64,000 bases of DNA from Salarchaeum sp. III (GTDB lineage: Archaea; Halobacteriota; Halobacteria; Halobacteriales; Halobacteriaceae): the NCBI RefSeq assembly GCF_036418315.1, contig NZ_JAZHPG010000024.1, positions 137,947 to 201,946 of the forward strand, in the 5' to 3' direction. Below the pieces are notes generated by a model, which ran no database searches, was not told where the DNA came from, and saw only the letters and a program-made list of their open reading frames with translations. Made by a program: the position numbers and the translations under genes. Of this stretch, positions 1 to 64,000 are shown in pieces (position 1 is the stretch's first letter; each line of letters starts with the position of its first letter).

Positions 1-258
1 ACGACCTGGGGGAGAGCGGTTGAAACGTTCCAGTACCTCGAAGACAGCAAGAACATCGAACTCGTTCATCCGACCGAATCGGATCAGGCGGACGGACAGG
101 TGATATTCCTTCGAGAGCGAAATCTCGAACTCGCGGACGCTGTAACGGCGGCGTACATGAACCGAGTCGGAATCGAGTACGTCTACAGTTTCGACGACGA
201 TTTCGACCGGTTCGACACGATTACACGGCTATCGACTGCGGACAATCCGTACACGTAG
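1..258 (+). CDS. Partial CDS (5' end outside window): PIN-domain (VapC-like) protein C-terminus
   Basis: Frame 1 reads ...AVTAAYMNRVGIEYVYSFDDDFDRFDTITRLSTADNPYT* with GC3-rich codons. A C-terminal YSFDxDFDRF motif is typical of archaeal PIN/VapC proteins. There is no start codon in the window. Confidence 0.4.
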   Translation, partial: TTWGRAVETFQYLEDSKNIELVHPTESDQADGQVIFLRERNLELADAVTAAYMNRVGIEYVYSFDDDFDRFDTITRLSTADNPYT

Positions 259-436
259 CGATGGATAGGTCGGAATAGGTCCGTGTTGAGTACCGGTAGC
301 GGTCACACCCGCAGCAGTCTTCCCCGTTGTTTTCACTCGGCGTAGTGGCGACGCCCCCATGGAGTGGTTGGTTTCGCTGAGTGTGTGTCACACAGAGAAG
401 AATAAGGGTTTACGTGGCGGGTAGGTACTGGGCGGT

Positions 437-2821
437 ATGAGCGACGATCTCCGGGTGCTCGTCGTGGACGACGACGAGGCGTTCCTGTCGGTGACCGTGG
501 AGTTCCTGGAGCGGAGTGGCGTGGACGTGGTGGCGGAGACGAGCGCGAGCGCTGCGCTCGACCGGCTCGGGGAGGGGTTTTCGTGCGTGGTGAGTGATTA
601 CGAGATGCCGGAGGTGGACGGCCTCGAACTCCTGAAGGAAGTGCGTGCGGAGCGTCCGGAGTTGCCGTTCGTGCTGTTGACGGGGGCGGGGAGCGAGGAC
701 GTGGCGAGCGAAGCCATCAGTCTCGGCGCGACGGACTACGTGCAGAAGCGCCCCGGACGGGGGCAGTTCGACATCCTCGTGAACACGGTGGTGAACGCGG
801 CGGAGGCGTACGAGACGCAGCGGGAGTTGGCGGCGAGCCGGGCGTTCGTGGAGGACGCGGTGGAGGCGGTGCGGGACGTGTTCTTCGTCGCGGACCGCTC
901 GGGGACGGTGACGCACTGGAACTCCCGACTGGAGGACGTGATGGGCGTCTCCGACCCGGGCGAGGTGGACCCGGAGTCGTTCGTCGCGCCGGACGACCGG
1001 GCGGCCGCGGCGGAGGCGTTCGAGATGGCGATAGCGGAGGGGAGTGCGCGCGTCGACGCGACGGTGCGGGCGAAAAACGGCGAGGTGCCGTACGAGTTCA
1101 CGTTCTCCCGCATCACGGACGACGACGGCCGGGTGACGCACGTCGCGGGCGTCGGGCGGGACGTGAGCGAGCGCGTGGCGCGCGAGCAAGCGGTGGCGAC
1201 GCTGCACGAGACGACGCGCGCGCTCATCGCGGCGGAGACGCCGATGGACGTGTTCGAGCACGCGGTCGCGGCGGCGGACAGTCTGCTCGGGCTGTCCCGG
1301 ACGGCGTTCTATCGGTGGGACGCCGACGAGCGCGCGCTCGTCGCGGCGGCCGGTGATGGGTCGACCGACGACCTGCCCGTGCTGGGGGACGACTCCCCGG
1401 TGTGGGCGGCGTTCGTCGCGGAGGAGACGCACACCGTGGCGGCCGCGGACGTGTTCGACGGACCCGAGACGCTGGTGGTGTCCGTCGGGTCGCACGGCGT
1501 GCTCGTCGCGGGCTCGGACGCGGACGGCTTCGACGACGGGGACGTGACGGTGCTGGAGGTGCTCGCGGCGAACACGGCGGCCGCGCTCGACCGGCACGAC
1601 CGGGAGGCCGCGCTGCGCGAGCAGGAGCGCGAGCTCGCGGCGAAAACCGAACGATTGGAGGAAGTGAATCGCACGAACACGCTGGTGCGGCGGACACAGG
1701 CTGGACTCCTGGGGGCGTCGAGCCGGGAGGACGTGGAGCAGTCGGTGTGCGAGTCGCTGACGGCGGACGACGAGTACGTGTTCGCGTGGACGGGCACCCT
1801 GGAGGACGGCGAGGTGTCGCCGCGGGCGTGGGCGGGCGCGGGCGAGTCGATACTGGACGCGCTCGCGGTGGAGGACGCGACGGCGTCGCCGGCGTGGCGC
1901 GCGGTCGAGCGCGACGAACCGGTGGTCGTATCCGAGCTGGTGGCGGCGGCGGGCGGCGGGTGGCGGCGGCGCGCGCTCGCGGCGGGCGCGGCGTCCGCGG
2001 CGGCGTTCCCGCTGTCGTTCGGCGGCGGGTCGTACGGCGTGCTCGTCGTGTACGGCCGGCGCGCGAACCAGTTCGGTCGCGAGGAGCGCGAGATACTGGG
2101 CGAGCTGGCGGCGACGGTTGCGAGCGCGATAAACGCGGCCGAACGCAAGGAAGCCCTCGTCACGGGTGGGGACGTGGAGGTGGCGTTCCGGGTGCCGGAC
2201 GCGACGGGGCCGGTGTCCGCGATGGCGCGGCGGACGGGCGCGACGTTCGACCTGGAGGAGGTCGTGTCGAAGGACGACGGGTCGTGGCTCGTGTACGTCG
2301 CGGCGGCCGATGTCGACCCCGCGGCGGTGTCGGCGGCGGCGGACGCGCTCGTGTCCGTGGAGTCGGCGGACGTGTTCGACGCGGACCGCGAGCGCGCGCT
2401 CGTCGGCCTGGTGGTGTCGGAGTTCCCGGCGGTGGACGTGCTGGCGGCGCACGGCGCGTCCGTGCAGTCGCTCGCGGCGACCCCCCAGGAACTGGAGGTG
2501 GCGGTGACGGTGCCGCGGACGCGGTCCGTGCGAGAGCTGGTGGCCGCGTGCGAGGAACGCCTGCCGGGCATCGAACTGGTGCGGCGCTCCCAGCGAGCGT
2601 CCCAGCCGACGGTGCTCGTGGAGGCGTTAACGGAGAAACAGCGAACCGCGCTTAAAACGGCGTACGAGCACGGGTTCTTCTCGTGGCCGCGCGAGCACAC
2701 GGGCGAGGAGGTCGCGGACGCGATGGGCGTGAGCGCGCCGACGTTCCACCAGCACCTCCGGAAAGCGCTCGGCACGGTGTTCGCGGAGGCGTTCGGCGAG
2801 CACGCCGACCTAAACGATTAG
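437..2821 (+). CDS. Bat-like transcription regulator with N-terminal receiver domain (REC-PAS-GAF-HTH_10)
   Basis: 794 aa. N-term is CheY-like receiver (VLVVDDDEAF...VVSDYEMPEVDG). Central PAS and GAF-like segments. C-term HTH_10 (LTEKQRTALKTAYEHGFFSWPRE...PTFHQHLRKA) is typical of the bacterio-opsin activator family. Confidence 0.8.
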   Translation: MSDDLRVLVVDDDEAFLSVTVEFLERSGVDVVAETSASAALDRLGEGFSCVVSDYEMPEVDGLELLKEVRAERPELPFVLLTGAGSEDVASEAISLGATDYVQKRPGRGQFDILVNTVVNAAEAYETQRELAASRAFVEDAVEAVRDVFFVADRSGTVTHWNSRLEDVMGVSDPGEVDPESFVAPDDRAAAAEAFEMAIAEGSARVDATVRAKNGEVPYEFTFSRITDDDGRVTHVAGVGRDVSERVAREQAVATLHETTRALIAAETPMDVFEHAVAAADSLLGLSRTAFYRWDADERALVAAAGDGSTDDLPVLGDDSPVWAAFVAEETHTVAAADVFDGPETLVVSVGSHGVLVAGSDADGFDDGDVTVLEVLAANTAAALDRHDREAALREQERELAAKTERLEEVNRTNTLVRRTQAGLLGASSREDVEQSVCESLTADDEYVFAWTGTLEDGEVSPRAWAGAGESILDALAVEDATASPAWRAVERDEPVVVSELVAAAGGGWRRRALAAGAASAAAFPLSFGGGSYGVLVVYGRRANQFGREEREILGELAATVASAINAAERKEALVTGGDVEVAFRVPDATGPVSAMARRTGATFDLEEVVSKDDGSWLVYVAAADVDPAAVSAAADALVSVESADVFDADRERALVGLVVSEFPAVDVLAAHGASVQSLAATPQELEVAVTVPRTRSVRELVAACEERLPGIELVRRSQRASQPTVLVEALTEKQRTALKTAYEHGFFSWPREHTGEEVADAMGVSAPTFHQHLRKALGTVFAEAFGEHADLND

Positions 2822-2902
2822 GGTCAGGGGCGGTCGCGTTCGATATGGTTCGGCAGTAACACTTGGCCGAGCCGTGAGAGATGTTCAGGCGAGCGACGAC
2901 CA

Positions 2903-3562
2903 ATGACCCTGAATCAGTCCGCGCGGAACGCACGCGCCACGCCGACACCCGAACAGCGGCCGGCCGACGACGCCGCAGTCCTGTTCGAGTCGGTCAAGCA
3001 AGCGCTCCATGCGGAGGCGCTCGCGTCCCCACCGGAGGGCCGCCATCTCGCGCAGTGGATTCGGGGAGAACTCCGCCAAGCACTCGGGAACGTTTCCGTG
3101 ACCGTGCAGAACGGAAGCGGGGACTGCGACCTGCTCATAGAGAACACCATCGGCGTCGAACTCGTTGACGGCCTCGCCGCGTACGGCCACGCGGGCATCC
3201 ACCGCCACCTCGAAACCGTCGGCCGCGACTGCGACTACCTCATCGTGTTCGTGCACGAACTCCCGAGCGACGCCCGGGACGCGTGGTGGATGGTGAAACG
3301 ACGCTGCACGCCCCACGGCCTCGGCGTCACGGACATCGCGTTCGTCAAACCCGACGCCGGAGAGACAACGGCGACACAGCGCTCCCCGCTGACAGCGTGG
3401 CTCCTCCTCGCGCCCGCGCTGGTGTTCATCACCGCCTACCTCGCGGTGGGGCTGGCGAAGGCCGCGCACATCGCGAGCCATCCGATGTTGACGCTCATCG
3501 TCCCGGCTATCGGCGCAGTCTGCTTCCTCGCACTCGTTCTGAAGTGCTTTGGCGACACCTAG
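2903..3562 (+). CDS. Hypothetical protein with two C-terminal transmembrane helices
   Basis: 219 aa ORF with GC3-rich codons. Soluble N-domain, then hydrophobic stretches LLLAPALVFITAYLAVGLA and LTLIVPAIGAVCFLALVL. No recognisable family. Confidence 0.45.
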   Translation: MTLNQSARNARATPTPEQRPADDAAVLFESVKQALHAEALASPPEGRHLAQWIRGELRQALGNVSVTVQNGSGDCDLLIENTIGVELVDGLAAYGHAGIHRHLETVGRDCDYLIVFVHELPSDARDAWWMVKRRCTPHGLGVTDIAFVKPDAGETTATQRSPLTAWLLLAPALVFITAYLAVGLAKAAHIASHPMLTLIVPAIGAVCFLALVLKCFGDT

Positions 3563-4131
3563 GCGAGGTCGCGGAACAGCACGCGAACCGCGTTCGGATC
3601 CGTCGTCCCCGCAGTCGGCCCCACCCGTTCCTGAAGGGCTTCGAACTCCCCGCAGAGCGCGGCGTACCGCTCGTCGCTCGCGAGTTCGGCCGGTGATTTC
3701 GCGGCCTCCAGGGACGCCTTCGCCGCGGCCGTCTGATAGTACGCACGGACGTCCCCCGGGTAGTCGTGGAGGTCGACAAGCCGCTCGACGGTTTCGACGA
3801 GCACGTCACGCTCGACCGGCTTCACGAGGTAGTCGTCGAACCCCAGCGAAACCACGTCGGTGTCGGGTTCCACGCCCGTAACCATCGCGACACGACAGGG
3901 GAGGTCGCGCTCGTCGATCATCGCGAGCAGGTCGTCACCCGAACCGTCCGGAAGCCGGCGGTCGAGCAACACGACAGCCACCGTGTCATCGATAATATCG
4001 CGGGCCGCAGCGAGCGTGTCGGCCGTCCGAACGTCGTACGTGTCGGCGAGCCAGGCCGTGTAGAGGTCGCGGACGGAGTGCTCGTCCTCGACAACGGCGA
4101 CGGTATTTCGGGACACGCGATACCCGAACAT
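3559..4131 (-). CDS. Response regulator, receiver plus HalX domain
   Basis: 190 aa. N-term REC (VAVVEDEHSVRDLY...VLLDRRLPDGSG...DYLVKP). C-terminal helical HalX-like domain typical of haloarchaea. Stop overlaps the upstream hypothetical by 4 nt, convergent. Confidence 0.75.
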   Translation of the reverse strand: MFGYRVSRNTVAVVEDEHSVRDLYTAWLADTYDVRTADTLAAARDIIDDTVAVVLLDRRLPDGSGDDLLAMIDERDLPCRVAMVTGVEPDTDVVSLGFDDYLVKPVERDVLVETVERLVDLHDYPGDVRAYYQTAAAKASLEAAKSPAELASDERYAALCGEFEALQERVGPTAGTTDPNAVRVLFRDLA

Positions 4132-4259
4132 ACCGGCGAGACTGATAAAAGCCTTCTACCAAATATCGTAAAACGACCGACGAAACGCCCAATACACACG
4201 GTTCTGGGCCGCGTGCATGGATCCGTCGCAGCCGCTCTGTGGCAATGAATACTGAAAAG

Positions 4260-4330
4260 TGGGCCCGCCGAGATTCGAACTCGGGTCCGACGCACCCCAT
4301 GCGCCGAGGATACCGCTACCCCACGGCCCC
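4260..4330 (-). tRNA. tRNA-Pro (anticodon GGG)
   Basis: Reverse complement reads GGGGCCGTGGGGTAGCGGTATCCTCGGCGCATGGGGTGCGTCGGACCCGAGTTCGAATCTCGGCGGGCCC-A. Cloverleaf with anticodon loop AT-GGG-GT and T-loop GTTCGAATC, no encoded CCA. One G:G mismatch at acceptor pair 4:69 as read. Confidence 0.8.
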
Positions 4331-4382
4331 ACACGTGTTTCGAGGGGTGGCCGGGGGTTAAGGGCTTCGTTTCGCGCGCCAC

Positions 4383-5249
4383 CTAGACGAGAACGCGTTC
4401 GAGCGTGACGGCCTCGCCGGAATCGGCGTCGATGTCGCTTGTGGCGCGGCCGAGGCAGACGGCGGACCCGTTCGGGGTGCAGCAGGCGACGAGCGCGCCG
4501 GGGTCAGGGTCGTCGTGGTCGATGACGCCGGGCGCGTAAACGGGCGCACCGTTCGCGACTTCGCGCGCGGCCGAGGGCGCAATGGTGACGTGGGGGAGGT
4601 GGACGAGCGCGTTTTCGGCGGGCTGGACGACACCGCGAATCCAGTCCTCGGTGCCGCGGTCGCGCCACTCCGCGAGCGCGTCCACGTACTCGTGCATCGT
4701 CACGAGGTCCGTGTCGTCGAACGGGCCAGTGGACGTGCGGCGGAGGTGGCCCATGTGGCCGCCCGTCCCGAGCGCCAGCCCGATGTCGTGGCAGAGCTTC
4801 CTGACGTACGTTCCGCTCTCGCACTCGATGCGGAGGAGCGCTTGGCGTTCCTGAACGTCCAGCACGTCGAGCGCGTAGACTTCGCGGACGCGAAGCCTGC
4901 GCGCGACCGCCGACTTCCGCGGGGGTTTCTGGTAGAGCGGTCCCTCGAACTCAGCGACCACGTCGCGGAGGTCGGCCGGTGCGTCGTCGTGCAGTTCGAG
5001 CACGGCGACGTACTCCTTCGACCCCTCGAGGAGGGCGGGTGCGAGCCGGGGCGCAGCCCCCGTGAGTACGGGGAGGCAGCCCGTGACCTTCGGGTCGAGC
5101 GTGCCCGCGTGCGCGGCTTTCTCCACGCCTGCGAAGTCCCGCACCCACGCCGACACCTCGTGCGCGGACGGCCCCGGCGGCTTGTCGAGGTTCACAACCC
5201 CGAATTCGAGCAGGCTCTCGACCGACCGGTCCGTTGGTGGTGCGCGCAT
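4383..5249 (-). CDS. cbf5: H/ACA RNP pseudouridine synthase Cbf5 (TruB family) with PUA domain
   Basis: Motif GVVNLDKPPGPSAHEV (TruB catalytic Asp) and C-terminal PUA-like region. ATG at 5247-5249 overlaps the cmk stop (ATGA). The track ORF is extended upstream to 5540 with no support. Confidence 0.9.
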   Translation of the reverse strand: MRAPPTDRSVESLLEFGVVNLDKPPGPSAHEVSAWVRDFAGVEKAAHAGTLDPKVTGCLPVLTGAAPRLAPALLEGSKEYVAVLELHDDAPADLRDVVAEFEGPLYQKPPRKSAVARRLRVREVYALDVLDVQERQALLRIECESGTYVRKLCHDIGLALGTGGHMGHLRRTSTGPFDDTDLVTMHEYVDALAEWRDRGTEDWIRGVVQPAENALVHLPHVTIAPSAAREVANGAPVYAPGVIDHDDPDPGALVACCTPNGSAVCLGRATSDIDADSGEAVTLERVLV

Positions 5250-5827
5250 CAGAACTCGTACGTGACGCCATCCACGGGTGTCGACCCCTCGTCCAGGTCG
5301 GGATTGTAGCCCTCGGCGGCCGCGAGCAGGAGGTCGAGCGTCGCGTCCTCCCCCCAGCGCGCCGTGTTCACGGCGAGGTCGTAGATGGAGTGGTCCTCGA
5401 AGTCGATACCGTAGTACTCGCGGTAGCGCGCGGTCTCCGACGCCTCGCGCTCCTCCGTCTCCGCGAGCGCGTCGCTCACGGGCTTGTCCTCGCGCTCCGC
5501 GATGCGCTCCGCGCGAATTTCGAGCGGCGCGTCCAGCCAAAACTTCAGGTCGGCGTACTCGCCCGCCATCCAGCCCGACAACCGGGATTCGAGCACGAGG
5601 TCGTCGTGCGTTCGCGCCGTCTCCCGCAACTGCTGGTCGAGGTCGCGGTCGATCTGGTCGTCCGACTCCGCGAGTTCGTTGAACTCCGCGAGGGAGAGCC
5701 CGCGCTCGTCCGCGAGCGCCCGGAAGATATCGCCGCCGGAGACGTGCTCGTAGTCCAGTGCGTCCGCCAGCCCGGCGGCGTTCGTGGACTTCCCGCCCCC
5801 CGGCGGGCCCGAGATAGTAATCAACAT
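5249..5827 (-). CDS. cmk: Cytidylate kinase (archaeal type)
   Basis: Start [15 protein letters not shown] (P-loop). About 193 aa. Conserved position between the DUF106 gene and cbf5, as in archaeal spc-operon tails. Confidence 0.85.
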
Positions 5828-5871
5828 ATCAGTCCTCGGCCCGCGCGAAGTAAAGAGGTTGTGAACCGCCG

Positions 5872-6759
5872 TCAGGCCGTGTCCGGACCAGTCTGGACGT
5901 TGAGCGCCTTCCGGAGGATTTGGCCGATACTCATCGTGCAGAAGAAGTACCAGACGATCCACGCCGGGAAGAACCCGGCGACGCCGTCCAGGAGTTCGAG
6001 CTTGCCGAACATCGGGAGGACGAGATATCCCTCACCGCCGTCGACGTGGCCCGCGAGCAGCATCCAGTACATCCAGAGGAACACTGGGATGGTGATGAGC
6101 ATAATCCAGACCATCGGCCGGAACTGCTGCTTGAACATCCCGAGCTGGTCGCCCATGAGATCCATCTGTTCCTCCCGGAGCTGTTCGAGGCGCTCGTCGT
6201 TGTCGTTCGCGCGCGCCTCCTTCTGGGCGTCCTGAATCTCCTGCATGCGCTCCTGGTGTTCGCCCATCCCGGACATGTCCATGAGGTTGTCCTGGAGGAT
6301 GGTGGAGTAGAGACCGGTGAGGGTCGCGAGCACGAGGATGACGAGGTAGAACGGCAACATCGCGTCGAGCGGCCCGAGAAGCACGTCGAGCGCACCGCCG
6401 ACGGTGTTCCGAACGCTGTTGATGGAGTAGCCGGCCATCATCGCGACGGCACCGACGGCCGCCATCTTATCCCACTGCGACCAACTGGACTCCTCGTCGT
6501 CTTCGACTTCGACGTCCTCGGAGAGCGCCTCACGGATTTCGTCCGTGTCAGCGAGCCGGAACCCGTCGGCGGCGTCCTCCAGCACGCCTTTCTCGATGAG
6601 GCGACCCCACTGCCCGGTCGTCACGTCCTCCTTCACGTTCCGCCACTTCAGAACGTCCTCGTCGCCCTCCTCCTGCTGGTCGAGGAGGCGCTCGAGGGCG
6701 TCCGCCAGTTCGGGGTCCTCGCGGACGAGCGACCGGACTGTCTGTTCGGTTCGAGCCAT
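5872..6759 (-). CDS. DUF106 family membrane protein (Oxa1/YidC/EMC3-like insertase homolog)
   Basis: 295 aa. Acidic N-terminus, three hydrophobic helices, charged coiled-coil insert. Conserved position between adk and cmk in archaeal ribosomal clusters. Confidence 0.7.
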
Positions 6760-6813
6760 CTACCTAAAGCGTCTGCAGCGGGCGTTCATCAACCTGTCCC
6801 TACTCGCTCGCGG

Positions 6814-7458
6814 TTACGCGTCGAGGTGGTCGTCGACGACGTCCTCCACGTCCGCCCAGACCTCGTCCGGCGTCTGCTCGCCGTCGATTTCGACGAGCAG
6901 GCCGGCGTCACGGAAGTAGTCGATGACGGGCTGTGTGTTCTCCTCGTAGACGCTGATGCGTTCGCGCGCGGTCTCCTCCGTGTCGTCGTCGCGCTGGTAG
7001 AGGTCGCCGCCGCATTCGTCACAGACACCCTCCTCCGCGGGCGGGTTGAAGTCGACGTGGTAGGTCGCGCCGCACTCCTCGCAGACGCGGCGGCCGGTGA
7101 GCCGCCGGACGAGCTCGTCGTCGGCCACGTCGAGGTAGAGCACGACGTCGAGGTCGGTGATGTCGTCGAGGTACTCGGTCTGGGACTCGTTCCGGGGGTA
7201 GCCGTCGAGCACGAAGCCCTCTGCGTCCTCGATAGCCGCCTTCACGATTTCGTTCACGACGGGGTCCGGAACGAGTTCGCCGGCGTTCATGTACTCCGCG
7301 GGCGTGCCGTACTCCGTCTCCATGTGCTTGTTCGCGCGGAGCGCGTCGCCCGTGGTGATGTGCTCGATGCCGTAGTTCTCCGCGAGTCGACGGCTCTGCG
7401 TTCCCTTTCCAGCGCCCGGTGCGCCGAGAATGAGAATCCGTGGGTCGGCGTCGGTCAT
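6814..7458 (-). CDS. adk: Adenylate kinase
   Basis: [15 protein letters not shown]-loop. Zn-binding lid CEECG...CDECGG. Start at MTDADPRIL; the track ORF extends 9 codons upstream. Confidence 0.9.
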
Positions 7459-7505
7459 ACGTTCGAGTGCCCGCGGCACGGGCATAAAGCGGTCGATTGC
7501 GGAAG

Positions 7506-9884
7506 CTATTCCCAGCGCAGCCAGCGGCGGACGCGGGACGTGATACCGAGATTCCGCTTCGCCATCACCACCGTGGACTCAGCGCGGCGGCCGACTTCCT
7601 CGGGAATCGCGCCGAACACGAGCTGCTGGAGCAGTCCCTCGCGGGTCGCGCCGACGAGCGTGAGGTCGTGGTTCGCGGACTCCTCGACGATGGCGTCCGC
7701 CACGTCATCGGCCTCGACTTCCGTCACGGTCACCTCCACGTCGCCGAGCGCGGCCTTCACGTTGTCGAGCACGTCCGCCCCAACATCGTCGCCGTCAGAG
7801 AGAACGCGGAACAGCGTGACGGGCGCGTCCTCCGAGTGCGCGACAGCGCGCGCGGCCTCGGCGGCGAGTTCGCCGTGCGGGCCGCCCGCTGCGGGGACGA
7901 GGATGGAGTCCACGGACCCGTCCGCGTCGGCGCCGATTTTCTCGACGAACACGTCGCACGGCGCGCCGGTGACGACGGCGTCCACGTTACTCCCGAGCAC
8001 GGCGTCACGCCGGCGGCCGCGGCCCCGCCAGCCGAGCAGGACGGCGTCCGAGGACTGCTGTTCGAGCGTGTTCAGGATGGCCGTCGAGACGTCGTGGCCG
8101 ATGCGGACGGTGCCGGAGACGGGGACGTTCTCGTCCTCCGCGAACGACATCGCCTCGTCGATAACCTCGCGCTTCTCGTCGACGAACGCCCGGCCTTCCG
8201 CGATGGGCGTCTGCTGGGGGACGGTGACGACGCTCATCACGAGGATTTCGCCGTCGTTCTCCTGCGCGAGGTCGATGGCGGTCCGCATGAACTGTTCGAC
8301 GTTCTCCGGGTTCGACACCGGGACGACTACCTGGTACTCGCGGTCCTCGGGCGCGCGTTCCGTGACGACCGCGGGCGTCTGTGCTTCCATGCGTTCGAGT
8401 TCGCGCTCACGGGAGTAGCTGTAGTAGACGCCGACGCCGAGCGCGAACCAGATGAGCATCGTGACGAGCGCAACGAACCCCTCGGACTCGGGGCCGAGAC
8501 CCGGCTGGAGGCCGAGCGACGTGAGGAGGAACGGCGCGAGCAACAGCTGGAAGACGATGCCGAGAATCGGGAGGACGGGCATGAACGGCACCTCGAAGGG
8601 ACGTTCGAGGTCGGGGCGGTTCTTCCGCATCGCGATGACCGCGACGTTCACCATCGAGAACAGCAGGAGGAACATCACGGACGAGGAGGCTGCGACGGAC
8701 TCGATGGGGAGTACGATGGCCATCAGGCCGATCATACCGCCGGACGCGAAGATGGAGAGGTAGGGAGAGCGAGTGTCGTCGTGGATGCGCGCGAGGGGGT
8801 CGGGGAGGAGTTTGTCCCGACTCATCGAGAACGCGATGCGGGAGGACGCGTAGAGCGTCGCGTTCAGCGCGCTCATCGTCGCGGTCAGTCCGGCGACGAG
8901 CAGGAGGGGGAGGCCGTAGGGGACGAACTGGCCGGCGGCCTGAATGATGCCGAGTTCACCCATCTCGCCGAGAAGTTGCCAGGTCGTCCAGTCCGCGGGG
9001 GTTCCGGAGACGCCGGCGATTTCGAGGATGTCGGCGGTGATGTCGATGCCGCCGATTGCGGCGAACGCGACGAGGATGTAGATGGGGATGACGACGACGA
9101 TGGAGTAGAAGATGGCTTTCGGGATGTTCGTCCCGGGGTTCTTCACTTCCTCGCCGGACTGCACGATGATGTCGTAGCCTTCGAACGCGACGTACGTGAA
9201 TCCCATCGCGGCGAGCACGCCCGTGACGCCGTTCGCGAAGAAACCGCGTTCGCCGAGGAACTTCGTCGTCCAGGTCGGGTCCTTCACGGTCGCGAGCGAG
9301 CCGAACACGACGAACACGCCGAGAATAATGACCTTAATCGTGGTGACGACAATACCGATCTGACCGGTCTCCTCCGCACCTCGATAGTTGATGTACGCGA
9401 AGAACGCGACGACGAGCGCGGCGAGCGCCTTCGCCAGGACGGAGTGCGTGATGACGCCGAACAGCACGAAGTCGTGGTGGAGCGGGCCGAGGATGACGAG
9501 GAACTCGACGAAGAAGGAGCCGAACGTGACGGCGTAGAGCGCGCACGCGACGGCTTGCGCGAACCAGTTCGTCCAGCCGGTGAAGAAGCCCCAGGGGCGG
9601 GGGATGGCTTCGGTGACCCAGTTGTACGCGCCGCCCGACCGCGGGAATGCGGCGCCGAGTTCGGCGTAGCTCATCGCGGTGAAAGAGGCGATAATGCCGT
9701 TCAGGAGGAACGCGAGCAGGAGTGCGGGGCCGGCGAGACCGGCGGCGAAGCCGGTGAGGGCGAACACGCCCGCGCCAATCATCGCGCCGATACCGATGAA
9801 CGTGATTCCCCAGAGGCCCATGTCCCTGGAGAGTTCGGCCTCGACGTCGGGGGAGTCGTCGGAGACCTCCGCAGAGTCAGACAT
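7506..9884 (-). CDS. Amino acid permease (APC superfamily) fused to tandem UspA domains
   Basis: 793 aa from [10 protein letters not shown]. About 12 TM helices with APC-type motifs ([16 protein letters not shown]). C-terminal two universal-stress-protein-like alpha/beta domains. ATG confirmed at 9882-9884; the track ORF is over-extended to 10226. Confidence 0.85.
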
Positions 9885-9977
9885 ACGCCAGACGACGGCC
9901 GTCCACGTAAAAAGCGTACTGACTGAAGTCGCGGCCGACGCCGACAGATATTCCGTAATCCGGAACGAGATACAAGT

Positions 9978-10712
9978 ATGAGTTACGAGTTCGACGATAT
10001 CGACCGGCGTATCATCCACGCGCTCGAACGGGACGCTCGAAACACGAGCGCACCCGACATCGCCGAGGAAATGGACGTCTCCCCGGGGACGGTCCGGAAC
10101 CGCATCGGGAAGCTGGAGGACGCGGGCGTCATCCGCGGCTACCACGCCGACGTGGACTACGAGCGCGTGGAGGGCCGCCTCACGAACGTCATCACGGCGA
10201 CGGCGTCGGCGTCGGAACGCGCGCACCTCGCCCAGCAGGCGCTCGACGTGCCGGGCGTCGTGCAGGTGCGCGAGGTGATGAGCGGCCGCGGGAACCTCGC
10301 AGTGAAGGTGGTGGGAACGGACACAGAGGACCTCTCGCGGCTCGCGCGGAAGCTGACGAACGTCGGCCTCGACATCGAGGACGAGGCGCTACTGCAGGAC
10401 GAACACTACCGGCCGTACGGGCCGTTCGGTCCGAACGCGGCCGACGACGCGTCTCGGGAGCCGTTCGGGCACGGGACCGACGACGAAGTTATCGCGGTGA
10501 CGGTGGAGGCGAACGCCCCTCTCGACGGGAAGACGCTCCAGGAGGCGAACGAGGCCGGGCTCGTCGGTGAGAACGTGCTCGTCGTCGCAGTCGAACGCGA
10601 GGGCGCGACCATCACGCCGAAGGGGGACACGACGCTGCGCGCGGACGACCTCGTGAAGGTGTACTCCTCGACGAGCGTCCCCACGGACACGCTCGAGGCG
10701 TTCAGAGCGTGA
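9978..10712 (+). CDS. Lrp/AsnC-family HTH regulator fused to TrkA-C (RCK_C) domain (Trh-type)
   Basis: N-term DIDRRIIHALERDARNTSAPDIAEEMDVSPGTVRNRIGKLEDAGVIRGY is an Lrp/AsnC HTH. C-term TrkA_C-like ligand-binding domain. Sits next to trkAH. Confidence 0.85.
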   Translation: MSYEFDDIDRRIIHALERDARNTSAPDIAEEMDVSPGTVRNRIGKLEDAGVIRGYHADVDYERVEGRLTNVITATASASERAHLAQQALDVPGVVQVREVMSGRGNLAVKVVGTDTEDLSRLARKLTNVGLDIEDEALLQDEHYRPYGPFGPNAADDASREPFGHGTDDEVIAVTVEANAPLDGKTLQEANEAGLVGENVLVVAVEREGATITPKGDTTLRADDLVKVYSSTSVPTDTLEAFRA

Positions 10713-10914
10713 GTTCGACCGCGGTTCGCTCGCCGCAGTCGGGACAGCGGAGCCGGTAGACGGTCGTGTCGCGGCGGGCGTGCCGGCCGACGGAGGTCCG
10801 CCACGCGCTCCCGAGGAGCGTGCCCGTGAACCCGCAGTCCGCGCAGGTCTCGGTCGTGTCCGCGATTCGCTGCGCGAGCACACGCCGACCGCGTTCCGTG
10901 CCAACTCGTGCCAT
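10702..10914 (-). CDS. Small CPxCG zinc-ribbon protein
   Basis: 70 aa with CADCG...CPDCG motifs. Convergent with the regulator, 3' ends overlap 11 nt. Confidence 0.45.
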   Translation of the reverse strand: MARVGTERGRRVLAQRIADTTETCADCGFTGTLLGSAWRTSVGRHARRDTTVYRLRCPDCGERTAVELTL

Positions 10915-10996
10915 ACCACCCTTTGTTGCTCATTCGCCATAAAACACTAGTATTATTCGAGAAGAACCAATTCATTCCCTATATATTGAGTTATCC

Positions 10997-12556
10997 TCAA
11001 CTCGACCAGTACGTCCGGGTGAGGAGGACGAGCACGGGGAGAATTTCGAGCCGGCCAACCCACATGAACACGACCATCAGAAGCTTCGCGGGCGCGGAGA
11101 ACGAGAGATAACTATCCATCGGTCCCGCGAACCCGAACGCCGGGCCGACGTTCCCGACGGTGGAGGCGGTGGCGGCGAGCGACTCGAACACCGTGAGCGG
11201 TTCGCCGCCGTGCGTCCCGAACACGGCGACGAGGAACGTCCCGACGAGCACGATACTGAGGTAGAGAAGGGTGAACGCGTGGATTCCCCGCACGGACTTC
11301 TCGTCTAGTGCGTGTCCGCCGAGCCGCACGGGCTTCACCGCGTCCGGGTGGACGGTGCTGAACAGCTCTCGCTTGATGGACTTCACGACGACAATCCAGC
11401 GAATTATCTTGATTCCGCCGCCCGTGCTGCCCGCGCTCCCGCCGACGAACAGCAACGCGAACAGGAGATACTTCGCAGGCTCCCCCCAGAGCGTGAAGTC
11501 CATCGACGCGTACCCCGTGGTCGTGACGATGGCGACGACCTGGAAGGCTGCGTGCCGAAGCGCGGGTTCGACCGCGCCCGCGATGCGACCGACGTTCTCG
11601 ACGTTCGTGAGTTGGCCCGTGAACAGCAGCCCCGCGGCAATCGCGGTGAGAACGCCGAGCGCGCCCGCGTACGCGCGGAACTCCGCGTCGTCGAGGAGTT
11701 CGCGGCCGCCGCCGATGGTGGCGTGCCAGAACAGCGCGAAGTTCGTCCCCGCCGCGACCATGAACGGGATGATGATCCACTGCGCGACCGCGGAGAACGC
11801 CTCAATCGAGCGGGCTTCGGGGCTGAACCCGCCCGTCGGGAGCGTGGTAAAACCGTGTGCGACCGCGTTGTAGAGCCCCATGTTCGGCGCGAACCCGAGC
11901 TGGTTCGCACCGTAGAGCAGGGTGATTTCGAGCGCGGTGATACCGATGTAGAGCGCCCAGAGCCGCCGTGCGGTCTGCGCGATACGGGGCGTGAGCTTCT
12001 CCAGGCCGGGGCCGGGGGCTTCCGCCTCCATCAGCTGCGCACCGCCGACCGAAAGCTGGGGGAGGATTGCGAGCGCGAGCACGACGATACCCATGCCGCC
12101 GAGCCACTGCGTCACCTGCCGCCACATCATCAGCGCCCGCGAGTGGTGGTCGAACGAGATGTGCCCCATCACGGTCGCGCCCGTGGTCGTGAACCCGCTC
12201 ATCGACTCGAACAGCGCGTTCACGGGGTCGGCGAGCGTCGAATCCGGACTCCCCGCGACGACACCCGGGATGCCGTGCGCCTCGACGAGGTACGGGAGGG
12301 CGCCGACGACACTCACCGCGAGCCACGTCAACGCAACCATCAGGAACGCCTCCCGTGACCCCATGTCGGGGTCGGCGTCGAATCGCTCCAGAAGCCAGCC
12401 CACGCCGAACGCGACCGCGATGGTCGCCACGAACACGGTGACGCCATCGCCGTAGTAGGCCGCGAGCGCGAGCGGGAACAGGAGTGGCACCGAGAGCCAC
12501 TTCACGACCGTGCCGACCAGGCTGACGCTCGCCCGCCACTCCACCCACGTCCTCAT
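10997..12556 (-). CDS. trkH: Trk-type K+ uptake membrane subunit
   Basis: 519 aa polytopic membrane protein with TrkH/KtrB-like repeated M1-P-M2 segments (GFTTTGA, GGSAGSTGGGIK). Start overlaps the trkA stop (ATGA). Confidence 0.9.
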   Translation of the reverse strand: MRTWVEWRASVSLVGTVVKWLSVPLLFPLALAAYYGDGVTVFVATIAVAFGVGWLLERFDADPDMGSREAFLMVALTWLAVSVVGALPYLVEAHGIPGVVAGSPDSTLADPVNALFESMSGFTTTGATVMGHISFDHHSRALMMWRQVTQWLGGMGIVVLALAILPQLSVGGAQLMEAEAPGPGLEKLTPRIAQTARRLWALYIGITALEITLLYGANQLGFAPNMGLYNAVAHGFTTLPTGGFSPEARSIEAFSAVAQWIIIPFMVAAGTNFALFWHATIGGGRELLDDAEFRAYAGALGVLTAIAAGLLFTGQLTNVENVGRIAGAVEPALRHAAFQVVAIVTTTGYASMDFTLWGEPAKYLLFALLFVGGSAGSTGGGIKIIRWIVVVKSIKRELFSTVHPDAVKPVRLGGHALDEKSVRGIHAFTLLYLSIVLVGTFLVAVFGTHGGEPLTVFESLAATASTVGNVGPAFGFAGPMDSYLSFSAPAKLLMVVFMWVGRLEILPVLVLLTRTYWSS

Positions 12557-13887
12557 AGCCGGTCTGCGACCTCGTCGTGCGCCTCGCTCGTCACGAGCGC
12601 GATCACGTGGTCGCCGGCCTCGATGACCGTGTCGCCGCGCGGCGTGACGAACTCACCGTTTCGCGTGATAGCACCGATGACGAACCCCTTGGGGAGGTCG
12701 GCGACCGCCTCCCGAATCGGCCGGCCGACCAGCACGCTGTCCGGGCCGACCTCCACTTCGAGCACTTCGGCCTTCTCGGGCTCGATGATGGCGACGTTCT
12801 CCGCGCGGCGCTCGCGCGTGAACCGCGTGATGTCCTCCGCCGTCACCTCCCGCGGGTTCACTGCCACGTCCACGCCGACCGTCTGGAACAGTGGGACGTA
12901 CTGGGGGTTGTCCGCGACCGCGACCGTACGCGCCGCGCCGACGCGCTTCGAGAGGAGGGAGACGAGCAGGTTCTTCTCGTCCGAATCCAGCATCGACACC
13001 ACGAAGTCCGCGTCACCGATGTGTTCGCGTTCGAGGAAGTCACGGTCCGTCGCGTCGTGCTGGAGGACGGTCGTGTCCGGCAGGTCCTCCGCGAGTTCGC
13101 GCGCCCGCGCCTCGTCCTGCTCGATGAGCGTCGGTGACAGGCCGCGCTCCTCCAACAGCCGCGTCACCTGATAGGCGGCCGTGCTCCCGCCGACCACGAC
13201 CACGTCATCCACATCCGTCTCCGCGTCCGGCGACACCGCGCCCGCGAACGCCTCCACGCGGTCCGGTCGCCCGATGACGACCACCTGGTCGTTCGGCTCG
13301 ATAACGGTGTCGCCGCGCGGTAACACGACTTCCTCGTCGCGCACCAGCGCCGCGAACGTCAGCGCGTCGAACGTGTCCGCCTCCGCGACCGTCTGCCCCG
13401 CAATCGGGCTGTCCGCGTCGACCTCGAACTCCGCCATCTGCACGAGGCCGTTCGCGAACGGGTCCACGTCCCGCGCCGTCGGCAGTCCGACGATGCGAAC
13501 GATAGCCTGCGCGGTCAAGAGGTCCGTGCACACCATGAAGTCCACGCCGAACACGCCGCGGGAGCGCTGCCACGTCCGCAGGAACGAGGGCTGCTCCACG
13601 CGCGCGATGGTGAACGCGTCCGTGACGGTTTTCGCCGTCCCGCACGCCGCGAGGTTCGTCTCGTCGGCGTCCGTACTCGCGATAACCACGTCTGCGGACT
13701 CGACATCCGCCGCTTCGAGGTCGTCCAGCGAAGTGCCGTCCCCCTGAATCGCGAGCACGTCGTGCTCGAACGTCAGGGAGTCCACGCGGTCGCCGTCCAC
13801 GTCTAACACGACGATTTCGTGCGCGTCCGCGAGACTCCCCGCGATACTCGACCCGACTTCGCCCGCACCGATAACGAGGATGCGCAC
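12553..13887 (-). CDS. trkA: Trk K+ uptake NAD-binding subunit (two RCK_N plus two RCK_C)
   Basis: MRILVIGAGEVGSSIA Rossmann motif at N-term and a second copy (VVVVGGSTAAY) mid-protein. 444 aa. Confidence 0.9.
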   Translation of the reverse strand: MRILVIGAGEVGSSIAGSLADAHEIVVLDVDGDRVDSLTFEHDVLAIQGDGTSLDDLEAADVESADVVIASTDADETNLAACGTAKTVTDAFTIARVEQPSFLRTWQRSRGVFGVDFMVCTDLLTAQAIVRIVGLPTARDVDPFANGLVQMAEFEVDADSPIAGQTVAEADTFDALTFAALVRDEEVVLPRGDTVIEPNDQVVVIGRPDRVEAFAGAVSPDAETDVDDVVVVGGSTAAYQVTRLLEERGLSPTLIEQDEARARELAEDLPDTTVLQHDATDRDFLEREHIGDADFVVSMLDSDEKNLLVSLLSKRVGAARTVAVADNPQYVPLFQTVGVDVAVNPREVTAEDITRFTRERRAENVAIIEPEKAEVLEVEVGPDSVLVGRPIREAVADLPKGFVIGAITRNGEFVTPRGDTVIEAGDHVIALVTSEAHDEVADRL

Positions 13888-13991
13888 TCAGCGAACACCC
13901 CGAACGTCGTACATACACGTCGACTCGAATCCCGCACAAAAGACAGTTTCGAGCCGCAGGCTACGTATCGCGGAAACGGGTTAAAAAGGAA

Positions 13992-15455
13992 CTACTCGTT
14001 CCCGAACATCTGGCGCATCATCGGGTGCATGTCCATCATCTGCTCTTCAGCTATCTCCTCGTACAGCTTGTACGTGATGGAGATGGTGAGCAGGAGGCCG
14101 GTCCCGGTGACCTGGCCGATGGTGCCGAGCATGTTCGCCAGGACGGCGAGCAGCCCGACGAGCGCGCCCCCGATAACCGTCACCTGGGGGATGTAGCGCT
14201 CCATGACCTTCTCGATGACGCCGACGTTCTGCCGGAACCCGGGAATCTGCATGCCCGAGTTCTGGATCTGTTTCGCGGTCGCCTCCGGACCCATGTCGGC
14301 GGTCTCCACCCAGAAGATCGCAAAGATGGCGCCGCCGACGAGCATGAACGTGAGGTCCACGCCGACGCGGAGCGCGATCTCCCACACCTCGTGGGTGGCC
14401 GCGCTCTGCCCGAGCCACGGCATCCACTCGCCACGGCTCTGAATCGGGCTGAAGAAGTAGAACAGCCCGTTCACCGCCTGGCCGTCCGAGTAGACGCCGA
14501 GCCAGTTCGGCATTCCCGCGTCACCGAGCTGATTGTGCAGGAGGCGGCCGACGAAGCTGATGTTCATCTGGACCGCGCGAACGAGAATCATCGGCAGGAC
14601 GCTCGCGTAAATGAGCTTCACCGGGAACCGACCCCGTGCGCCCTTCACGCGAGCGTGACTGAGCGGAATCTCGACGCGAACGCTCTCCGCGTACACGACG
14701 ACGCCGTAGATGAGCGCGGTCGTGAAGATGGAGAGCAGTGCGGCGTCGATGAGCAGGAATCCGAGGCCCTGCGACGTGAGCAGCGGCGGCACCGAGAGCG
14801 ACCCGGTGATGATGCTGAACCACGTCGCGATGATACCCGCGGACGGGTCGATGATGCCCGTGACGAGGCTCTGCGAGACGCCAGCGACGATGAACAGTCC
14901 GATACCGGACCCGACACCCCACTTGGAGACGACCTCGTCCATGAACAGGATGAGGACGCCACCAGCGGCGATCTGGGCGAATATCAGGACCTGCATGCCG
15001 AACGAGCCGATGCCGAGCGCCGAGTAGACGGCTTGCTGCGGTGGGAGGTAGTTCCCGAAGAACACCATCGGCAGTCCGGTGAGGACGATCATCGCAATCA
15101 CGAGGACTTTCTGGAGACCCTGGTAGAGCGCCTGGTCTCGGGGGTCGCTCGTGTCCAACCCGAGGAGGTTCGCCCCACCCAGGAGTTGGAGAACGATGCT
15201 CGCCGTGACAATCGGTCCGATACCGAGCTGGAGCACCGACCCCTGCGAGCCCGCGAGCAGGCTCCGGAACCGCCCGTAGGCGTCGTTACCCGCGAGACCG
15301 CCTGCACCCCAGACGGGGATGTTCGTCAGGAAGAAGTAAAGGACGAGGATACCAGCCGTCCACGCCAGCTTGCGCTTGAACGGAACGTGTCCTTCCGGTC
15401 GCTGGACCGCGGGCATCCGCGTGAGGACCGGTTCAGCAGCCTCCTTCCAGCCCAT
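13992..15455 (-). CDS. secY: Preprotein translocase subunit SecY
   Basis: 487 aa, 10 TM. Conserved SecY motifs (LAGSQGSVLQLGIGPIVTASIVLQLL, GGALVGLL). Follows uL15 as in all archaea. Confidence 0.95.
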   Translation of the reverse strand: MGWKEAAEPVLTRMPAVQRPEGHVPFKRKLAWTAGILVLYFFLTNIPVWGAGGLAGNDAYGRFRSLLAGSQGSVLQLGIGPIVTASIVLQLLGGANLLGLDTSDPRDQALYQGLQKVLVIAMIVLTGLPMVFFGNYLPPQQAVYSALGIGSFGMQVLIFAQIAAGGVLILFMDEVVSKWGVGSGIGLFIVAGVSQSLVTGIIDPSAGIIATWFSIITGSLSVPPLLTSQGLGFLLIDAALLSIFTTALIYGVVVYAESVRVEIPLSHARVKGARGRFPVKLIYASVLPMILVRAVQMNISFVGRLLHNQLGDAGMPNWLGVYSDGQAVNGLFYFFSPIQSRGEWMPWLGQSAATHEVWEIALRVGVDLTFMLVGGAIFAIFWVETADMGPEATAKQIQNSGMQIPGFRQNVGVIEKVMERYIPQVTVIGGALVGLLAVLANMLGTIGQVTGTGLLLTISITYKLYEEIAEEQMMDMHPMMRQMFGNE

Positions 15456-15458
15456 CGG

Positions 15459-15920
15459 TTAGTCCTCGTTCTCTTCTTCCGCGCGCTCGGAGAGGACGGC
15501 GTCCCCGCCCTCTTCCTCGATGAGTTCGACCGCGGACGCGGTGAACGCGTCCGCCGTGACCTCGAGCTGGTTTCGGACCTGCCCGCCGCCGAGCACCTTC
15601 ACGGCGTCGGCCTCGTGACCGTCCTCGACCACGTCGCGCGCGTCAATCCGGTACCCGAAGTCCGTCTCCTCCGCGAGACCGTCCGCCGCGAACAGCGCGG
15701 CGTCCTCGTCGAGTTCGCGGACGGAGATCTCGAGCACGGTCTCCTGGACCTTCTCGGGGCGCGTGAACCCGTGTTTGCCGAGCGGTTCGTAGTTGTGGAA
15801 CTCGTGTTTGTCGCGACCGGCGCGCCCACGGCCACCACGATGACCGGCGCCACGCCGGTTCTTGTGACTGCCGCCGCCGTGCGTGCGCGTGCCGCGCTGG
15901 CGTCGTTTCTTATCAGTCAT
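15459..15920 (-). CDS. rpl15: 50S ribosomal protein L15 (uL15)
   Basis: Start MTDKKRRQRGTRTHGGGSHKNRRGAGHRGGRGRAG, the Gly/Arg-rich uL15 N-terminus. The track ORF is over-extended. Confidence 0.9.
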   Translation of the reverse strand: MTDKKRRQRGTRTHGGGSHKNRRGAGHRGGRGRAGRDKHEFHNYEPLGKHGFTRPEKVQETVLEISVRELDEDAALFAADGLAEETDFGYRIDARDVVEDGHEADAVKVLGGGQVRNQLEVTADAFTASAVELIEEEGGDAVLSERAEEENED

Positions 15921-15922
15921 TG

Positions 15923-16390
15923 TTATCGCATCTCCTCGAGGAGGCTGTCCAGCTCCTCTGTGGTGTGCTTGCCGAGCTGGCCGCCGTCGGCCTGCGGCTG
16001 CTTGATTCCCTTGTGACCGCCGCGGGGCGGGTGGAGACGGAGGGCGGGCGAGAGACCCTGTTCGCGAAGCGTCGTCTCCTCGTCGAGGAGCGCCGCCGCG
16101 AGGTTCTCGACGGAGTCGTACTCCGTGTTCTCCGCGAGCCACTCGTCGTCCACGTCCGCGTCACCCTCCGCGGGTTCCGCGCGCTTCGAGAGCAACGTCA
16201 CGAGCACGTCCTCGCTGGGCGTGCCGTACGCGACGTAGTCGTTGACCTTCGCGATCATCCCCTGGTAGGTGTCCGTCTCGGGGACGAGCGCGCAGTGGTT
16301 CACGCTATGGAGGTTCAGCATGTCGAGCGTGTCCTCCACGGTCTCACGCATGTTCACGTCGCCGCGGAGCTGCACGACTGCCTGCATCAC
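15923..16390 (-). CDS. rpl30: 50S ribosomal protein L30 (uL30)
   Basis: 155 aa [27 protein letters not shown], typical uL30 ferredoxin-like start. Operon position. Confidence 0.9.
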
Positions 16391-17022
16391 TCGATCACCT
16401 CGCGCTTCTCGCGCGTGCGCTCGGGGATGCGTGCCTCCGCCGTGTTCCGGAGCGCGTTGAACGTCGCTTTCGCGAAGTTCACCGTCGTCCGGGTCTTCCC
16501 GGACGAGCGCGTCCAGATGTCCTCGATACCGGCGAGGTCGAGCACGTGCCGAACCGTCTCACCGCCCGCGAGACCGAGGCCGCGCGGGGCGGGACGGAGT
16601 TCGACTTCGACGCTCCCGGCCTTCCCGGTCGTCTTGAGCGCGACCGTGTGCGGACGCCCACAGCCACACTCCCACGACCCACAGCCGCGGGAAACGTCGA
16701 TGATGTTCAGTTTCGCGATACCGATCGCCTTCTCGATGGCGCCACCGACCTGGTCGTCACGCCCCTCGGCGTATCCGACGAAGCCGTCGCGGTTCCCGAC
16801 GACAACCGAGCATCGGAACTTCACGCGGCGGCCGGAGTCCGTCATGCGCTGAACCATGTTGATGTCCAGCACTTCGTCGTCCATCCCCGGAAGGAGAGTG
16901 TCGACGATTTCGGGCTCCTTGAGCGGGAGGCCGGTGTTGAGCGCGTCCGACATCGTGTCGATCTCGCCGTCCTGGACGAGGCGACCGAGGCGTGTCTTGG
17001 GTTGCCAGCTGTCGTAGCTCAT
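16387..17022 (-). CDS. rps5: 30S ribosomal protein S5 (uS5)
   Basis: Start [16 protein letters not shown]. dsRBD plus S5 C-terminal domain ([18 protein letters not shown]). ATG confirmed at 17020-17022. Confidence 0.9.
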
Positions 17023-17023
17023 G

Positions 17024-17575
17024 TTAGTCCTCCGTAATCGTTTCGAGCACGTCGTCGAAGTGCTCGGGCAGTTCCGTGGCGTCGAAATCGCCGCTGTACA
17101 GGCCGTCGTCGAGCGACTCCGCGTACTCCGCGATGTGCGAACCGCGAGTACGCTGCCAGTCGGCAAAGACGTCGTCGTTGTGCGGGATGTCGAGGCCGGC
17201 GTCGATGGCGCCTTCCTGCATCGCGAAGACCTTCGACCCCTGCGTCGCCGTGTTCAGACCGATGTCGAGGACCGCTTCCTCGAAACCGGCGTCGACGGCT
17301 CGCTGCCCGGCCAGAAGGCCGGTGAGGTACGCGCTCGGGAGGTTGCCCGTTGGGGCGTCCCAGCCGTACTCTGCGAGGTCTTCGGACGTCGCGGATGCGA
17401 CGGTTTCGTCGCCGTTGGGTCCGGTAACGACCAGCTGCGCCGTGACGTGGTTGTTGCTCTTGCGAGCGACAAGCCGGGGTTTCCCCGATTTGAGGAGGCG
17501 CAACCTCTGATGGTAGTCGGTCCGGACCTCGCGGCGTCGCCGCATCGGCACCTTATAGCGTGGTCCAGTTGCCAT
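17024..17575 (-). CDS. rpl18: 50S ribosomal protein L18 (uL18)
   Basis: [41 protein letters not shown] is a conserved uL18 N-terminus. Confidence 0.9.
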
Positions 17576-18024
17576 TAGTTTTCACCGTAGTGTTCGTCAA
17601 TGTACGTTTCGAGGCGTGCGACGCTGTCGAACTCGCCACCGTTCGCCATGTTGTAGAGGTCGCGGTACTGGCTGGGCGTGAGTTCGCCGTCGTCGCGGAG
17701 TTCGCGGAGCGTCCGTCGCTGCGCGCGAATCTTCGCCTCCCACTGTTCTTTCTCGTTCTGTCGAGCGCCCGCCTTCCCCTTCCGGGTACCGGGGCCCTTC
17801 CGATGGCCGTACGCGCGCTTCTCGTTGCGTTCGCGTGCGCGGCCACGGGAGTTCCCGCGGGCGTCCTTCGACTGAATGATTCCCTCGTCGACGAGTTCGC
17901 GGATGTCCTCTCGCGTGATGGCGTCGACGATTTCGCCCTGTTCTTCGGGGTCGAACCAGACGCGGTTCTCACCGACGTCGAGGACGTCGGCTGCGAGCCG
18001 CTTCTGTGCGCTCAGGTCACTCAT
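17575..18024 (-). CDS. rpl19e: 50S ribosomal protein L19e (eL19)
   Basis: [28 protein letters not shown] matches the eL19 N-terminus. Confidence 0.9.
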
Positions 18025-18730
18025 TGTCTCCCTCCACTTCGACTTCCACGTAGGTGGGGTTGAGGACGCGAATCCCGAGGTCTTCCGCCTTGTCCTCGAT
18101 GGTCTCGCGCTTGCGCCCGCCGACCTTCGAGGCGATGCGGGCGGCTTCCGTGTCGGGGTCGATATCGTCGAGGTCGCTCGCGTTGTGCACGAGAACGTCC
18201 TCGAACCCGCTCGGGTGCTTGCCCCGAACGGCGGTCGGAGACCGGAAACCGGCCTGGACCGTGTCGCCCTTGCCCTTGATGCCGCGGCGCTGCTTCGAGA
18301 GCGTGCCGCGGGGGCGTCGCCACGACGTGGAGACGCGCTTTTTCTTGTGGTGGTCCTGTCGGTTGAACTGGGGCGTGCCGATACGGTCGCGCTGCGAGAG
18401 CAGGCGCTTCGTCTCCTCGTCCAGGTCGGGCGTCTTCTCCGCGTGCCCGCGCGGGACGAGTTCCGTCTCGACTTCCTCCTCCGATTCTTCTTCTTCCGCC
18501 GGCTCGGCCTCCTCGACCTCGCCCTCCGTCTCGGACTCGACTTCGAGTCCGCCGACGTCGGCCTTGATACGGGCCGCGAGCGCGTTCCCGACGCCGTCGA
18601 CGTCGGCCAGTTCGCTCTGGCTCGCCGCCTTCACGTCGTCGATGGTCTCGTAGCCGGCCTCCTTGAGGGCCTCGGCCTTCGACGGGCCGACGCCGGAGAT
18701 GTCTTCGAGTTCTTGTGGTTCGTCAGCCAT
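18017..18730 (-). CDS. rpl32e: 50S ribosomal protein L32e (eL32) with N-terminal helix-hairpin-helix extension
   Basis: N-term [23 protein letters not shown] is an HhH typical of haloarchaeal eL32. Acidic linker, then C-terminal eL32 core ([17 protein letters not shown]). Confidence 0.85.
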
Positions 18731-18733
18731 GCG

Positions 18734-19267
18734 TTAGGCACCTCCCGTGGGTTTCTCGACGATGTACACGCCGTCCTGGAAGACGCGCGTGTCCTTGTCC
18801 GTCACCCGCGTGAGCTGTTCGATGTCGGCGGCGGTCTGCCCGACGTCCTCCTTGCTGGGGCCGGAGAGGGTGAGTTCCTCGCCGTCCACCTGGACGTCGG
18901 TGTCGCCGCGGACAGGCGTTCGTCGGGGCGCGCGCTCACCGAGGAAGTTCTCGATGACCACTTCGTCGCCCTCGACGTTCACCTGCATCGGGAAGTGAGA
19001 GTAATGGACTTCCATCCGGTACTCCCAGCCCGCGCTCACGCCGTGGAACATGTTCGAGAGGTGGCTCTCGAACGTCCCCATCGTCGCGGTCGTCTTGCGG
19101 TTCTCGGTGTCGCTCTCGATAACGACGAGGTCGCCATCGACGGACACGCTAACGTCGGGATACCAGAGGCGTCGCGTCACGGACCCCTCCGGGCCGTCGA
19201 CCGTCACGTCGAGGTGGTCGACCTCGACCGTCACGTCGTCCGGGATTTCGAGTTCTATTCGTGCCAT
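18734..19267 (-). CDS. rpl6: 50S ribosomal protein L6 (uL6)
   Basis: 177 aa with two uL6 alpha/beta repeats. Operon position between L32e and S8. Confidence 0.9.
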   Translation of the reverse strand: MARIELEIPDDVTVEVDHLDVTVDGPEGSVTRRLWYPDVSVSVDGDLVVIESDTENRKTTATMGTFESHLSNMFHGVSAGWEYRMEVHYSHFPMQVNVEGDEVVIENFLGERAPRRTPVRGDTDVQVDGEELTLSGPSKEDVGQTAADIEQLTRVTDKDTRVFQDGVYIVEKPTGGA

Positions 19268-19659
19268 TAGTAGACGTATGCGATTACTTGGCCACCGACG
19301 CCCTGTTCGCGAGCGTCGTAGTGGCTCATGATGCCGCGGCTGGTCGTCACGACGAGCGTCCCGTAGTCACGGGCGGGGAGGAATCGCTTCTCCCACTTCT
19401 CGAAGTCGTCGACGCCCGCGGAGTAACGGGGCTTGACCGGGCCGCACTCGTTGATGGCACCCTTCAGTTCGACCTCGAACGTGCCGCCCTGGCCGTCTTC
19501 GACGTATTCGAACCCGTCGATGTACCCGCGGTCGTAGAGGACCTCGAGGACGGAGCCGACCATGTTCGAGGCGGTCGATACCGTGTATGTGAGGTGGCCG
19601 ACGCTCTCGGAGTTATCGAGTCCCGAGAGGGCGTCGGCGAGTGGGTCTTTTCCTGTCAT
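19267..19659 (-). CDS. rps8: 30S ribosomal protein S8 (uS8)
   Basis: Start MTGKDPLADALSGLDNSE. ATG confirmed at 19657-19659. Confidence 0.9.
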   Translation of the reverse strand: MTGKDPLADALSGLDNSESVGHLTYTVSTASNMVGSVLEVLYDRGYIDGFEYVEDGQGGTFEVELKGAINECGPVKPRYSAGVDDFEKWEKRFLPARDYGTLVVTTSRGIMSHYDAREQGVGGQVIAYVY

Positions 19660-19661
19660 TG

Positions 19662-19811
19662 TTAGCTGTACTTCTTGAATCCCATCGTCCGAGCGATCTC
19701 GCGGAAGCACTGTCGGCACAGCCAGATGTCGTACTTCCCGACGAGACCCTGATTGCGGCCGCAGCGGCGGCACTCGTGGGACTGACCGGTTTCTTCGTGT
19801 TCGTCGCTCAT
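19662..19811 (-). CDS. rps14: 30S ribosomal protein S14 type Z (uS14, zinc-binding)
   Basis: 49 aa [49 protein letters not shown] with a CxxC...CxxC zinc knuckle. Confidence 0.85.
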
Positions 19812-20329
19812 GCGTCCACCTCGACGTCGAAGTTCGCTTCGAGGAACCGGATGGCGTCCTCGGGCGTCAGTCGGTGGTTCGACGGGATTTGTCGCGTGCA
19901 CGTATCGCGCTTCGACACGCGATACCCGCCGCGGACGAGGTTGACGGTGACGTCAAGCCCGTAAATCCCGACGTTCGGGTCGTACTCCTGGCTCGGGAAG
20001 TCCGTGTGTTCCTCGACGCCGAAGCTCACGTTCCCAGTCTTATCGAACTTGGACTCGGTGAGGTTGGCGGGGGGGAGCGCACGGGAGAGGAAGTCCTCCG
20101 CGTCGTCGCCGCGGAGCGTGACCTTCGCGCCGATCGGGTCGCCCTGGCGAATCCCGAACTCGGGTTCGGTGCTCTTCGCGGTGGTGCGAACGGACTCCTG
20201 ACCGGCGATCTCTTCCAGAATCTCTTCGGCGTTCTGGAGGTCGCGGCCACCCTGGCCGACGCCCATGTGGACGACGACCTTCTCGACGCGCGGTTCGCGC
20301 ATCTCGTTGTCGAACTCGGCTTCACTCAT
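19808..20329 (-). CDS. rpl5: 50S ribosomal protein L5 (uL5)
   Basis: 173 aa with conserved uL5 core. Stop overlaps the S14 start. Confidence 0.9.
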
Positions 20330-21027
20330 TCGTCATCACCCTCGACGAAGTTCTCGTCGATGACGACGACGTAGTCCTGCACGGTCTCGAACGAGCCGTC
20401 GTCGGTGTCGACCACGATGGTGTTGTCCGCGCTACCGGGGGCGACCTGAATCTCGTCGATTTCGCCGATGTCGCCGGCGTGCTGGCCGGCGACGGCGGTG
20501 ACGAGCGCACCCTCCTCGAAGACGAAGTGCGCGACGACCTCGTTCGTCTCGTTGTCGATGACGACCGAGTCAGTCCCGCTGTACTCGTCCTCGTCGACCA
20601 GGATGTTCTGGCCGTCGTGGAGGTTGAGCTGGACGTCGCCACCGCTGACGAGCGTCTTGCCCTCTATCTTCCCGAGTTTCGAACCGGCGGCGTCCTCGTC
20701 GATGGCCGTGAGGCCGAGTCGGCCGCCCTCGTCGGGGAACACGCGGTAGTACTCGTCGCGGTCGGGGAACGCGAGGATGTCGAACATCCCGATGGGACGG
20801 TTGACATCGTTCACGGTCGCACCGTTGACGAGCACGCCCGCGTTGTTGATGGCGTACTTCGCTTCCTTCTTCGTGTTCACGTACTCGAGCACGTCACGAA
20901 GCACGACGACGAGCGGCACGCCGGATTCCCCGTGGGGGCCGGCGGTCGCCTTCGCCGTGAACGTGTCCGTCTTCCGCTCGACGGGCCACGACTTCGGAAC
21001 GGAGAGTCGTTTCTGGTGTTTCGTCAT
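20326..21027 (-). CDS. rps4e: 30S ribosomal protein S4e (eS4)
   Basis: [20 protein letters not shown] matches the eS4 N-terminus. 233 aa. Confidence 0.9.
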
Positions 21028-21380
21028 TCGTTGTCACCTTCGATGCGTTCTGCGCGCACGTCGTCCTCCAGGTCGAGCTCGGTGACGAGGAGGTTGCTCG
21101 CGTCCAGGGGACGCGGCACGTCCTCGCCGTCCGCGGCGGCGACCGTCACGTCTTCGACGTAAACGGAGGCGTCGCGCAGGTCGACGTTCGTGACTTCGCC
21201 TTCCGTTCCGGCGTAGTCGCCGCGCTGCACCTCGACGGTGTCGCCGGCGTTCACGCGAACGTGACGCTGCCCGTACTCCTCGCGGAGGTCCTCCGCGAGG
21301 TGGGCGCGGACCTGTTTCTGTCGCTCGTGGAGGCTCGCGCGCTCCGATCGAGTTCGCTGTTTGCGTGGTTGCTCAGACAT
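21024..21380 (-). CDS. rpl24: 50S ribosomal protein L24 (uL24)
   Basis: 118 aa with KOW motif ([21 protein letters not shown]). Confidence 0.9.
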
Positions 21381-21382
21381 AT

Positions 21383-21781
21383 CTATACGATCATCGTCGC
21401 GGTGCTTGCGATGCTCCCCCAGCGCTCCGCGACCTCGCGCGTGATCGGGCCCTTGATCTCGGTCCCGCGGGGTTCTTCCATGTCGTCGATGATGACGGCC
21501 GCGTTGTCCTCGAACTTCACGCGCTGTCCGTCCGGCCGCCGGATGGACTTGCGCTGCCGCACGATGACGGCTTCGAGGACCTGACGGCGCATCTCGGGCG
21601 TCCCCTTCGTGACGGAGACGGTGACCTTGTCACCGACGCCGGCCTTCGGGTGACGGTTCTTCGTCCCCTGGTAGCCGGCGACGCTCGTGATCTTGAGCTC
21701 TCGCGCACCGGTGTTGTCCGCACACCGGATGAGCGAGCCCTTCTCAAGACCCTGCGTGACGTCTGCCTTGATTGCTTCCAT
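21383..21781 (-). CDS. rpl14: 50S ribosomal protein L14 (uL14)
   Basis: 132 aa. [17 protein letters not shown] is the uL14 signature region. Confidence 0.9.
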
Positions 21782-22107
21782 TAGTCTTCACCCTCCACGA
21801 GTTCGACGACCACGTGAGATTTGGTCTTCGAGAGCGGTCGGGTTTCAGCTATACGAACCGTGTCGCCTTCCGTGAGGTCGAAGCACTCGGGTGCATGAAC
21901 GCTGACGCGGGAGCGTCGCTTCATGTACCGGTCGTACTTCGGCACGAATACGTCGTATTCGCGCTCGACGACGACGGATTTGTCCATGGCCGTACTGGCG
22001 ACCTCGCCTTCGATGACCTGACCGCGCACGGAAAGGTTTCCGTGGAACGGACAGCTCTCGTCAGCGCAGGTGCCTTCAGGCTCGGATACGTTCAGTCCTA
22101 TCGCCAT
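21781..22107 (-). CDS. rps17: 30S ribosomal protein S17 (uS17)
   Basis: 108 aa OB-fold with CPFHG zinc-like motif near the N-terminus, as in archaeal S17. Confidence 0.9.
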
Positions 22108-22535
22108 TGTGAATTAACTCCTTTCTCTGTTCGCATCGCGGGTCGTGAGAGCAGAACGACTCCATCCACCGTAACGTAGGCCGCGCCGTCGCCCGTAGTT
22201 TGGGTCTCCGAATCTGGATCGCCACTGGCGGGTTTCGACGCGGTCCCAGCCGCCTTCGGGGCGGCTGCGGGTTCATCTGTGAGTCTGACCTCTAACGTCG
22301 TTCCTACTTTTGGAACGCGCTTCACACCTGAAGAACCTTCGGATTCGCCCTCGGCTCGCGCCTCCGGTCGGTCAGCGCTCGCCCGCTGGGTCGAGCGTGG
22401 CTCGACCAGAAGCGTGCGCATAGTCTCGTCGACGATGCGGCCCGCGATACCGACCCGCGAGGGGTCGGTCGAATCGACGACCTCCACGTGGAGGCCGACG
22501 AGTTCGTGTCGCGGGAGGTTCTCGGGCGTGAGCAT
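22098..22535 (-). CDS. rnp1: RNase P protein component 1 (Rpp29/Pop4)
   Basis: Conserved slot between L29 and S17. Sm-like core (HELVGLHVEVVDSTDPSRVGIAGRIVDETMRTLLV) with a haloarchaeal acidic insert. Start chosen at MLTPENLP (22535); an upstream in-frame ATG at 22580 would overlap L29. Confidence 0.7.
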   Translation of the reverse strand: MLTPENLPRHELVGLHVEVVDSTDPSRVGIAGRIVDETMRTLLVEPRSTQRASADRPEARAEGESEGSSGVKRVPKVGTTLEVRLTDEPAAAPKAAGTASKPASGDPDSETQTTGDGAAYVTVDGVVLLSRPAMRTEKGVNSQWR

Positions 22536-22539
22536 CCCG

Positions 22540-22740
22540 CTACGCTTCTTCTTCGTTCTGGATCGTTTTGATCCGCGCAATCGTCTTCTTCAGTTCGCTG
22601 ATGCGACCGGGGTTCTCCGGCGCACCACCCGCTGCCTGCACGGCCTTCGCGTTGAGGAGCTCGGTTTCGAGCTCGTCGAGTTCGGCTTCGCGCTCGGCGG
22701 GCGTCATGTCACGGATTTCTTCGACGTGAAGGATAGCCAT
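22540..22740 (-). CDS. rpl29: 50S ribosomal protein L29 (uL29)
   Basis: 66 aa [29 protein letters not shown], coiled-coil uL29. Confidence 0.85.
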
Positions 22741-23726
22741 TATTCCTCACCCTCCTCTTCTTCTTCCTCGTCCATTTCCTCGAGGAGTTCTTCGGCTTCC
22801 TCCTCGACACCGGCTTCGAGGTCGTCGAAGTCTTCCTCGTCGACGTCTTCTTCCTCGGCTTCGACGTCAGCCGCGAGCTCGTCGAGTTCCTCCTCGATTG
22901 TCTCCTCGGAGTCCGGCGGCGAGGTCGGGCTCGCGCCCTCCTCGGCCTCGACCTCCGCGTCGTCGATTTCTTCCTCGGCGACATCGTCCGGGATGTCCTC
23001 GGTCGCGTCCTCGCCGGGCGCTTCGCCCTCGGGACCGCCGAGTTCCTCGTCTTCGGGTTCGCCTTCGAGGAGTTCCTCGACGCTCTCGCCTTCGAGTTCC
23101 TCCTCGTCGACGACGAGGTCCGCGATGTCGGCGTCCTCCGCGATTTCGAAGTCGTCGGGGAGTTCGGCGTTCGGCGGGATGATTTTCACGTTCACGCCGA
23201 TGGTGCCGAGCTTCATCACCGCGACACCCTGGCCGTGGTCGACGATCTCCTCCGCGGGCTCACCGTTGTGCTTGATGTAGCCGCGGTTGAACTTCTCGAC
23301 CCGGCTGCGGGCGCCGGTGACCTTCCCGCTCAGGACGATTTCAGCGCCGAGCGCGCCGGACTCCATGATGCGGTCGATGGTCGTGTGACCGGCCTTCCGG
23401 AAGTACCAGCCGCGTTCGAGCGCGTTGGCGAGACGGTCCGCGACGATCTGCGCGTTCAGGTCGGGTTCGTCGACCTCCTGCACGTCGATCTGTGGGTCCT
23501 CGAGGTCGAATCGCTCCTCGAGTTCCGTCGTGATCTTCCGGATGTTCTTCCCGCCCTTCCCGATGACCATCCCGGGCTTCTCGGCCTTGAGGACGATCTG
23601 GATTCCCATCGGGGTGGGCGCGAGTTCCATGCCACCGTAGCCAGCGCGCGCGAGCTCTTCACCGAAGAACTCGTCTATCTGGGAGCGCTGAAGGCCCTGT
23701 TCGATGAATTCGACTTCGTCTGCCAT
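22740..23726 (-). CDS. rps3: 30S ribosomal protein S3 (uS3) with long acidic C-terminal tail
   Basis: KH domain ([15 protein letters not shown]) plus S3-C domain. About 110 residues of D/E-rich tail follow. Confidence 0.9.
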
Positions 23727-24196
23727 TATTCACTCACCTCGTCTGGTTTCTCGAGGACGAGTTCGACGTCGACCTCGGGCGTGTTCCACGCGGTCGCACG
23801 TCCCATCGCGCGGGGCTTGCGGCCCTGCGTCTCCCCGACCTTGTGCGGGGCGATGTGGGAGACGACCATCGTGTCCGCGTCGAACCCCTGCTGGTCGGCG
23901 TTGTTCTTCGCGTTCCCGATAAGACGCAGGAACGCCTTCGACGCCTTCTCCGGGTAGCGACCGGCGTCCCAGCCGTCGATGTCGCTTCGGTGGCCGACGC
24001 CGCTGTTGTGCTGCTTGAACGGCACGGACTGTTCTTCCGCGATGACGGCGTCGAGGAAGGATTCGGCCTCGCTCGCCGTCTTGCCCCTGATAGCCTTCGA
24101 GATCGCTTTCGAGTGCTTCAGGCTGATCGGCTCCTCGCGGAGCATCGCTTTCGCGGTGGTTTCCGGGTCCGTGTCGACGCTGTAGTTGATCCCCAT
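23726..24196 (-). CDS. rpl22: 50S ribosomal protein L22 (uL22)
   Basis: 156 aa. Operon position and conserved uL22 fold segments. Confidence 0.9.
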   Translation of the reverse strand: MGINYSVDTDPETTAKAMLREEPISLKHSKAISKAIRGKTASEAESFLDAVIAEEQSVPFKQHNSGVGHRSDIDGWDAGRYPEKASKAFLRLIGNAKNNADQQGFDADTMVVSHIAPHKVGETQGRKPRAMGRATAWNTPEVDVELVLEKPDEVSE

Positions 24197-24198
24197 TG

Positions 24199-24621
24199 TT
24201 ATTTGAGCGGCACGAACTTCGAGGAGCGGGTCGCGCCGATACCCGCCTGCCCGTGCTCGACCGAGGTGCGCGTGAGCTGGAACTCGCCGAGGTAGTGCCC
24301 GATCATCTCGGGCTCGACCTCGACGCGCTCGAACTCGTGTCCGTCGTAGACGGAGAACGTCAGGCCGACGAACTCCGGGAGAACGGGGAGGTCGCGGAGG
24401 TGCGTGCGAATCGGATTGTTCGCGGTCTCCTCCGGCGACTTCTCGCGCGCCTTCTCGACGACCTTCTCCTGCTCGTCGGTCAGGCCACGGGTGATACTTC
24501 GCCGCGTACGCGCGGGCAGCAGTTCCGCGACTTCGTCCAGGCTCATGTCCTGGAGTTCGTCGAGGTCGTAGCCGCGGTAGGTGAACTCACCCTCGCGGCC
24601 GGTGCGGTATTCCGTACTCAT
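24199..24621 (-). CDS. rps19: 30S ribosomal protein S19 (uS19)
   Basis: Start [26 protein letters not shown] confirmed at 24619-24621; the track ORF is over-extended. Confidence 0.9.
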
Positions 24622-24622
24622 G

Positions 24623-25339
24623 TTAGTTGCCTCCTCGGCCGGTCCGCTTCGACGCGATGTCCCCGACCTTCCGTCCCGGCGGGGCGTCCCGCGAGACGGA
24701 CTTCGGACGACCGGGGTGCTGGCGGCCACCGCCACCGAACGGGTGGTCGACGGCGTTCATCGCGACACCGCGGACGCGCGGCCACTTCGTGCCGCGCGAT
24801 TTCATCTTGTGGTGCTTGTTCCCCGCTTTCACGAACGGCTTCTCGGTGCGGCCGCCACCGGCGACCACGCCGACGGTGGCGCGGCAGTCGGGGGAGAGCC
24901 GCTTGACTTCGCCGCTCGGCAGCTGGACGACCGCGGCGTCACGCTCGTGCGTGATGAGGTCCGCGTTCACGCCGCTGGAACGCGCGAACTTCCCGCCGTC
25001 GCCGGGCTGACGCTCGACGTTGCACACCGGAACCCCTTCGGGGATTTCGGCGAGCGGGAGCGTGTTCCCGGGTTCGACGGCCGCGGAGACACCGACTTCG
25101 AGGGTATCTCCGACGCCCACGCCCTCGCTGGCGAGGACGAGACGCTGGTCGCCGTCGTCGAACTCGACGCGGGCGACCGGCGCGCTGCGCGCGGGGTCGT
25201 GCTCGACGTCGACGACCTCGCCGGACAGCACGTCGCTCTCGGGTTTCTTGTGCGACAGTTCAGCCTTGTATCGGTGCGACGGCGCGCGGAAGGTCGACCC
25301 GCCGCGCCCGCGTCGCTGACCCTGAATTCTTCGTCCCAT
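24623..25339 (-). CDS. rpl2: 50S ribosomal protein L2 (uL2)
   Basis: 238 aa. C-terminal [10 protein letters not shown] and [10 protein letters not shown] signatures. Confidence 0.95.
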
Positions 25340-25341
25340 TC

Positions 25342-25596
25342 TTAGAACACCCCGATGCGGGAGGCGACGTCCTGCGCGTCGTCCTCCTCGGAGAGCCGGA
25401 CGATGGCTTTCTTCGTGCCGTCCATCGTCACCTGCGTGTTGACGGACTCCACAGTGACGTCGTACTGCTCCTCGACTTCGTCGCGGACCTCGGGCTTCGA
25501 GGCGTCGATGTCCACGACGAACTGGAGCTTGTTGTGGAAGTCCATGTCGTTCATCGCCTTCTCCGTGACGAGGGGGTAGTCGATGAGTCCGCTCAT
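25342..25596 (-). CDS. rpl23: 50S ribosomal protein L23 (uL23)
   Basis: 84 aa MSGLIDYPLVTEKAMNDMDFHNKLQFVV. Confidence 0.9.
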   Translation of the reverse strand: MSGLIDYPLVTEKAMNDMDFHNKLQFVVDIDASKPEVRDEVEEQYDVTVESVNTQVTMDGTKKAIVRLSEEDDAQDVASRIGVF

Positions 25597-26348
25597 CGGT
25601 CGGCCACCTCCTCGACCGCGCTCTCGGTCCAGACGGTCAGCCGTCCGGGTTCCGTGCCGGGCGCGAGGTCTTCCGCGTTCACCTCGCGTGCGGTCGCGAC
25701 GTCGACGCCGGCGAGATTGCGCGCCGCCTTCGACGGCCCGGTCTCGCTGGACGTGACGAACAGGACGGACGTGGGTTCGCGGTACTTGCGGCCGCGGAGT
25801 TTCCCCTGGCCGGCCCGCACCGTCTTCCCGTCGTCCGCGCGTTCGACGTCAGCGTAGGCGCCGACGGATTCGAGGAAACTCACGACCTCCTTGGTCTTCA
25901 CGAGGTCCTCGAAGTCGTCGCTGACGACGAGCGGGAGGTCGAGGTCGTCGTCGAACGCGTGGCCGCGCTCGGCGACGGTGTCGGCGTCCGTGGTCGCCGC
26001 GATGGCGCTCCGGACGGCCGCCTTCCGCTCCTTGTCGTTCACCGCGAGCGAGTGGTCTTTCTCCGCCTTCGGCGGGTGTGCGCGTCGCCCACCGACGGCG
26101 AACGGAACGCGGGCGGCGCGTCCGTTCGTCTGGGGGACGTGCGCCATCCCGCGACCGCTCCCGGGCGACTCCGCGGACGTTCGCAGTCCCGCGAACTCGT
26201 CCGCTCCATACGACTGCTTTCGGTTGGCTTGGGCGGCGAGCACCGCACGCTTGATGAGGTCCGGCCGGTACGGCGTCTCGAAGACCTCCGGAAGGTCGAG
26301 CGTGCCGGCGTCCTCGCCGTCCAGGCCGCGTACTGTTGCCTGTGTCAT
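25593..26348 (-). CDS. rpl4: 50S ribosomal protein L4 (uL4)
   Basis: 251 aa. Operon position between L3 and L23. 4-nt overlaps on both sides. Confidence 0.9.
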   Translation of the reverse strand: MTQATVRGLDGEDAGTLDLPEVFETPYRPDLIKRAVLAAQANRKQSYGADEFAGLRTSAESPGSGRGMAHVPQTNGRAARVPFAVGGRRAHPPKAEKDHSLAVNDKERKAAVRSAIAATTDADTVAERGHAFDDDLDLPLVVSDDFEDLVKTKEVVSFLESVGAYADVERADDGKTVRAGQGKLRGRKYREPTSVLFVTSSETGPSKAARNLAGVDVATAREVNAEDLAPGTEPGRLTVWTESAVEEVADR

Positions 26349-27358
26349 CCTTGGTTCGAGCTATTGGAAACGTACCGAACCTCGGGATCGAGGCGCGGTG
26401 ATTCGTTCGGCCGGACGGCCGGACGGAAGCGCAGCACGCGCTTGTCCGGGCCCGGGAGCGATCCTTTCACGAGGGCGTACGGTCCGCTGACTTCGCCGTA
26501 GTTGACGAACCCGCCGTCGGCGTTGATGTCGTCCGCCGCGGCGTCGTCGCCGAAGTCGAGCAGGCGCTTGTTCAGTTCGGTGCGCTGGTGGTAGCCAGTC
26601 TGGCCCTGCTGGGGGACCGTCGAGCGAACGCGGCTCGGGTTCCACGGGCCCAGGTTACCGATGCGACGCCGCCATCCCTGGCGGGCGTGCTTGCCCTTGC
26701 GCTTCTGGACGCCCCAGCGCTTGACGGGGCCCTGGGTGCCCTTGCCCTTCGTGACGCCCGCGGCGTCGAGGAACTCGCCGGCGCGGAACACGTCGCCGAG
26801 TTCGTGACTGCCGTCGTCGAGAAGGTCGAGTGCGAAGTCGGCGCGGTCCTGAACGGAGCCGCCGCCGACGCGCGTCTCCATCACGTCGGGGTCCTTCTTC
26901 GGGACGCTCGCGACCTCGGACGGAACGGTGTGCGTGATGACACGCACGTCCGCCACGTCGTTGGCTTCGAGCGCCTCAGTGAGTGCGTCTCGGTCGCCGG
27001 GTTCGTCCGGCGTCGAGAGCACGCGGTCGAGGTCCTCGTGGAGGTCGGCCGCCCACACTTCCGTGAGCGGCTTCTGGCCGTACGGCGTGTCCTCGTAGAG
27101 GCGCACCGCGGCCGCGTGCATCGGGGGTGTTTCAACGAGCGTGACGGGGACGGACTGCTCCATACCCTCCGTGGGAGAGTTGGCTTTGTCGTCAACCGTC
27201 ACGACGTGAGTCATGCCTGCCTTGTATCCGGCGAAGCCCTGCAGGGCCGGCTGCCCGTCGTCGGTCGGCCAGCTGTTGAAGCGCGGCACTTCACTTGCTG
27301 CCCGCTTACGGGGGCCGTAGCCCATCGAGCCTTTTCGTGGTCGACTTGGTTGTGGCAT
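26345..27358 (-). CDS. rpl3: 50S ribosomal protein L3 (uL3)
   Basis: 337 aa with conserved uL3 segments (FAGYKAGMTHVV, KGKGTQGPVKRWG). Confidence 0.95.
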   Translation of the reverse strand: MPQPSRPRKGSMGYGPRKRAASEVPRFNSWPTDDGQPALQGFAGYKAGMTHVVTVDDKANSPTEGMEQSVPVTLVETPPMHAAAVRLYEDTPYGQKPLTEVWAADLHEDLDRVLSTPDEPGDRDALTEALEANDVADVRVITHTVPSEVASVPKKDPDVMETRVGGGSVQDRADFALDLLDDGSHELGDVFRAGEFLDAAGVTKGKGTQGPVKRWGVQKRKGKHARQGWRRRIGNLGPWNPSRVRSTVPQQGQTGYHQRTELNKRLLDFGDDAAADDINADGGFVNYGEVSGPYALVKGSLPGPDKRVLRFRPAVRPNESPRLDPEVRYVSNSSNQG

Positions 27359-27362
27359 CGTA

Positions 27363-28214
27363 TCACTCCGTGAGCGTGAGACAGCTGAGAGCGGCGAACA
27401 GAGCTTCTTCCGTTCGCACTACCTCGCTGCCCTGACGCGGGATGACGTTGAGCCAGGTGTCGAACCCACCGGGGGCGTGGGTGGCTGAGTCGGCGGACGC
27501 CTCCTCGACCGCTGATTCGGACACGCCGAGCATCGGGGGGAGTCCCCGAGCGGGAGCGCCGAACGCGACGGTCAGTCCGTCCTGGTGGACGCGGCGCGTG
27601 ACGTCCGGCAGTGACGACGCCGAGATAGGCGTGCCGTGCCGTGATGTCGCCACGCGGTAGCCCGCGTCGGGACGGTCGAGTTCGTCGCCGAGGTTCGAGC
27701 GAACCACTTGAAACCCTGGAGGGGTTTCGTCGAGGAGTTTCGCTCGGACCGGTCGTCGCGAAGAGACCCTGATGGTCACGCGCTCCCCCTCCACGACCTC
27801 CATACCGGGAGGCGTGTGGAGGGAGATCGGGTGTTGCATGCCGCAATTGACCCGGACGCGCCCTTCAGGTCCGACCTGGGTCACGATTCCCTGTCGTTTC
27901 GACCCCGAACCGCTCGATTCGGAGCCGGTCCATGCCGACACGAGGAGCGGCGGCAGGATGCCAGCGTACTCCAGTTCGCTCCGCGTCCCGAACGCCTCCT
28001 TTCGGAGGTATGGCGGGGTCGCGGCGTACCGGAGAACGGTTTCGACGAACCCGCCGCCCCACTTCTCTTCCCCCTCGGGGTCGTCGAAGACCACGAGGCG
28101 GTCAGCCCGGAAGACCGCGGCCGCGCGGGCCACGTAGCCGAGTTTGCGAGTTGCCTCGCGTTTGTCCTCGGCTTCCCGGACGAGGGACGACGGCACGAGT
28201 ACGCTGACTGTCAT
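27363..28214 (-). CDS. Putative SPOUT-class RNA methyltransferase (DUF171/COG2106-like), first gene of the r-protein operon
   Basis: 283 aa from MTVSVLVPSSLVREAEDKREATRKLGYVARAAAVFRADRLVVFDDPEGE. ATG confirmed at 28212-28214. A gene of this family sits upstream of L3 in many archaea. Family assigned from motif memory only. Confidence 0.5.
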   Translation of the reverse strand: MTVSVLVPSSLVREAEDKREATRKLGYVARAAAVFRADRLVVFDDPEGEEKWGGGFVETVLRYAATPPYLRKEAFGTRSELEYAGILPPLLVSAWTGSESSGSGSKRQGIVTQVGPEGRVRVNCGMQHPISLHTPPGMEVVEGERVTIRVSSRRPVRAKLLDETPPGFQVVRSNLGDELDRPDAGYRVATSRHGTPISASSLPDVTRRVHQDGLTVAFGAPARGLPPMLGVSESAVEEASADSATHAPGGFDTWLNVIPRQGSEVVRTEEALFAALSCLTLTE

Positions 28215-28230
28215 GCCGTATCGCTTCTTC

Positions 28231-28276
28231 GTCTCGACACGAGACTGTACCACGACTACCGACGGGACCCTTAAAA
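28231..28276 (-). promoter_or_regulatory. Putative promoter (TATA-like TTTTAA) and 5'-UTR hairpin of the ribosomal-protein operon
   Basis: On the minus strand, TTTTAA (plus 28271-28276) lies about 57 nt upstream of the ATG. A perfect 6-bp stem with 3-nt loop (gtctcg-aca-cgagac, 28231-28245) lies in the predicted leader. Confidence 0.3.
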
Positions 28277-28427
28277 GTATGGCGTTCTCCCCGACGGACT
28301 GAGACGGCTTCACACGGCCCCGTACGCCCGTTTCATGTGCTAGCGGGCGTCGGGGTCGACGCCCGCGCCGTGTTCGCTTCGCAAGTCTTATTTGTAGCGC
28401 CCCCCTCGATTCGAATGCGAAGAACGC

Positions 28428-28498
28428 GCGCTGGTAGTGTAGTGGTATCACGTGACCTTGCCATGGTCACAACCTGGGTTCAAATCCCAGCCAGCGCA
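28428..28498 (+). tRNA. tRNA-Gly (anticodon GCC)
   Basis: GCGCTGG-TA-GTGTAGTGGTATCAC-G-TGACC-TTGCCAT-GGTCA-CAAC-CTGGG-TTCAAAT-CCCAG-CCAGCGC-A. Perfect 7-bp acceptor, 5-bp anticodon and T stems, anticodon GCC. Confidence 0.9.
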
Positions 28499-28588
28499 TT
28501 TCTACTGCGAACGAAGTGAGCAGTGAAATCGCTCACGGGGATTCTGAACTAAGGAACGAAGCGAGCGAACGCGAGCGGAGTGACTGAA

Positions 28589-28614
28589 GTTCAAATCCCA
28601 GCCAGCGCACTTCT
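28589..28614 (+). repeat. Direct repeat copy 2 of the tRNA-Gly 3' end (att-like remnant)
   Basis: gttcaaatcccagccagcgcaCttct is identical over 21 nt to tRNA-Gly positions 28478-28498, with the following ttct also conserved. Confidence 0.7.
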
Positions 28615-28723
28615 CTCAGACGCATACCGTCGAGCGAGCCGTCTCTCGCTCGGCGTGTGATAGTAGGTGTGAATGTGATAGCGGGATTTGAGCCAGTCAG
28701 GCGAGCGCAGTGAGTCTGACGCT

Positions 28724-28749
28724 GTTCAACTCCCAGCCAGCGCACTTCT
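28724..28749 (+). repeat. Direct repeat copy 3 of the tRNA-Gly 3' end (att-like remnant, one or two mismatches)
   Basis: gttcaaCtcccagccagcgcacttct. Same orientation, 226 nt downstream of the tRNA. Confidence 0.65.
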
Positions 28750-28953
28750 GCTGGCTGAGCAGGCCGAGTGTCTCGGGCCTTGACCGCGAGGCGGTTCACT
28801 GCAATCAATTGCTCTGAGAGGGGCGCGTATTATTCGAGTTGTGTAGTAGTATGTGTGGGGCTAGCAGAACGGTGCGCGCTCGTACCGCCGAAGTGTTCGG
28901 ACGGGGAGCGTCTGCGGCCAGACGCTAAGTAGCGCGCCGCCGAACGCTCGAGT

Positions 28954-29268
28954 ATGACAGTCATCGCGCTGTTGAGCGTTGCGCCGGTTCGGGAGGGAAG
29001 CATGGGCGAGGACGTGGCGAAGGCGGTCGCGGCGCTCGACGAGTACGACGTGTCGTACGAGACGAACCCGATGGGGACCGTTATCGAGGCGGATGACATC
29101 GACGCGCTGCTGGACGCGGTTGGGGCGGCGCACAAGGCGGTTCCGGGCGACCGCGTGAGCACGTTCCTGAAGATAGACGACAAGCGGGGTCGCGACCAGC
29201 GCGCACGCGAGAAAGTCGACTCGGTCGAGGACGCGCTCGGCCGGCCGGCGCGCCGGGAGCGGGACTGA
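28954..29268 (+). CDS. MTH1187/YkoF-family (UPF0045) small alpha/beta protein
   Basis: 104 aa MTVIALLSVAPVREGSMGEDVAKAVAALDEYDVSYETNPMGTVIEADDIDAL is the characteristic YkoF-like ferredoxin-fold start. A paralog sits at 57021-57338. Confidence 0.65.
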   Translation: MTVIALLSVAPVREGSMGEDVAKAVAALDEYDVSYETNPMGTVIEADDIDALLDAVGAAHKAVPGDRVSTFLKIDDKRGRDQRAREKVDSVEDALGRPARRERD

Positions 29269-29304
29269 GAAACCCTTTACGCGAGACGGGCGAACGCGCT
29301 GGGT

Positions 29305-30231
29305 ATGGAGAGCGTCAATCGGATGGCCATCGAGCTAGCGGACGAAGCCCTGGATTTCGCGGACGAACTGGACATCGGGGCGTTCGACCTGGAGAACGGC
29401 GCGACCGTCCTCGACTTCGGCGTGGACTTCGAGGGCGGGATGGAGGCCGGACTGTTGCTCGCGGAACTCCAGACCGCGGGGCTGGCGACGGTGCAGACGC
29501 GGATGGACGAGGTCGCGGGCGCGGCGTTCCCGCACGTCGAACTCACGTGCGATCGGCCCGGGCTGGGGCTGCTGTGCTCGCAGAAGGCGGGCTGGCAGCT
29601 CTCCCTCGACGGCTTCGAGGGGCTGGGGTCGGGGCCGGCGCGCGCGCTGGTCGCGGACGAGGCTGAGTTCCGCGCGCTCGGGTACACTGACGCGTTCGAC
29701 CTCACAGTATTGAGTATCGAGTCCGACAGCCTCCCGACGGAGGCTGTCGCGGAGCGAATCGCGGAGGAGGCGGGCGTGAACACGGACGGCGTCTACCTGC
29801 CGACGTACGCGACCGCGAGCATCGCGGGGAGCGTCTCCGCGGCCGCACGCCCGGCCGAGATGGCGCTGTTCCGATTGTTCGAGGCGGGCTACGACCCGCA
29901 GAAGGTGCTCTCCGCGACGGGGAGCGCGCCGGTCGCGCCGGTCGCGGGCGGCGAGGAGGAAGCCATCGCGCGCACGACCGACAGCGTCGTGCACGGCGGC
30001 CAGGCTCACTTCACGGTGCGCGAGGACAGCGACGCGTTCGACGCGCTGCCGTCGACGGCGAGCGAGTACGACGCGCCCTCCCGGGCCGTGTTCGCGGACG
30101 CGGACTGGGAGATGAGCGAAGTCGCCGAGGGCTACTTCGCGCCCGCGCAGGTGACGATAAACGTCGTCGGCGGCCCGACGTACGCGCTCGGCGACACCCG
30201 CGAGGATCTGCTGGCGGAGAGTTTCCTGTAG
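29305..30231 (+). CDS. mch: Methenyltetrahydromethanopterin cyclohydrolase
   Basis: 308 aa. Conserved Mch segments NGATVLDFGV, GLATV, QKAGWQLS, LGSGPARAL, FAPAQVTINV. Confidence 0.85.
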   Translation: MESVNRMAIELADEALDFADELDIGAFDLENGATVLDFGVDFEGGMEAGLLLAELQTAGLATVQTRMDEVAGAAFPHVELTCDRPGLGLLCSQKAGWQLSLDGFEGLGSGPARALVADEAEFRALGYTDAFDLTVLSIESDSLPTEAVAERIAEEAGVNTDGVYLPTYATASIAGSVSAAARPAEMALFRLFEAGYDPQKVLSATGSAPVAPVAGGEEEAIARTTDSVVHGGQAHFTVREDSDAFDALPSTASEYDAPSRAVFADADWEMSEVAEGYFAPAQVTINVVGGPTYALGDTREDLLAESFL

Positions 30232-30725
30232 TGCGACACAAGCCCGTTCCGCCCGCGCCCGACTCCCTCAACGACCTGTGGGCGGTTCACGCGACGGTGC
30301 CGGCCGACCCGCGGACGGAAAGCGACTGTTGCGAGCGCGTCGTCGCCCAGACAGATGTTGAGGACCGCGGCGACGCCTCGGACTGGCTCGCCTTCCTGCG
30401 CGCGCTCTCGCTCGCGCGCGAGACCGACGAGGGGTTCGAGCGCGTCCACGACGCGCCGAATCGGGAGACGCTCGCGCGACGGTTCCGCGACGGCGTGTAC
30501 GGCGCGCGCGAAGTCCTGAACGCGCTCGGGGAGAACGCACGGAACGCCGAGGACGTGTTCGCGGCGTTCGACGCGGTGCCGCGATGGGAGCGGGAGACGG
30601 CGGACTGGGAGGACGAGTGGGGCGAGCGCGTCCAACGGTTGCTGGACTGGGCGGTGCTGTTCGGGCTCGCGGAATCGACGGCCGGCGGCTATCGCGTGAC
30701 CGCGACGAGCGACCCGGAGACGTAA
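30231..30725 (+). CDS. Hypothetical protein (GTG start overlapping mch stop)
   Basis: 164 aa acidic protein. Start overlaps the mch stop by 1 nt. No family recognised. Confidence 0.4.
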   Translation: MRHKPVPPAPDSLNDLWAVHATVPADPRTESDCCERVVAQTDVEDRGDASDWLAFLRALSLARETDEGFERVHDAPNRETLARRFRDGVYGAREVLNALGENARNAEDVFAAFDAVPRWERETADWEDEWGERVQRLLDWAVLFGLAESTAGGYRVTATSDPET

Positions 30726-31003
30726 GTCGCGCCCACGACCACCGGGATTCGCGCGGGCTGCGGGAGAACTCCGGCGAGGAGCGCAGCGAGAATACCGACG
30801 ACGAGCGCGGTCGTCGCGGTTTCGAGGCGGTCCCGCGGCGACGGCTCGGTGAGTTCCGCGCCCGCCGCGAAAAACGGCAGGCCGAGCGCGAGTCCGGCCG
30901 CGAGCGCGAACGCCCCGGGCGCGATAACGGAGACGCCTGCAGCGGTGACGGCGGTGAGCGCGAGTCCGGCGACCAGCTCCGTGGCGTCGAACGTGAACTC
31001 CAT
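30689..31003 (-). CDS. Small hydrophobic membrane protein (hypothetical)
   Basis: 104 aa with 3 predicted TM helices. Start overlaps the stop of the GTPase gene. Weak call. Confidence 0.35.
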   Translation of the reverse strand: MEFTFDATELVAGLALTAVTAAGVSVIAPGAFALAAGLALGLPFFAAGAELTEPSPRDRLETATTALVVGILAALLAGVLPQPARIPVVVGATYVSGSLVAVTR

Positions 31004-32598
31004 CAGCGGACGCTGGTCACGGTGCCGACGCCCTTGCTCGACCCTTCGCGGAAGACGAACCGCTGTCCCTCCTCCACCAGGTAGGGGCGGAACTTGAAGC
31101 GGACGCGCGCGCTCCCGGAGTCGCCGGGGAGGAGTTGGCCGCCGTCCGGCTGGATTTGGACGGCCTCGCTGACGGTTTCGAGGTGGACGACTGGCTCGTA
31201 GCCGGCGTCGATGCGCGTCGGGTGGTTGAGAACCATCACGTCCGCCTCGAACTCGCGGACCGGCGCAGGGTCGGCGTCCCGCGGCAGCAACACCATCCCG
31301 CGCTCGATATCCGCCTCCTGAACGCCCTTCAGGGCGATGCCGACGATGCGGCCGGCTTCCGCCCTATCGACGCGGTGGTAGTGCATCTCGATGCTCCGCA
31401 CCTCGACCTCGGTGAAGGAGCCGTCGGCGAGCGGGCCGAGCAGGAGTTCGTCGCCCGCCTCGACGGTCCCGGATTTCACCGTGCCCGAGGCGACCGCGCC
31501 GACGCCGGTGACGCTGTACGTGCGGTCGACGTACATCCGGAAGTCCTCGCCGCCGCCGTTGGTTTTCGGGAGGTGTTCGAACAGGCGGTCGAGCGTGTCG
31601 AGGCCGTCCATCGTCACCGCGCTCGTCCGCACGAGCGGCACGACAGTATCGCTGATTTCGTCGACGGCAGCGGCGACGCCGTAGCGGTCGACGAGCAACG
31701 GACTGCGGCCGGCGTCCCGAAGGAGTTTCTCAACCTCCCGTTCGACTTCGAGGAGGCGCTCGTCGCTCACGAGGTCGGTCTTCGTGACGGCGACGATTGT
31801 CGGGAGGTCGGTGGCGAGCAGGACGCCGAGGTGCTCGCGCGTCGTCTTCGTCGGGCCATCGTCCGCGGCGACGGTGAGGAGGCCGTAATCGATTTTCTGT
31901 CCGACCAGTCCCCGAATCGTGGTGCGGAGCCACGGCTCGTGACCGACGGTGTCGACGAAGGAGACGATGCGGTCGGCGGACTCCACGACGGCCGCGCGGG
32001 CCGACTTCCGACTCGGGTTGTCCACGCGAAGCGGGCCCTCGGCGTCGAACCCGTACACGGCGTAGGAGAGGTCGGCGGACAGCCCGCGCTCTACCTCGTG
32101 TGGCTGCACGTCGAGGAAACTCCGGGTGTCGCCGTCGCCGTCGTCGGGTCGTCCGGTGACGAGCGACCCGACGAGCGTGGACTTCCCGTGGTCGACGTGT
32201 CCGGCGGTGCCGACGATGATGTGGTCGTCGCCGCCGTCGAGCTGGCCGCCGTCGCGCACCGTAGCGACGCCGACGAGGCCGCCGTCGTCGGTGCCGCGCG
32301 TCACCACGTCGTCGATGTGGGCGTTCGCCTCCTCGGCGAGGAGGCTGAGCACGTCGAGCGACTCGGAGAAGGCGTCGGGTTCGATACCCGCGACGCCGCC
32401 GTCGTCCGTGACGCCGACGACGTAGAGGGCTTCGCCGTCCCCGGAGAGCACGCGGTGGCGGAGCTGCGCCACGAGGCTCTCCATCCGGCCGTCCGCGAGG
32501 TGGATGTCGCGCGCGAGGCGTTCCTTGAACTCGACGTTCCCGCCCTCCTCCTCGCCGTGCTCGATAGCGCGGTCGAGGAGGGGCTGGTCGAGACCCAT
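31003..32598 (-). CDS. GTPBP1-family translational GTPase (EF-Tu-like, COG5258)
   Basis: Start MGLDQPLLD (ATG 32596-32598). G1 GHVDHGKST, G3 DTVGHE, G4 TKTD, then EF-Tu domain 2/3-like beta-barrels. About 90 aa N-terminal extension typical of archaeal GTPBP1 homologs. Confidence 0.8.
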   Translation of the reverse strand: MGLDQPLLDRAIEHGEEEGGNVEFKERLARDIHLADGRMESLVAQLRHRVLSGDGEALYVVGVTDDGGVAGIEPDAFSESLDVLSLLAEEANAHIDDVVTRGTDDGGLVGVATVRDGGQLDGGDDHIIVGTAGHVDHGKSTLVGSLVTGRPDDGDGDTRSFLDVQPHEVERGLSADLSYAVYGFDAEGPLRVDNPSRKSARAAVVESADRIVSFVDTVGHEPWLRTTIRGLVGQKIDYGLLTVAADDGPTKTTREHLGVLLATDLPTIVAVTKTDLVSDERLLEVEREVEKLLRDAGRSPLLVDRYGVAAAVDEISDTVVPLVRTSAVTMDGLDTLDRLFEHLPKTNGGGEDFRMYVDRTYSVTGVGAVASGTVKSGTVEAGDELLLGPLADGSFTEVEVRSIEMHYHRVDRAEAGRIVGIALKGVQEADIERGMVLLPRDADPAPVREFEADVMVLNHPTRIDAGYEPVVHLETVSEAVQIQPDGGQLLPGDSGSARVRFKFRPYLVEEGQRFVFREGSSKGVGTVTSVR

Positions 32599-32737
32599 GA
32601 GAACGGATTGGGGACACCCGCTTATAAACTTTCTTCGGAGGTAGAGCGCTCGTATCGGCCGTCTGTACGACCGATACAGTATGTCACACGAGGGGTTCGT
32701 CCCGGGGATTGAAGCCGGCGGTTCGCGTACATTCGGT

Positions 32738-32959
32738 ATGAGCGTCACCGGCGTCTGTCAGGTCTGTGAGAGCGCGGACGCACGCCAGGCCTGCGACCAG
32801 TGCGGCCGCGTCGTCTGCAGGGAGCACTACGACCGCGAGACCGGGCTCTGCACGGAATGCGCGCGACAGTACGGTGACCGCGAGACGAACGGAACGGGGG
32901 GCCGCGGCGGGAACAGCGACCGGGGCGGGTCGCCGGACGACTGGGGCGAACCCCGCTAG
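32738..32959 (+). CDS. Small zinc-finger protein (4 Cys pairs)
   Basis: MSVTGVCQVCESADARQACDQCGRVVCREHYDRETGLCTECARQ. An upstream in-frame ATG at 32681 is possible. Typical haloarchaeal zinc-finger micro-protein. Confidence 0.45.
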   Translation: MSVTGVCQVCESADARQACDQCGRVVCREHYDRETGLCTECARQYGDRETNGTGGRGGNSDRGGSPDDWGEPR

Positions 32960-33759
32960 CGGTACTGGTTCAGGCGGTCTTTGAGGCGTTTCGCGGCCTG
33001 CCCGGCCGCGGACGCCCACTCTTCGGAGTCCTCGCCGGCGAAGATGATGCCGCGCGTGGAGTTCACGAGCCCGACACCGTCGTCGTTCAGCCCGAACTCG
33101 ACCGCCGCCTCGGCGTCCCCGCCCTGCGCGCCGACGCCGGGCACGAGGAAGGGAAGACCGGGGACAGTGTCGCGGACGCCCTCGAGTTCGTCCGTGCTGG
33201 TCGCGCCGACGACGAGGCCGACGTTGTCGTTCTCGTTCCACTCGCTCGCGCGACGCGCGACGTGCTCGTAGAGGTACTCGTCGAACCCCGCGAGTTCGAG
33301 GTTCTGGAAGTCCTTCCCGCCCGGATTGGACGTCCGGCAGAGCACGAACACGCCCGCGTCCTCGTGGGAAAGAAAGGGCTGGAGGCTGTCCCGGCCGAGG
33401 TAGGGGTTGACCGTGACGGCGTCCGCGTAGTCGAGGACCTCGGCGTACTGGCGAGCGGTGTTCCCGATGTCGCCGCGCTTCGCGTCGAGGATGACCGGAA
33501 CACCCTTCCCGTGAGCGTACGCGACGGTTTCGCGGAGGCTCCGCCAGCCGTCGGCACCCTCGTAGAACGCCGCGTTCGGCTTGTAACACGCCGCGTGCTC
33601 GTGCGTCGCGTCGATGATTCGGCGGTTGAACGCCCAGCGCGGCAACTCCTTCTCCTGCACGTCGTCGGGGAGCCGGTCGAGGTCGGGGTCGAGGCCGACG
33701 CAGACGACGCTGTCCGTGGCGTCGATGCGGGCGGCGAGGTCGTCGAAGAAACCCATCAC
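32956..33759 (-). CDS. pyrF: Orotidine 5'-phosphate decarboxylase
   Basis: 267 aa. VCVGLDPD and ILDAKRGDIGNT active-site motifs. Confidence 0.85.
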   Translation of the reverse strand: MMGFFDDLAARIDATDSVVCVGLDPDLDRLPDDVQEKELPRWAFNRRIIDATHEHAACYKPNAAFYEGADGWRSLRETVAYAHGKGVPVILDAKRGDIGNTARQYAEVLDYADAVTVNPYLGRDSLQPFLSHEDAGVFVLCRTSNPGGKDFQNLELAGFDEYLYEHVARRASEWNENDNVGLVVGATSTDELEGVRDTVPGLPFLVPGVGAQGGDAEAAVEFGLNDDGVGLVNSTRGIIFAGEDSEEWASAAGQAAKRLKDRLNQYR

Positions 33760-33867
33760 CCGCTACTCTCGCTGGGGTCGGGAAAAGCGTTCTTCCACGA
33801 GGGCAAAACTACTTTGCGTTCTGACCGCCTCATTCAAGTATGACGGCCGACGCGACCAGCCACGGGG

Positions 33868-35049
33868 GTGAGACGGGTGGCTGAGGACGAGGACTGGTTC
33901 GAGCGAGCGTTCGAGACGGACGAGTCCGAGGAAGACGCGGAATCCGAAGAAACGGCCGAGGACAAATCGGGGCCGGACGCATCGCCCGAGTCCGAAGCGT
34001 TCGAGGCCGCGTTCGGTGGCGACGGAGCGTCCGACGCGGCGCCGGACGAGAGCGAGACCGACGCCAGCGAGGACGAGACCGCGTCGAGTACGGAGACGAG
34101 TACCGCGGACTTCGAGGCCGCCTTCGGCAGCGGAACCGCCGCAGCGGAGGACGAGGACGAAAGCGGGTTCGAGGACGCATTCAGCGGTGGTGGCGACGAG
34201 AGCGCCGACTTCGAAGCCGCGTTCAGTGGCAGCGGCAGTGCCGAGAGTGGTGATTTCGAGACCGCGTTCGGCGGTGGCGAGGGCGGATTCGGGTTCGACC
34301 TCGACAACAGCGACGGGGAGGCTGACTTCGAAGAGGAAGCGTACGAATCCGACATCCCCCGCATCGAACTCGGCATTGAAGGACTGGACAACATGGTGCA
34401 GGGCGGCGTCCCCGAACGCAGCCTCATCGTCGCCATCGGGAGCGCCGGCACCGGAAAGACCACGTTCGGCCTCCAATTCCTCAACCACGCCCTCAAGAAC
34501 GACGAACGCGCCGTCTTCATCACGCTCGAAGAAACCGAAGAACGCATCGTCGACAGCGCGAACGAGAAAGGCTGGAATTTCGCCGAACACATCGCGAACG
34601 ACGACCTCGCCATCATCGACCTCGACCCAATCGAGATGGCGAACTCGCTCACCAGCATCCGGAACGAACTCCCCCGGCTCGTCGAGGACTTCGGCGCCAC
34701 CCGACTCGTCCTCGACTCAGTCAGCCTCCTCGAAATGATGTACGACGACCAGGCCACCCGCCGCACCGAAATCTACGACTTCACCAAAGCCCTCAAGAAC
34801 GCCGGCGTCACCACCATGCTCACCAGCGAAGCCGCCGAAAACAACCCGTACGCCTCCCGCCACGGCATCATCGAGTACCTCACCGACGCCGTCTTCCTCC
34901 TCCGATACATCCGCCCCGAGGACTTCCGCGAAACCCGACTCGCCGTCGAAATCCAGAAAATCCGGGACGCAAACCACTCCCGCGAAACCAAACCCTACGA
35001 AATCACCGGCCAGGGAATCAGCGTGTACCGGCAGGCGAACATCTTCTAA
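33868..35049 (+). CDS. KaiC/RecA-superfamily ATPase with N-terminal acidic DFEAAFGG-repeat region
   Basis: C-terminal about 230 aa KaiC-like domain (IVAIGSAGTGKTTFGLQFL Walker A, LVLDSVS Walker B). N-terminal about 150 aa low-complexity D/E/S-rich region with five (D/G)FExAF(G/S)G repeats. GTG start. Confidence 0.7.
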   Translation: MRRVAEDEDWFERAFETDESEEDAESEETAEDKSGPDASPESEAFEAAFGGDGASDAAPDESETDASEDETASSTETSTADFEAAFGSGTAAAEDEDESGFEDAFSGGGDESADFEAAFSGSGSAESGDFETAFGGGEGGFGFDLDNSDGEADFEEEAYESDIPRIELGIEGLDNMVQGGVPERSLIVAIGSAGTGKTTFGLQFLNHALKNDERAVFITLEETEERIVDSANEKGWNFAEHIANDDLAIIDLDPIEMANSLTSIRNELPRLVEDFGATRLVLDSVSLLEMMYDDQATRRTEIYDFTKALKNAGVTTMLTSEAAENNPYASRHGIIEYLTDAVFLLRYIRPEDFRETRLAVEIQKIRDANHSRETKPYEITGQGISVYRQANIF

Positions 35050-35307
35050 CGTACCTTTTGCGCTCCGCGCGCCTCTGGCGCGCTCGGCAAACGCTACGAC
35101 GAAAGCACCCCTCCCTCGCTTCGTTCGCTGCGCGAACGCCGCTCGCTCGCGGAGGCCGTGGACAGCTACTACGCAGGAAGGAGGTGAACGTTCATATACG
35201 AGGGCGAGACCAGTCGGGGGCGTGCTGTGAGAACGGCCACGGGGTTCGCGCGGTTGTGCGACCCAGACCTCGTGGACGCGGCGGGTCGCCTGCACGCAAA
35301 ACGAGCG

Positions 35308-35733
35308 CTATCGGACGATAGTGACCGGGACCGGGGAGCGCCGAACGATGGATTCGGCGACGCTACCGAGGAGGATGCGGCTGACGCCGCTGCGGCCGTG
35401 GCTGCCCATGACGATGTGGTCGAAGTCGTTCTCCTCGGCGTAGTCCACGACGGTCCGGGAGGGTCGTCCGACTTCGGTGACGGTGTCGAGGCTGACGCCG
35501 TATTCGTCCGCGGTCTCCTGCGCTTGCTCGAAGAGCGTCTCCGCGTCCTCCTGCGCCTGCTCGTACCACTCCTCGCTGTAGCCGGGGACGGTCGCCTGCG
35601 CCGTGTAGCCGGCCTCGATGGGGTCGATAACGTGAATCAGCGTGATGTCGTCGCTCTGGAACTCCTCCAGCGCGTATTCGAGCGCGTCGGTGGACTGTTC
35701 GGAACTGTCGATGGGGACGAGTATCTTCGACAT
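35308..35733 (-). CDS. Universal stress protein (UspA family)
   Basis: Start MSKILVPIDSSEQSTDALEYAL, C-term GSHGRSGVSRILLGSVAESIVRRSPVPVTIV. 141 aa. Confidence 0.8.
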   Translation of the reverse strand: MSKILVPIDSSEQSTDALEYALEEFQSDDITLIHVIDPIEAGYTAQATVPGYSEEWYEQAQEDAETLFEQAQETADEYGVSLDTVTEVGRPSRTVVDYAEENDFDHIVMGSHGRSGVSRILLGSVAESIVRRSPVPVTIVR

Positions 35734-35777
35734 GTCCCGCGATTCGTCACGCTCCCCGAAAAAGATAGGGGCCGGGG

Positions 35778-37607
35778 TCAGTCGCGGCCGTGCCGAGTGA
35801 GGCACGTGGGGAGGCCGACGATTTCGACCGGTTCGGAGTTGTCGGGCGAGTAGACGACCATCTGGCCCGTCTCCATGTACGGGACTTTTCCTTCGAGATT
35901 GCTCGGGATGTTCACGCTCTTGATGGCGTCCTCGTCCCCGAGGTTGAGGACGACGGTCGTGTTCACCTGCTTGAACACGGGGTCCGCGATGTCCTGGGGG
36001 TCCTGCGTGATGAGGAACAGGCCGAGGCGTTCCTTCCGTCCCTGCTTCGCGGCTTCAGTGAACTTCCCGATGACGTTCTTGGCTTGCACGCTGTCCGCGT
36101 CCGCGAGGAAGTTGTGTGCCTCGTCCATTCCGACGAGGAGCGGCGTTTCCTTGATGCGGTCGAAGTCGGGGTCGTTCGAGAGTTTCTGGTCGACGAGCAG
36201 GCTCGCGAGCGCCAGGACGACGGTTTCGGTCGCGCGGGTGTCGTTCACGTGGTAGGTCGGGACTACCGACAGGCCCCCCGGACGCACGAACTCGTGCACG
36301 AGGTCGGTGATGGGGGGTGCGTCCTGGTCGAAGACGCCGCTCGGCATCCCGAGCACGCGCCGCATCACCGCCTCGTAGGTGGCTTCGTGGACGCGTCCGG
36401 ATTCGTCGAGTTCCTCCTTCAGCGCGGGGTCGTCGAGGAAGGACGTGAACTCCGCGTACGTCCCCTCGTTCCCGTACTGGCGGAAGAACCGCTTCAGGAG
36501 GAGTGTGAGCGCGCTGTACTGGTTGTCGTTCAGGTCGCTGGACGCGACGAGCCACGGCCGCGAGCGCACCATCGAGAACGGCACGGTGAACGCGCGCTGT
36601 TCTGCGTGGTGGTGGCTCGCCGCGTACGTGGCGTCCCCGACTTTCGGGACGAACGCGACGGTGTCGTCGTGCCCGCCGTGCGCGAGGCCGTCTGCCTCCC
36701 AGCGCCGCGCGTCCTCCCGGTCGGCGGCGGGATTGTCGTCGTGCATCTGCGCGTACTCGTCCTGCGGGTCGAACTGCACGACCGCCATCCGTCGTTCCGC
36801 GCCGTCCGCCATCTCGTACCGCCGTTCCTCGTGGAGGTACTGCCGGAGGACGTTCTTCGACGTGTGCGTCTTCCCGGACCCAGTTCCACCGGCGATCAAC
36901 GTATGCCGGAACGCGAGCGGGTCTCCGTCGCGGTAGTCGTCCTTCACGCGGTAGTCGATGGTCGGCGGCCGGGCGGCCGTCCGCACTTTCTCCCCGCCGA
37001 CGGAGAGGTGGCCGAGGAAGACGCCGTCCTCGGGAATCTTCAGCCCGGTCTTGATCTGCTCGGTCTCGGTCGCCTCCTCAACGACGGTCTCGGGTTTCGG
37101 GACGCGGTCGGGCATCCGGCGTTTCAGGTCGCCGTCGTCGGGGTAGAGGACGGCGAGCGGGTCGAGGTCCGCGAGGAACCGGTAGTCGTCCTCCTCGATG
37201 CCGTCCGAGCGCATCGCGCGCCGCGCGTGAATCTCGTTCGCGTCGTCGCCGTGGAACCGCTGGGCGTACTCCAGGCCCTTGATGCGGCAGAACAGCGACT
37301 CGGGGCCGGGGTAGTCCGCGAGCACGTACTTCCCGATGCGGATGTCCGAGCGGTTCTCCGCGGTGACGTACGCCCGCATGGTCGTCTCCCCCTCCTCCTC
37401 GCTGATGCGGAGGCCCTGGGAGACGGCGAGCACCCCGATACCGTCGCCGCCGCCGGCACTGTCGAGGTCGGGACGCGTGAACGCGTCCGCATCCTCGCCC
37501 CCATCCGCGTCCGTGTTCGCGTCCGCGTCGGCGGCGTCGTGGTGCGTCTCGGCTCGGCCGTCCGCGGTTCCGGACGGCGAGAAATCCCCGAGGTCCTGGT
37601 CGCTCAT
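35778..37607 (-). CDS. herA: HerA-like FtsK/HerA-family ATPase (DUF87)
   Basis: 609 aa. N-terminal HAS-barrel-like region. Walker A IAGGTGSGKTHTSKNVL, Walker B LLVGMDEAHNFL, ITQDPQDI. ATG at 37605-37607. Confidence 0.75.
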   Translation of the reverse strand: MSDQDLGDFSPSGTADGRAETHHDAADADANTDADGGEDADAFTRPDLDSAGGGDGIGVLAVSQGLRISEEEGETTMRAYVTAENRSDIRIGKYVLADYPGPESLFCRIKGLEYAQRFHGDDANEIHARRAMRSDGIEEDDYRFLADLDPLAVLYPDDGDLKRRMPDRVPKPETVVEEATETEQIKTGLKIPEDGVFLGHLSVGGEKVRTAARPPTIDYRVKDDYRDGDPLAFRHTLIAGGTGSGKTHTSKNVLRQYLHEERRYEMADGAERRMAVVQFDPQDEYAQMHDDNPAADREDARRWEADGLAHGGHDDTVAFVPKVGDATYAASHHHAEQRAFTVPFSMVRSRPWLVASSDLNDNQYSALTLLLKRFFRQYGNEGTYAEFTSFLDDPALKEELDESGRVHEATYEAVMRRVLGMPSGVFDQDAPPITDLVHEFVRPGGLSVVPTYHVNDTRATETVVLALASLLVDQKLSNDPDFDRIKETPLLVGMDEAHNFLADADSVQAKNVIGKFTEAAKQGRKERLGLFLITQDPQDIADPVFKQVNTTVVLNLGDEDAIKSVNIPSNLEGKVPYMETGQMVVYSPDNSEPVEIVGLPTCLTRHGRD

Positions 37608-37684
37608 GTCTCGCCGGTGGGCGGCCACGGGCTAAAACCTTCCCTGCCACGCGGTTTTTATCGCTCGCAGCCCTCCGTTCGAGT

Positions 37685-38020
37685 ATGTTACTCGTCGAAG
37701 GCTCCGCTGGTGGGACGACGTTGACCGGGACGCTCTACGAGCGCGGCGAGGACGCGCCGTCGTTCGAGGGCGCGCCGGACGAGGACGCCGCGTACGTCTG
37801 GGTGTGCGACGAGTTTTACGCCGTGGAGAGCGGCGGCGTCACCCAGAAAATCGGTGGCGAGGAGCTCCGGGTGGCGTTCGAGTCGCCGATGCCGCGCGGG
37901 TTCGACACCCGGGAGCGCGCGCTGGAGGCGGCGCGCGAGCACATCCGAACGCAGTTCGCGCGCGTCGGCGTCGACCCCGAAACCGTCGAGATTTCGACTG
38001 TCCGGGAGTACGAGGCTTAA
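37685..38020 (+). CDS. Hypothetical acidic protein between herA and nurA (opposite strand)
   Basis: 111 aa with GC3-rich codons and a plausible halophilic composition. Stop overlaps the nurA stop by 4 nt. Confidence 0.4.
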   Translation: MLLVEGSAGGTTLTGTLYERGEDAPSFEGAPDEDAAYVWVCDEFYAVESGGVTQKIGGEELRVAFESPMPRGFDTRERALEAAREHIRTQFARVGVDPETVEISTVREYEA

Positions 38021-39252
38021 CCCCAGCGTTCGTCGTCGTACGTCGACCGCGATTCGGTGTCGAGCGCGTCTTCGAGCGCGCCGACGAGTTCGGTTTTCTC
38101 CGTGATGCCGATGCGCGCGAGTTCGTCCGCTTTCCCGACAGCCTCGGGCGGCCCGACCTCTCGCGCGACTTCGGCGAGCACGTGGTTCGTCACGCGCTTC
38201 CGGCACGCGTCGTCCGCGGCGAACGCCCGGGGGAGTTCGACCTTGAACAGCACGTCGGTTCGGGGGTCGTAGACGACGAAGAACGCGACCTCGTAGGCTT
38301 CGGGGTCGAGGTCGAGGTCGAGGCTGAGGCGGTCGCCGAGCGTGGAGAACTCGCGGTCGTAGCCGGTGCGGGAGACGAACCAGTTCGTGTACGTGAGGTC
38401 GTCCGTGTTCCTGTCGCGGCCGTCGCGGCGTTCGAGCAGCTTGGTGAAGAACGCCGCGTCGTCGGTCCAGGGCGCGTTCGTCTTCTCCGAGAGCGTGTTG
38501 ACGATACCCCTGGATTGGACGTTCTTCACGAACCCGGCGAGCGGGACGCCACGGTCGACGAACCGCTCGACGAGGTCGACGTAGTTCCCGATGACGGACT
38601 GGACGAGCGGGTCTTCGAGGGGGAGGTCGGAGAGCGGGCGCGCCTGGTCGAGCCAGTTCGCGATGATTTTCGGGTAGAGCGGGCCGTCGAGCACGAGGAG
38701 GTCGCCGACGCGGTCGGCGTGTTCGAGGGCGTGCTCGGATTCGGCGAGGTAGAGGGAGAGACCGTGAACGACGGCGGTTTCGTCCCGGCTGACGCGCGGC
38801 GCTTCGAATATCTGGCCGCGCCAGTAGCCCTCGTCCTGTTTCTGCCAGTCGTCGGTCGCGCTGATAGTGACGCTGTCGTCGGTCGGGTGGACGGTGGTGA
38901 TGACGGTGCGCGCGCGGTGGGTGTCGGTGTCGCTCGGGCAGACGCCCATTGCGGCCTGCGCGATGTCCAGGACGAGGCCGTTCTTGAACGTCCGCGGGTT
39001 CACAGTCCCCGAGTCGAGGCCGTGCACGGTTTCGAACTGGTCGGGCTGGTCGCCCGCGTCCGTGACGTCGACGGCGTACCGTCGGAGGTCGCCGAGCGGC
39101 GCGAGCACTTCCTCGTCGTCGCGGTAGAGCGGGTCGAAGTAGGCGTCCCACGCCGCGACGGCCTGGTCGCGGTGTTCGTCCTCGTCGATGTCGTGGCTGA
39201 CGCGCCGGACGAGGTCGGTAATCCCGTCGAAGTGGACGGGGTCGAGGGTCAT
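38017..39252 (-). CDS. nurA: NurA-like 5'-3' nuclease
   Basis: 411 aa from MTLDPVHFDG (ATG 39250-39252). NurA-type motifs (VHGLDSG near N-term, acidic catalytic residues spread through the sequence). Partner of HerA. Confidence 0.65.
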   Translation of the reverse strand: MTLDPVHFDGITDLVRRVSHDIDEDEHRDQAVAAWDAYFDPLYRDDEEVLAPLGDLRRYAVDVTDAGDQPDQFETVHGLDSGTVNPRTFKNGLVLDIAQAAMGVCPSDTDTHRARTVITTVHPTDDSVTISATDDWQKQDEGYWRGQIFEAPRVSRDETAVVHGLSLYLAESEHALEHADRVGDLLVLDGPLYPKIIANWLDQARPLSDLPLEDPLVQSVIGNYVDLVERFVDRGVPLAGFVKNVQSRGIVNTLSEKTNAPWTDDAAFFTKLLERRDGRDRNTDDLTYTNWFVSRTGYDREFSTLGDRLSLDLDLDPEAYEVAFFVVYDPRTDVLFKVELPRAFAADDACRKRVTNHVLAEVAREVGPPEAVGKADELARIGITEKTELVGALEDALDTESRSTYDDERWG

Positions 39253-39341
39253 ACTCGCGTTCCGTCCCTCGACGCCAAAAACCCCGCCGGTGCGAGCGCG
39301 ATGGCGAAAGACACGTCCCCCCGTGGAGCGCACGCTTCGGT

Positions 39342-40847
39342 ATGAAGGCGGCGCTCGTCATCCTGGACGGCTGGGGGCTCGGCGACCACGACCGGCTGAA
39401 CGCCGTGAAGTCGGCGGACACGCCGAACTTCGACCGGCTCGCCGACGCGGGAGCGTACGGCACGCTGGAGACGCACGGCCGGAACGTCGGACTCCCCGGC
39501 GGCCAGATGGGGAACTCCGAGGTCGGCCACCTCACCATCGGCGCGGGCCGCGTCGTCCTCCAGGAGTACACCCGCATCAACGACGCCATCGAGTCCGGCG
39601 AACTCGGGGAGAACGACGCCATCGCGAGCGCGCTCGACCATGTCGCGGAGACGGGCGGCCGCGTGCACTTCATGGGCCTCGTCTCCGACGGCGGCGTGCA
39701 CTCCGACCACGAACACCTGCACGCACTCATCGAGGCCGCGGCTTCTCGTGATGTTCCGGCGACGACGCACGCGTTCACGGACGGCCGGGACACGAAACCG
39801 AAGTCGGGCGAGTCAGTGCTCCGAACGCTGGAGGAGGTCGTCGATGAGTACAGGACGGGCGACGTGGCGAGCGTCTCCGGGCGGTACTACGCGATGGACC
39901 GCGACCAGAACTGGGAGCGCACGAAATCGGCGTACGACGCCATCGTCGAGCGAGAGGGAATGCACCGCGCGGAGTCGGCGGTCGCGGCGGTTCAGGAGTC
40001 CTACGAGCGCGGCGACACCGACGAGTTCGTCGAACCCACCATCGTTCGGGGCGGGGACGCGCTGAGCGAGCGGGACGCGGTGGTGTTCTTCAACTTCCGC
40101 GCGGACCGCGCGCGCCAGCTCGTCCGAATGCTCGGCTCCGTGAACCCGGAGTGGGCGTTCGAGACGAGTCCGCCCGAGGTGCCGATTGTGACGATGACCG
40201 AGTACGACGAGACGTTCGACTTCCCGGTGGCGTTCGACGCGCCCGAGCCGCACGACACGCTCGGAGAGGTCGTCGCCGGGCAGGGGCTGACCCAGCACCG
40301 GGTCGCGGAGTCGGAGAAGTACCCGCACGTGACGTACTTCCTGAACGGCGGCCGGGAGGTCGAGTTCGAGGGCGAAAGCAGGGAAATCGTCCCGAGTCCG
40401 GACGTCCCGACCTACGACCACCAGCCGGAGATGAGCGCCGCGGGCGTGACGGACGCCGCGCTCGACCGGCTGGACGCGGACGTGCTCGTGCTGAACTACG
40501 CGAACGCGGACATGGTCGGCCACACGGGCGACTTCGACGCCGCGGTCTCGGCGGTCGAGACCGTCGACGCGGAACTCGACCGGCTCACGGCCGAACTCGA
40601 AGCCGCGGGCGCGGACGTGCTGGTGACCGCCGACCACGGGAACGCCGACGACATGGGAACCCCGGACGACCCGCACACCGCGCACACGTTCAACCCCGTG
40701 CCCTTCGTCTACCTCTCCCCGGACGGCGACGACGGCGGCCACACCGTTCAGGAGGGCGGTGCGCTCCGGGACGTGGCGCCGACCCTGCTCTCGCTGCTCG
40801 ACGTTGAGCTCCCGCCGGAGATGACGGGCGAACCCCTCCTCTCCTGA
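39342..40847 (+). CDS. gpmI: 2,3-bisphosphoglycerate-independent phosphoglycerate mutase
   Basis: 501 aa. LVILDGWG, GNSEVGHL and ADHGN motifs of iPGM. Confidence 0.9.
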   Translation: MKAALVILDGWGLGDHDRLNAVKSADTPNFDRLADAGAYGTLETHGRNVGLPGGQMGNSEVGHLTIGAGRVVLQEYTRINDAIESGELGENDAIASALDHVAETGGRVHFMGLVSDGGVHSDHEHLHALIEAAASRDVPATTHAFTDGRDTKPKSGESVLRTLEEVVDEYRTGDVASVSGRYYAMDRDQNWERTKSAYDAIVEREGMHRAESAVAAVQESYERGDTDEFVEPTIVRGGDALSERDAVVFFNFRADRARQLVRMLGSVNPEWAFETSPPEVPIVTMTEYDETFDFPVAFDAPEPHDTLGEVVAGQGLTQHRVAESEKYPHVTYFLNGGREVEFEGESREIVPSPDVPTYDHQPEMSAAGVTDAALDRLDADVLVLNYANADMVGHTGDFDAAVSAVETVDAELDRLTAELEAAGADVLVTADHGNADDMGTPDDPHTAHTFNPVPFVYLSPDGDDGGHTVQEGGALRDVAPTLLSLLDVELPPEMTGEPLLS

Positions 40848-40888
40848 CCGGGGAAAAGTATAACTCGGACTGTCGGCGTTCTGCGTGT

Positions 40889-43024
40889 GTGCTATTTACA
40901 CTCAAGATACTTCGGTGGATACTCGGCCTATTCATCCGAATCATCACGTTCCCGTTCCGACTCGCCCGCCGTCTTCTCAGCAGTAACGCACGCAGCCGCG
41001 CGGCAGGCGCGTCAAGCGGATTCGGTGGCGGGTCGGTCGCGTCGACCATCACGGACCAACTGTCGAACAACCCGAACGTCGTCGCGCGCGGCAGCAACGC
41101 GCTCCTCACCGTCGCCGCGTTCCACGCCCTCGTCGCGGTCACCGGGGCGCTCTCCCTGGAGACGTTCTTCTTCCTCCGCGACCTCCTACCGACGACGCCG
41201 CTCGTGTTCGTCGTCGAATCCGCTCAGAGAGGACTGCTCTATCAGGACGCGCTCGCTTCGCTCCAGGGTGGTGTTCCGCCCGAACTCGTCGGCTACGCCG
41301 CCTACTTCGGCGCGTTCTTCTACGGCGTCACCGGGTACGGTCTGCGCCGGGGGAACTGGTACGCCGGTGTCGCGGGTACCGCCGTCGCGTTCGTCGGAAC
41401 ACTCACGCCGTTCCTCACGACGGGCGCGTCCCTGGTATCGGGCGTCCTCGGTCTCATCGCGTTCGTCAGCGCGGCGCGAGCCACGTACGCTGTCCGCGCG
41501 CTCGACGCGGGCACGCTCGCTCTCTCCAGTCCCGCGGCGTGGTCGCCGACGCGGCGGTTCACCGCGGTGTTCGCGGCGTTCACCGCCGGCGTGGCGGCCG
41601 AACCGTTCTTCATCGCGTTCACCGTCAACGTGCCCGCTGACCTCTGGTTCGTCCCCGCGACGCCGATCCCGTGGGTGCTCGTCGATCTGCTCGGCGTCCA
41701 ACTCTCGAACATTCTCGCCATCTACCTCGAACTGAGCGTGTTCGCCGCGGTCACCTACGGCCTCGCCCGGCGCTCGCAGGGCGCGTGGGTCGCCGCCGTC
41801 GGTCTCGGCGTGTTCGGCGTTCTCAGACCGTTGCTCGACCTCGGGTTCGCGGCCACATCGTGGGTGGCGATACTCGCCTCGCTCCTCGCGCTCGGCCTCG
41901 CGTACCAAGCGGGACCGTTCAACGGCCGGGACCGCGGTGCCCCAGACAGCGCACCTGCTCAGACGGCAGAGCGAGCGAGCGAGGGCGTCGACGAGAACAC
42001 CGGACCGGACTCAGCGGACCGGTCGGTGAGCGGGTCGTCGGACCCGGACGTGTCGGCAGCGTCCACGACGGCCGAGGCGGCCACATCGGACGCCCCCACG
42101 ACGGCTGACTCGACCGAATCAGCGCAGGCAGAACCGGCCGTATCCGAGTCTGTCTCGGCGGACGCGGCGACCGCCGAGACAGACGCGGCGGACCCGACGA
42201 ACGGCGGTACGGACGACGCGGACGTGCGCGACGACGACGACGAGCCAGCGCCGACGGTCGCCGCGGACGCCGTCGGACCGGCCGCGAGCGCGGTGGCGGC
42301 CGCGAACGACCGCGTAGTCTGCCTCACGGACGACGCGGCGGTCGCAGTGGACGACGACGGGGAACAGTGGCGGACACCCGGCTCGTACGTCGGCGTCGCG
42401 TGTCGCGGCGACCGAACGTATCTCGCGAGCGCGGACGGCGAGGTCACCGCGCTCGACGCCGACGGCGGGGACGCGTGGGTGTTCCCCCACCAGTTCAGCA
42501 AGCCGACCGCGGCCGGCCCGGTCGTCGCGGACGGCGCGGTCGTCGCGGCGAGCGAGGACGGTCGGGTCGCCGCGCTCGCGCCCGACCGAGGGGATGTCGC
42601 GTGGAACGCGTACCTCGACGCCGCCCCGAGCGCGCTCGCCCCGACCGGCCGCGGCGTGTACGCCGCCCGGACGGACGACATCACGGCGGTCGACGCCGAC
42701 GGCGTCACGTCGGTGGGGCCGGTCGAGAACGCAATCGGTCTGGCGAGTGTCGGCGACACGGTCGTCGCGGCGACAACCGACCGCGTGACGGGTGTGCGCG
42801 ACGGCGCGGAGGCCTGGACGACGGACGTGTCCGACCCGGTCGCGGTCGAGACGACTGGCGACGCGGCGGTCGTGGCGACCGCGGATGGTGACGTGACCGC
42901 GTTCGCCCCTGACGGAACGACAGCGTGGTCGTCCTCGGTCGACGCAACGGTGCGGGACCTCGCGGCCGACGAGGGCCGCGTCCTCGTCGCGACCGACAGC
43001 GGCGTCCACCCGCTCGAGCGGTAG
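40889..43024 (+). CDS. Membrane protein with C-terminal PQQ-like beta-propeller repeats
   Basis: 711 aa. N-terminal about 330 aa polytopic membrane domain. Roughly 130 aa acidic D/T/A/S-rich linker. C-terminal about 230 aa with repeated PQQ-like blades (DGEVTALDADGGDAW, DGRVAALAPDRGDVAW, etc.). No internal Met, so the N-terminal start is uncertain. Confidence 0.65.
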   Translation: MLFTLKILRWILGLFIRIITFPFRLARRLLSSNARSRAAGASSGFGGGSVASTITDQLSNNPNVVARGSNALLTVAAFHALVAVTGALSLETFFFLRDLLPTTPLVFVVESAQRGLLYQDALASLQGGVPPELVGYAAYFGAFFYGVTGYGLRRGNWYAGVAGTAVAFVGTLTPFLTTGASLVSGVLGLIAFVSAARATYAVRALDAGTLALSSPAAWSPTRRFTAVFAAFTAGVAAEPFFIAFTVNVPADLWFVPATPIPWVLVDLLGVQLSNILAIYLELSVFAAVTYGLARRSQGAWVAAVGLGVFGVLRPLLDLGFAATSWVAILASLLALGLAYQAGPFNGRDRGAPDSAPAQTAERASEGVDENTGPDSADRSVSGSSDPDVSAASTTAEAATSDAPTTADSTESAQAEPAVSESVSADAATAETDAADPTNGGTDDADVRDDDDEPAPTVAADAVGPAASAVAAANDRVVCLTDDAAVAVDDDGEQWRTPGSYVGVACRGDRTYLASADGEVTALDADGGDAWVFPHQFSKPTAAGPVVADGAVVAASEDGRVAALAPDRGDVAWNAYLDAAPSALAPTGRGVYAARTDDITAVDADGVTSVGPVENAIGLASVGDTVVAATTDRVTGVRDGAEAWTTDVSDPVAVETTGDAAVVATADGDVTAFAPDGTTAWSSSVDATVRDLAADEGRVLVATDSGVHPLER

Positions 43025-43077
43025 TCCGCCAAGCGGGGCGGCGGGACGCTTTTGGTATCGGAAATCGACCCCCACGT

Positions 43078-43353
43078 ATGCCGCACCGCTCCGGCGCGTC
43101 GCACGCCGCGGCCGCGCTCGCCACCGTCGTCGTCGGCGGTCTGCTCTCCGATCTCGTCGCAACGCTGGTCGGCGGCGCGGGACTCGTCGACGCTACAGTC
43201 GCAGCCGTTCAGTCCCCGCTCGGGCCGCTCGGATCGTCCGCGGCGGCCGTCACCATGCACGTCGCCGTCATCGTCGTGCTCGCGTTCGTCTGGGGGTACG
43301 CATACCACATCCGGACGTTCGGACGGGAGGACGACGACTGGCGGCGTCGCTAG
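43078..43353 (+). CDS. Small membrane protein (hypothetical)
   Basis: 91 aa MPHRSGASHAAAALATVVVGGLLSDLV... with two TM helices. ATG at 43078. Confidence 0.35.
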   Translation: MPHRSGASHAAAALATVVVGGLLSDLVATLVGGAGLVDATVAAVQSPLGPLGSSAAAVTMHVAVIVVLAFVWGYAYHIRTFGREDDDWRRR

Positions 43354-44441
43354 GAGAGACTCGGGTCTACATCGTCAAGTGCCGCCCGAAGGTGCGCGTC
43401 CGTTATCTCCTCGACGCGCCCGCTCTCCCGAGCATCCGCGAGCGCGAACCGCGCCGCCGTCGCGGCGAGGAGTTCCATGTCGCTCGCAACGTACCCCTCG
43501 GTGTCCGCCGCGATCGCTGGGACGTCCGCGTCGTCAGCGACAGGACGGTCGCGAAGGTGGACGCGGAGAATCGCTTCGCGCGCCGCCGCGTCCGGCGGCG
43601 AGACCTCGATGCGTTCGTCGAAACGCCCCGAGCGCGTGATGGCATCGTCGACAGCGTCGAGGAGATTGGTCGCCGCGACGACGACCACGTCCTCGCCCTG
43701 TATCTCCGAGAGCTCCGTGAGTAACTGGTTCACCATCTGCCGCTCGCTCTGCGTCGCGCGCGCGCCGTCCGACCGCGCTCCCGCGACGGCGTCCACCTCG
43801 TCAATGAACACCAGACACGGCTGGTTCGCGCGCGCAGTCTCGAACACGGCCGCGACGTTATCCGCGGCTTCCCCGACCAGGGAACTCGTCACGTCCGCGG
43901 GCGTCACCTCCACGACGTTGTAGCCGAGTTCGCCGGCGAGCGCCCGCGTCACGTACGTCTTCCCGGTCCCGGGCGGACCGTAGAGCAGGACGCCGTTCAC
44001 CACGCCGAGGTCGTAGGTCTCGTAGAGCTCGGGGTTCGAGAGCGGTTCGACGACGCGCTCGCGCAGCCGGTCCTTCAACGCAGCCATCCCGCCGACATCG
44101 TCGAACGCGAGCGAGGGCGGATCCGAGAGGAATCGGCCCGCATCCGCCGTGTCGGCGTCTCCATCAATCGGTTCCGACCCCGTCGACCGGTCAGTCGAAC
44201 CGTCGGACCGGTCCGTAACCTGATCCGCCGCGGTCCGAAGGTTCTCCGCGAGCGACCGCCGCTCGGCAGCCATCTCCTCGCTCCCCTCCAGGTCCGCGAT
44301 AGCGTCGAGCAGGCGCGCACACTCCTCGTACCGGCGGCGCGCCCGCTCTCCGTTCCCCGTCTCGCGGGCGCGGTCGGCCATCGAGCGGCGCTCCCGGTAC
44401 CGCTTCACGAGCACTTCCTTTTGCGCGCCGTCCCCGAGCAT
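43350..44441 (-). CDS. Vps4-like AAA+ ATPase (MIT-like N-terminal helices, linker, single AAA domain)
   Basis: AAA core LLYGPPGTGKT, VFIDEVDA, SRN region. N-terminal about 100 aa are helical (RARRRYEECARLLDAIADLEG...) then a flexible acidic linker, the Vps4/spastin architecture. Alternative start at M21 (44381). Directly downstream of the Snf7-like gene with no gap. Confidence 0.7.
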   Translation of the reverse strand: MLGDGAQKEVLVKRYRERRSMADRARETGNGERARRRYEECARLLDAIADLEGSEEMAAERRSLAENLRTAADQVTDRSDGSTDRSTGSEPIDGDADTADAGRFLSDPPSLAFDDVGGMAALKDRLRERVVEPLSNPELYETYDLGVVNGVLLYGPPGTGKTYVTRALAGELGYNVVEVTPADVTSSLVGEAADNVAAVFETARANQPCLVFIDEVDAVAGARSDGARATQSERQMVNQLLTELSEIQGEDVVVVAATNLLDAVDDAITRSGRFDERIEVSPPDAAAREAILRVHLRDRPVADDADVPAIAADTEGYVASDMELLAATAARFALADARESGRVEEITDAHLRAALDDVDPSLS

Positions 44442-45086
44442 CTACAGGTCGTCAAGCGCGTCGTTCGAATCGAGGTCGATCGACTCGGCGTCCACATCCA
44501 TGTCGTCCTCGATGTCTATCTGTTCGCTCGACACATCGGCCGCCGCGAGCTGCTCCATTCGCGTCTCCTCTTCGTCCGTGTCCATCGCGATCTCCGCGTC
44601 CATGATGGGGACGTCGAGCGCGGACTGTATCTCCTGTAAGTCCTCGACTTCGACGCCGAACTCCGCCATCCGGTCGAGGATTTCGGACTGTATTTCGGCG
44701 GCGTCAGCGTCCTCGAGCGCGTCATCGACCGCAAGCGCCTCTTCGTCGCGCGAGGACGTTATCTCCCGCATTCCCTGAACGGAGAGCAGCGTCCCGAGTT
44801 TCACGCTCTTCGCCCGGTACTGCTTCTTCTTGATGGCGTACTTCTTCTTCTCGAACTTCGCCTTCTGGGCGTACTTCGTCCGCCGGAGGTCGCTGGCGTC
44901 CGCGCCCTGTTCGAGGAGGGTGCGGTAGGTGGTCGCGTGGTCGTCCATTTCGCCTTCGAGCTTTTCGAGGCGGTGTTCCAGCTTGATAACGTCCTTGCGG
45001 AGTTCGTCGTCGCCGTACACCGACTCGTCGAGTATCGTCGCCCCCGACCCGCCGAACGTCTCGGTGACCCAGCCTTGGAGATTCAT
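44442..45086 (-). CDS. Snf7/ESCRT-III-like coiled-coil protein (putative)
   Basis: 214 aa. Basic N-terminal helices (LRRTKYAQKAKFEKKKYAIKKKQYRAKSVKLGTLLSVQ resembles the Snf7 core RKKRYEKQLAQIDGTLSTIE). Acidic C-terminal half ending in a D/L-rich tail. Forms an operon with the MIT-AAA ATPase. Confidence 0.5.
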   Translation of the reverse strand: MNLQGWVTETFGGSGATILDESVYGDDELRKDVIKLEHRLEKLEGEMDDHATTYRTLLEQGADASDLRRTKYAQKAKFEKKKYAIKKKQYRAKSVKLGTLLSVQGMREITSSRDEEALAVDDALEDADAAEIQSEILDRMAEFGVEVEDLQEIQSALDVPIMDAEIAMDTDEEETRMEQLAAADVSSEQIDIEDDMDVDAESIDLDSNDALDDL

Positions 45087-45220
45087 GACGTATCAGCCGG
45101 TGTGGTACCCGGTGTCGTGTCTAGCTGGCCTGTCCCGTTCCTTAACTGTTTCTCCGGTGAGGGGTCGGTGGCGGGGAACACTTTTGCGCGTCGGCGTGGA
45201 CACTCCGACGAGTTCAGGAG

Positions 45221-46921
45221 ATGACGAGTCCCACCGACCGCATCGACGACATCACCGCGTCCGTGGACGCCGTGGTATCCAGGGACCTCGACGCGCTCGC
45301 CGACTGGTCAGCGTCGGAGCGCGTCGACCGGTACGAACGGCTCGCGGACGAAGAACGCGAGTTCGTGGCAGCGTTCACCGGCCCGCACGCGGACTTCCTC
45401 ACCGACGCGGAGCGTGCTCGCATCCGCGCCGACATCGTGCTCGCCCGGCTCTTCCTCGCAGCGAGCTTCGACGACGAATCGCGTCCCAGCCCGCTTGACA
45501 GCGAGTTCTCGGACCGAGAGCTTCAGGCAGTCGCGGACTTCGACCGCTACAAAGCGTTCGACGCGCTCGACCCCGACGGCGTGGCGGATAGAATCGAACG
45601 CATGGACGGCGAGCTCTACGAACTCGTCCGGGACTACCACGACACGCAGCTCGCGGACCTCGACGCCCTCCTGACCGCCGACGACGTCCACCGTGACGTC
45701 ATGGACCGGCTGGCCGACCGCTACCACGACCGCCTGGAGACGGTTCGGGCGGGCGTGTTCGCGTACGTCGAGTCACACGGACTCACTCGCGCGATGGACG
45801 AGGTCGAGTCGGCGGTTCGGGCGACCGCGGACGCGGCGGCGGAGCGCCGTGCCGCCACGGAACCGCTCGACGGGCGCGTGAGCGCGGACGACGCGGACGC
45901 GCTCGACAGCTACGTCGAGACGCTGAACGAGCGCATCGAGAGACTCGACGACACGAGACGCGACCTCGACGCACTCTCCGTGCCCGAGGACTCCGACGCG
46001 GGCGCGGTCGTGGACGCGGAGCGAGAGCGTCTCGACGACGCGAGACGCGACCTGACGGCGGCGCGGTCGCGCGCGGCGCTCGAACGCGACCGCCGCACCG
46101 CCGCCACCCCCGGCGAAACCGTCGCGCCCGTGTCGGCGTCGCTCGCACGCGTGTTCGAACTCGACTACCTCGGCCGGTTCGACACGTCGATGCGGGACGC
46201 GGACACCCTCGTTACCCCGGACGGCTCCGTAACGGCGCCCGCGGACGAGGCGGGCGAGAGCGCCGTACGCGACGCTCGCCGGTTCTTCGAGAACCGCGAT
46301 GTCGACCCGGACGCGATGCCGCGGAACCGCCACGTTCGCTACGAACTCGGGAACGACGGCGTGTTCTCGTTCGCGCGCGACCCGACGTTAGTCGTACAGG
46401 TCGCGTGCCACGCGTCCCTCGACGCCTACGTTGACAGCGGGTTCGACGACCGCCCGGCCGGCCTCCGAGACGTACTTGACGTGCTTGCGCCCGTCGTCGA
46501 GGACGCGGAACGCGACGACACGCACTACCTCGTCGCGGTCGCGTCGCCGACCGGCTGGAGCGCTGACGCCCGGGAGACGGTTACCGGCGACACCCCGCGG
46601 TCGCGGTTCGGCGCGAGCGTCAGCGTCTGCCTCGTCGACCTCCGCGAGGGCGCGCTCCACTACGACGACGGCGACCCGGTCGTCGACGAGAACAGCCACC
46701 TCTTCGAACACGGCGTGGACGACGAGCGCATCGACGAGTGCACGGCCGCCGTCAGGGAGCGCGTCACCGACCCGTCGGCGACCCACGTCCGCCTCGCGGA
46801 TGTCGCAGCGGACGGGTACGCGGACCGCGTCGTCCGCCGCGCGTTCGACCGGCTCGCGGCGGACGGGTACGGAACGGTCGTCGATGTCGAGGGACACGGG
46901 CTCTGTCTCAGCGCGGACTAG
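45221..46921 (+). CDS. Large acidic hypothetical protein, divergent from the Snf7-like gene
   Basis: 566 aa. Helical/coiled-coil N-terminal half and a C-terminal domain of unknown fold. GC3-rich. Confidence 0.5.
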   Translation: MTSPTDRIDDITASVDAVVSRDLDALADWSASERVDRYERLADEEREFVAAFTGPHADFLTDAERARIRADIVLARLFLAASFDDESRPSPLDSEFSDRELQAVADFDRYKAFDALDPDGVADRIERMDGELYELVRDYHDTQLADLDALLTADDVHRDVMDRLADRYHDRLETVRAGVFAYVESHGLTRAMDEVESAVRATADAAAERRAATEPLDGRVSADDADALDSYVETLNERIERLDDTRRDLDALSVPEDSDAGAVVDAERERLDDARRDLTAARSRAALERDRRTAATPGETVAPVSASLARVFELDYLGRFDTSMRDADTLVTPDGSVTAPADEAGESAVRDARRFFENRDVDPDAMPRNRHVRYELGNDGVFSFARDPTLVVQVACHASLDAYVDSGFDDRPAGLRDVLDVLAPVVEDAERDDTHYLVAVASPTGWSADARETVTGDTPRSRFGASVSVCLVDLREGALHYDDGDPVVDENSHLFEHGVDDERIDECTAAVRERVTDPSATHVRLADVAADGYADRVVRRAFDRLAADGYGTVVDVEGHGLCLSAD

Positions 46922-46922
46922 C

Positions 46923-47447
46923 TCACTGCTCGCGCCCGCACTCCGGGCACGTCGCGGCTCCGCCGAGGTCGGTTCCACAGTACACGCAGAACGACTGGCC
47001 CGCGTCGCTTCCGGACGGCTCGGCGGATTCACGAGGACCGTCGTCGGTCGCGCCGACGCGCGAGTTCTGGACGACGGAGTCCTCGACGGTCGCGCCGTCG
47101 CCGTCCCCGCCGATAGCGGAGTCCTTCACGACGCTGTCGCTCACCGTCGTGGACGCGTCCGTAACGGTCGTCGAATCGTCGGTGACAGTCGTCGAGTCGT
47201 CCACGGACACCGACGTCGTTGACTCCACGGACTTCGTCTGGTCGCCCGAGACGACATCACCGCTTCCCGACGAGTCGACGTTCGAGAGCGCGTCCGCGAC
47301 GAGGTCGTCGACGCCGCTCGCGTCGTCGCCCGTGCCGTCATCGCTCGGTTCGGTGCCGACACCGGGGTCGGAGACTTCCGGGTCGTCGCCCGCACAGTCG
47401 GGGCACGTCCCCGTGTAGACGCGGTCGTGATCGGCGCAGTACGGCAC
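46923..47447 (-). CDS. Double zinc-ribbon protein with central STT-rich beta-repeat region
   Basis: 174 aa. N-term CADHD...CPDC and C-term CVYCG...CPECG. Centre has DDSTTVTDDSTTVTDASTTVSDSVVKDSAIGGD repeats resembling those at the C-terminus of the upstream gene. Confidence 0.5.
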   Translation of the reverse strand: MPYCADHDRVYTGTCPDCAGDDPEVSDPGVGTEPSDDGTGDDASGVDDLVADALSNVDSSGSGDVVSGDQTKSVESTTSVSVDDSTTVTDDSTTVTDASTTVSDSVVKDSAIGGDGDGATVEDSVVQNSRVGATDDGPRESAEPSGSDAGQSFCVYCGTDLGGAATCPECGREQ

Positions 47448-48643
47448 TACTCCTCACCCTCGTCGTCGCCGATGTCGGAGCGGTTCACGACGGAGTCCTC
47501 GACCGTCGTGGATTCGTCAATCTCGGTCGTGGATTCGTCAATCTCGGTCGTGGACTGGTCGATCTTAGTGAACTCCTCCTGCGACACCGTCTTCTCCTGG
47601 TCGCCGACGACGATGTCGCCCTCGCCCGCGTGCTCGATGGTCGGCGTGCCCTCCGCGCCGAGGTCCGCGTACCCACCGTACCGGAACTGTTCGACGTCCG
47701 GCGGGTCGGCGCGGAACGACCGCACGTGTCGTTCGAGCAGCGACCGGACGTACGCGTGCTCGGATTCGGACTCGTTGACCGTGCGCCACGCTCGCGACGC
47801 CACCGCGCCCTCGCCCGCGTCCCGCACGTCCGCGCTCGTGAGACAGTCACCGGCCGCCCAGAGGTCGTCCTCCTCGAGCATCCAGGGGCCGACCGCGACG
47901 CTGCCGAGGTCGCCGTCGTCGCTCACGGTCGCGAGCGTCGCGGAGTCGAGCACAGCGACCTCGTCCGCGAGCACCACATCGCCGTCGAGCGACCTGACGA
48001 CAGGGTTCACGACCGCAGTCTCCGCGCCGAGCGTCACGTCGTCGCGCGCCACGACGGAGAACGCGAGCAGCGAACTCGCCTCCAGCAGCCCCCGGGACTT
48101 CACATCCCCGAGGACGACGAGCGGGGCGTCCGCTCGCACCGTGTTCTCGGCGATAACGTTCCCGTACACGACGAGCGGGCGGTCAACCGTCACGTGGGAC
48201 GCGACGATATCGCCGTACACGACGACGGGGCGTTCCGTCCAGTCGTCGTGCTTCGCGTCGGCCGCCTCAACTGCGACCTCTCCCTCCGAAATGACCGACC
48301 CGCTGACGCGCGCGCCGACGAACGCCGGGTCGTCGTCCTCGCCTTCGAGCGCGGCGTGGCGTGCGCCGCCGTGTTCGATGACGACGCGGTCCCGGCCGAA
48401 CACGGTCCCGTCAACTTGGACGCCGTACTTGCAGTCGACCTCCTGTGCGTAGATACCGACTTCCTCCTGCGGCCGGTACACCGCGCCCTTCTCCAGCGTG
48501 ACCTGCCAGTTCAGCTGCCGGAACGCGTTCTCGCGCGGAATGAGCGGCTCTTCGCACGTCTGGTCGGCCTTCACGGTCGCGAAGTTCGTGTTGTCAGTCT
48601 CGACCTTATCGGACGTGATAGCCCCGCGGAACTCGTCAGTCAT
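47447..48643 (-). CDS. Bactofilin-like beta-helix repeat protein
   Basis: 398 aa. Repeated xVVVYGDIVASHVTVDRPLVVYGNVIAENTVRADAPLVVLGDV units typical of the bactofilin (DUF583) beta-helix. C-terminal TTEIDESTTEIDESTT repeats. Start overlaps the downstream gene. Confidence 0.55.
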   Translation of the reverse strand: MTDEFRGAITSDKVETDNTNFATVKADQTCEEPLIPRENAFRQLNWQVTLEKGAVYRPQEEVGIYAQEVDCKYGVQVDGTVFGRDRVVIEHGGARHAALEGEDDDPAFVGARVSGSVISEGEVAVEAADAKHDDWTERPVVVYGDIVASHVTVDRPLVVYGNVIAENTVRADAPLVVLGDVKSRGLLEASSLLAFSVVARDDVTLGAETAVVNPVVRSLDGDVVLADEVAVLDSATLATVSDDGDLGSVAVGPWMLEEDDLWAAGDCLTSADVRDAGEGAVASRAWRTVNESESEHAYVRSLLERHVRSFRADPPDVEQFRYGGYADLGAEGTPTIEHAGEGDIVVGDQEKTVSQEEFTKIDQSTTEIDESTTEIDESTTVEDSVVNRSDIGDDEGEE

Positions 48644-49619
48644 CCGCGCTCACCCCGGTTCGCCGCGACCGGAGTTCGTACTCGTCGAACGCCTCGCGGA
48701 ACCGCTCGCTCGTGGCGTCGTCCGGGAGGACCGACGCGTCCGAGAAGGCGCGGTCCTCATCAGCTAATCCGTCCCGGACCGCGTCCCGCTGCACGTACTC
48801 GGCGACCGTGTCGGTCAGGTCGCCGTACGCGTGCGTTCCGTGCTCGGAGAGGTAGCTCGCGTACGGGGACGACCGCGTCGGCCGGTGCTCGGGGCTGTCG
48901 CGTTCCAGCACCGGTAACACCCGTATCTCCTCCGTGCCGTTCCGCTCGATACCGACAACCCAGAACGGAACGTGAACGCTCTGCGCGCCGGACACCCCGG
49001 AGACCGACGTCTGCAGGGAGTCGATTGTTTTCGCGGTCCCCTCGCGGTGCGCGAGGAAATCGTCGATGGCGTCCATGAACTCCGTTCGGCTCTCCGAGAT
49101 AGCTGTGAGGCGGTCGTCGTACGTCTCCGTCGCTGGCTCGGCGAGGTCCTCGCTCACCGAGGTCACGCTCTCGCGGCGTTTCACGACGTCCGCAAACTCC
49201 TCGGACACCTGCTCGAACGCGTCGTTCTCCGTCGATATCGAGTTCAGGAACCGGTCTTTCAGCCGGCGGATGCTCTCCTGGTAATCCCGCAGCACGTCGC
49301 TGATACGCTCCTCGTACTGGCGGCGTTTCTCCTCGACCGTCTCCTTCAGGTCGTCCTTCAGGTCGGCGGTCGCTTCCCGCTGCGCGCGCGCCTTCGTCCG
49401 CTCTATCTGCGTGACGCGGTTCTCCAGCTGTTCGATGTTGGTCTGCAGGGACTCGATGGATTGACGCGTGCGCTCCAGTTCGTCCGAGACCGTGGTGTCG
49501 AGCGAGTTGACTTGGTTTTCGAGCCCGGTCGTGTCCACGTCCACGCGACTCCCGATGCGTTGGGCAAGGTCGCTCGAACTCCGCTTCGTGAGTTCCACCG
49601 GCTGCGTGTCGTCCGCCAT
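48636..49619 (-). CDS. Coiled-coil protein (hypothetical)
   Basis: 327 aa. Long heptad-like charged helices (LENQVNSLDTTVSDELERTRQSIESLQTNIEQLENRVTQIE). Overlaps the bactofilin-like gene by 8 nt. Confidence 0.5.
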   Translation of the reverse strand: MADDTQPVELTKRSSSDLAQRIGSRVDVDTTGLENQVNSLDTTVSDELERTRQSIESLQTNIEQLENRVTQIERTKARAQREATADLKDDLKETVEEKRRQYEERISDVLRDYQESIRRLKDRFLNSISTENDAFEQVSEEFADVVKRRESVTSVSEDLAEPATETYDDRLTAISESRTEFMDAIDDFLAHREGTAKTIDSLQTSVSGVSGAQSVHVPFWVVGIERNGTEEIRVLPVLERDSPEHRPTRSSPYASYLSEHGTHAYGDLTDTVAEYVQRDAVRDGLADEDRAFSDASVLPDDATSERFREAFDEYELRSRRTGVSADD

Positions 49620-49620
49620 C

Positions 49621-51174
49621 TCAGAGTTCCTCCTCGACGGTTCGCGCCGCCTCGTACTCCGATTTCACCGTGCTGTACTCCCGCTCCGCCGCGTCCTTCA
49701 TCTGCTCGAACTGGCTCACGTCTATCATCTTCTGTTCTTTGTTCTGCCGGATGTCCTCCGCGTCGCGCTCCAAGTCGTCCACGCTGTCCATGATCGGTTC
49801 GCGGAAGGAGTAGAAGAGGCTGCGCCACACCTCCCCGAACACGACGCCGTCGCGGTGCACGCTGTGCGTCCCGTCACCGTCGTACGCTCGGTCGTACGTG
49901 CCGTCCGGTCCGATGTCGGGCGCGGTCGTGTACGCGTCCGCGAGGTCGTCGTTCAGTGTCGGGATGCGGTTCTCGATGTCCGCGCGTATCTGCTCCGTGA
50001 ACGACCCCTCGCCGTCGACATCGAGTCGGTCGAGGTCGCGGTCGCTCAGCGCTGTGCCGAGACTGCCGGAGTCCGGGCTCAGTATCTCGCTCGTCAGGTC
50101 GAGTTCGTCGTCGATGGCGGCGAGGCGGTCCGCGTGCTCGGCCGCGTCGACGTGTTTTTTCACGCTCTGGTCGAGCGTTCGCTCGTACGCGTCGAAATGC
50201 TCGGTGAGTACGCGCTCGTTCTGCTGGAGGCGTGACGCGACGGAGCGTGACAGGGAGTCCACGCGGTCGCGGTGAGCGCGCGCCTCGTCGAGGAGGTCGC
50301 CGCTCGTCGCCTGCTCTTCGAGTCCACGAATCGTCGAGACGACGTTCTCGCTCTCCGCGAGCGAGTTCGTCGTCTCCACCGCCGGGAGTTCGTTCGTGTT
50401 CAGGAACGTTCCCTGGTCACCGGCGGTCGAGAGGCTGTTCGACACGGTATCGTTCGCGTGCACCCGAACCTGCACGGATTCAGTGTGGAGGTCGCGCGCG
50501 ATTGCGGCCATCCGGTCGATCTCGTCCGTCAGCGGTTTCTCCAATCGGCCGTGCTCTCGCACGCCGGGCGCGATTTCGCTCGCGACAGCGGGGTCGAGGA
50601 CGCCCGCGTCCGATAATCCGTCGTCGTAGACGCTCGCGGCGTCCGCGAGCGCGCTCGACGCGTCCGCGAGCGCGGCACCGTCGACATTCGCGAGTTCCAG
50701 GTCGGTGACGGGCGCGGCGTTCCGCCCGTCGAAAATCATGTGTCGGTCGCCGTACGGGACGAGGTGGAACGGGTACGTCACCTGAGAGATGAACGAAACG
50801 CTCCCGTCGGGTTCGTTCTCCGCGAGGTTCTGTTCGGCGTCTTCGATGGCGTCTTCGGCGTTCTGGTACTCGCGGTACGCGTACGCCGCCGAGGCAGCGG
50901 CGGTGAGGACGCCGACAACCGCCCCGATAAGGGCGAACTCGAGGAAGACGCCGGCGACGAGGACGAGCACGCCGATAGCGACCCCGCCAGCGCCGAGTTT
51001 TCGCATACGGTCGCGGCGGTCCTCCGCGTCCGCGATGTCGTCCTCGTAGCTCGCGCGACGTTCGAAAAACCCGCCTGCCGCCGTGTCGAATGCGCTCGCG
51101 AGGACTTCGGTGCTGGCGCGTGCCTCGTCGACACCGTCCCCTCGTTCGATAATCCCTGGTAGCCTGCGTGCCAT
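49621..51174 (-). CDS. Membrane-anchored coiled-coil protein (hypothetical)
   Basis: 517 aa. One or two TM helices near the N-terminus (VAIGVLVLVAGVFLEFALIGAVVGVLTAAASAAYAY) followed by a long charged helical region. 1-nt spacing to the next gene. Confidence 0.5.
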   Translation of the reverse strand: MARRLPGIIERGDGVDEARASTEVLASAFDTAAGGFFERRASYEDDIADAEDRRDRMRKLGAGGVAIGVLVLVAGVFLEFALIGAVVGVLTAAASAAYAYREYQNAEDAIEDAEQNLAENEPDGSVSFISQVTYPFHLVPYGDRHMIFDGRNAAPVTDLELANVDGAALADASSALADAASVYDDGLSDAGVLDPAVASEIAPGVREHGRLEKPLTDEIDRMAAIARDLHTESVQVRVHANDTVSNSLSTAGDQGTFLNTNELPAVETTNSLAESENVVSTIRGLEEQATSGDLLDEARAHRDRVDSLSRSVASRLQQNERVLTEHFDAYERTLDQSVKKHVDAAEHADRLAAIDDELDLTSEILSPDSGSLGTALSDRDLDRLDVDGEGSFTEQIRADIENRIPTLNDDLADAYTTAPDIGPDGTYDRAYDGDGTHSVHRDGVVFGEVWRSLFYSFREPIMDSVDDLERDAEDIRQNKEQKMIDVSQFEQMKDAAEREYSTVKSEYEAARTVEEEL

Positions 51175-51188
51175 TGTGTAACAGAGTA

Positions 51189-51416
51189 ATGTCTGATAAC
51201 GTGATAGATAAAGCTAGGGTGGGAGAACGCTTACCCGGGGACGGCGTGAACGTTTCGAGGATGCAAGTTCAGATCCAATCGTTCGACTACGACGCGACCA
51301 AAATAGCCGAGATGGAAGACAAACTCAACACCGTCCTGTCCCACTACGACGTGGTCGACACGACGATAACCCGGCGCGAGGACGAATTGCTCGTGTTCGT
51401 GTTCTACGAGGAGTGA
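51189..51416 (+). CDS. Small hypothetical protein (weak call)
   Basis: 75 aa from MSDNVIDKARV. Lies in the AT-richer 230-bp gap between two minus-strand genes, which may instead be promoter. GC3 signal only in the second half. Confidence 0.25.
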   Translation: MSDNVIDKARVGERLPGDGVNVSRMQVQIQSFDYDATKIAEMEDKLNTVLSHYDVVDTTITRREDELLVFVFYEE

Positions 51417-53218
51417 GGGAGTTCCGCGCGGCAGGACGTACAGAAGTTGTTTCCAGGCGGCTGTTCCGAGCCGCACTCGGAGCACAGCACGGTCTCCCGG
51501 CCGCCACTCGGCTCGGCGGCCCCACCATCCGATCCGCCGGGGTCTCCCCCCTGCACGATAGTCGTGTCACCGCCGCTCGACCCCGAATCCCCGCTGACGA
51601 TGACGTTGTCCGACGTGTCCTCGGCGGCCGCTGACGCCGCGTCCCCCATCTGGTCCATCGCGGTCTCCGTCGTCGACTCCATGCGGTCCATCGAATCCGA
51701 CGCCATCTCCTTCAGCTCCTCCCGGAACTCCTTCTGGTCTTCCACGCGTTCTCGCTCCTTCTCGGCGCTGTTCGCCTCCTGCCGCGCCTTCGCTAGCTCG
51801 TCCGAGTTCTGCGCGCCGAGCGAGTCGAGTTGGTCGGCGGAGAGGTTCTCGGCCTTGTCCATCTTCGCCAGGTCGGTCATTCCGTCATCGGTATCGTCGA
51901 GGCTGGCGAGCGTCTGCGCGTCCACGTCGTCGCGGGCGTCGAGGCGTTCCTTTTCGAGGTCGAGGTCGTGCTCCTCGCGGTCCATCTCCATCTCCTGCTC
52001 GCGGCGCTCGCGCTCGAGCTTCTGCTCGTCCTTCTTCGACTTGACATCGAGCAAGTCCTCCATCTCCGAGACGTCCTGCTCGTGCTCGACCTCCCGGCGC
52101 TCCACCTCGCTCTCCGTCCGCGTCGTCTTCAACTCCTCCTCGTGCTCCACGGTCTCCCGTTCGGCCGTGTGTTCGTGTTGGCGGCCCGCGTCCTCGACCT
52201 CGTGGCGCTGTTCCTGTCGCTGCCGTTCGAGTTCGTGGTCCGCCGACGCCTCGGCGGACTCCTCGCGGAACTCCTGTTTGGTCTCGTGGACCGAATCCTC
52301 GGTTTCGCGCTCGCGCTCGCGGCGGTCGAGCCGGGACTCGTCGTCCCGGATGTCCTCGCGTTCCTCCCGGACCGCCACGTCCCGCTGGTCCGACCGAATC
52401 TCGTCGCGGCCGTCGTCGTAGTCGAACGCGCGGAGTCGCACGAGGGAGAGCCCGAGGTCTGAGAGCACCGCGCGGCACTCCTCGTCGATGTCAGACTGGA
52501 GCGATTGCTTGACATCGCGGTTCCCGTAGAGGTTGTCGCGTTCGACCGAAGAGAGCGTTGCGCGAACCTCGTCACGGAGCGCGTCCTCCAGCAGGCGCTT
52601 GACGGCTTCCGTCGTGACGGCGTTCCGGTCAGCCATCGCCGCGCGGAAGAACGCCTCGGCGTCATCGAGGGACACGTCGAGGTCGACCGTGACGGAGACG
52701 GGGAACCCGTCCGCGGTCCGCACGTCGTCCACGGTCAGCGACAGCGGCACGTCGGCGTCCTCCACGAGCACGACCGTGATGTCCTTCGAGCGCCGGCGTT
52801 CGAGCAGTCGCTCTCCGAGACTGTCGAGCGTGTGTTTGCCCGGGCCGAGCGCCTTCACGAGTTCGCCGTGTTCGAGGAGTAACGCCCGATTACCGGCCTC
52901 TATCTGCACGCTCTTCTTCTGCGTGAGGCGGCCGATGAGACCGCCCTCGCCGAGCACGTCCTCGTCGACGCGTTTCGCGAGTTCGTTGTCCGCGAGCCGC
53001 ATCGACCCGTCCGTCCGCCCCTCCGCCGGACTGCCGTCGTCGGCGGCGGACGGCAGGACGAGCTCGACCCCGCAGCGACCGCAAAACCCCTTCTCTCCGC
53101 CGTAGGATTGCCCGCAGTCCGGACACACTTTCGTGAGAGGGTCGCCGCACGAGCCGCAGAAGTTCCCGCCCTGTACCGTATCGCCGCAGTGTGGACACGT
53201 TGATGGCATCGTACTCAC
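51404..53218 (-). CDS. Double zinc-ribbon, SPFH/band-7-like, long charged coiled-coil protein (flotillin-like architecture)
   Basis: 604 aa. N-term CPHCG...CGSCG...CPDCG...CGRCG. Then an SPFH-like region (...VKRLLEDALRDEVRATLSSVERDNLYGNRD...LSLVRLRAFDYDDG). About 250 aa E/R/D-rich coiled coil. C-term CSECG...CTSCR. Confidence 0.6.
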   Translation of the reverse strand: MSTMPSTCPHCGDTVQGGNFCGSCGDPLTKVCPDCGQSYGGEKGFCGRCGVELVLPSAADDGSPAEGRTDGSMRLADNELAKRVDEDVLGEGGLIGRLTQKKSVQIEAGNRALLLEHGELVKALGPGKHTLDSLGERLLERRRSKDITVVLVEDADVPLSLTVDDVRTADGFPVSVTVDLDVSLDDAEAFFRAAMADRNAVTTEAVKRLLEDALRDEVRATLSSVERDNLYGNRDVKQSLQSDIDEECRAVLSDLGLSLVRLRAFDYDDGRDEIRSDQRDVAVREEREDIRDDESRLDRRERERETEDSVHETKQEFREESAEASADHELERQRQEQRHEVEDAGRQHEHTAERETVEHEEELKTTRTESEVERREVEHEQDVSEMEDLLDVKSKKDEQKLERERREQEMEMDREEHDLDLEKERLDARDDVDAQTLASLDDTDDGMTDLAKMDKAENLSADQLDSLGAQNSDELAKARQEANSAEKERERVEDQKEFREELKEMASDSMDRMESTTETAMDQMGDAASAAAEDTSDNVIVSGDSGSSGGDTTIVQGGDPGGSDGGAAEPSGGRETVLCSECGSEQPPGNNFCTSCRAELPHSS

Positions 53219-53289
53219 CGGATCGGGGGCATCGCCCCAGTTTTGCTAGACACTCTGTAGCGTATCCCTTAAGTTTTGTCTCCGTAGTG

Positions 53290-54102
53290 TCAGATGTCGG
53301 CGTCTGCGCGCCGGTAGAGGCGAACGACCCGGTCGGCGACCGCCCGAATCCGGCGGCGGCGGTCCTCGTCCATCGGCGCATCCGAGAGGGCGGCCAGCTG
53401 CGAATCGAGACTGGCGAGGTCGTCCAGTACGTCCGCGTACGCGCCGTCCTCCACGGGGTGTTCTGCGACGAACTCGCGCAGTTCCCCGGCACGCTCCCGG
53501 GCACTCGACCGACCGTCGTCGGCGGCCGCCGCAAGGTGTTCGGCGAGCGACTGCGCGAGATACGCGTCGGCCCCACTCTCGGACCCCGAACTGCTCGGCG
53601 TACCGCCCGCGTCGAGAGTGTGAAGGAGGTCCTGCGCGCGCTCGCGTTCCCGCCGCCGCGTCGCCCCCGTCGCCACCTCCGTGAGCGCGTCCCGGACTGA
53701 CTCCCGAACGCCCGGGTCGGCCGTCTCGTCGGCGACGCGGGCGAGCGCGTTCAGTGCGTCGAGCCGGTCACGCCCCCGCCGGTCGCCCGTTGCTATCGCA
53801 CGCAGCGTCTCCACTGTGGCTGCAGCGCGCGGGGAGTCCGCCGTGAGGTCGACGAGCGTCTCGCGCGCGGTCTGCCGTTCCGTCGACCGCATCGCGTCCT
53901 GCGCCACGGTGGAGAGCGTGCGCAGTATCCGTTCTCGGTTCGCGTCCGTTGCGTCGACGTAGAGGTCGTTGAGCCGGTCGAGCGCGCGCTCGCGTTCCCC
54001 GCTGTATCGTCCGTCCCGAGCCGTCTCACAGCAGGCGGCGACGGCATCGTCACCCACGACCCACCACCACGAATCCAGTGTGAGCCATTGACACGACCTC
54101 AC
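53290..54102 (-). CDS. Hypothetical helical-repeat (HEAT/PBS-lyase-like) protein
   Basis: 270 aa of repeated about 30-aa helical units (RDALTEVATG..., RETLVDLTAD..., LRTLSTVAQD...). N-terminal extent uncertain. Confidence 0.45.
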   Translation of the reverse strand: MRSCQWLTLDSWWWVVGDDAVAACCETARDGRYSGERERALDRLNDLYVDATDANRERILRTLSTVAQDAMRSTERQTARETLVDLTADSPRAAATVETLRAIATGDRRGRDRLDALNALARVADETADPGVRESVRDALTEVATGATRRRERERAQDLLHTLDAGGTPSSSGSESGADAYLAQSLAEHLAAAADDGRSSARERAGELREFVAEHPVEDGAYADVLDDLASLDSQLAALSDAPMDEDRRRRIRAVADRVVRLYRRADADI

Positions 54103-54126
54103 GACGCGACCGGCATGGTTCTTTGG

Positions 54127-54221
54127 GTGGGCGACGCGCTCCGAGATATCGCGCCGACCCTGCTCTCGCTGCTCGACGTCGAGAAACCGGCGGCGATGAC
54201 GGGTGCGTCGCTGCTTGAGTA
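54127..54221 (+). pseudogene. Remnant of a gpmI 3' end (duplicated C-terminal about 30 codons)
   Basis: Reads ...GDALRDIAPTLLSLLDVEKPAAMTGASLLE*. The intact gpmI 13 kb away ends ...GGALRDVAPTLLSLLDVELPPEMTGEPLLS*. High nucleotide identity over about 60 nt. No upstream ORF. Confidence 0.6.
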
Positions 54222-54222
54222 G

Positions 54223-54561
54223 TCAGTGCGCTGGCGTGTAGGCGTCCGAGAAGAGGGCGAGAACCACGACGCCGGCGACGATGAGCGCCATCCCGGCGAC
54301 GCCCGCGAGGTCGAGCGTCTCGTCGAACACGAGGACGCCGACGCTCGCAGTGGCGACGATACCGAGCGCGGCCCACGTCGCGTACACGACGCCGACCGGG
54401 AGGTCGGTGAGGACGAGCGAGAGGAGGTAGAAGGACGCGCCGTACCCGGCGACGACGACGAGCGACGGCGCGGGGTCGGTGAACCCGTTCGAGAGTTTGA
54501 GGGCGGTCGTTCCGACGACTTCGGCGGCGATGGCGGCCACGAGGAGGAGCGGGGCACGCAT
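54223..54561 (-). CDS. SMR-family small multidrug efflux transporter (EmrE/QacE-like)
   Basis: 112 aa from MRAPLLLVAAIAAEVVGTTALKLS. Four TM helices, conserved Glu in TM1. ATG 54559-54561. Confidence 0.8.
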   Translation of the reverse strand: MRAPLLLVAAIAAEVVGTTALKLSNGFTDPAPSLVVVAGYGASFYLLSLVLTDLPVGVVYATWAALGIVATASVGVLVFDETLDLAGVAGMALIVAGVVVLALFSDAYTPAH

Positions 54562-54671
54562 GAATTGAGGTGGGGCCGGGTGGAACAAGGCTGTTTTCGA
54601 ACGCCGCGCCACTTCCAGTTCGTTCATTGACACCGCCACCTACTTCGTTCCGGCCCGGCGTAGCCGGTGAC

Positions 54672-55451
54672 GTGTCCCGACTCACCGAACTCGGGCTGTC
54701 CGCCTACGAGGAGAAGGCGTACCGGAGCCTGCTCGGACGTGGACCGCTCACCGCACGCGGCGTCTCGGAGGCGAGCGGCGTGCCGATGGGACGCGTGTAC
54801 GACGTGCTCAACGGACTCGCCGCCCGCGACCTCGTGACGTCCCGCGGGGACGACCCGACGCGGTACACCGCGGTCGACCCGAAGGCGGCGACGGACCGAT
54901 TGCTCGCGGAGCGACAGCGGGAACTGGACGAGCGCGCGGCGCGATACGAGCGGCTCGCGGACGAACTCGGCAGCGAACTCACCGCAGTCGCACCATCGGA
55001 AGGCCGGTTTTGGACCGCGCCGCTCGGGAGCGACGCGGCCGTCTCGCTCACCCGGCGGGCGTTCGCGAACGCGGACGAGACGGTGCGGTCCGCGATGGCC
55101 GAACCGTACGCCGCCGCACCGTGGGAGCGCTACGAACCCGAGATGCGCGCGTTCGACGAAACGCTGGGAACCCACACGGTTCGAGCGCTGATCGACGAGC
55201 GCGTGCTCGACGGCGCGCCGCGACGGGTGCGCGAGCGGTACCGGGATCGAGAGGAGGTCGACATCCGCGTGACGACCGATCTCGCGGTCACGTTCGACCT
55301 CGTGGACGACGCCAGCGCGTACGTCCACTTCCCCCACCCGCTCGACGACGGCGACCGCCTCGGCGCGGTCGAAGTCCGGGACGGCGACCTTCTCGTGCGC
55401 CTCAGCGACCTGTTCGAGCGCGCGTGGACGGCCGCGGACCCGCTCGACTAG
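54672..55451 (+). CDS. TrmB-family transcriptional regulator
   Basis: GTG start giving MSRLTELGLSAYEEKAYRSLLGRGPLTARGVSEASGVPMGRVYDVLNGLAARDLV, the TrmB N-terminal wHTH. C-terminal TrmB_C-like domain. Confidence 0.75.
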   Translation: MSRLTELGLSAYEEKAYRSLLGRGPLTARGVSEASGVPMGRVYDVLNGLAARDLVTSRGDDPTRYTAVDPKAATDRLLAERQRELDERAARYERLADELGSELTAVAPSEGRFWTAPLGSDAAVSLTRRAFANADETVRSAMAEPYAAAPWERYEPEMRAFDETLGTHTVRALIDERVLDGAPRRVRERYRDREEVDIRVTTDLAVTFDLVDDASAYVHFPHPLDDGDRLGAVEVRDGDLLVRLSDLFERAWTAADPLD

Positions 55452-56974
55452 CGGTCCTCGTAGACGACCTCGCCGTCCACGATGGTGTACGTCACGTCGA
55501 TGTCCGCGATGGACCCGGGGCGCTCCCAGGGCGACCCCTCCAGAACGACGAGGTCTGCTTCCTTCCCGACCTCGACAGTTCCGAGTCTGTCCTCGTCGAA
55601 TCCGGCGTAGGCCGCGCCGCTGGTGTACGCGCGCAGCGCGTCGGTGACGGAGAGCCGCTGGGTTTCCTCGGGGGGGTTGACGGTCTGGTGGACGCCGAAC
55701 AGGGGGTCGATGGGCATCGAGTCCGAGGAGAACGCGAGCGGCACGCCGGCCGCGAGGTAGGCGGGGAAGCGGTTGTTCTCGTCGCGGCGCGCGGGGCCGA
55801 GCCGCGAGTCGTAGAGGCCGCCCTCGCGCGACCACTTGAGGAAGTTCGGCTGCATCGAGGCGACGAGGCCGAGGTCGGCCATGCGCTCGATTTGGTCGTC
55901 GGTCGCGAGTTCGAGGTGTTCGATGCGGTGGCGCGCGCCCGCCGGGTCGTCCGTCTCCGTGAGGGCGTCGATGGTCTCCTCGATGGCTTCGTCGCCGATG
56001 GCGTGCACGGCGAGCTGGAACCCCGCGTCGTCCGCGTCGCGGACGAGGTCGTGGAGTTCCCGGGGCGGGACGACCCACTGGCCGGAGCCGTCGCCGTCCG
56101 CGTACTCGTAGCTGAGTTTCGCGGTGCGGCCGCCGAGGCTGCCGTCGGTGAAGGTCTTGATTGCGCCCGTGCGGACGAACTCGCTGCCGTGGTTGGTGGA
56201 AAGACCGAGTTCGCGGGCGGCGTCGAGGTGGTCGCTCCAGTAGTTCAGGCGGACGCGGAGCGCGAGGTCGCCGGCGGCTTCGAGTTCGCGGTAGACGCGG
56301 GGGGCGTGCGAGCGCCGAACCATGTCGTGAACGCTGGTCACGCCCTTCTCGTGGGCGTCTCGCTGGGCGGCGAGGAGGAGGTCCGCGGTCTCCGCGGGGC
56401 CGGGTTCGACGGCGTTTCGAACGACTTCAGCGGCGTCCTCGACGACGACACCGGTGGGTTCGCCGCCCGCGGTCTGCACGTCGCTCTCGGGGAGGTCGGC
56501 GCGGAGGCGGTCGAGCGCGACGCCGTTGAGCGCGGCGGTGTGGAGGTCCTCGCGGAACGCGACCACGGGACGCTCGGTGCTGACTTGGTCGAGGTCGTCG
56601 CGGGTGAGGTAGCGCGAGTCGTCCCAGGTGGATTCGTCGAAACCGAACCCGAGGATCCACTCGCCGCCGGTGTCCGAGTCGCGGAGGATGTCGACGGCGT
56701 CCGCGGGAGAGGTGGCGTCGCGGAGGTCGCCGCGGAGGCGGTGGCGGCCGACGGTCTCCATGTGGACGTGCGCGTCCACGAACCCGGGGAGGAGGACGCG
56801 GCCGCCGAGGTCGATTTCGCGGGTTTCGACGCCGTTCAGGAAGTCGATTTCGTAGTCGGAGTCGACGCGGACGATTTCGCCGTCGCGGACGGCGACTGCC
56901 TCGTACGTCTCGTCGGGGTCGGTGAGCGTGTGAACCTCGCCGTTGGTGAGGACGAGGTCTGCGGCCGCTGTCAT
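55448..56974 (-). CDS. Metal-dependent amidohydrolase (Amidohydro_3/YtcJ-like)
   Basis: Start MTAAADLVLTNGEVHTL. LLPGFVDAHVHM metal-binding motif. C-terminal SSDSMPIDPL...HQ typical of amidohydrolase-3. 508 aa. Confidence 0.8.
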   Translation of the reverse strand: MTAAADLVLTNGEVHTLTDPDETYEAVAVRDGEIVRVDSDYEIDFLNGVETREIDLGGRVLLPGFVDAHVHMETVGRHRLRGDLRDATSPADAVDILRDSDTGGEWILGFGFDESTWDDSRYLTRDDLDQVSTERPVVAFREDLHTAALNGVALDRLRADLPESDVQTAGGEPTGVVVEDAAEVVRNAVEPGPAETADLLLAAQRDAHEKGVTSVHDMVRRSHAPRVYRELEAAGDLALRVRLNYWSDHLDAARELGLSTNHGSEFVRTGAIKTFTDGSLGGRTAKLSYEYADGDGSGQWVVPPRELHDLVRDADDAGFQLAVHAIGDEAIEETIDALTETDDPAGARHRIEHLELATDDQIERMADLGLVASMQPNFLKWSREGGLYDSRLGPARRDENNRFPAYLAAGVPLAFSSDSMPIDPLFGVHQTVNPPEETQRLSVTDALRAYTSGAAYAGFDEDRLGTVEVGKEADLVVLEGSPWERPGSIADIDVTYTIVDGEVVYEDR

Positions 56975-57020
56975 ACCCGAGCGTGGGGCGGCCGCGGGCA
57001 AAGACGTTCGGGAAAGACGG

Positions 57021-57338
57021 CTACTCGCCGCCGCGGGCGTCGCGGCCGAGGTGGTGTTCGACGCGGTCGACTTTCTCGTCGGCGTCCAGCGTCTCCTCGC
57101 GGTAGTGGTCGATTTTCAGGGTCGTGCCGACGCGGCTCGCGTCCACGGCTTCGTGGGCGGCCTGCGCGGCGGCGAACACCTCGCTGAGCGACTCGGATTC
57201 GATGGTGGTCTCCATCGGGTGCGTCTCGTAGCGCACGTCGTAGTCGTCGAGGGCATCCACGGCCTTCGCGATTTCCGCGTCGAAGTCAACGTCGGGGCTG
57301 TCCACGGGCGACACCGAGAGCATCGCGGTCACGGTCAT
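57021..57338 (-). CDS. MTH1187/YkoF-family (UPF0045) protein, second paralog
   Basis: 105 aa from MTVTAMLSVSPVDSPDVDFDAEIAKAVDALDDYDVRYETHPMETTIE. Same fold signature as 28954-29268. ATG 57336-57338. Confidence 0.65.
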   Translation of the reverse strand: MTVTAMLSVSPVDSPDVDFDAEIAKAVDALDDYDVRYETHPMETTIESESLSEVFAAAQAAHEAVDASRVGTTLKIDHYREETLDADEKVDRVEHHLGRDARGGE

Positions 57339-57429
57339 ACCACACCATCTTACTACTGGGTGATATAGCTGTTCGTCGGGGCGGCCGGGAAGGACAACCG
57401 TTAGGGTCGCCGCCGGGGAATCCCGGGGT

Positions 57430-58644
57430 ATGAGTGACGTTTCCGACCTCGCGGACCGCGTGCAGTCCGGCGAGCTCCGGCTGTACGAACTCGAAGACCA
57501 CGCGGACGAGGCGACCGCGGCGGCCGCCCGCCGCGAACTCCTCCGCCGGGAGACCGAGAGCGACCCCGACGCTGTGGGCGAGTTCTCGTTCGACGCCGGG
57601 GACGTACACGGGTCGAACATCGAGAACCTCGTCGGCGGCGTGCAGGTACCCCTGGGTGTCGCCGGGCCGGTGTCGGTGAACGGGGAGGCCGCCGACGGCG
57701 AGTACTACCTCCCGCTCGCCACGTCGGAGGGCGCGCTCGTCGCGTCCGTCAACCGGGGGTGTTCCGCGATTCGGGCGGGCGGCGGCGCGACCGCTCGCGT
57801 TCTGAAGAACGGGATGACGCGCGCGCCGGTCTTCCGCGTCGCCGACGTGGCGGAAGCGAAGGCGGTCGCGGAGTGGGTGCGCGAGAACGAGGACGCGCTC
57901 GCGGACGCCGCGGAGTCCACGACGAGCCACGGCGAACTCCAGTCCGTCACGCCCTACGTCGTCGGCGACTCCGTCTTCCTCCGCTTTTCCTACGACACGA
58001 AGGACGCGATGGGGATGAACATGGCCACCATCGCCACCGGCGAGGCCGCGGACCTCGTCGAGGCCGAGACGCCCGCGGAACTGGTCGCGCTCTCCGGCAA
58101 CCTCTGTTCCGACAAGAAGCCCGCCGCCATCAACGCCGTCGAAGGCCGCGGCCGCACCGTCTCCGCGGACGTGCGCATTCCGCGCGAGGTCGTGGAGGAG
58201 CGGTTCAACACGACGCCGGAGGCCATCGAGGAGGCGAACACGCGGAAGAACCTCGTCGGGTCGGCGAAGGCGGGCGCGCTCGGGTTCAACGCGCACGCCG
58301 CGAACGTCGTCGCCGCGATGTTCCTCGCGACCGGCCAGGACATCGCGCAGGTCGTGGAGGGCTCGAACACCATCACGACCGTCGAAGCACGCGAGGACGA
58401 ACTGTACGCGAGCGTCAACCTCGCGAGCCTCGAAGTCGGCACCGTCGGCGGCGGGACGAAACTCCCGACGCAGGCCGAGGCGCTGGACGTGCTCGGCGTG
58501 CGGGGCGGCGGCGACCCCGCGGGGGCGAACGCGGACGCGCTCGCGGAGGTCATTGCGACGGGCGTGCTCGCCGGCGAACTCTCCCTCGTGTCCGCGCTCG
58601 CGTCGCGGAACCTCTCCTCCGCGCACGAGGAACTCGGGCGATAA
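57430..58644 (+). CDS. hmgA: 3-hydroxy-3-methylglutaryl-CoA reductase (class I)
   Basis: 404 aa. ENLVGGVQVPLGVAGP, DAMGMNM and GTVGGGT motifs. Confidence 0.9.
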   Translation: MSDVSDLADRVQSGELRLYELEDHADEATAAAARRELLRRETESDPDAVGEFSFDAGDVHGSNIENLVGGVQVPLGVAGPVSVNGEAADGEYYLPLATSEGALVASVNRGCSAIRAGGGATARVLKNGMTRAPVFRVADVAEAKAVAEWVRENEDALADAAESTTSHGELQSVTPYVVGDSVFLRFSYDTKDAMGMNMATIATGEAADLVEAETPAELVALSGNLCSDKKPAAINAVEGRGRTVSADVRIPREVVEERFNTTPEAIEEANTRKNLVGSAKAGALGFNAHAANVVAAMFLATGQDIAQVVEGSNTITTVEAREDELYASVNLASLEVGTVGGGTKLPTQAEALDVLGVRGGGDPAGANADALAEVIATGVLAGELSLVSALASRNLSSAHEELGR

Positions 58645-58897
58645 GTTTCACTTTCACCGCGCGTCCGGCGCGACTTTATTTCCCCGAAACCAGTAGTGGA
58701 CGGTATGCCGGAGAAGCCACCCACCGATAGCGGCGGCACCCCGCTCCCGGACACGCCGAGCGTCCGCTACCTCCGCGTGCTCAAACTCATTCTCACCGTG
58801 CTCCTGCTCGCCGTGACGCTCTACCAGGCGCTCACGGGCGCGCTCCTGTAGGCCCGACTGCCGAAGGCGTTATGTCCGCACGGGGACGTGATACGAC

Positions 58898-59239
58898 ATG
58901 AACTGGCGTCTGTTCGCGAAAGTCGTCGGCGTCTACGGCGTGCTTGCGGCCGGCGCGACCGCGGGCGTCCTGTTCGCCGTAGCGTCGTTCGCGGGCGTCG
59001 CGCTCCCCTGGGTGTCCATCGGGCTCGTGCTCGGCGGCGGCGTCCTCGTGGCGTTCTCGCTCGGCCGGACGGACGTGGGCGTCGACACCGCGAGCACCGG
59101 CGCCGAAACGGGATTCAGCGGCGGGAACGCGGCGCAGTACCGGCCGGACGCGCTCCCGCTCGCCAGTCGCGTCGTGTTCGCCGTCTACTTCGCCGGCCTC
59201 GTCGCCTGGGGCGCGGCGACATTCCCGCTTGTCACGTAG
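58898..59239 (+). CDS. Small membrane protein (hypothetical)
   Basis: 113 aa with 3 hydrophobic helices. GC3-rich. Confidence 0.4.
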   Translation: MNWRLFAKVVGVYGVLAAGATAGVLFAVASFAGVALPWVSIGLVLGGGVLVAFSLGRTDVGVDTASTGAETGFSGGNAAQYRPDALPLASRVVFAVYFAGLVAWGAATFPLVT

Positions 59240-59767
59240 TCAGAGCAGTCGATAGACGCCACGCGACTCGGAGACCTCGCCCGAGCGCGCGAGTTTTTCG
59301 AGCGTCCGGCGCGCGTACTCCGCGCCCACGCCGTGGTCGGTGCAGTAGTCTACGATGTCGTCCTCGGTTGGCTGGTCGAGTTCCCGGACTGCTTCGCGGA
59401 CGCGCTCTTTCTTGCTCACCGACCCGCCGCTCCCACCGGATTCGGCGCGGTCGCCCGCGGCCGCGACCTCGCCGGGGTCGATACCGGCGGCTTCGAGGTA
59501 CTCGTCGTCGTCCACGACCGCGTCCTCGGCCGCGTCCCCCATCTCGGCGAACGAGTCGAGGTCCGCGAACGCGTCGCCGTACCCCGAGCGGTTCGCGAGC
59601 ATCGACGACCGGACTTCGCGGGCGTGGTCCTCGTCCTCCGTCGTGACGAACTTCCGGCGCTTCGAGAACTGCCGAGTGGAGCCGCAGCGCGGGCACTCCG
59701 TGGTCTCGGGGCGGCCTTCGACGATCCAGAGCGCGCTGCACTCGCTGCAGCCGACGACGGCGTACAC
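59240..59767 (-). CDS. Zinc-ribbon plus C-terminal winged-helix protein (hypothetical)
   Basis: 175 aa. N-term CSEC...CPRCG. Acidic linker. C-term helix-turn-helix-like (TEDDIVDYCTDHGVGAEYARRTLEKLARSGEV). Confidence 0.5.
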   Translation of the reverse strand: MYAVVGCSECSALWIVEGRPETTECPRCGSTRQFSKRRKFVTTEDEDHAREVRSSMLANRSGYGDAFADLDSFAEMGDAAEDAVVDDDEYLEAAGIDPGEVAAAGDRAESGGSGGSVSKKERVREAVRELDQPTEDDIVDYCTDHGVGAEYARRTLEKLARSGEVSESRGVYRLL

Positions 59768-59799
59768 GCACCGAACTCCGCCCTCCCGGGGTTTGAACG

Positions 59800-60240
59800 T
59801 TAGGACTGCCGGCGCTCGATACGATGGGCGTCCACGGCGTCGACGTAGTCGGCGGTGAACTGGGGCGCGTCCGGGTGGTCGCGCACCTCATCCGGGGTGA
59901 GCCAGTGCACCGCCGCGACCTCGTCGGGGTCGCGGGGGCGTGCGGTTCCAGAGGCGTACTCCGCGAGGAAGACGGTGTTGACGACGCGGTCGTCCGGCGT
60001 CTCGAACGCGCTGTTCGTCACGTACGCCACCAAGCCGACGGTGACGCCGACTTCCTCCTCGACTTCGCGGCGGACCGTGGCTTCGAGCACGTCGCGGCCC
60101 TCCGAGACCTCGACCGTCCCGCCGACGAGCGCGAGCGCGCCCGCCGCGTGCTCCTCCGCGGCCGCGCGCTCGACGACCAGGTACTCGCCGTCACGGTGGA
60201 CGGCCGCCTCCGCGTTCACGACGTAGTGGGGTGCGTCCAT
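59800..60240 (-). CDS. NUDIX hydrolase
   Basis: Start MDAPHYVV (ATG 60238-60240). Nudix box GGTVEVSEGRDVLEATVRREVEEEVGV. Confidence 0.75.
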   Translation of the reverse strand: MDAPHYVVNAEAAVHRDGEYLVVERAAAEEHAAGALALVGGTVEVSEGRDVLEATVRREVEEEVGVTVGLVAYVTNSAFETPDDRVVNTVFLAEYASGTARPRDPDEVAAVHWLTPDEVRDHPDAPQFTADYVDAVDAHRIERRQS

Positions 60241-60307
60241 ACGCGAGCGGGAGCGGGAAGGCACTTCAGTCGAACTGTTTAGGGCGGCGGGCCGCCGTCG
60301 TGGACGT

Positions 60308-60646
60308 ATGGAGACGCACGACCTGTCCGCGGAGCGCATCGTCGAGGCCGTCGAGGGCGTCTACCTCGCGGAGCTCTCCGCGGGCGAGAACATGAGCGTT
60401 CAGCACTTCCACATCCAGCCGGGCGCGAGCGTCCCCGAGCACAGTCATCCCCACGAGCAGGTGGGGTTCGTGTACGACGGCACGCTCGCGTTCGAGGTCG
60501 AGGGCGAAGAGCACGTGGTGACGACCGGCGAGTCGTACGTGATTCCGGCCGACGAACCGCACGCCGCGCGGGCCGTCGGGGACACGCCCGTGGACGGCAT
60601 CGACGTGTTCAGTCCACCCCGAGAGAACCCCGACTGGAGCGAATAG
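60308..60646 (+). CDS. Cupin-domain protein
   Basis: 112 aa. HxH...E...H metal motif (HFHIQPGASVPEHSHPHEQ ... HAARAV) of cupin_2. Confidence 0.7.
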   Translation: METHDLSAERIVEAVEGVYLAELSAGENMSVQHFHIQPGASVPEHSHPHEQVGFVYDGTLAFEVEGEEHVVTTGESYVIPADEPHAARAVGDTPVDGIDVFSPPRENPDWSE

Positions 60647-60957
60647 CCCGATACCTTAACCGAGTCTCAGTAGTCCTCCGGGCTACTGGCGGACCTGTAG
60701 CCCGTCCCGTCCGGCGTCCCCGAACCGGACGGGCTTCTCGACGTCGTCGAGGGATCCAAGAGGCCCCCGCAGGGGAACGAGACCGCGCTCGACGCGAAAC
60801 TTCACGCTCGTGCGCTCTCCCGAACATTGGCGTCACCGTCCGTCTCGTGGACGAAATCGAGGAAGTCGCGGGCGTCCCAGCCGACGAGCGCGAATGGGAG
60901 TTACGTCGCGGACAACATCGTGTTCCTGAGTTACGTCGAGACGGGCGTTCGACTGGT

Positions 60958-61272
60958 CTACTCCGCGACGGAGAACCCGCGCTCCTCCAGCAAATCGCGC
61001 ACACGGTCGGCGTGGTCGCCCTGCACCTCGATAGCGCCGTCGTCGACGGTGCCGCCCGCGCCCAGGTTCGACTTCAACTCCGACGCGAGCGCGGAGAGAT
61101 CCACCGACTCGTCCTCGAACCCCTCGACTATCGTCACCGGCTTATCGTACGTCCGACGCTCGACACGCACCGTCAACTGCTGTTCGGCGCGCGCCAAATC
61201 CTCCTCGATACCGGGAACGTTCTCGAAGACGTCGTCCTCACTCACACCCACGACTACACAGCCGAGCCTCAA
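60958..61272 (-). CDS. Translation initiation factor aSUI1 (eIF1 homolog)
   Basis: 104 aa. SUI1 fold segments RRTYDKPVTIVEGF and LKSNLGAGGTV. Confidence 0.8.
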   Translation of the reverse strand: MRLGCVVVGVSEDDVFENVPGIEEDLARAEQQLTVRVERRTYDKPVTIVEGFEDESVDLSALASELKSNLGAGGTVDDGAIEVQGDHADRVRDLLEERGFSVAE

Positions 61273-61369
61273 GAAAAACAGGGTCGAATCGGCCGACGCC
61301 GCTACCCACGACTCGCTTACGCCAGCTCGTGAATTTCGCCGAGCGAAGCCCGGCTAACCCACGACTCGC

Positions 61370-62626
61370 TTACGCGAGGTCGTGGATCCGGTCGATGATT
61401 TCGTCGGCGTACTCGCTGGCCGCGAGTTTCTCGCCGCCCTCGACCTGGCGTTCGAGGTCGTAGGTGACGCGCTTCGAGGAGATCTGCTGTTCGACGGCGT
61501 CGTGAACGAGGTCCGCGGCGTCCTGCCAGCCGATGTGTTCGAGGAGGATTTTCCCGGAGAGGATGAGCGCGCTCGGGTTCGCCTTGTCCTTACCGGCGTG
61601 CTTCGGTGCGCTGCCGTGAACGGGCTCGGCGAGGAAGCGGCCGTCGCCGATGTTCGCGCCGGGCGCGATACCGAGGCCGCCGATCTGGGCGCCCGCGGCG
61701 TCGCTGAGGTAGTCGCCGTTGAGGTTCGGCATCGCGAGCACGTCGTAGTTCGACGTGCGCGTGAGGAGCTGCTGGAGCATGTTGTCCGCGATGCGGTCCT
61801 TGACGACGACTTTGTCCTCGGGGGCTTCGCCGTCGTACTCCTCCCAGAGGGTGTCCTCGTCGATGGTCTGCTCTGGGAACTCCTCCTCGGCGAGTTCGTA
61901 GCCCCAGTCGCGGAACGCGCCCTCGGTGAACTTCATGATGTTGCCCTTGTGGACGAGCGTGACGGAGTCACGGTCGTTCTCGATGGCGTACTCGATGGCC
62001 TGGCGGACGAGGCGCTTGGTGCCGAACTCGCTGATGGGTTTCACGCCGATGCCGACGGGGCCGTCGTGGATGGTGGAGTCGAAGCCCATCTCGTCCTCGA
62101 CGAACTCGCGGACCTGCTCGACTTCCTCGGTGCCGGCTTCCCACTCGATACCGGCGTAGACGTCCTCCGTGTTCTCGCGGAAGTTCACCATGTCCATCTC
62201 CTCGGGGTCGGAGACGGGGGAGGGGACGCCGTCGAGGTAGTAGGTCGGCCGGATGTTCGTGTAGAGGTCGAGCTTCTTGCGGAGCGCGACGTTCAGGCTG
62301 CGGAAGCCTGCGCCGACGGGCGTCGTGAGCGGGCCCTTGATGGAGACGCGGTAGTCCTTGAGGGCCTGTACGGTGTCCTCGGGGAGGTTCTCGCCGTACT
62401 TCTCGCGGGCGGACTCGCCGGCGTACAGTCGGAACCAGTTGATGTCGCGGCCGGTCGCTTCGGCGGCGGCGCTCAGTACGTCCTGCGCGACGGGCGCGAC
62501 GTCCTTCCCGATGCCGTCCCCGTAGATAATGGGAATGACCGGGTTGTCGGGGACTTCGAGACCGGACTCCTCGTCGAACGTGATCTTCTCTCCCTCGGTG
62601 GGAGCGTCGATCTGATCGTAGCTCAT
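61370..62626 (-). CDS. icd: Isocitrate dehydrogenase (NADP)
   Basis: 418 aa from MSYDQIDAP (ATG 62624-62626). Motifs NLNGDYLSDA and GSAPKHAGKDKANP. The track ORF is spuriously extended to 63856. Confidence 0.95.
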   Translation of the reverse strand: MSYDQIDAPTEGEKITFDEESGLEVPDNPVIPIIYGDGIGKDVAPVAQDVLSAAAEATGRDINWFRLYAGESAREKYGENLPEDTVQALKDYRVSIKGPLTTPVGAGFRSLNVALRKKLDLYTNIRPTYYLDGVPSPVSDPEEMDMVNFRENTEDVYAGIEWEAGTEEVEQVREFVEDEMGFDSTIHDGPVGIGVKPISEFGTKRLVRQAIEYAIENDRDSVTLVHKGNIMKFTEGAFRDWGYELAEEEFPEQTIDEDTLWEEYDGEAPEDKVVVKDRIADNMLQQLLTRTSNYDVLAMPNLNGDYLSDAAGAQIGGLGIAPGANIGDGRFLAEPVHGSAPKHAGKDKANPSALILSGKILLEHIGWQDAADLVHDAVEQQISSKRVTYDLERQVEGGEKLAASEYADEIIDRIHDLA

Positions 62627-62734
62627 CTCGCCTTGAAAATTCCGTGGAGCGCGTAAAAGGACTGCTGTTTCCGCGCGACGCGGCGGTCTTCCGGAAGCCG
62701 ACGGTTTATCAGCGCCGGTTCGAAACCACTCCGC

Positions 62735-63688
62735 ATGAAAGTCATCGTGCACGGCGGCGCGGGTGGCGCGCCCGACGAGCCGGAGCCTCGACAGGTGGTC
62801 CTGGATGACGCGGCGGCCGCGGGCGTACGCGAGGACGACCCCGTGGACGCGGTGGAGGCGGCGGTGCGCATTCTCGAGTCCGACGAGCGGTTCAACGCGG
62901 GCGTCGGCGGCGCGGTGCAGTCGGACGGAATCATCCGCACCGACGCGGGCGTGATGACGAGCGGGCGGGGCGACAGTCCCGCCGAACGAGCGAACGGGGA
63001 ACCCGTGAGCCGGCGGAACGCGGGTGCGGCTGCGGGGATGCCGGGCGTCGAGCACGCGGTGTCGGTCGCGCGCGGCGTGATGGAGGAGACCCCGCACGTC
63101 TTCCTGAACGGCGTTCACGCCGTCGACTTCGCAGACGACATCGGCGTCGGTACCGAGGTCGACCTGTGGACGGAGCGGTCGCGCGAGCAATGGGACGACC
63201 TCGACAGCCACCCCGACGGCAGCCCGCTCGAACACGTCGCGTGGCTCGAAGACAAGTTCGGCGGGAGCCCCGACGAAGCCGACGACGAAGCCCCCTCGGC
63301 GGGTCGCGGCGACGAGCACGACCACGACACGGTGGGCGCGGTCGCGTTCGATGGGGATCGTTTCGCGACGGCGACCTCGACGGGCGGCCGGTGGCTCGCG
63401 CTCGCGGGTCGAGTCGGTGACGTGCCCCAGATCGGCTCGGGATTCTACGCCGCCCCCGCGGGCGCGGCGTCCGCGACCGGCGCGGGCGAGGACATCGCGA
63501 AGACGACGCTCACCCGGCGCGCGGTCCGCCACCTCGAATCCGGGCTGGACGCACAGGCTGCCGCGGACCGCGCAATCGACGAGTTCGCGGAACTCACCGG
63601 CTCCAGCGCCGGCGTCATCGTCCTCGACACCGACGGGAACGCCGGCCGAGCGTACAACTCGGAGGCGATGCAGACGAGCACGCGATAG
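62735..63688 (+). CDS. Plant-type L-asparaginase / isoaspartyl peptidase (Ntn-hydrolase)
   Basis: 317 aa. HDTVGAVA nucleophile-Thr motif after the autocleavage site. VIVLDTDGN near the C-terminus. Confidence 0.85.
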   Translation: MKVIVHGGAGGAPDEPEPRQVVLDDAAAAGVREDDPVDAVEAAVRILESDERFNAGVGGAVQSDGIIRTDAGVMTSGRGDSPAERANGEPVSRRNAGAAAGMPGVEHAVSVARGVMEETPHVFLNGVHAVDFADDIGVGTEVDLWTERSREQWDDLDSHPDGSPLEHVAWLEDKFGGSPDEADDEAPSAGRGDEHDHDTVGAVAFDGDRFATATSTGGRWLALAGRVGDVPQIGSGFYAAPAGAASATGAGEDIAKTTLTRRAVRHLESGLDAQAAADRAIDEFAELTGSSAGVIVLDTDGNAGRAYNSEAMQTSTR

Positions 63689-63869
63689 CGGTGCGGCAGC
63701 GGTCTTTTCCCTCCAGGTTTTGCAGCCGAACGGAGTGAGGCTGGAAAAGGTGGCGATGCAGACGAGTACGCGATAGCGGCGCGGCAGCGGTCTTTTCCCT
63801 CCAGGTTTTGCAGCCGAACGGAGTGAGGCTGGAAAAGGTGGCGATGCAGACGGCAATCGACTCGTAGCG
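63664..63869 (+). repeat. 89-bp tandem duplication (2.3 copies) spanning the asparaginase stop and a hairpin
   Basis: ggcgatgcagacgag(c/t)acgcgatagcgg(t/c)gcggcagcggtcttttccctccaggttttgcagccgaacggagtgaggctggaaaaggt at 63664-63752 and 63753-63841, with a partial third copy at 63842-63869. Confidence 0.85.
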
Positions 63870-64000
63870 AGATGGTAGCCGCTCGTGGCGGTGCGGCCGC
63901 GGCGGTGCGGTTGCGATTCACTCTCGGTTTCGTTCGGCGCGGCTTCGCCGCGCCGCCTTTTTGGTCCAGATTTTTCGAGGAGCGGTCGGCGAAGCCGACC

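Follow-up and report, generated by a model that had tools for sequence, protein, structure and literature searches.

A candidate composite module joining ESCRT-type genes to a coiled-coil/beta-helix operon in Salarchaeum sp. III

We suggest, with about even confidence, that positions 43350-54102 of the 64,000-nucleotide window analyzed here, a contig stretch from Salarchaeum sp. III, hold one composite conserved module, in which a scaffold encoded by a four-gene operon (sub-module B) would target neighboring SPFH/ESCRT-III/Vps4 machinery (sub-module A) for membrane remodeling. Sub-module A, which is already known, belongs to the haloarchaeal "Halo_FHA"-type ESCRT system, of which it is a reduced version. 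The operon of sub-module B, which encodes a transmembrane (TM) coiled-coil, a coiled-coil, a beta-helix and a Zn-ribbon protein and with which a 51-aa gene goes, has no earlier link to ESCRT, and our literature search found no paper in which bactofilin, ESCRT-III and SPFH appear together. Joined to each other, the two sub-modules represent a new, testable candidate for the targeting of membrane remodeling in such archaea.

Five minus-strand open reading frames were found where the first-pass annotation had placed a set of scaffold-like genes. The first, an SPFH/zinc-ribbon gene (51404-53218), encodes 604 aa from a GTG; an independent gene call starts it at ATG 53209 (601 aa), which is likely the true start. 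Genes for the TM coiled-coil protein (49621-51174; 517 aa), the soluble coiled-coil protein (48636-49619; 327 aa), the beta-helix protein (47447-48643; 398 aa) and the Zn-ribbon protein (46923-47447; 174 aa) follow on the same strand, separated, as reported before, by a 1-nt gap, an 8-nt overlap and a 1-nt overlap. The 230-bp gap described between the first two genes is real as a spacing (229 nt) but not empty, as it carries the conserved 51-aa gene (51261..51416, plus strand), which the first-pass annotation had overlooked; it diverges from the operon, and its last 13 nt are shared with the 3' end of the SPFH gene. A TATA-like element, TTTATC (51207..51212, minus strand), lies 35 nt upstream of the ATG of the 517-aa gene (51174), and a TTTAT[CG]-type element recurs at equal distance upstream in six of nine orthologous regions; this conservation supports the separate promoter proposed for the last four genes as a candidate. 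The minus strand further encodes the 363-aa Vps4-like AAA+ ATPase (43350..44441), the 214-aa ESCRT-III/Snf7-like protein (44442..45086), whose gene ends immediately before the ATPase gene begins, and, at the other end, a HEAT-like repeat protein (53290..54102; 270 aa, or 255 aa from the likely start at 54057). The plus-strand gene for a conserved 566-aa partner (45221..46921), described earlier as divergent, is so with respect to the Snf7-like gene but convergent with respect to the five-gene set. All eight genes that could be compared with a relative at 76% nucleotide identity (locus L006), namely the five genes, the HEAT-like and 566-aa genes and the 51-aa frame, are under purifying selection (dN/dS 0.07-0.41).

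The locus of Natronolimnobius baerhuensis (L015) is the Halo_FHA representative in the archaeal ESCRT survey of Makarova et al. (2024, mBio, PMC10936438), which lists Vps4, ESCRT-III arCOG07402, SPFH arCOG15283, arCOG08177 and arCOG13166 proteins for this locus. L015 contains the same five core genes (ESCRT-III 61%, Vps4 56%, SPFH 54%, HEAT-like 36% and the ~600-aa partner 37-42% identical), in the local order Snf7>AAA>SPFH>HEAT that is also seen in the haloarchaeal loci L002, L003 and L007. Compared with Halo_FHA, Salarchaeum sp. III lacks the FHA-like/Zn-ribbon protein, the arCOG08177 protein, the kinases and the phosphatase (PP2C) but adds the operon and the 51-aa gene, both of which are absent from L015. 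Among the Halo_FHA components quoted from the survey (PMC10936438), none is a counterpart of the triad formed by the hairpin-anchored coiled-coil, coiled-coil and beta-helix proteins.

The 214-aa protein had no match in a Pfam search that included Snf7, and profiles of its family (6 and 30 sequences) matched no solved ESCRT-III or PspA structure. It combines a basic patch (residues 61-100, net +11) with an acidic C-terminal half and is 61% identical to protein P0074 of N. baerhuensis, one protein of which is filed under arCOG07402, "ESCRT-III/Snf7 family", in the text quoted from PMC10936438. On the published arCOG assignment and the gene position, we regard it as putatively ESCRT-III-like. 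The ATPase combines a ~100-aa helical N-terminal region with an AAA domain (Pfam, 132 bits). The NCBIfam CdvC model scores 139.5 bits over residues 19-326, short of its cut-off of 650, and is outscored by FtsH, PAN and Cdc48 models; Pfam found no MIT domain, which counts against the composite reading. Its identity to the ATPase that N. baerhuensis encodes beside arCOG07402, and that PMC10936438 lists as Vps4, is 56%.

The SPFH domain predicted earlier for the first gene was recovered as Band_7/SPFH (Pfam; residues 105-296, 41.2 bits against a gathering cut-off of 23.6). It is preceded by a double Zn ribbon (residues 8-50; DZR, 39.1 bits) and followed by a long charged helix, an acidic low-complexity region and a C-terminal zinc ribbon (residues 579-596); no hydrophobic segment was found, so the protein is predicted to be soluble. 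With the SPFH protein encoded beside Vps4 in N. baerhuensis it shares 54% identity, and PMC10936438 gives WP_087715646 of that species as arCOG15283, "ESCRT system component". The HEAT-like repeats proposed for 53290-54102 likewise held up, as the profile matches the designed repeat protein DHR14 (2.5e-18) and PP2A PR65 (3.9e-5); orthologues lie within the module in L002-L007, L011, L015 and L016. The 566-aa protein, which had no Pfam match, consists of an N-terminal helical domain, a variable coiled coil and conserved C-terminal domains. Orthologues at 34-68% identity occur in L002, L003, L005, L006, L007, L008 and L015, adjoining an arCOG08177 homologue in L002, L005, L007 and L015, and the protein probably corresponds to arCOG09748, "C-terminal wHTH ESCRT protein".

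In sub-module B, the 517-aa protein carries the sole hydrophobic stretch of the set (residues 58-100), which AlphaFold places at the tip of a long helical hairpin in a model of low pTM (0.33); the remainder comprises an alpha/beta domain and long helices. The soluble 327-aa protein combines an N-terminal coiled coil with a conserved C-terminal domain bearing a VPFWVVG motif. Searches returned nothing beyond weak matches of coiled-coil type, and its gene is kept and collinear in all loci, remote ones included. For the 398-aa protein, the proposed beta-helix fold was confirmed; after the cytoplasmic beta-helix (~170 residues) come a helical domain and then a disordered tail with an IDxSTTx/DSVVNRSDIG motif. 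The 174-aa protein, whose gene invariably comes next after the beta-helix gene, has an N-terminal Cys/His (Zn) knuckle and a C-terminal zinc ribbon, joined by an acidic linker that contains heptad IDxSTTx repeats as well as a DSVVxxSxIG motif. Its cysteines are invariant across 12 aligned orthologues. The zinc ribbons of the first-pass annotation are borne out. The IDxSTTx/DSVV motif is common to three protein types, the beta-helix tail, the Zn-ribbon protein and the FHA-like/Zn-ribbon proteins of related loci. The 51-aa gene was called independently in three assemblies, has a dN/dS of 0.07 (vs L006) and is present in L016 and in 10 of the 11 operon-carrying haloarchaeal loci L002-L012, the 5.3-kb contig L012 being the exception; family and solved-structure searches with its product gave no match.

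Homologues of all nine genes of the wider set (HEAT-like, SPFH, TM coiled-coil, coiled-coil, beta-helix, Zn-ribbon, 566-aa, Snf7-like and AAA) lie together in at least four other Halobacteria (L002, L003, L005 and L007, assigned to Haloarculaceae, Halosimplex and Salinarchaeum). The Haloplanus locus L004 has eight of the nine, the 566-aa homologue being missing from the fetched stretch, and L016 matches in gene order as judged by gene sizes. Synteny in other Halobacteria is thus conserved as togetherness, with an arrangement that varies among loci: the Snf7>AAA>SPFH>HEAT array diverges from the operon in L002, L003 and L007, and the operon is directly preceded by SPFH in L004, L005 and L016 and by AAA in L010. 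Wherever the flank suffices, the haloarchaeal operon adjoins SPFH/HEAT or AAA genes, in at least four arrangements. An all-against-all comparison of open reading frames from these loci revealed no further conserved genes. The FHA-like protein and the operon are both present in L002, L005 and L008. The earlier proposal of one module rather than unrelated genes therefore stands as far as linkage is concerned, but its unit was misdrawn, as the SPFH gene travels with the ESCRT-III, Vps4 and HEAT-like genes and the other four are separate. The family sizes (205 clusters for the ESCRT-III-like protein vs 44 for the beta-helix and 40 for the TM coiled-coil protein) suggest that sub-module B is an accessory of sub-module A. 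Counting against a joint reading, L006 retains the SPFH, HEAT-like and 566-aa genes and the operon, while exactly the ESCRT-III/Vps4 pair is missing at the site.

The L006 arrangement would be expected if the operon were an independent, bactofilin-like cytoskeletal or cell-shape system that neighbors the ESCRT-type genes without working with them, a reading that we consider rather unlikely. The triad also occurs in non-halophilic metagenome contigs, with its order unchanged in distant lineages of 37-58% GC (L013/14, L019, L020, L022/23 and L024/25; HMM E values 1e-23 to 1e-55). No ESCRT-III or Vps4 gene was found within 5-21 kb of these remote triads, which suggests that sub-module B does not need an ESCRT pair next to it in order to work. 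Consistent with independence, NCBI or UniRef give some members of the beta-helix family the name "polymer-forming cytoskeletal protein", and 10 of 27 remote profile matches contain a Pfam Bactofilin domain. The bactofilin assignment of the first-pass annotation did not hold for the 398-aa protein, however: Pfam PF04519 reached only E = 0.34, fold searches did not recover bactofilin, and the sequence similarity to bactofilins is weak and transitive. Bactofilins and the halofilins HalA/HalB (PMC11459167) resemble it as cytoplasmic beta-helices with flanking disordered or terminal regions, but the beta-helix here is longer and continues into a helical domain; a link to ESCRT, SPFH or zinc ribbons does not come up in the halofilin paper. 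Independence is further disfavored by the constant adjacency of the haloarchaeal operon to SPFH/HEAT or AAA genes despite rearrangement, by the tail motif shared with the FHA-like protein of ESCRT loci, and by remote L020, in which the triad is again joined to an SPFH/zinc-ribbon gene (Band_7 plus double zinc ribbon), followed by a Ser/Thr kinase gene. Ser/Thr kinase genes lie near the triad in several of the non-halophilic contigs.

We therefore return to the composite module, in which sub-module B is most likely a scaffold anchored in the membrane whose role, by analogy with B. subtilis PspA-YdjGHI, would be to target the soluble SPFH/ESCRT-III/Vps4 machinery; the cytoskeletal or membrane-remodeling function envisaged earlier for the gene set remains a candidate. 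The 517-aa protein, together with the coiled-coil and beta-helix proteins, might form a membrane-bound scaffold, which the IDxSTTx/DSVVNRSDIG motif could conceivably dock to the core of sub-module A via the SPFH or HEAT-like protein. The soluble SPFH protein would then bring an ESCRT-III-like polymer to the membrane site of the scaffold, and the Vps4-like ATPase would remodel or recycle this polymer. The output might be local membrane remodeling, in the form of repair or of vesicle and protein sorting.

A cargo-sorting or vesicle-budding role of the entire module, of the kind that Makarova et al. propose for euryarchaeal ESCRT, with the triad as cargo or cargo adaptor rather than anchor or recruiter, is in our judgment unlikely. 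In PMC10936438, protein sorting and vesicle formation are inferred for those haloarchaeal ESCRT variants that occur together with FtsZ-based division, with FHA-like, PQQ and IG-like accessories read as cargo binders; PQQ-repeat proteins are encoded near several of our loci. However, the triad (dN/dS 0.11-0.22) is far more conserved than expected of interchangeable cargo, and the 517-aa protein is the sole membrane-embedded part while the SPFH protein is soluble, which favors an anchoring role. Nothing in the present evidence separates sorting from repair. Antiviral defense or abortive infection, with a sensor scaffold leading to membrane disruption via the hairpin protein or to repair during infection, appears quite improbable: it would fit the patchy distribution (beta-helix family in 4 of 185,579 species genomes), a match of the ATPase to the PADLOC IetA model (1e-38), weak similarity of the hairpin to SLATT (E = 0.009), holin and "4TM effector", BREX-like genes adjoining a remote beta-helix homologue (L026/27) and the frequent Ser/Thr kinase neighbors, but the IetA match reflects generic AAA similarity with no IetS-like protease, the other components have no PADLOC match above coiled-coil noise, a nuclease, protease or NADase effector is lacking, plasmids, phages and IMG/VR gave no matches, and the flanking genes, in the window as in Haloplanus, are of the housekeeping type (HMG-CoA reductase, iPGM, NurA/HerA, RimK and succinate dehydrogenase).

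The proposed recruitment has parallels elsewhere. In the "Meth_adaptin" ESCRT systems of the Methanosarcinales type (e.g., Methanosalsum zhilinae), as described in the quoted part of PMC10936438, SPFH is fused to a coiled coil and a zinc ribbon beside ESCRT-III/Vps4, but the accessories are adaptin-appendage, GOLD and ProX proteins, ESCRT-III belongs to arCOG00454, and no triad is given. In the PspA-YdjGHI (SamGHI) membrane-stress module of B. subtilis (PMC8581546; bioRxiv 10.64898/2026.02.06.704340), a soluble SPFH protein bearing a zinc finger at its C-terminus is brought in by membrane proteins and in turn recruits the ESCRT-III-superfamily protein PspA; PspA needs YdjI, and the SPFH protein needs the membrane proteins YdjG and YdjH (PMC8581546). 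The likeness to our working model lies in the need for membrane proteins to bring the SPFH protein and PspA to the membrane. The differences are the bacterial host and the lack of a Vps4-type ATPase and of a beta-helix or HEAT-like component; YdjG and YdjH are membrane-integral, and descriptions of the ydjGHI operon include neither a beta-helix nor a coiled-coil partner. The resemblance is thus an analogy of logic, not membership.

In Sulfolobales, CdvA is a membrane-bound, polymer-forming non-ESCRT protein that recruits ESCRT-III, which is remodeled by the Vps4 homologue CdvC. CdvA has no sequence or fold relation to the triad, and the haloarchaea considered here divide with FtsZ, as the survey of Makarova et al. 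also points out, but its recruiting role is the one that we propose for the triad.

Five minus-strand open reading frames between positions 53218 and 46923 were recovered with the order, lengths and spacings given in the first-pass annotation (within the four-gene operon, a gap of 1 nt followed by overlaps of 8 nt and 1 nt). The beta-helix protein of the set shows 100% identity to a protein of Salarchaeum sp. III, the genome from which the window comes. The 604-aa protein that precedes the operon carries, according to Pfam, a double zinc ribbon (39 bits), a Band_7/SPFH domain and a C-terminal zinc ribbon, and the SPFH assignment (PF01145) made earlier is confirmed at 41.2 bits versus a cut-off of 23.6, covering residues 105-296. 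It has no hydrophobic segment: neither a TM helix nor a hairpin of the kind that anchors flotillins and HflK/C at the N-terminus was detected, and the Kyte-Doolittle mean stays below 1.6 in every 19-residue window. The SPFH protein is soluble, as is YdjI. Residues 58-100 of the 517-aa protein, the first product of the operon, are the sole hydrophobic stretch of the module, and in an AlphaFold model (pLDDT 71, pTM 0.33) this stretch is predicted to form the end of an extended helical hairpin, after which come an alpha/beta domain and long helices. The 327-aa protein gave matches of the coiled-coil type only, and the 174-aa protein shows an invariant Cys/His knuckle in the orthologue alignment, plus a C-terminal zinc ribbon. 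The upstream 270-aa protein is a HEAT-like helical-repeat protein, as had been proposed (profile matches to DHR14, 2.5e-18, and PP2A PR65, 3.9e-5). In comparison with the locus of a close relative (L006, 76% nucleotide identity), dN/dS ratios of 0.07-0.41 indicate purifying selection on all eight cluster genes that L006 shares, which, together with the ORFs and domains as described, confirms the five-gene observation.

Profile searches of the PDB with the 517-, 327- and 566-aa proteins returned coiled-coil noise only, and the 517-aa and 327-aa proteins were rejected as paralogues of each other (hhalign probability 0.6%). The 517-aa family also contains a putative zinc site, a CxxC...CxxH cluster at residues 343, 346, 428 and 431 that 28 of 29 family members keep, as does the remote homologue from L014; in the window genome, all four ligands are swapped together (to D, E, D and Y), and at least three are replaced in the L006 orthologue (D, D, Y; positions as in the window).

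The stretch between the 604-aa gene and the operon, previously given as a 230-bp gap, measures 229 nt by ORF coordinates and contains an overlooked gene for a 51-aa protein (51261-51416, plus strand), which is divergent from the operon and shares 13 nt with the 3' end of the SPFH gene. This gene was called independently by gene callers in three assemblies, and it is kept (35-88% identity) in 10 of the 11 operon-carrying haloarchaeal loci L002-L012, missing from the 5.3-kb contig L012. Haloplanus halophilus (L016) has it too, the operon-less locus of Natronolimnobius baerhuensis (L015) lacks it, and at 0.07 its dN/dS is below that of every other gene in the set. The protein is predicted to fold as beta-alpha-beta-beta and matches neither a known family nor a PDB structure; a truncated Cas2-like arCOG08177 protein was considered and rejected (hhalign probability 0.3%). 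Within the 86-nt divergent region that separates the 517-aa and 51-aa genes, a TTTATC element (51212-51207) precedes the 517-aa gene by 35 nt, and a comparable A/T-rich element occurs at equal distance in six of nine orthologous upstream regions. This conserved spacing supports, at the level of sequence, the candidate promoter that had been placed ahead of the 517-aa gene. A scan for bacterial-type promoters and terminators was uninformative, as the host is an archaeon.

The suggestion that the 398-aa protein is a bactofilin (PF04519) fared less well, the Pfam match having an E-value of 0.34 and 11.6 bits versus a cut-off of 27.9. An HMM search run exhaustively against 1.84 billion representatives gave 78 matches. 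Among the remote beta-helix matches, 10 of 27 have a Bactofilin domain (E 1e-3 or better) and 7 of 27 an LbH domain; among the distant family members, one of 21 has a Bactofilin domain at E 1e-3 or better. Some family members bear the NCBI/UniRef name "polymer-forming cytoskeletal protein". The beta-helix fold class is probably right, and the protein is at most a putative member of the bactofilin family. The halofilin paper draws no link to ESCRT or SPFH proteins, and no paper in the literature searched treats bactofilins, ESCRT-III and SPFH proteins together.

Across 185,579 species genomes, a scan for the beta-helix family yielded only four loci, and a metagenome scan nine more. Homologues of all nine genes (HEAT-like, SPFH, TM coiled-coil, coiled-coil, beta-helix, Zn-ribbon, 566-aa, Snf7-like and AAA) cluster at four loci: L002, from a Haloarculaceae MAG; L003, from Halosimplex marinum; L005, from a Salinarchaeum MAG; and L007, a metagenome contig. 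Eight of the nine are found in Haloplanus litoreus (L004), the 566-aa homologue not being in the fetched stretch, and the Haloplanus halophilus chromosome has the same gene order, judged by gene sizes. Two arrangements recur: in L002, L003 and L007, the genes for the Snf7-like protein, the AAA ATPase, the SPFH protein and the HEAT-like protein follow one another, divergent from those for the TM coiled-coil, coiled-coil, beta-helix and Zn-ribbon proteins; in L004, L005 and L016, the SPFH gene heads these same four operon genes and the HEAT-like gene comes last. In L010, an AAA gene directly precedes the TM gene. Comparing all ORFs against all, we found no further conserved genes in these loci. 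Linkage kept despite rearrangement is strong evidence that the genes are functionally connected, so the idea of one module stands insofar as the linkage is conserved in other Halobacteria; the gene set itself comprises two sub-modules, and the SPFH gene belongs with the Snf7-like, ATPase, HEAT-like and 566-aa genes rather than with the operon. Family sizes in clusters are 205 for the ESCRT-III-like, 44 for the beta-helix and 40 for the TM coiled-coil protein, and none of the members found belongs to Haloferax volcanii.

The first of these sub-modules is an already-known system. In a survey of archaeal ESCRT systems, Makarova et al. 2024 took the N. baerhuensis neighbourhood to represent the Halo_FHA clade (PMC10936438), with entries for Vps4 (arCOG01307), ESCRT-III (arCOG07402), SPFH (arCOG15283, "ESCRT system component"), arCOG08177 and an FHA/CdvA-like protein (arCOG13166). 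Orthologues at that locus share 37-42% (566-aa), 61% (Snf7-like), 56% (AAA), 54% (SPFH) and 36% (HEAT-like) identity with the window proteins, and there is no trace there of the four operon genes or the 51-aa gene. The SPFH gene, the Snf7/Vps4 pair and the 566-aa and HEAT-like genes are therefore the known system, of which the Salarchaeum copy is reduced. The same survey noted proteins that combine SPFH, coiled-coil and zinc-ribbon parts in methanogen ESCRT loci (PMC10936438).

The window ATPase corresponds to the Halo_FHA Vps4: it is the 56% identical counterpart of the N. baerhuensis protein, and its gene abuts the Snf7-like gene. It matches Pfam AAA at 132 bits, and the CdvC model aligns to residues 19-326 with a score under the cut-off; the N-terminal ~100 residues were judged helical by eye, and Pfam detected no MIT domain in three orthologues. 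The SPFH protein likewise corresponds to arCOG15283, its 54% identical N. baerhuensis counterpart being encoded beside Vps4. The 214-aa protein has an orthologue in N. baerhuensis, encoded upstream of Vps4 in a genome for which arCOG07402 is listed (PMC10936438), and the charge pattern of the 214-aa protein fits the ESCRT-III/Snf7 family. It gave zero matches in Pfam, NCBIfam, PHROGs and PADLOC, and profiles of 6 and 30 sequences returned noise only from all PDB sequences. Comparisons by hhalign with yeast Snf7 and E. coli PspA were negative and serve as leads only. The orthologue's arCOG listing and the gene position make the 214-aa protein a candidate ESCRT-III homologue.

Other Halo_FHA components were seen in related loci. 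For arCOG13166, an FHA-domain protein fused to a CdvA-like region, tblastn with the FHA-like proteins of L002 and L005 hit only a shared motif in the window's 174-aa and 398-aa genes; full-length FHA-like homologues exist in L002, L005, L008 and L015, and an FHA fold was not confirmed for these proteins, including the 271-aa protein of N. baerhuensis. Neither arCOG08177 nor PP2C was found in the 64-kb window by tblastn, both being present in related loci. Pfam scans of the cluster genes, and the Pfam domains listed for the surrounding 21 kb, include no kinase. The arCOG08177, Ser/Thr kinase and PP2C partners are described as restricted to some loci (PMC10936438). We found arCOG08177 in L002, L004, L005, L007 and L015, adjoining the 566-aa homologue except in L004, and from this position infer that the 566-aa protein is a candidate arCOG09748, the "C-terminal wHTH" protein of that survey. 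In some genomes, Halo_FHA-type loci may be carried by secondary replicons or islands, as hinted by the Halomicrobium mukohataei locus on replicon NC_013201 (Table S2, PMC10936438) and by an Orc1/Cdc6 gene (1314-2648) situated ~7 kb from the ESCRT locus at L015; no plasmid matches were found for the window proteins.

The motif shared with the FHA-like proteins consists of IDxSTTx heptads ending in (V/E)DSVVNRSDIG. In the window, it lies at 47447-47600, in the disordered tail of the beta-helix protein (...GDIVVGDQEKTV...IDQSTTE IDESTTE IDESTTV EDSVVNRSDIG), and at 47100-47260, where the middle of the 174-aa protein has the same type of heptad repeats and the closing motif. FHA-like/Zn-ribbon carriers are encoded at L002 407-1180 (minus strand), L005 12624-13325, L008 13039-13827 (minus strand) and L015 14999-15814. 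The motif also occurs in a Zn-knuckle/Zn-ribbon protein family, and in proteins P0259 and P0267 it follows a multi-TM N-terminus. The L002 FHA-like protein has a YCxxHxxxYxxxxCPxC knuckle like that at the N-terminus of the 174-aa protein. AlphaFold monomer predictions leave the motif region disordered. One peptide module is thus placed on beta-helix, FHA-like or multi-TM "heads", and we read it as a putative element for docking to, or co-assembly with, a shared partner.

The architecture resembles a bacterial system. In B. subtilis, the SPFH protein YdjI requires the membrane proteins YdjG and YdjH, and PspA requires YdjI to reach the membrane (PMC8581546); YdjGHI was renamed SamGHI in a 2026 preprint. 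As in PspA-YdjGHI, the SPFH protein is soluble, and here the 517-aa hairpin protein is the only membrane-embedded one. By analogy, the triad of 517-aa, 327-aa and 398-aa proteins might form a membrane-tethered scaffold, which the motif-bearing tail and the Zn-ribbon protein would join to the SPFH/HEAT core; the SPFH protein would then bring in the ESCRT-III-like polymer, and the Vps4-like ATPase would remodel it, with repair, vesicle budding or protein sorting as the possible output. We put forward, tentatively and as one possibility, that a hairpin-tethered beta-helix/coiled-coil polymer acts as a CdvA-like landing platform in FtsZ-dividing haloarchaea, possibly also in Thermoplasmatota, and through the IDxSTTx/DSVVNRSDIG motif and a soluble SPFH cage directs ESCRT-III/Vps4 to cut or mend membrane. 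If true, ESCRT-targeting modules would gain a new class, one that could be exchanged for the phospho-dependent FHA-like adaptor with the same motif.

The presence of the ESCRT-III/Vps4 pair differs between loci. L006 is collinear with the window on both flanks and keeps everything else, but lacks the ESCRT-III/Vps4 pair, an absence that covers one 12.6-kb contig; there, ~137 bp (10897-11032) replace window positions 43359-45240, exactly the ESCRT-III-like and Vps4-like genes. The order of the triad is constant in distant non-halophilic metagenome lineages (GC 37-58%; L013/14, L019, L020, L022/23, L024/25), recognized with HMM E-values of 1e-23 to 1e-55 in sequences outside model building, and one distant family member is annotated as originating from a Thermoplasmatota MAG. 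No ESCRT-III/Vps4 genes are present in these remote triad contigs (5-21 kb). At L020 (289-7384), the triad is followed by a Band_7 plus double-zinc-ribbon protein and then a Ser/Thr kinase; kinases also flank L019, L024 and L008. The pair's absence from L006 and the remote triads free of ESCRT genes indicate that the ESCRT-III/Vps4 link, seen in Halobacteria, is not obligatory per locus. The link of triad and SPFH is old and recurrent. At L022, the triad is followed by a GYF-domain protein and a STAND-like NTPase.

These same two observations, on L006 and on the remote triads, would fit an operon that works as an independent cytoskeletal system, which we consider rather unlikely, given its constant adjacency to ESCRT-type genes in Halobacteria, the SPFH/zinc-ribbon gene beside the L020 triad and the tail motif common to the FHA-like protein. 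That the triad is a cargo or adaptor within a sorting system seems to us less probable still. A mobile-element origin was rejected: tblastn of the beta-helix and ESCRT-III-like proteins against 72,556 plasmids and of the beta-helix protein against 50,697 phage records returned zero matches, and IMG/VR holds no relatives. An antiviral defence system, in keeping with the patchy distribution, a PADLOC IetA match of the ATPase at 1e-38, weak SLATT and holin similarities and one BREX neighbour, is the least probable alternative, as the IetA match reflects generic AAA similarity and neither IetS nor another protease is in the module, an effector enzyme is absent, the flanking genes are housekeeping genes, and plasmids, phages and IMG/VR are without matches. 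Adjoining BREX-like genes (PglZ, DUF1156 methyltransferase, DUF499, helicase) were seen at L026 (2971-12090) and, alike, at L027, where a shorter, 337-aa remote beta-helix homologue lies among small unknown genes.

The ESCRT-III/Vps4/SPFH part is already described. In the literature searched, the triad operon, the Zn-ribbon protein, the 51-aa gene and the shared motif appear to be undescribed, as does the wider occurrence of the triad with SPFH proteins and kinases. A three-gene operon is defined that occurs beyond Halobacteria, and the recurrent coupling between soluble SPFH proteins with a zinc finger and a protein of the ESCRT-III superfamily is extended from Bacillus PspA-YdjGHI to archaea. 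Judged by sequence comparison, the locus family is a solid comparative-genomic lead, supplying conserved candidate targeting proteins for euryarchaeal ESCRT-III/Vps4 in FtsZ-dividing cells: the sole membrane-embedded component, two coiled-coil proteins, a beta-helix protein and a motif common to the FHA-like adaptor. To our knowledge, the organisms that host the module are not established genetic models. The candidate set makes ESCRT targeting testable by interaction and localisation; the role of euryarchaeal ESCRT in the published survey, protein sorting or vesicle formation, is a guess (PMC10936438).

Two further genes neighbour the module. A 91-aa ORF without a family match (window 43078-43353, plus strand) lies between the ATPase gene and a PQQ gene, its DNA being conserved in L006 (72%) and not in other loci. 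The PQQ gene (40889-43024, plus strand) encodes a multi-TM protein with a PQQ-type beta-propeller that flanks the module, and PQQ-repeat proteins, some very large, also adjoin several related loci (L005 538-2733, L006 11437-12558, L007 14777-20821 and L008 3391-7212). At 26-40% identity, these neighbours may be a coincidence; in Halo_adaptin ESCRT loci, PQQ/WD40 propeller proteins are presumed cargo binders (PMC10936438).
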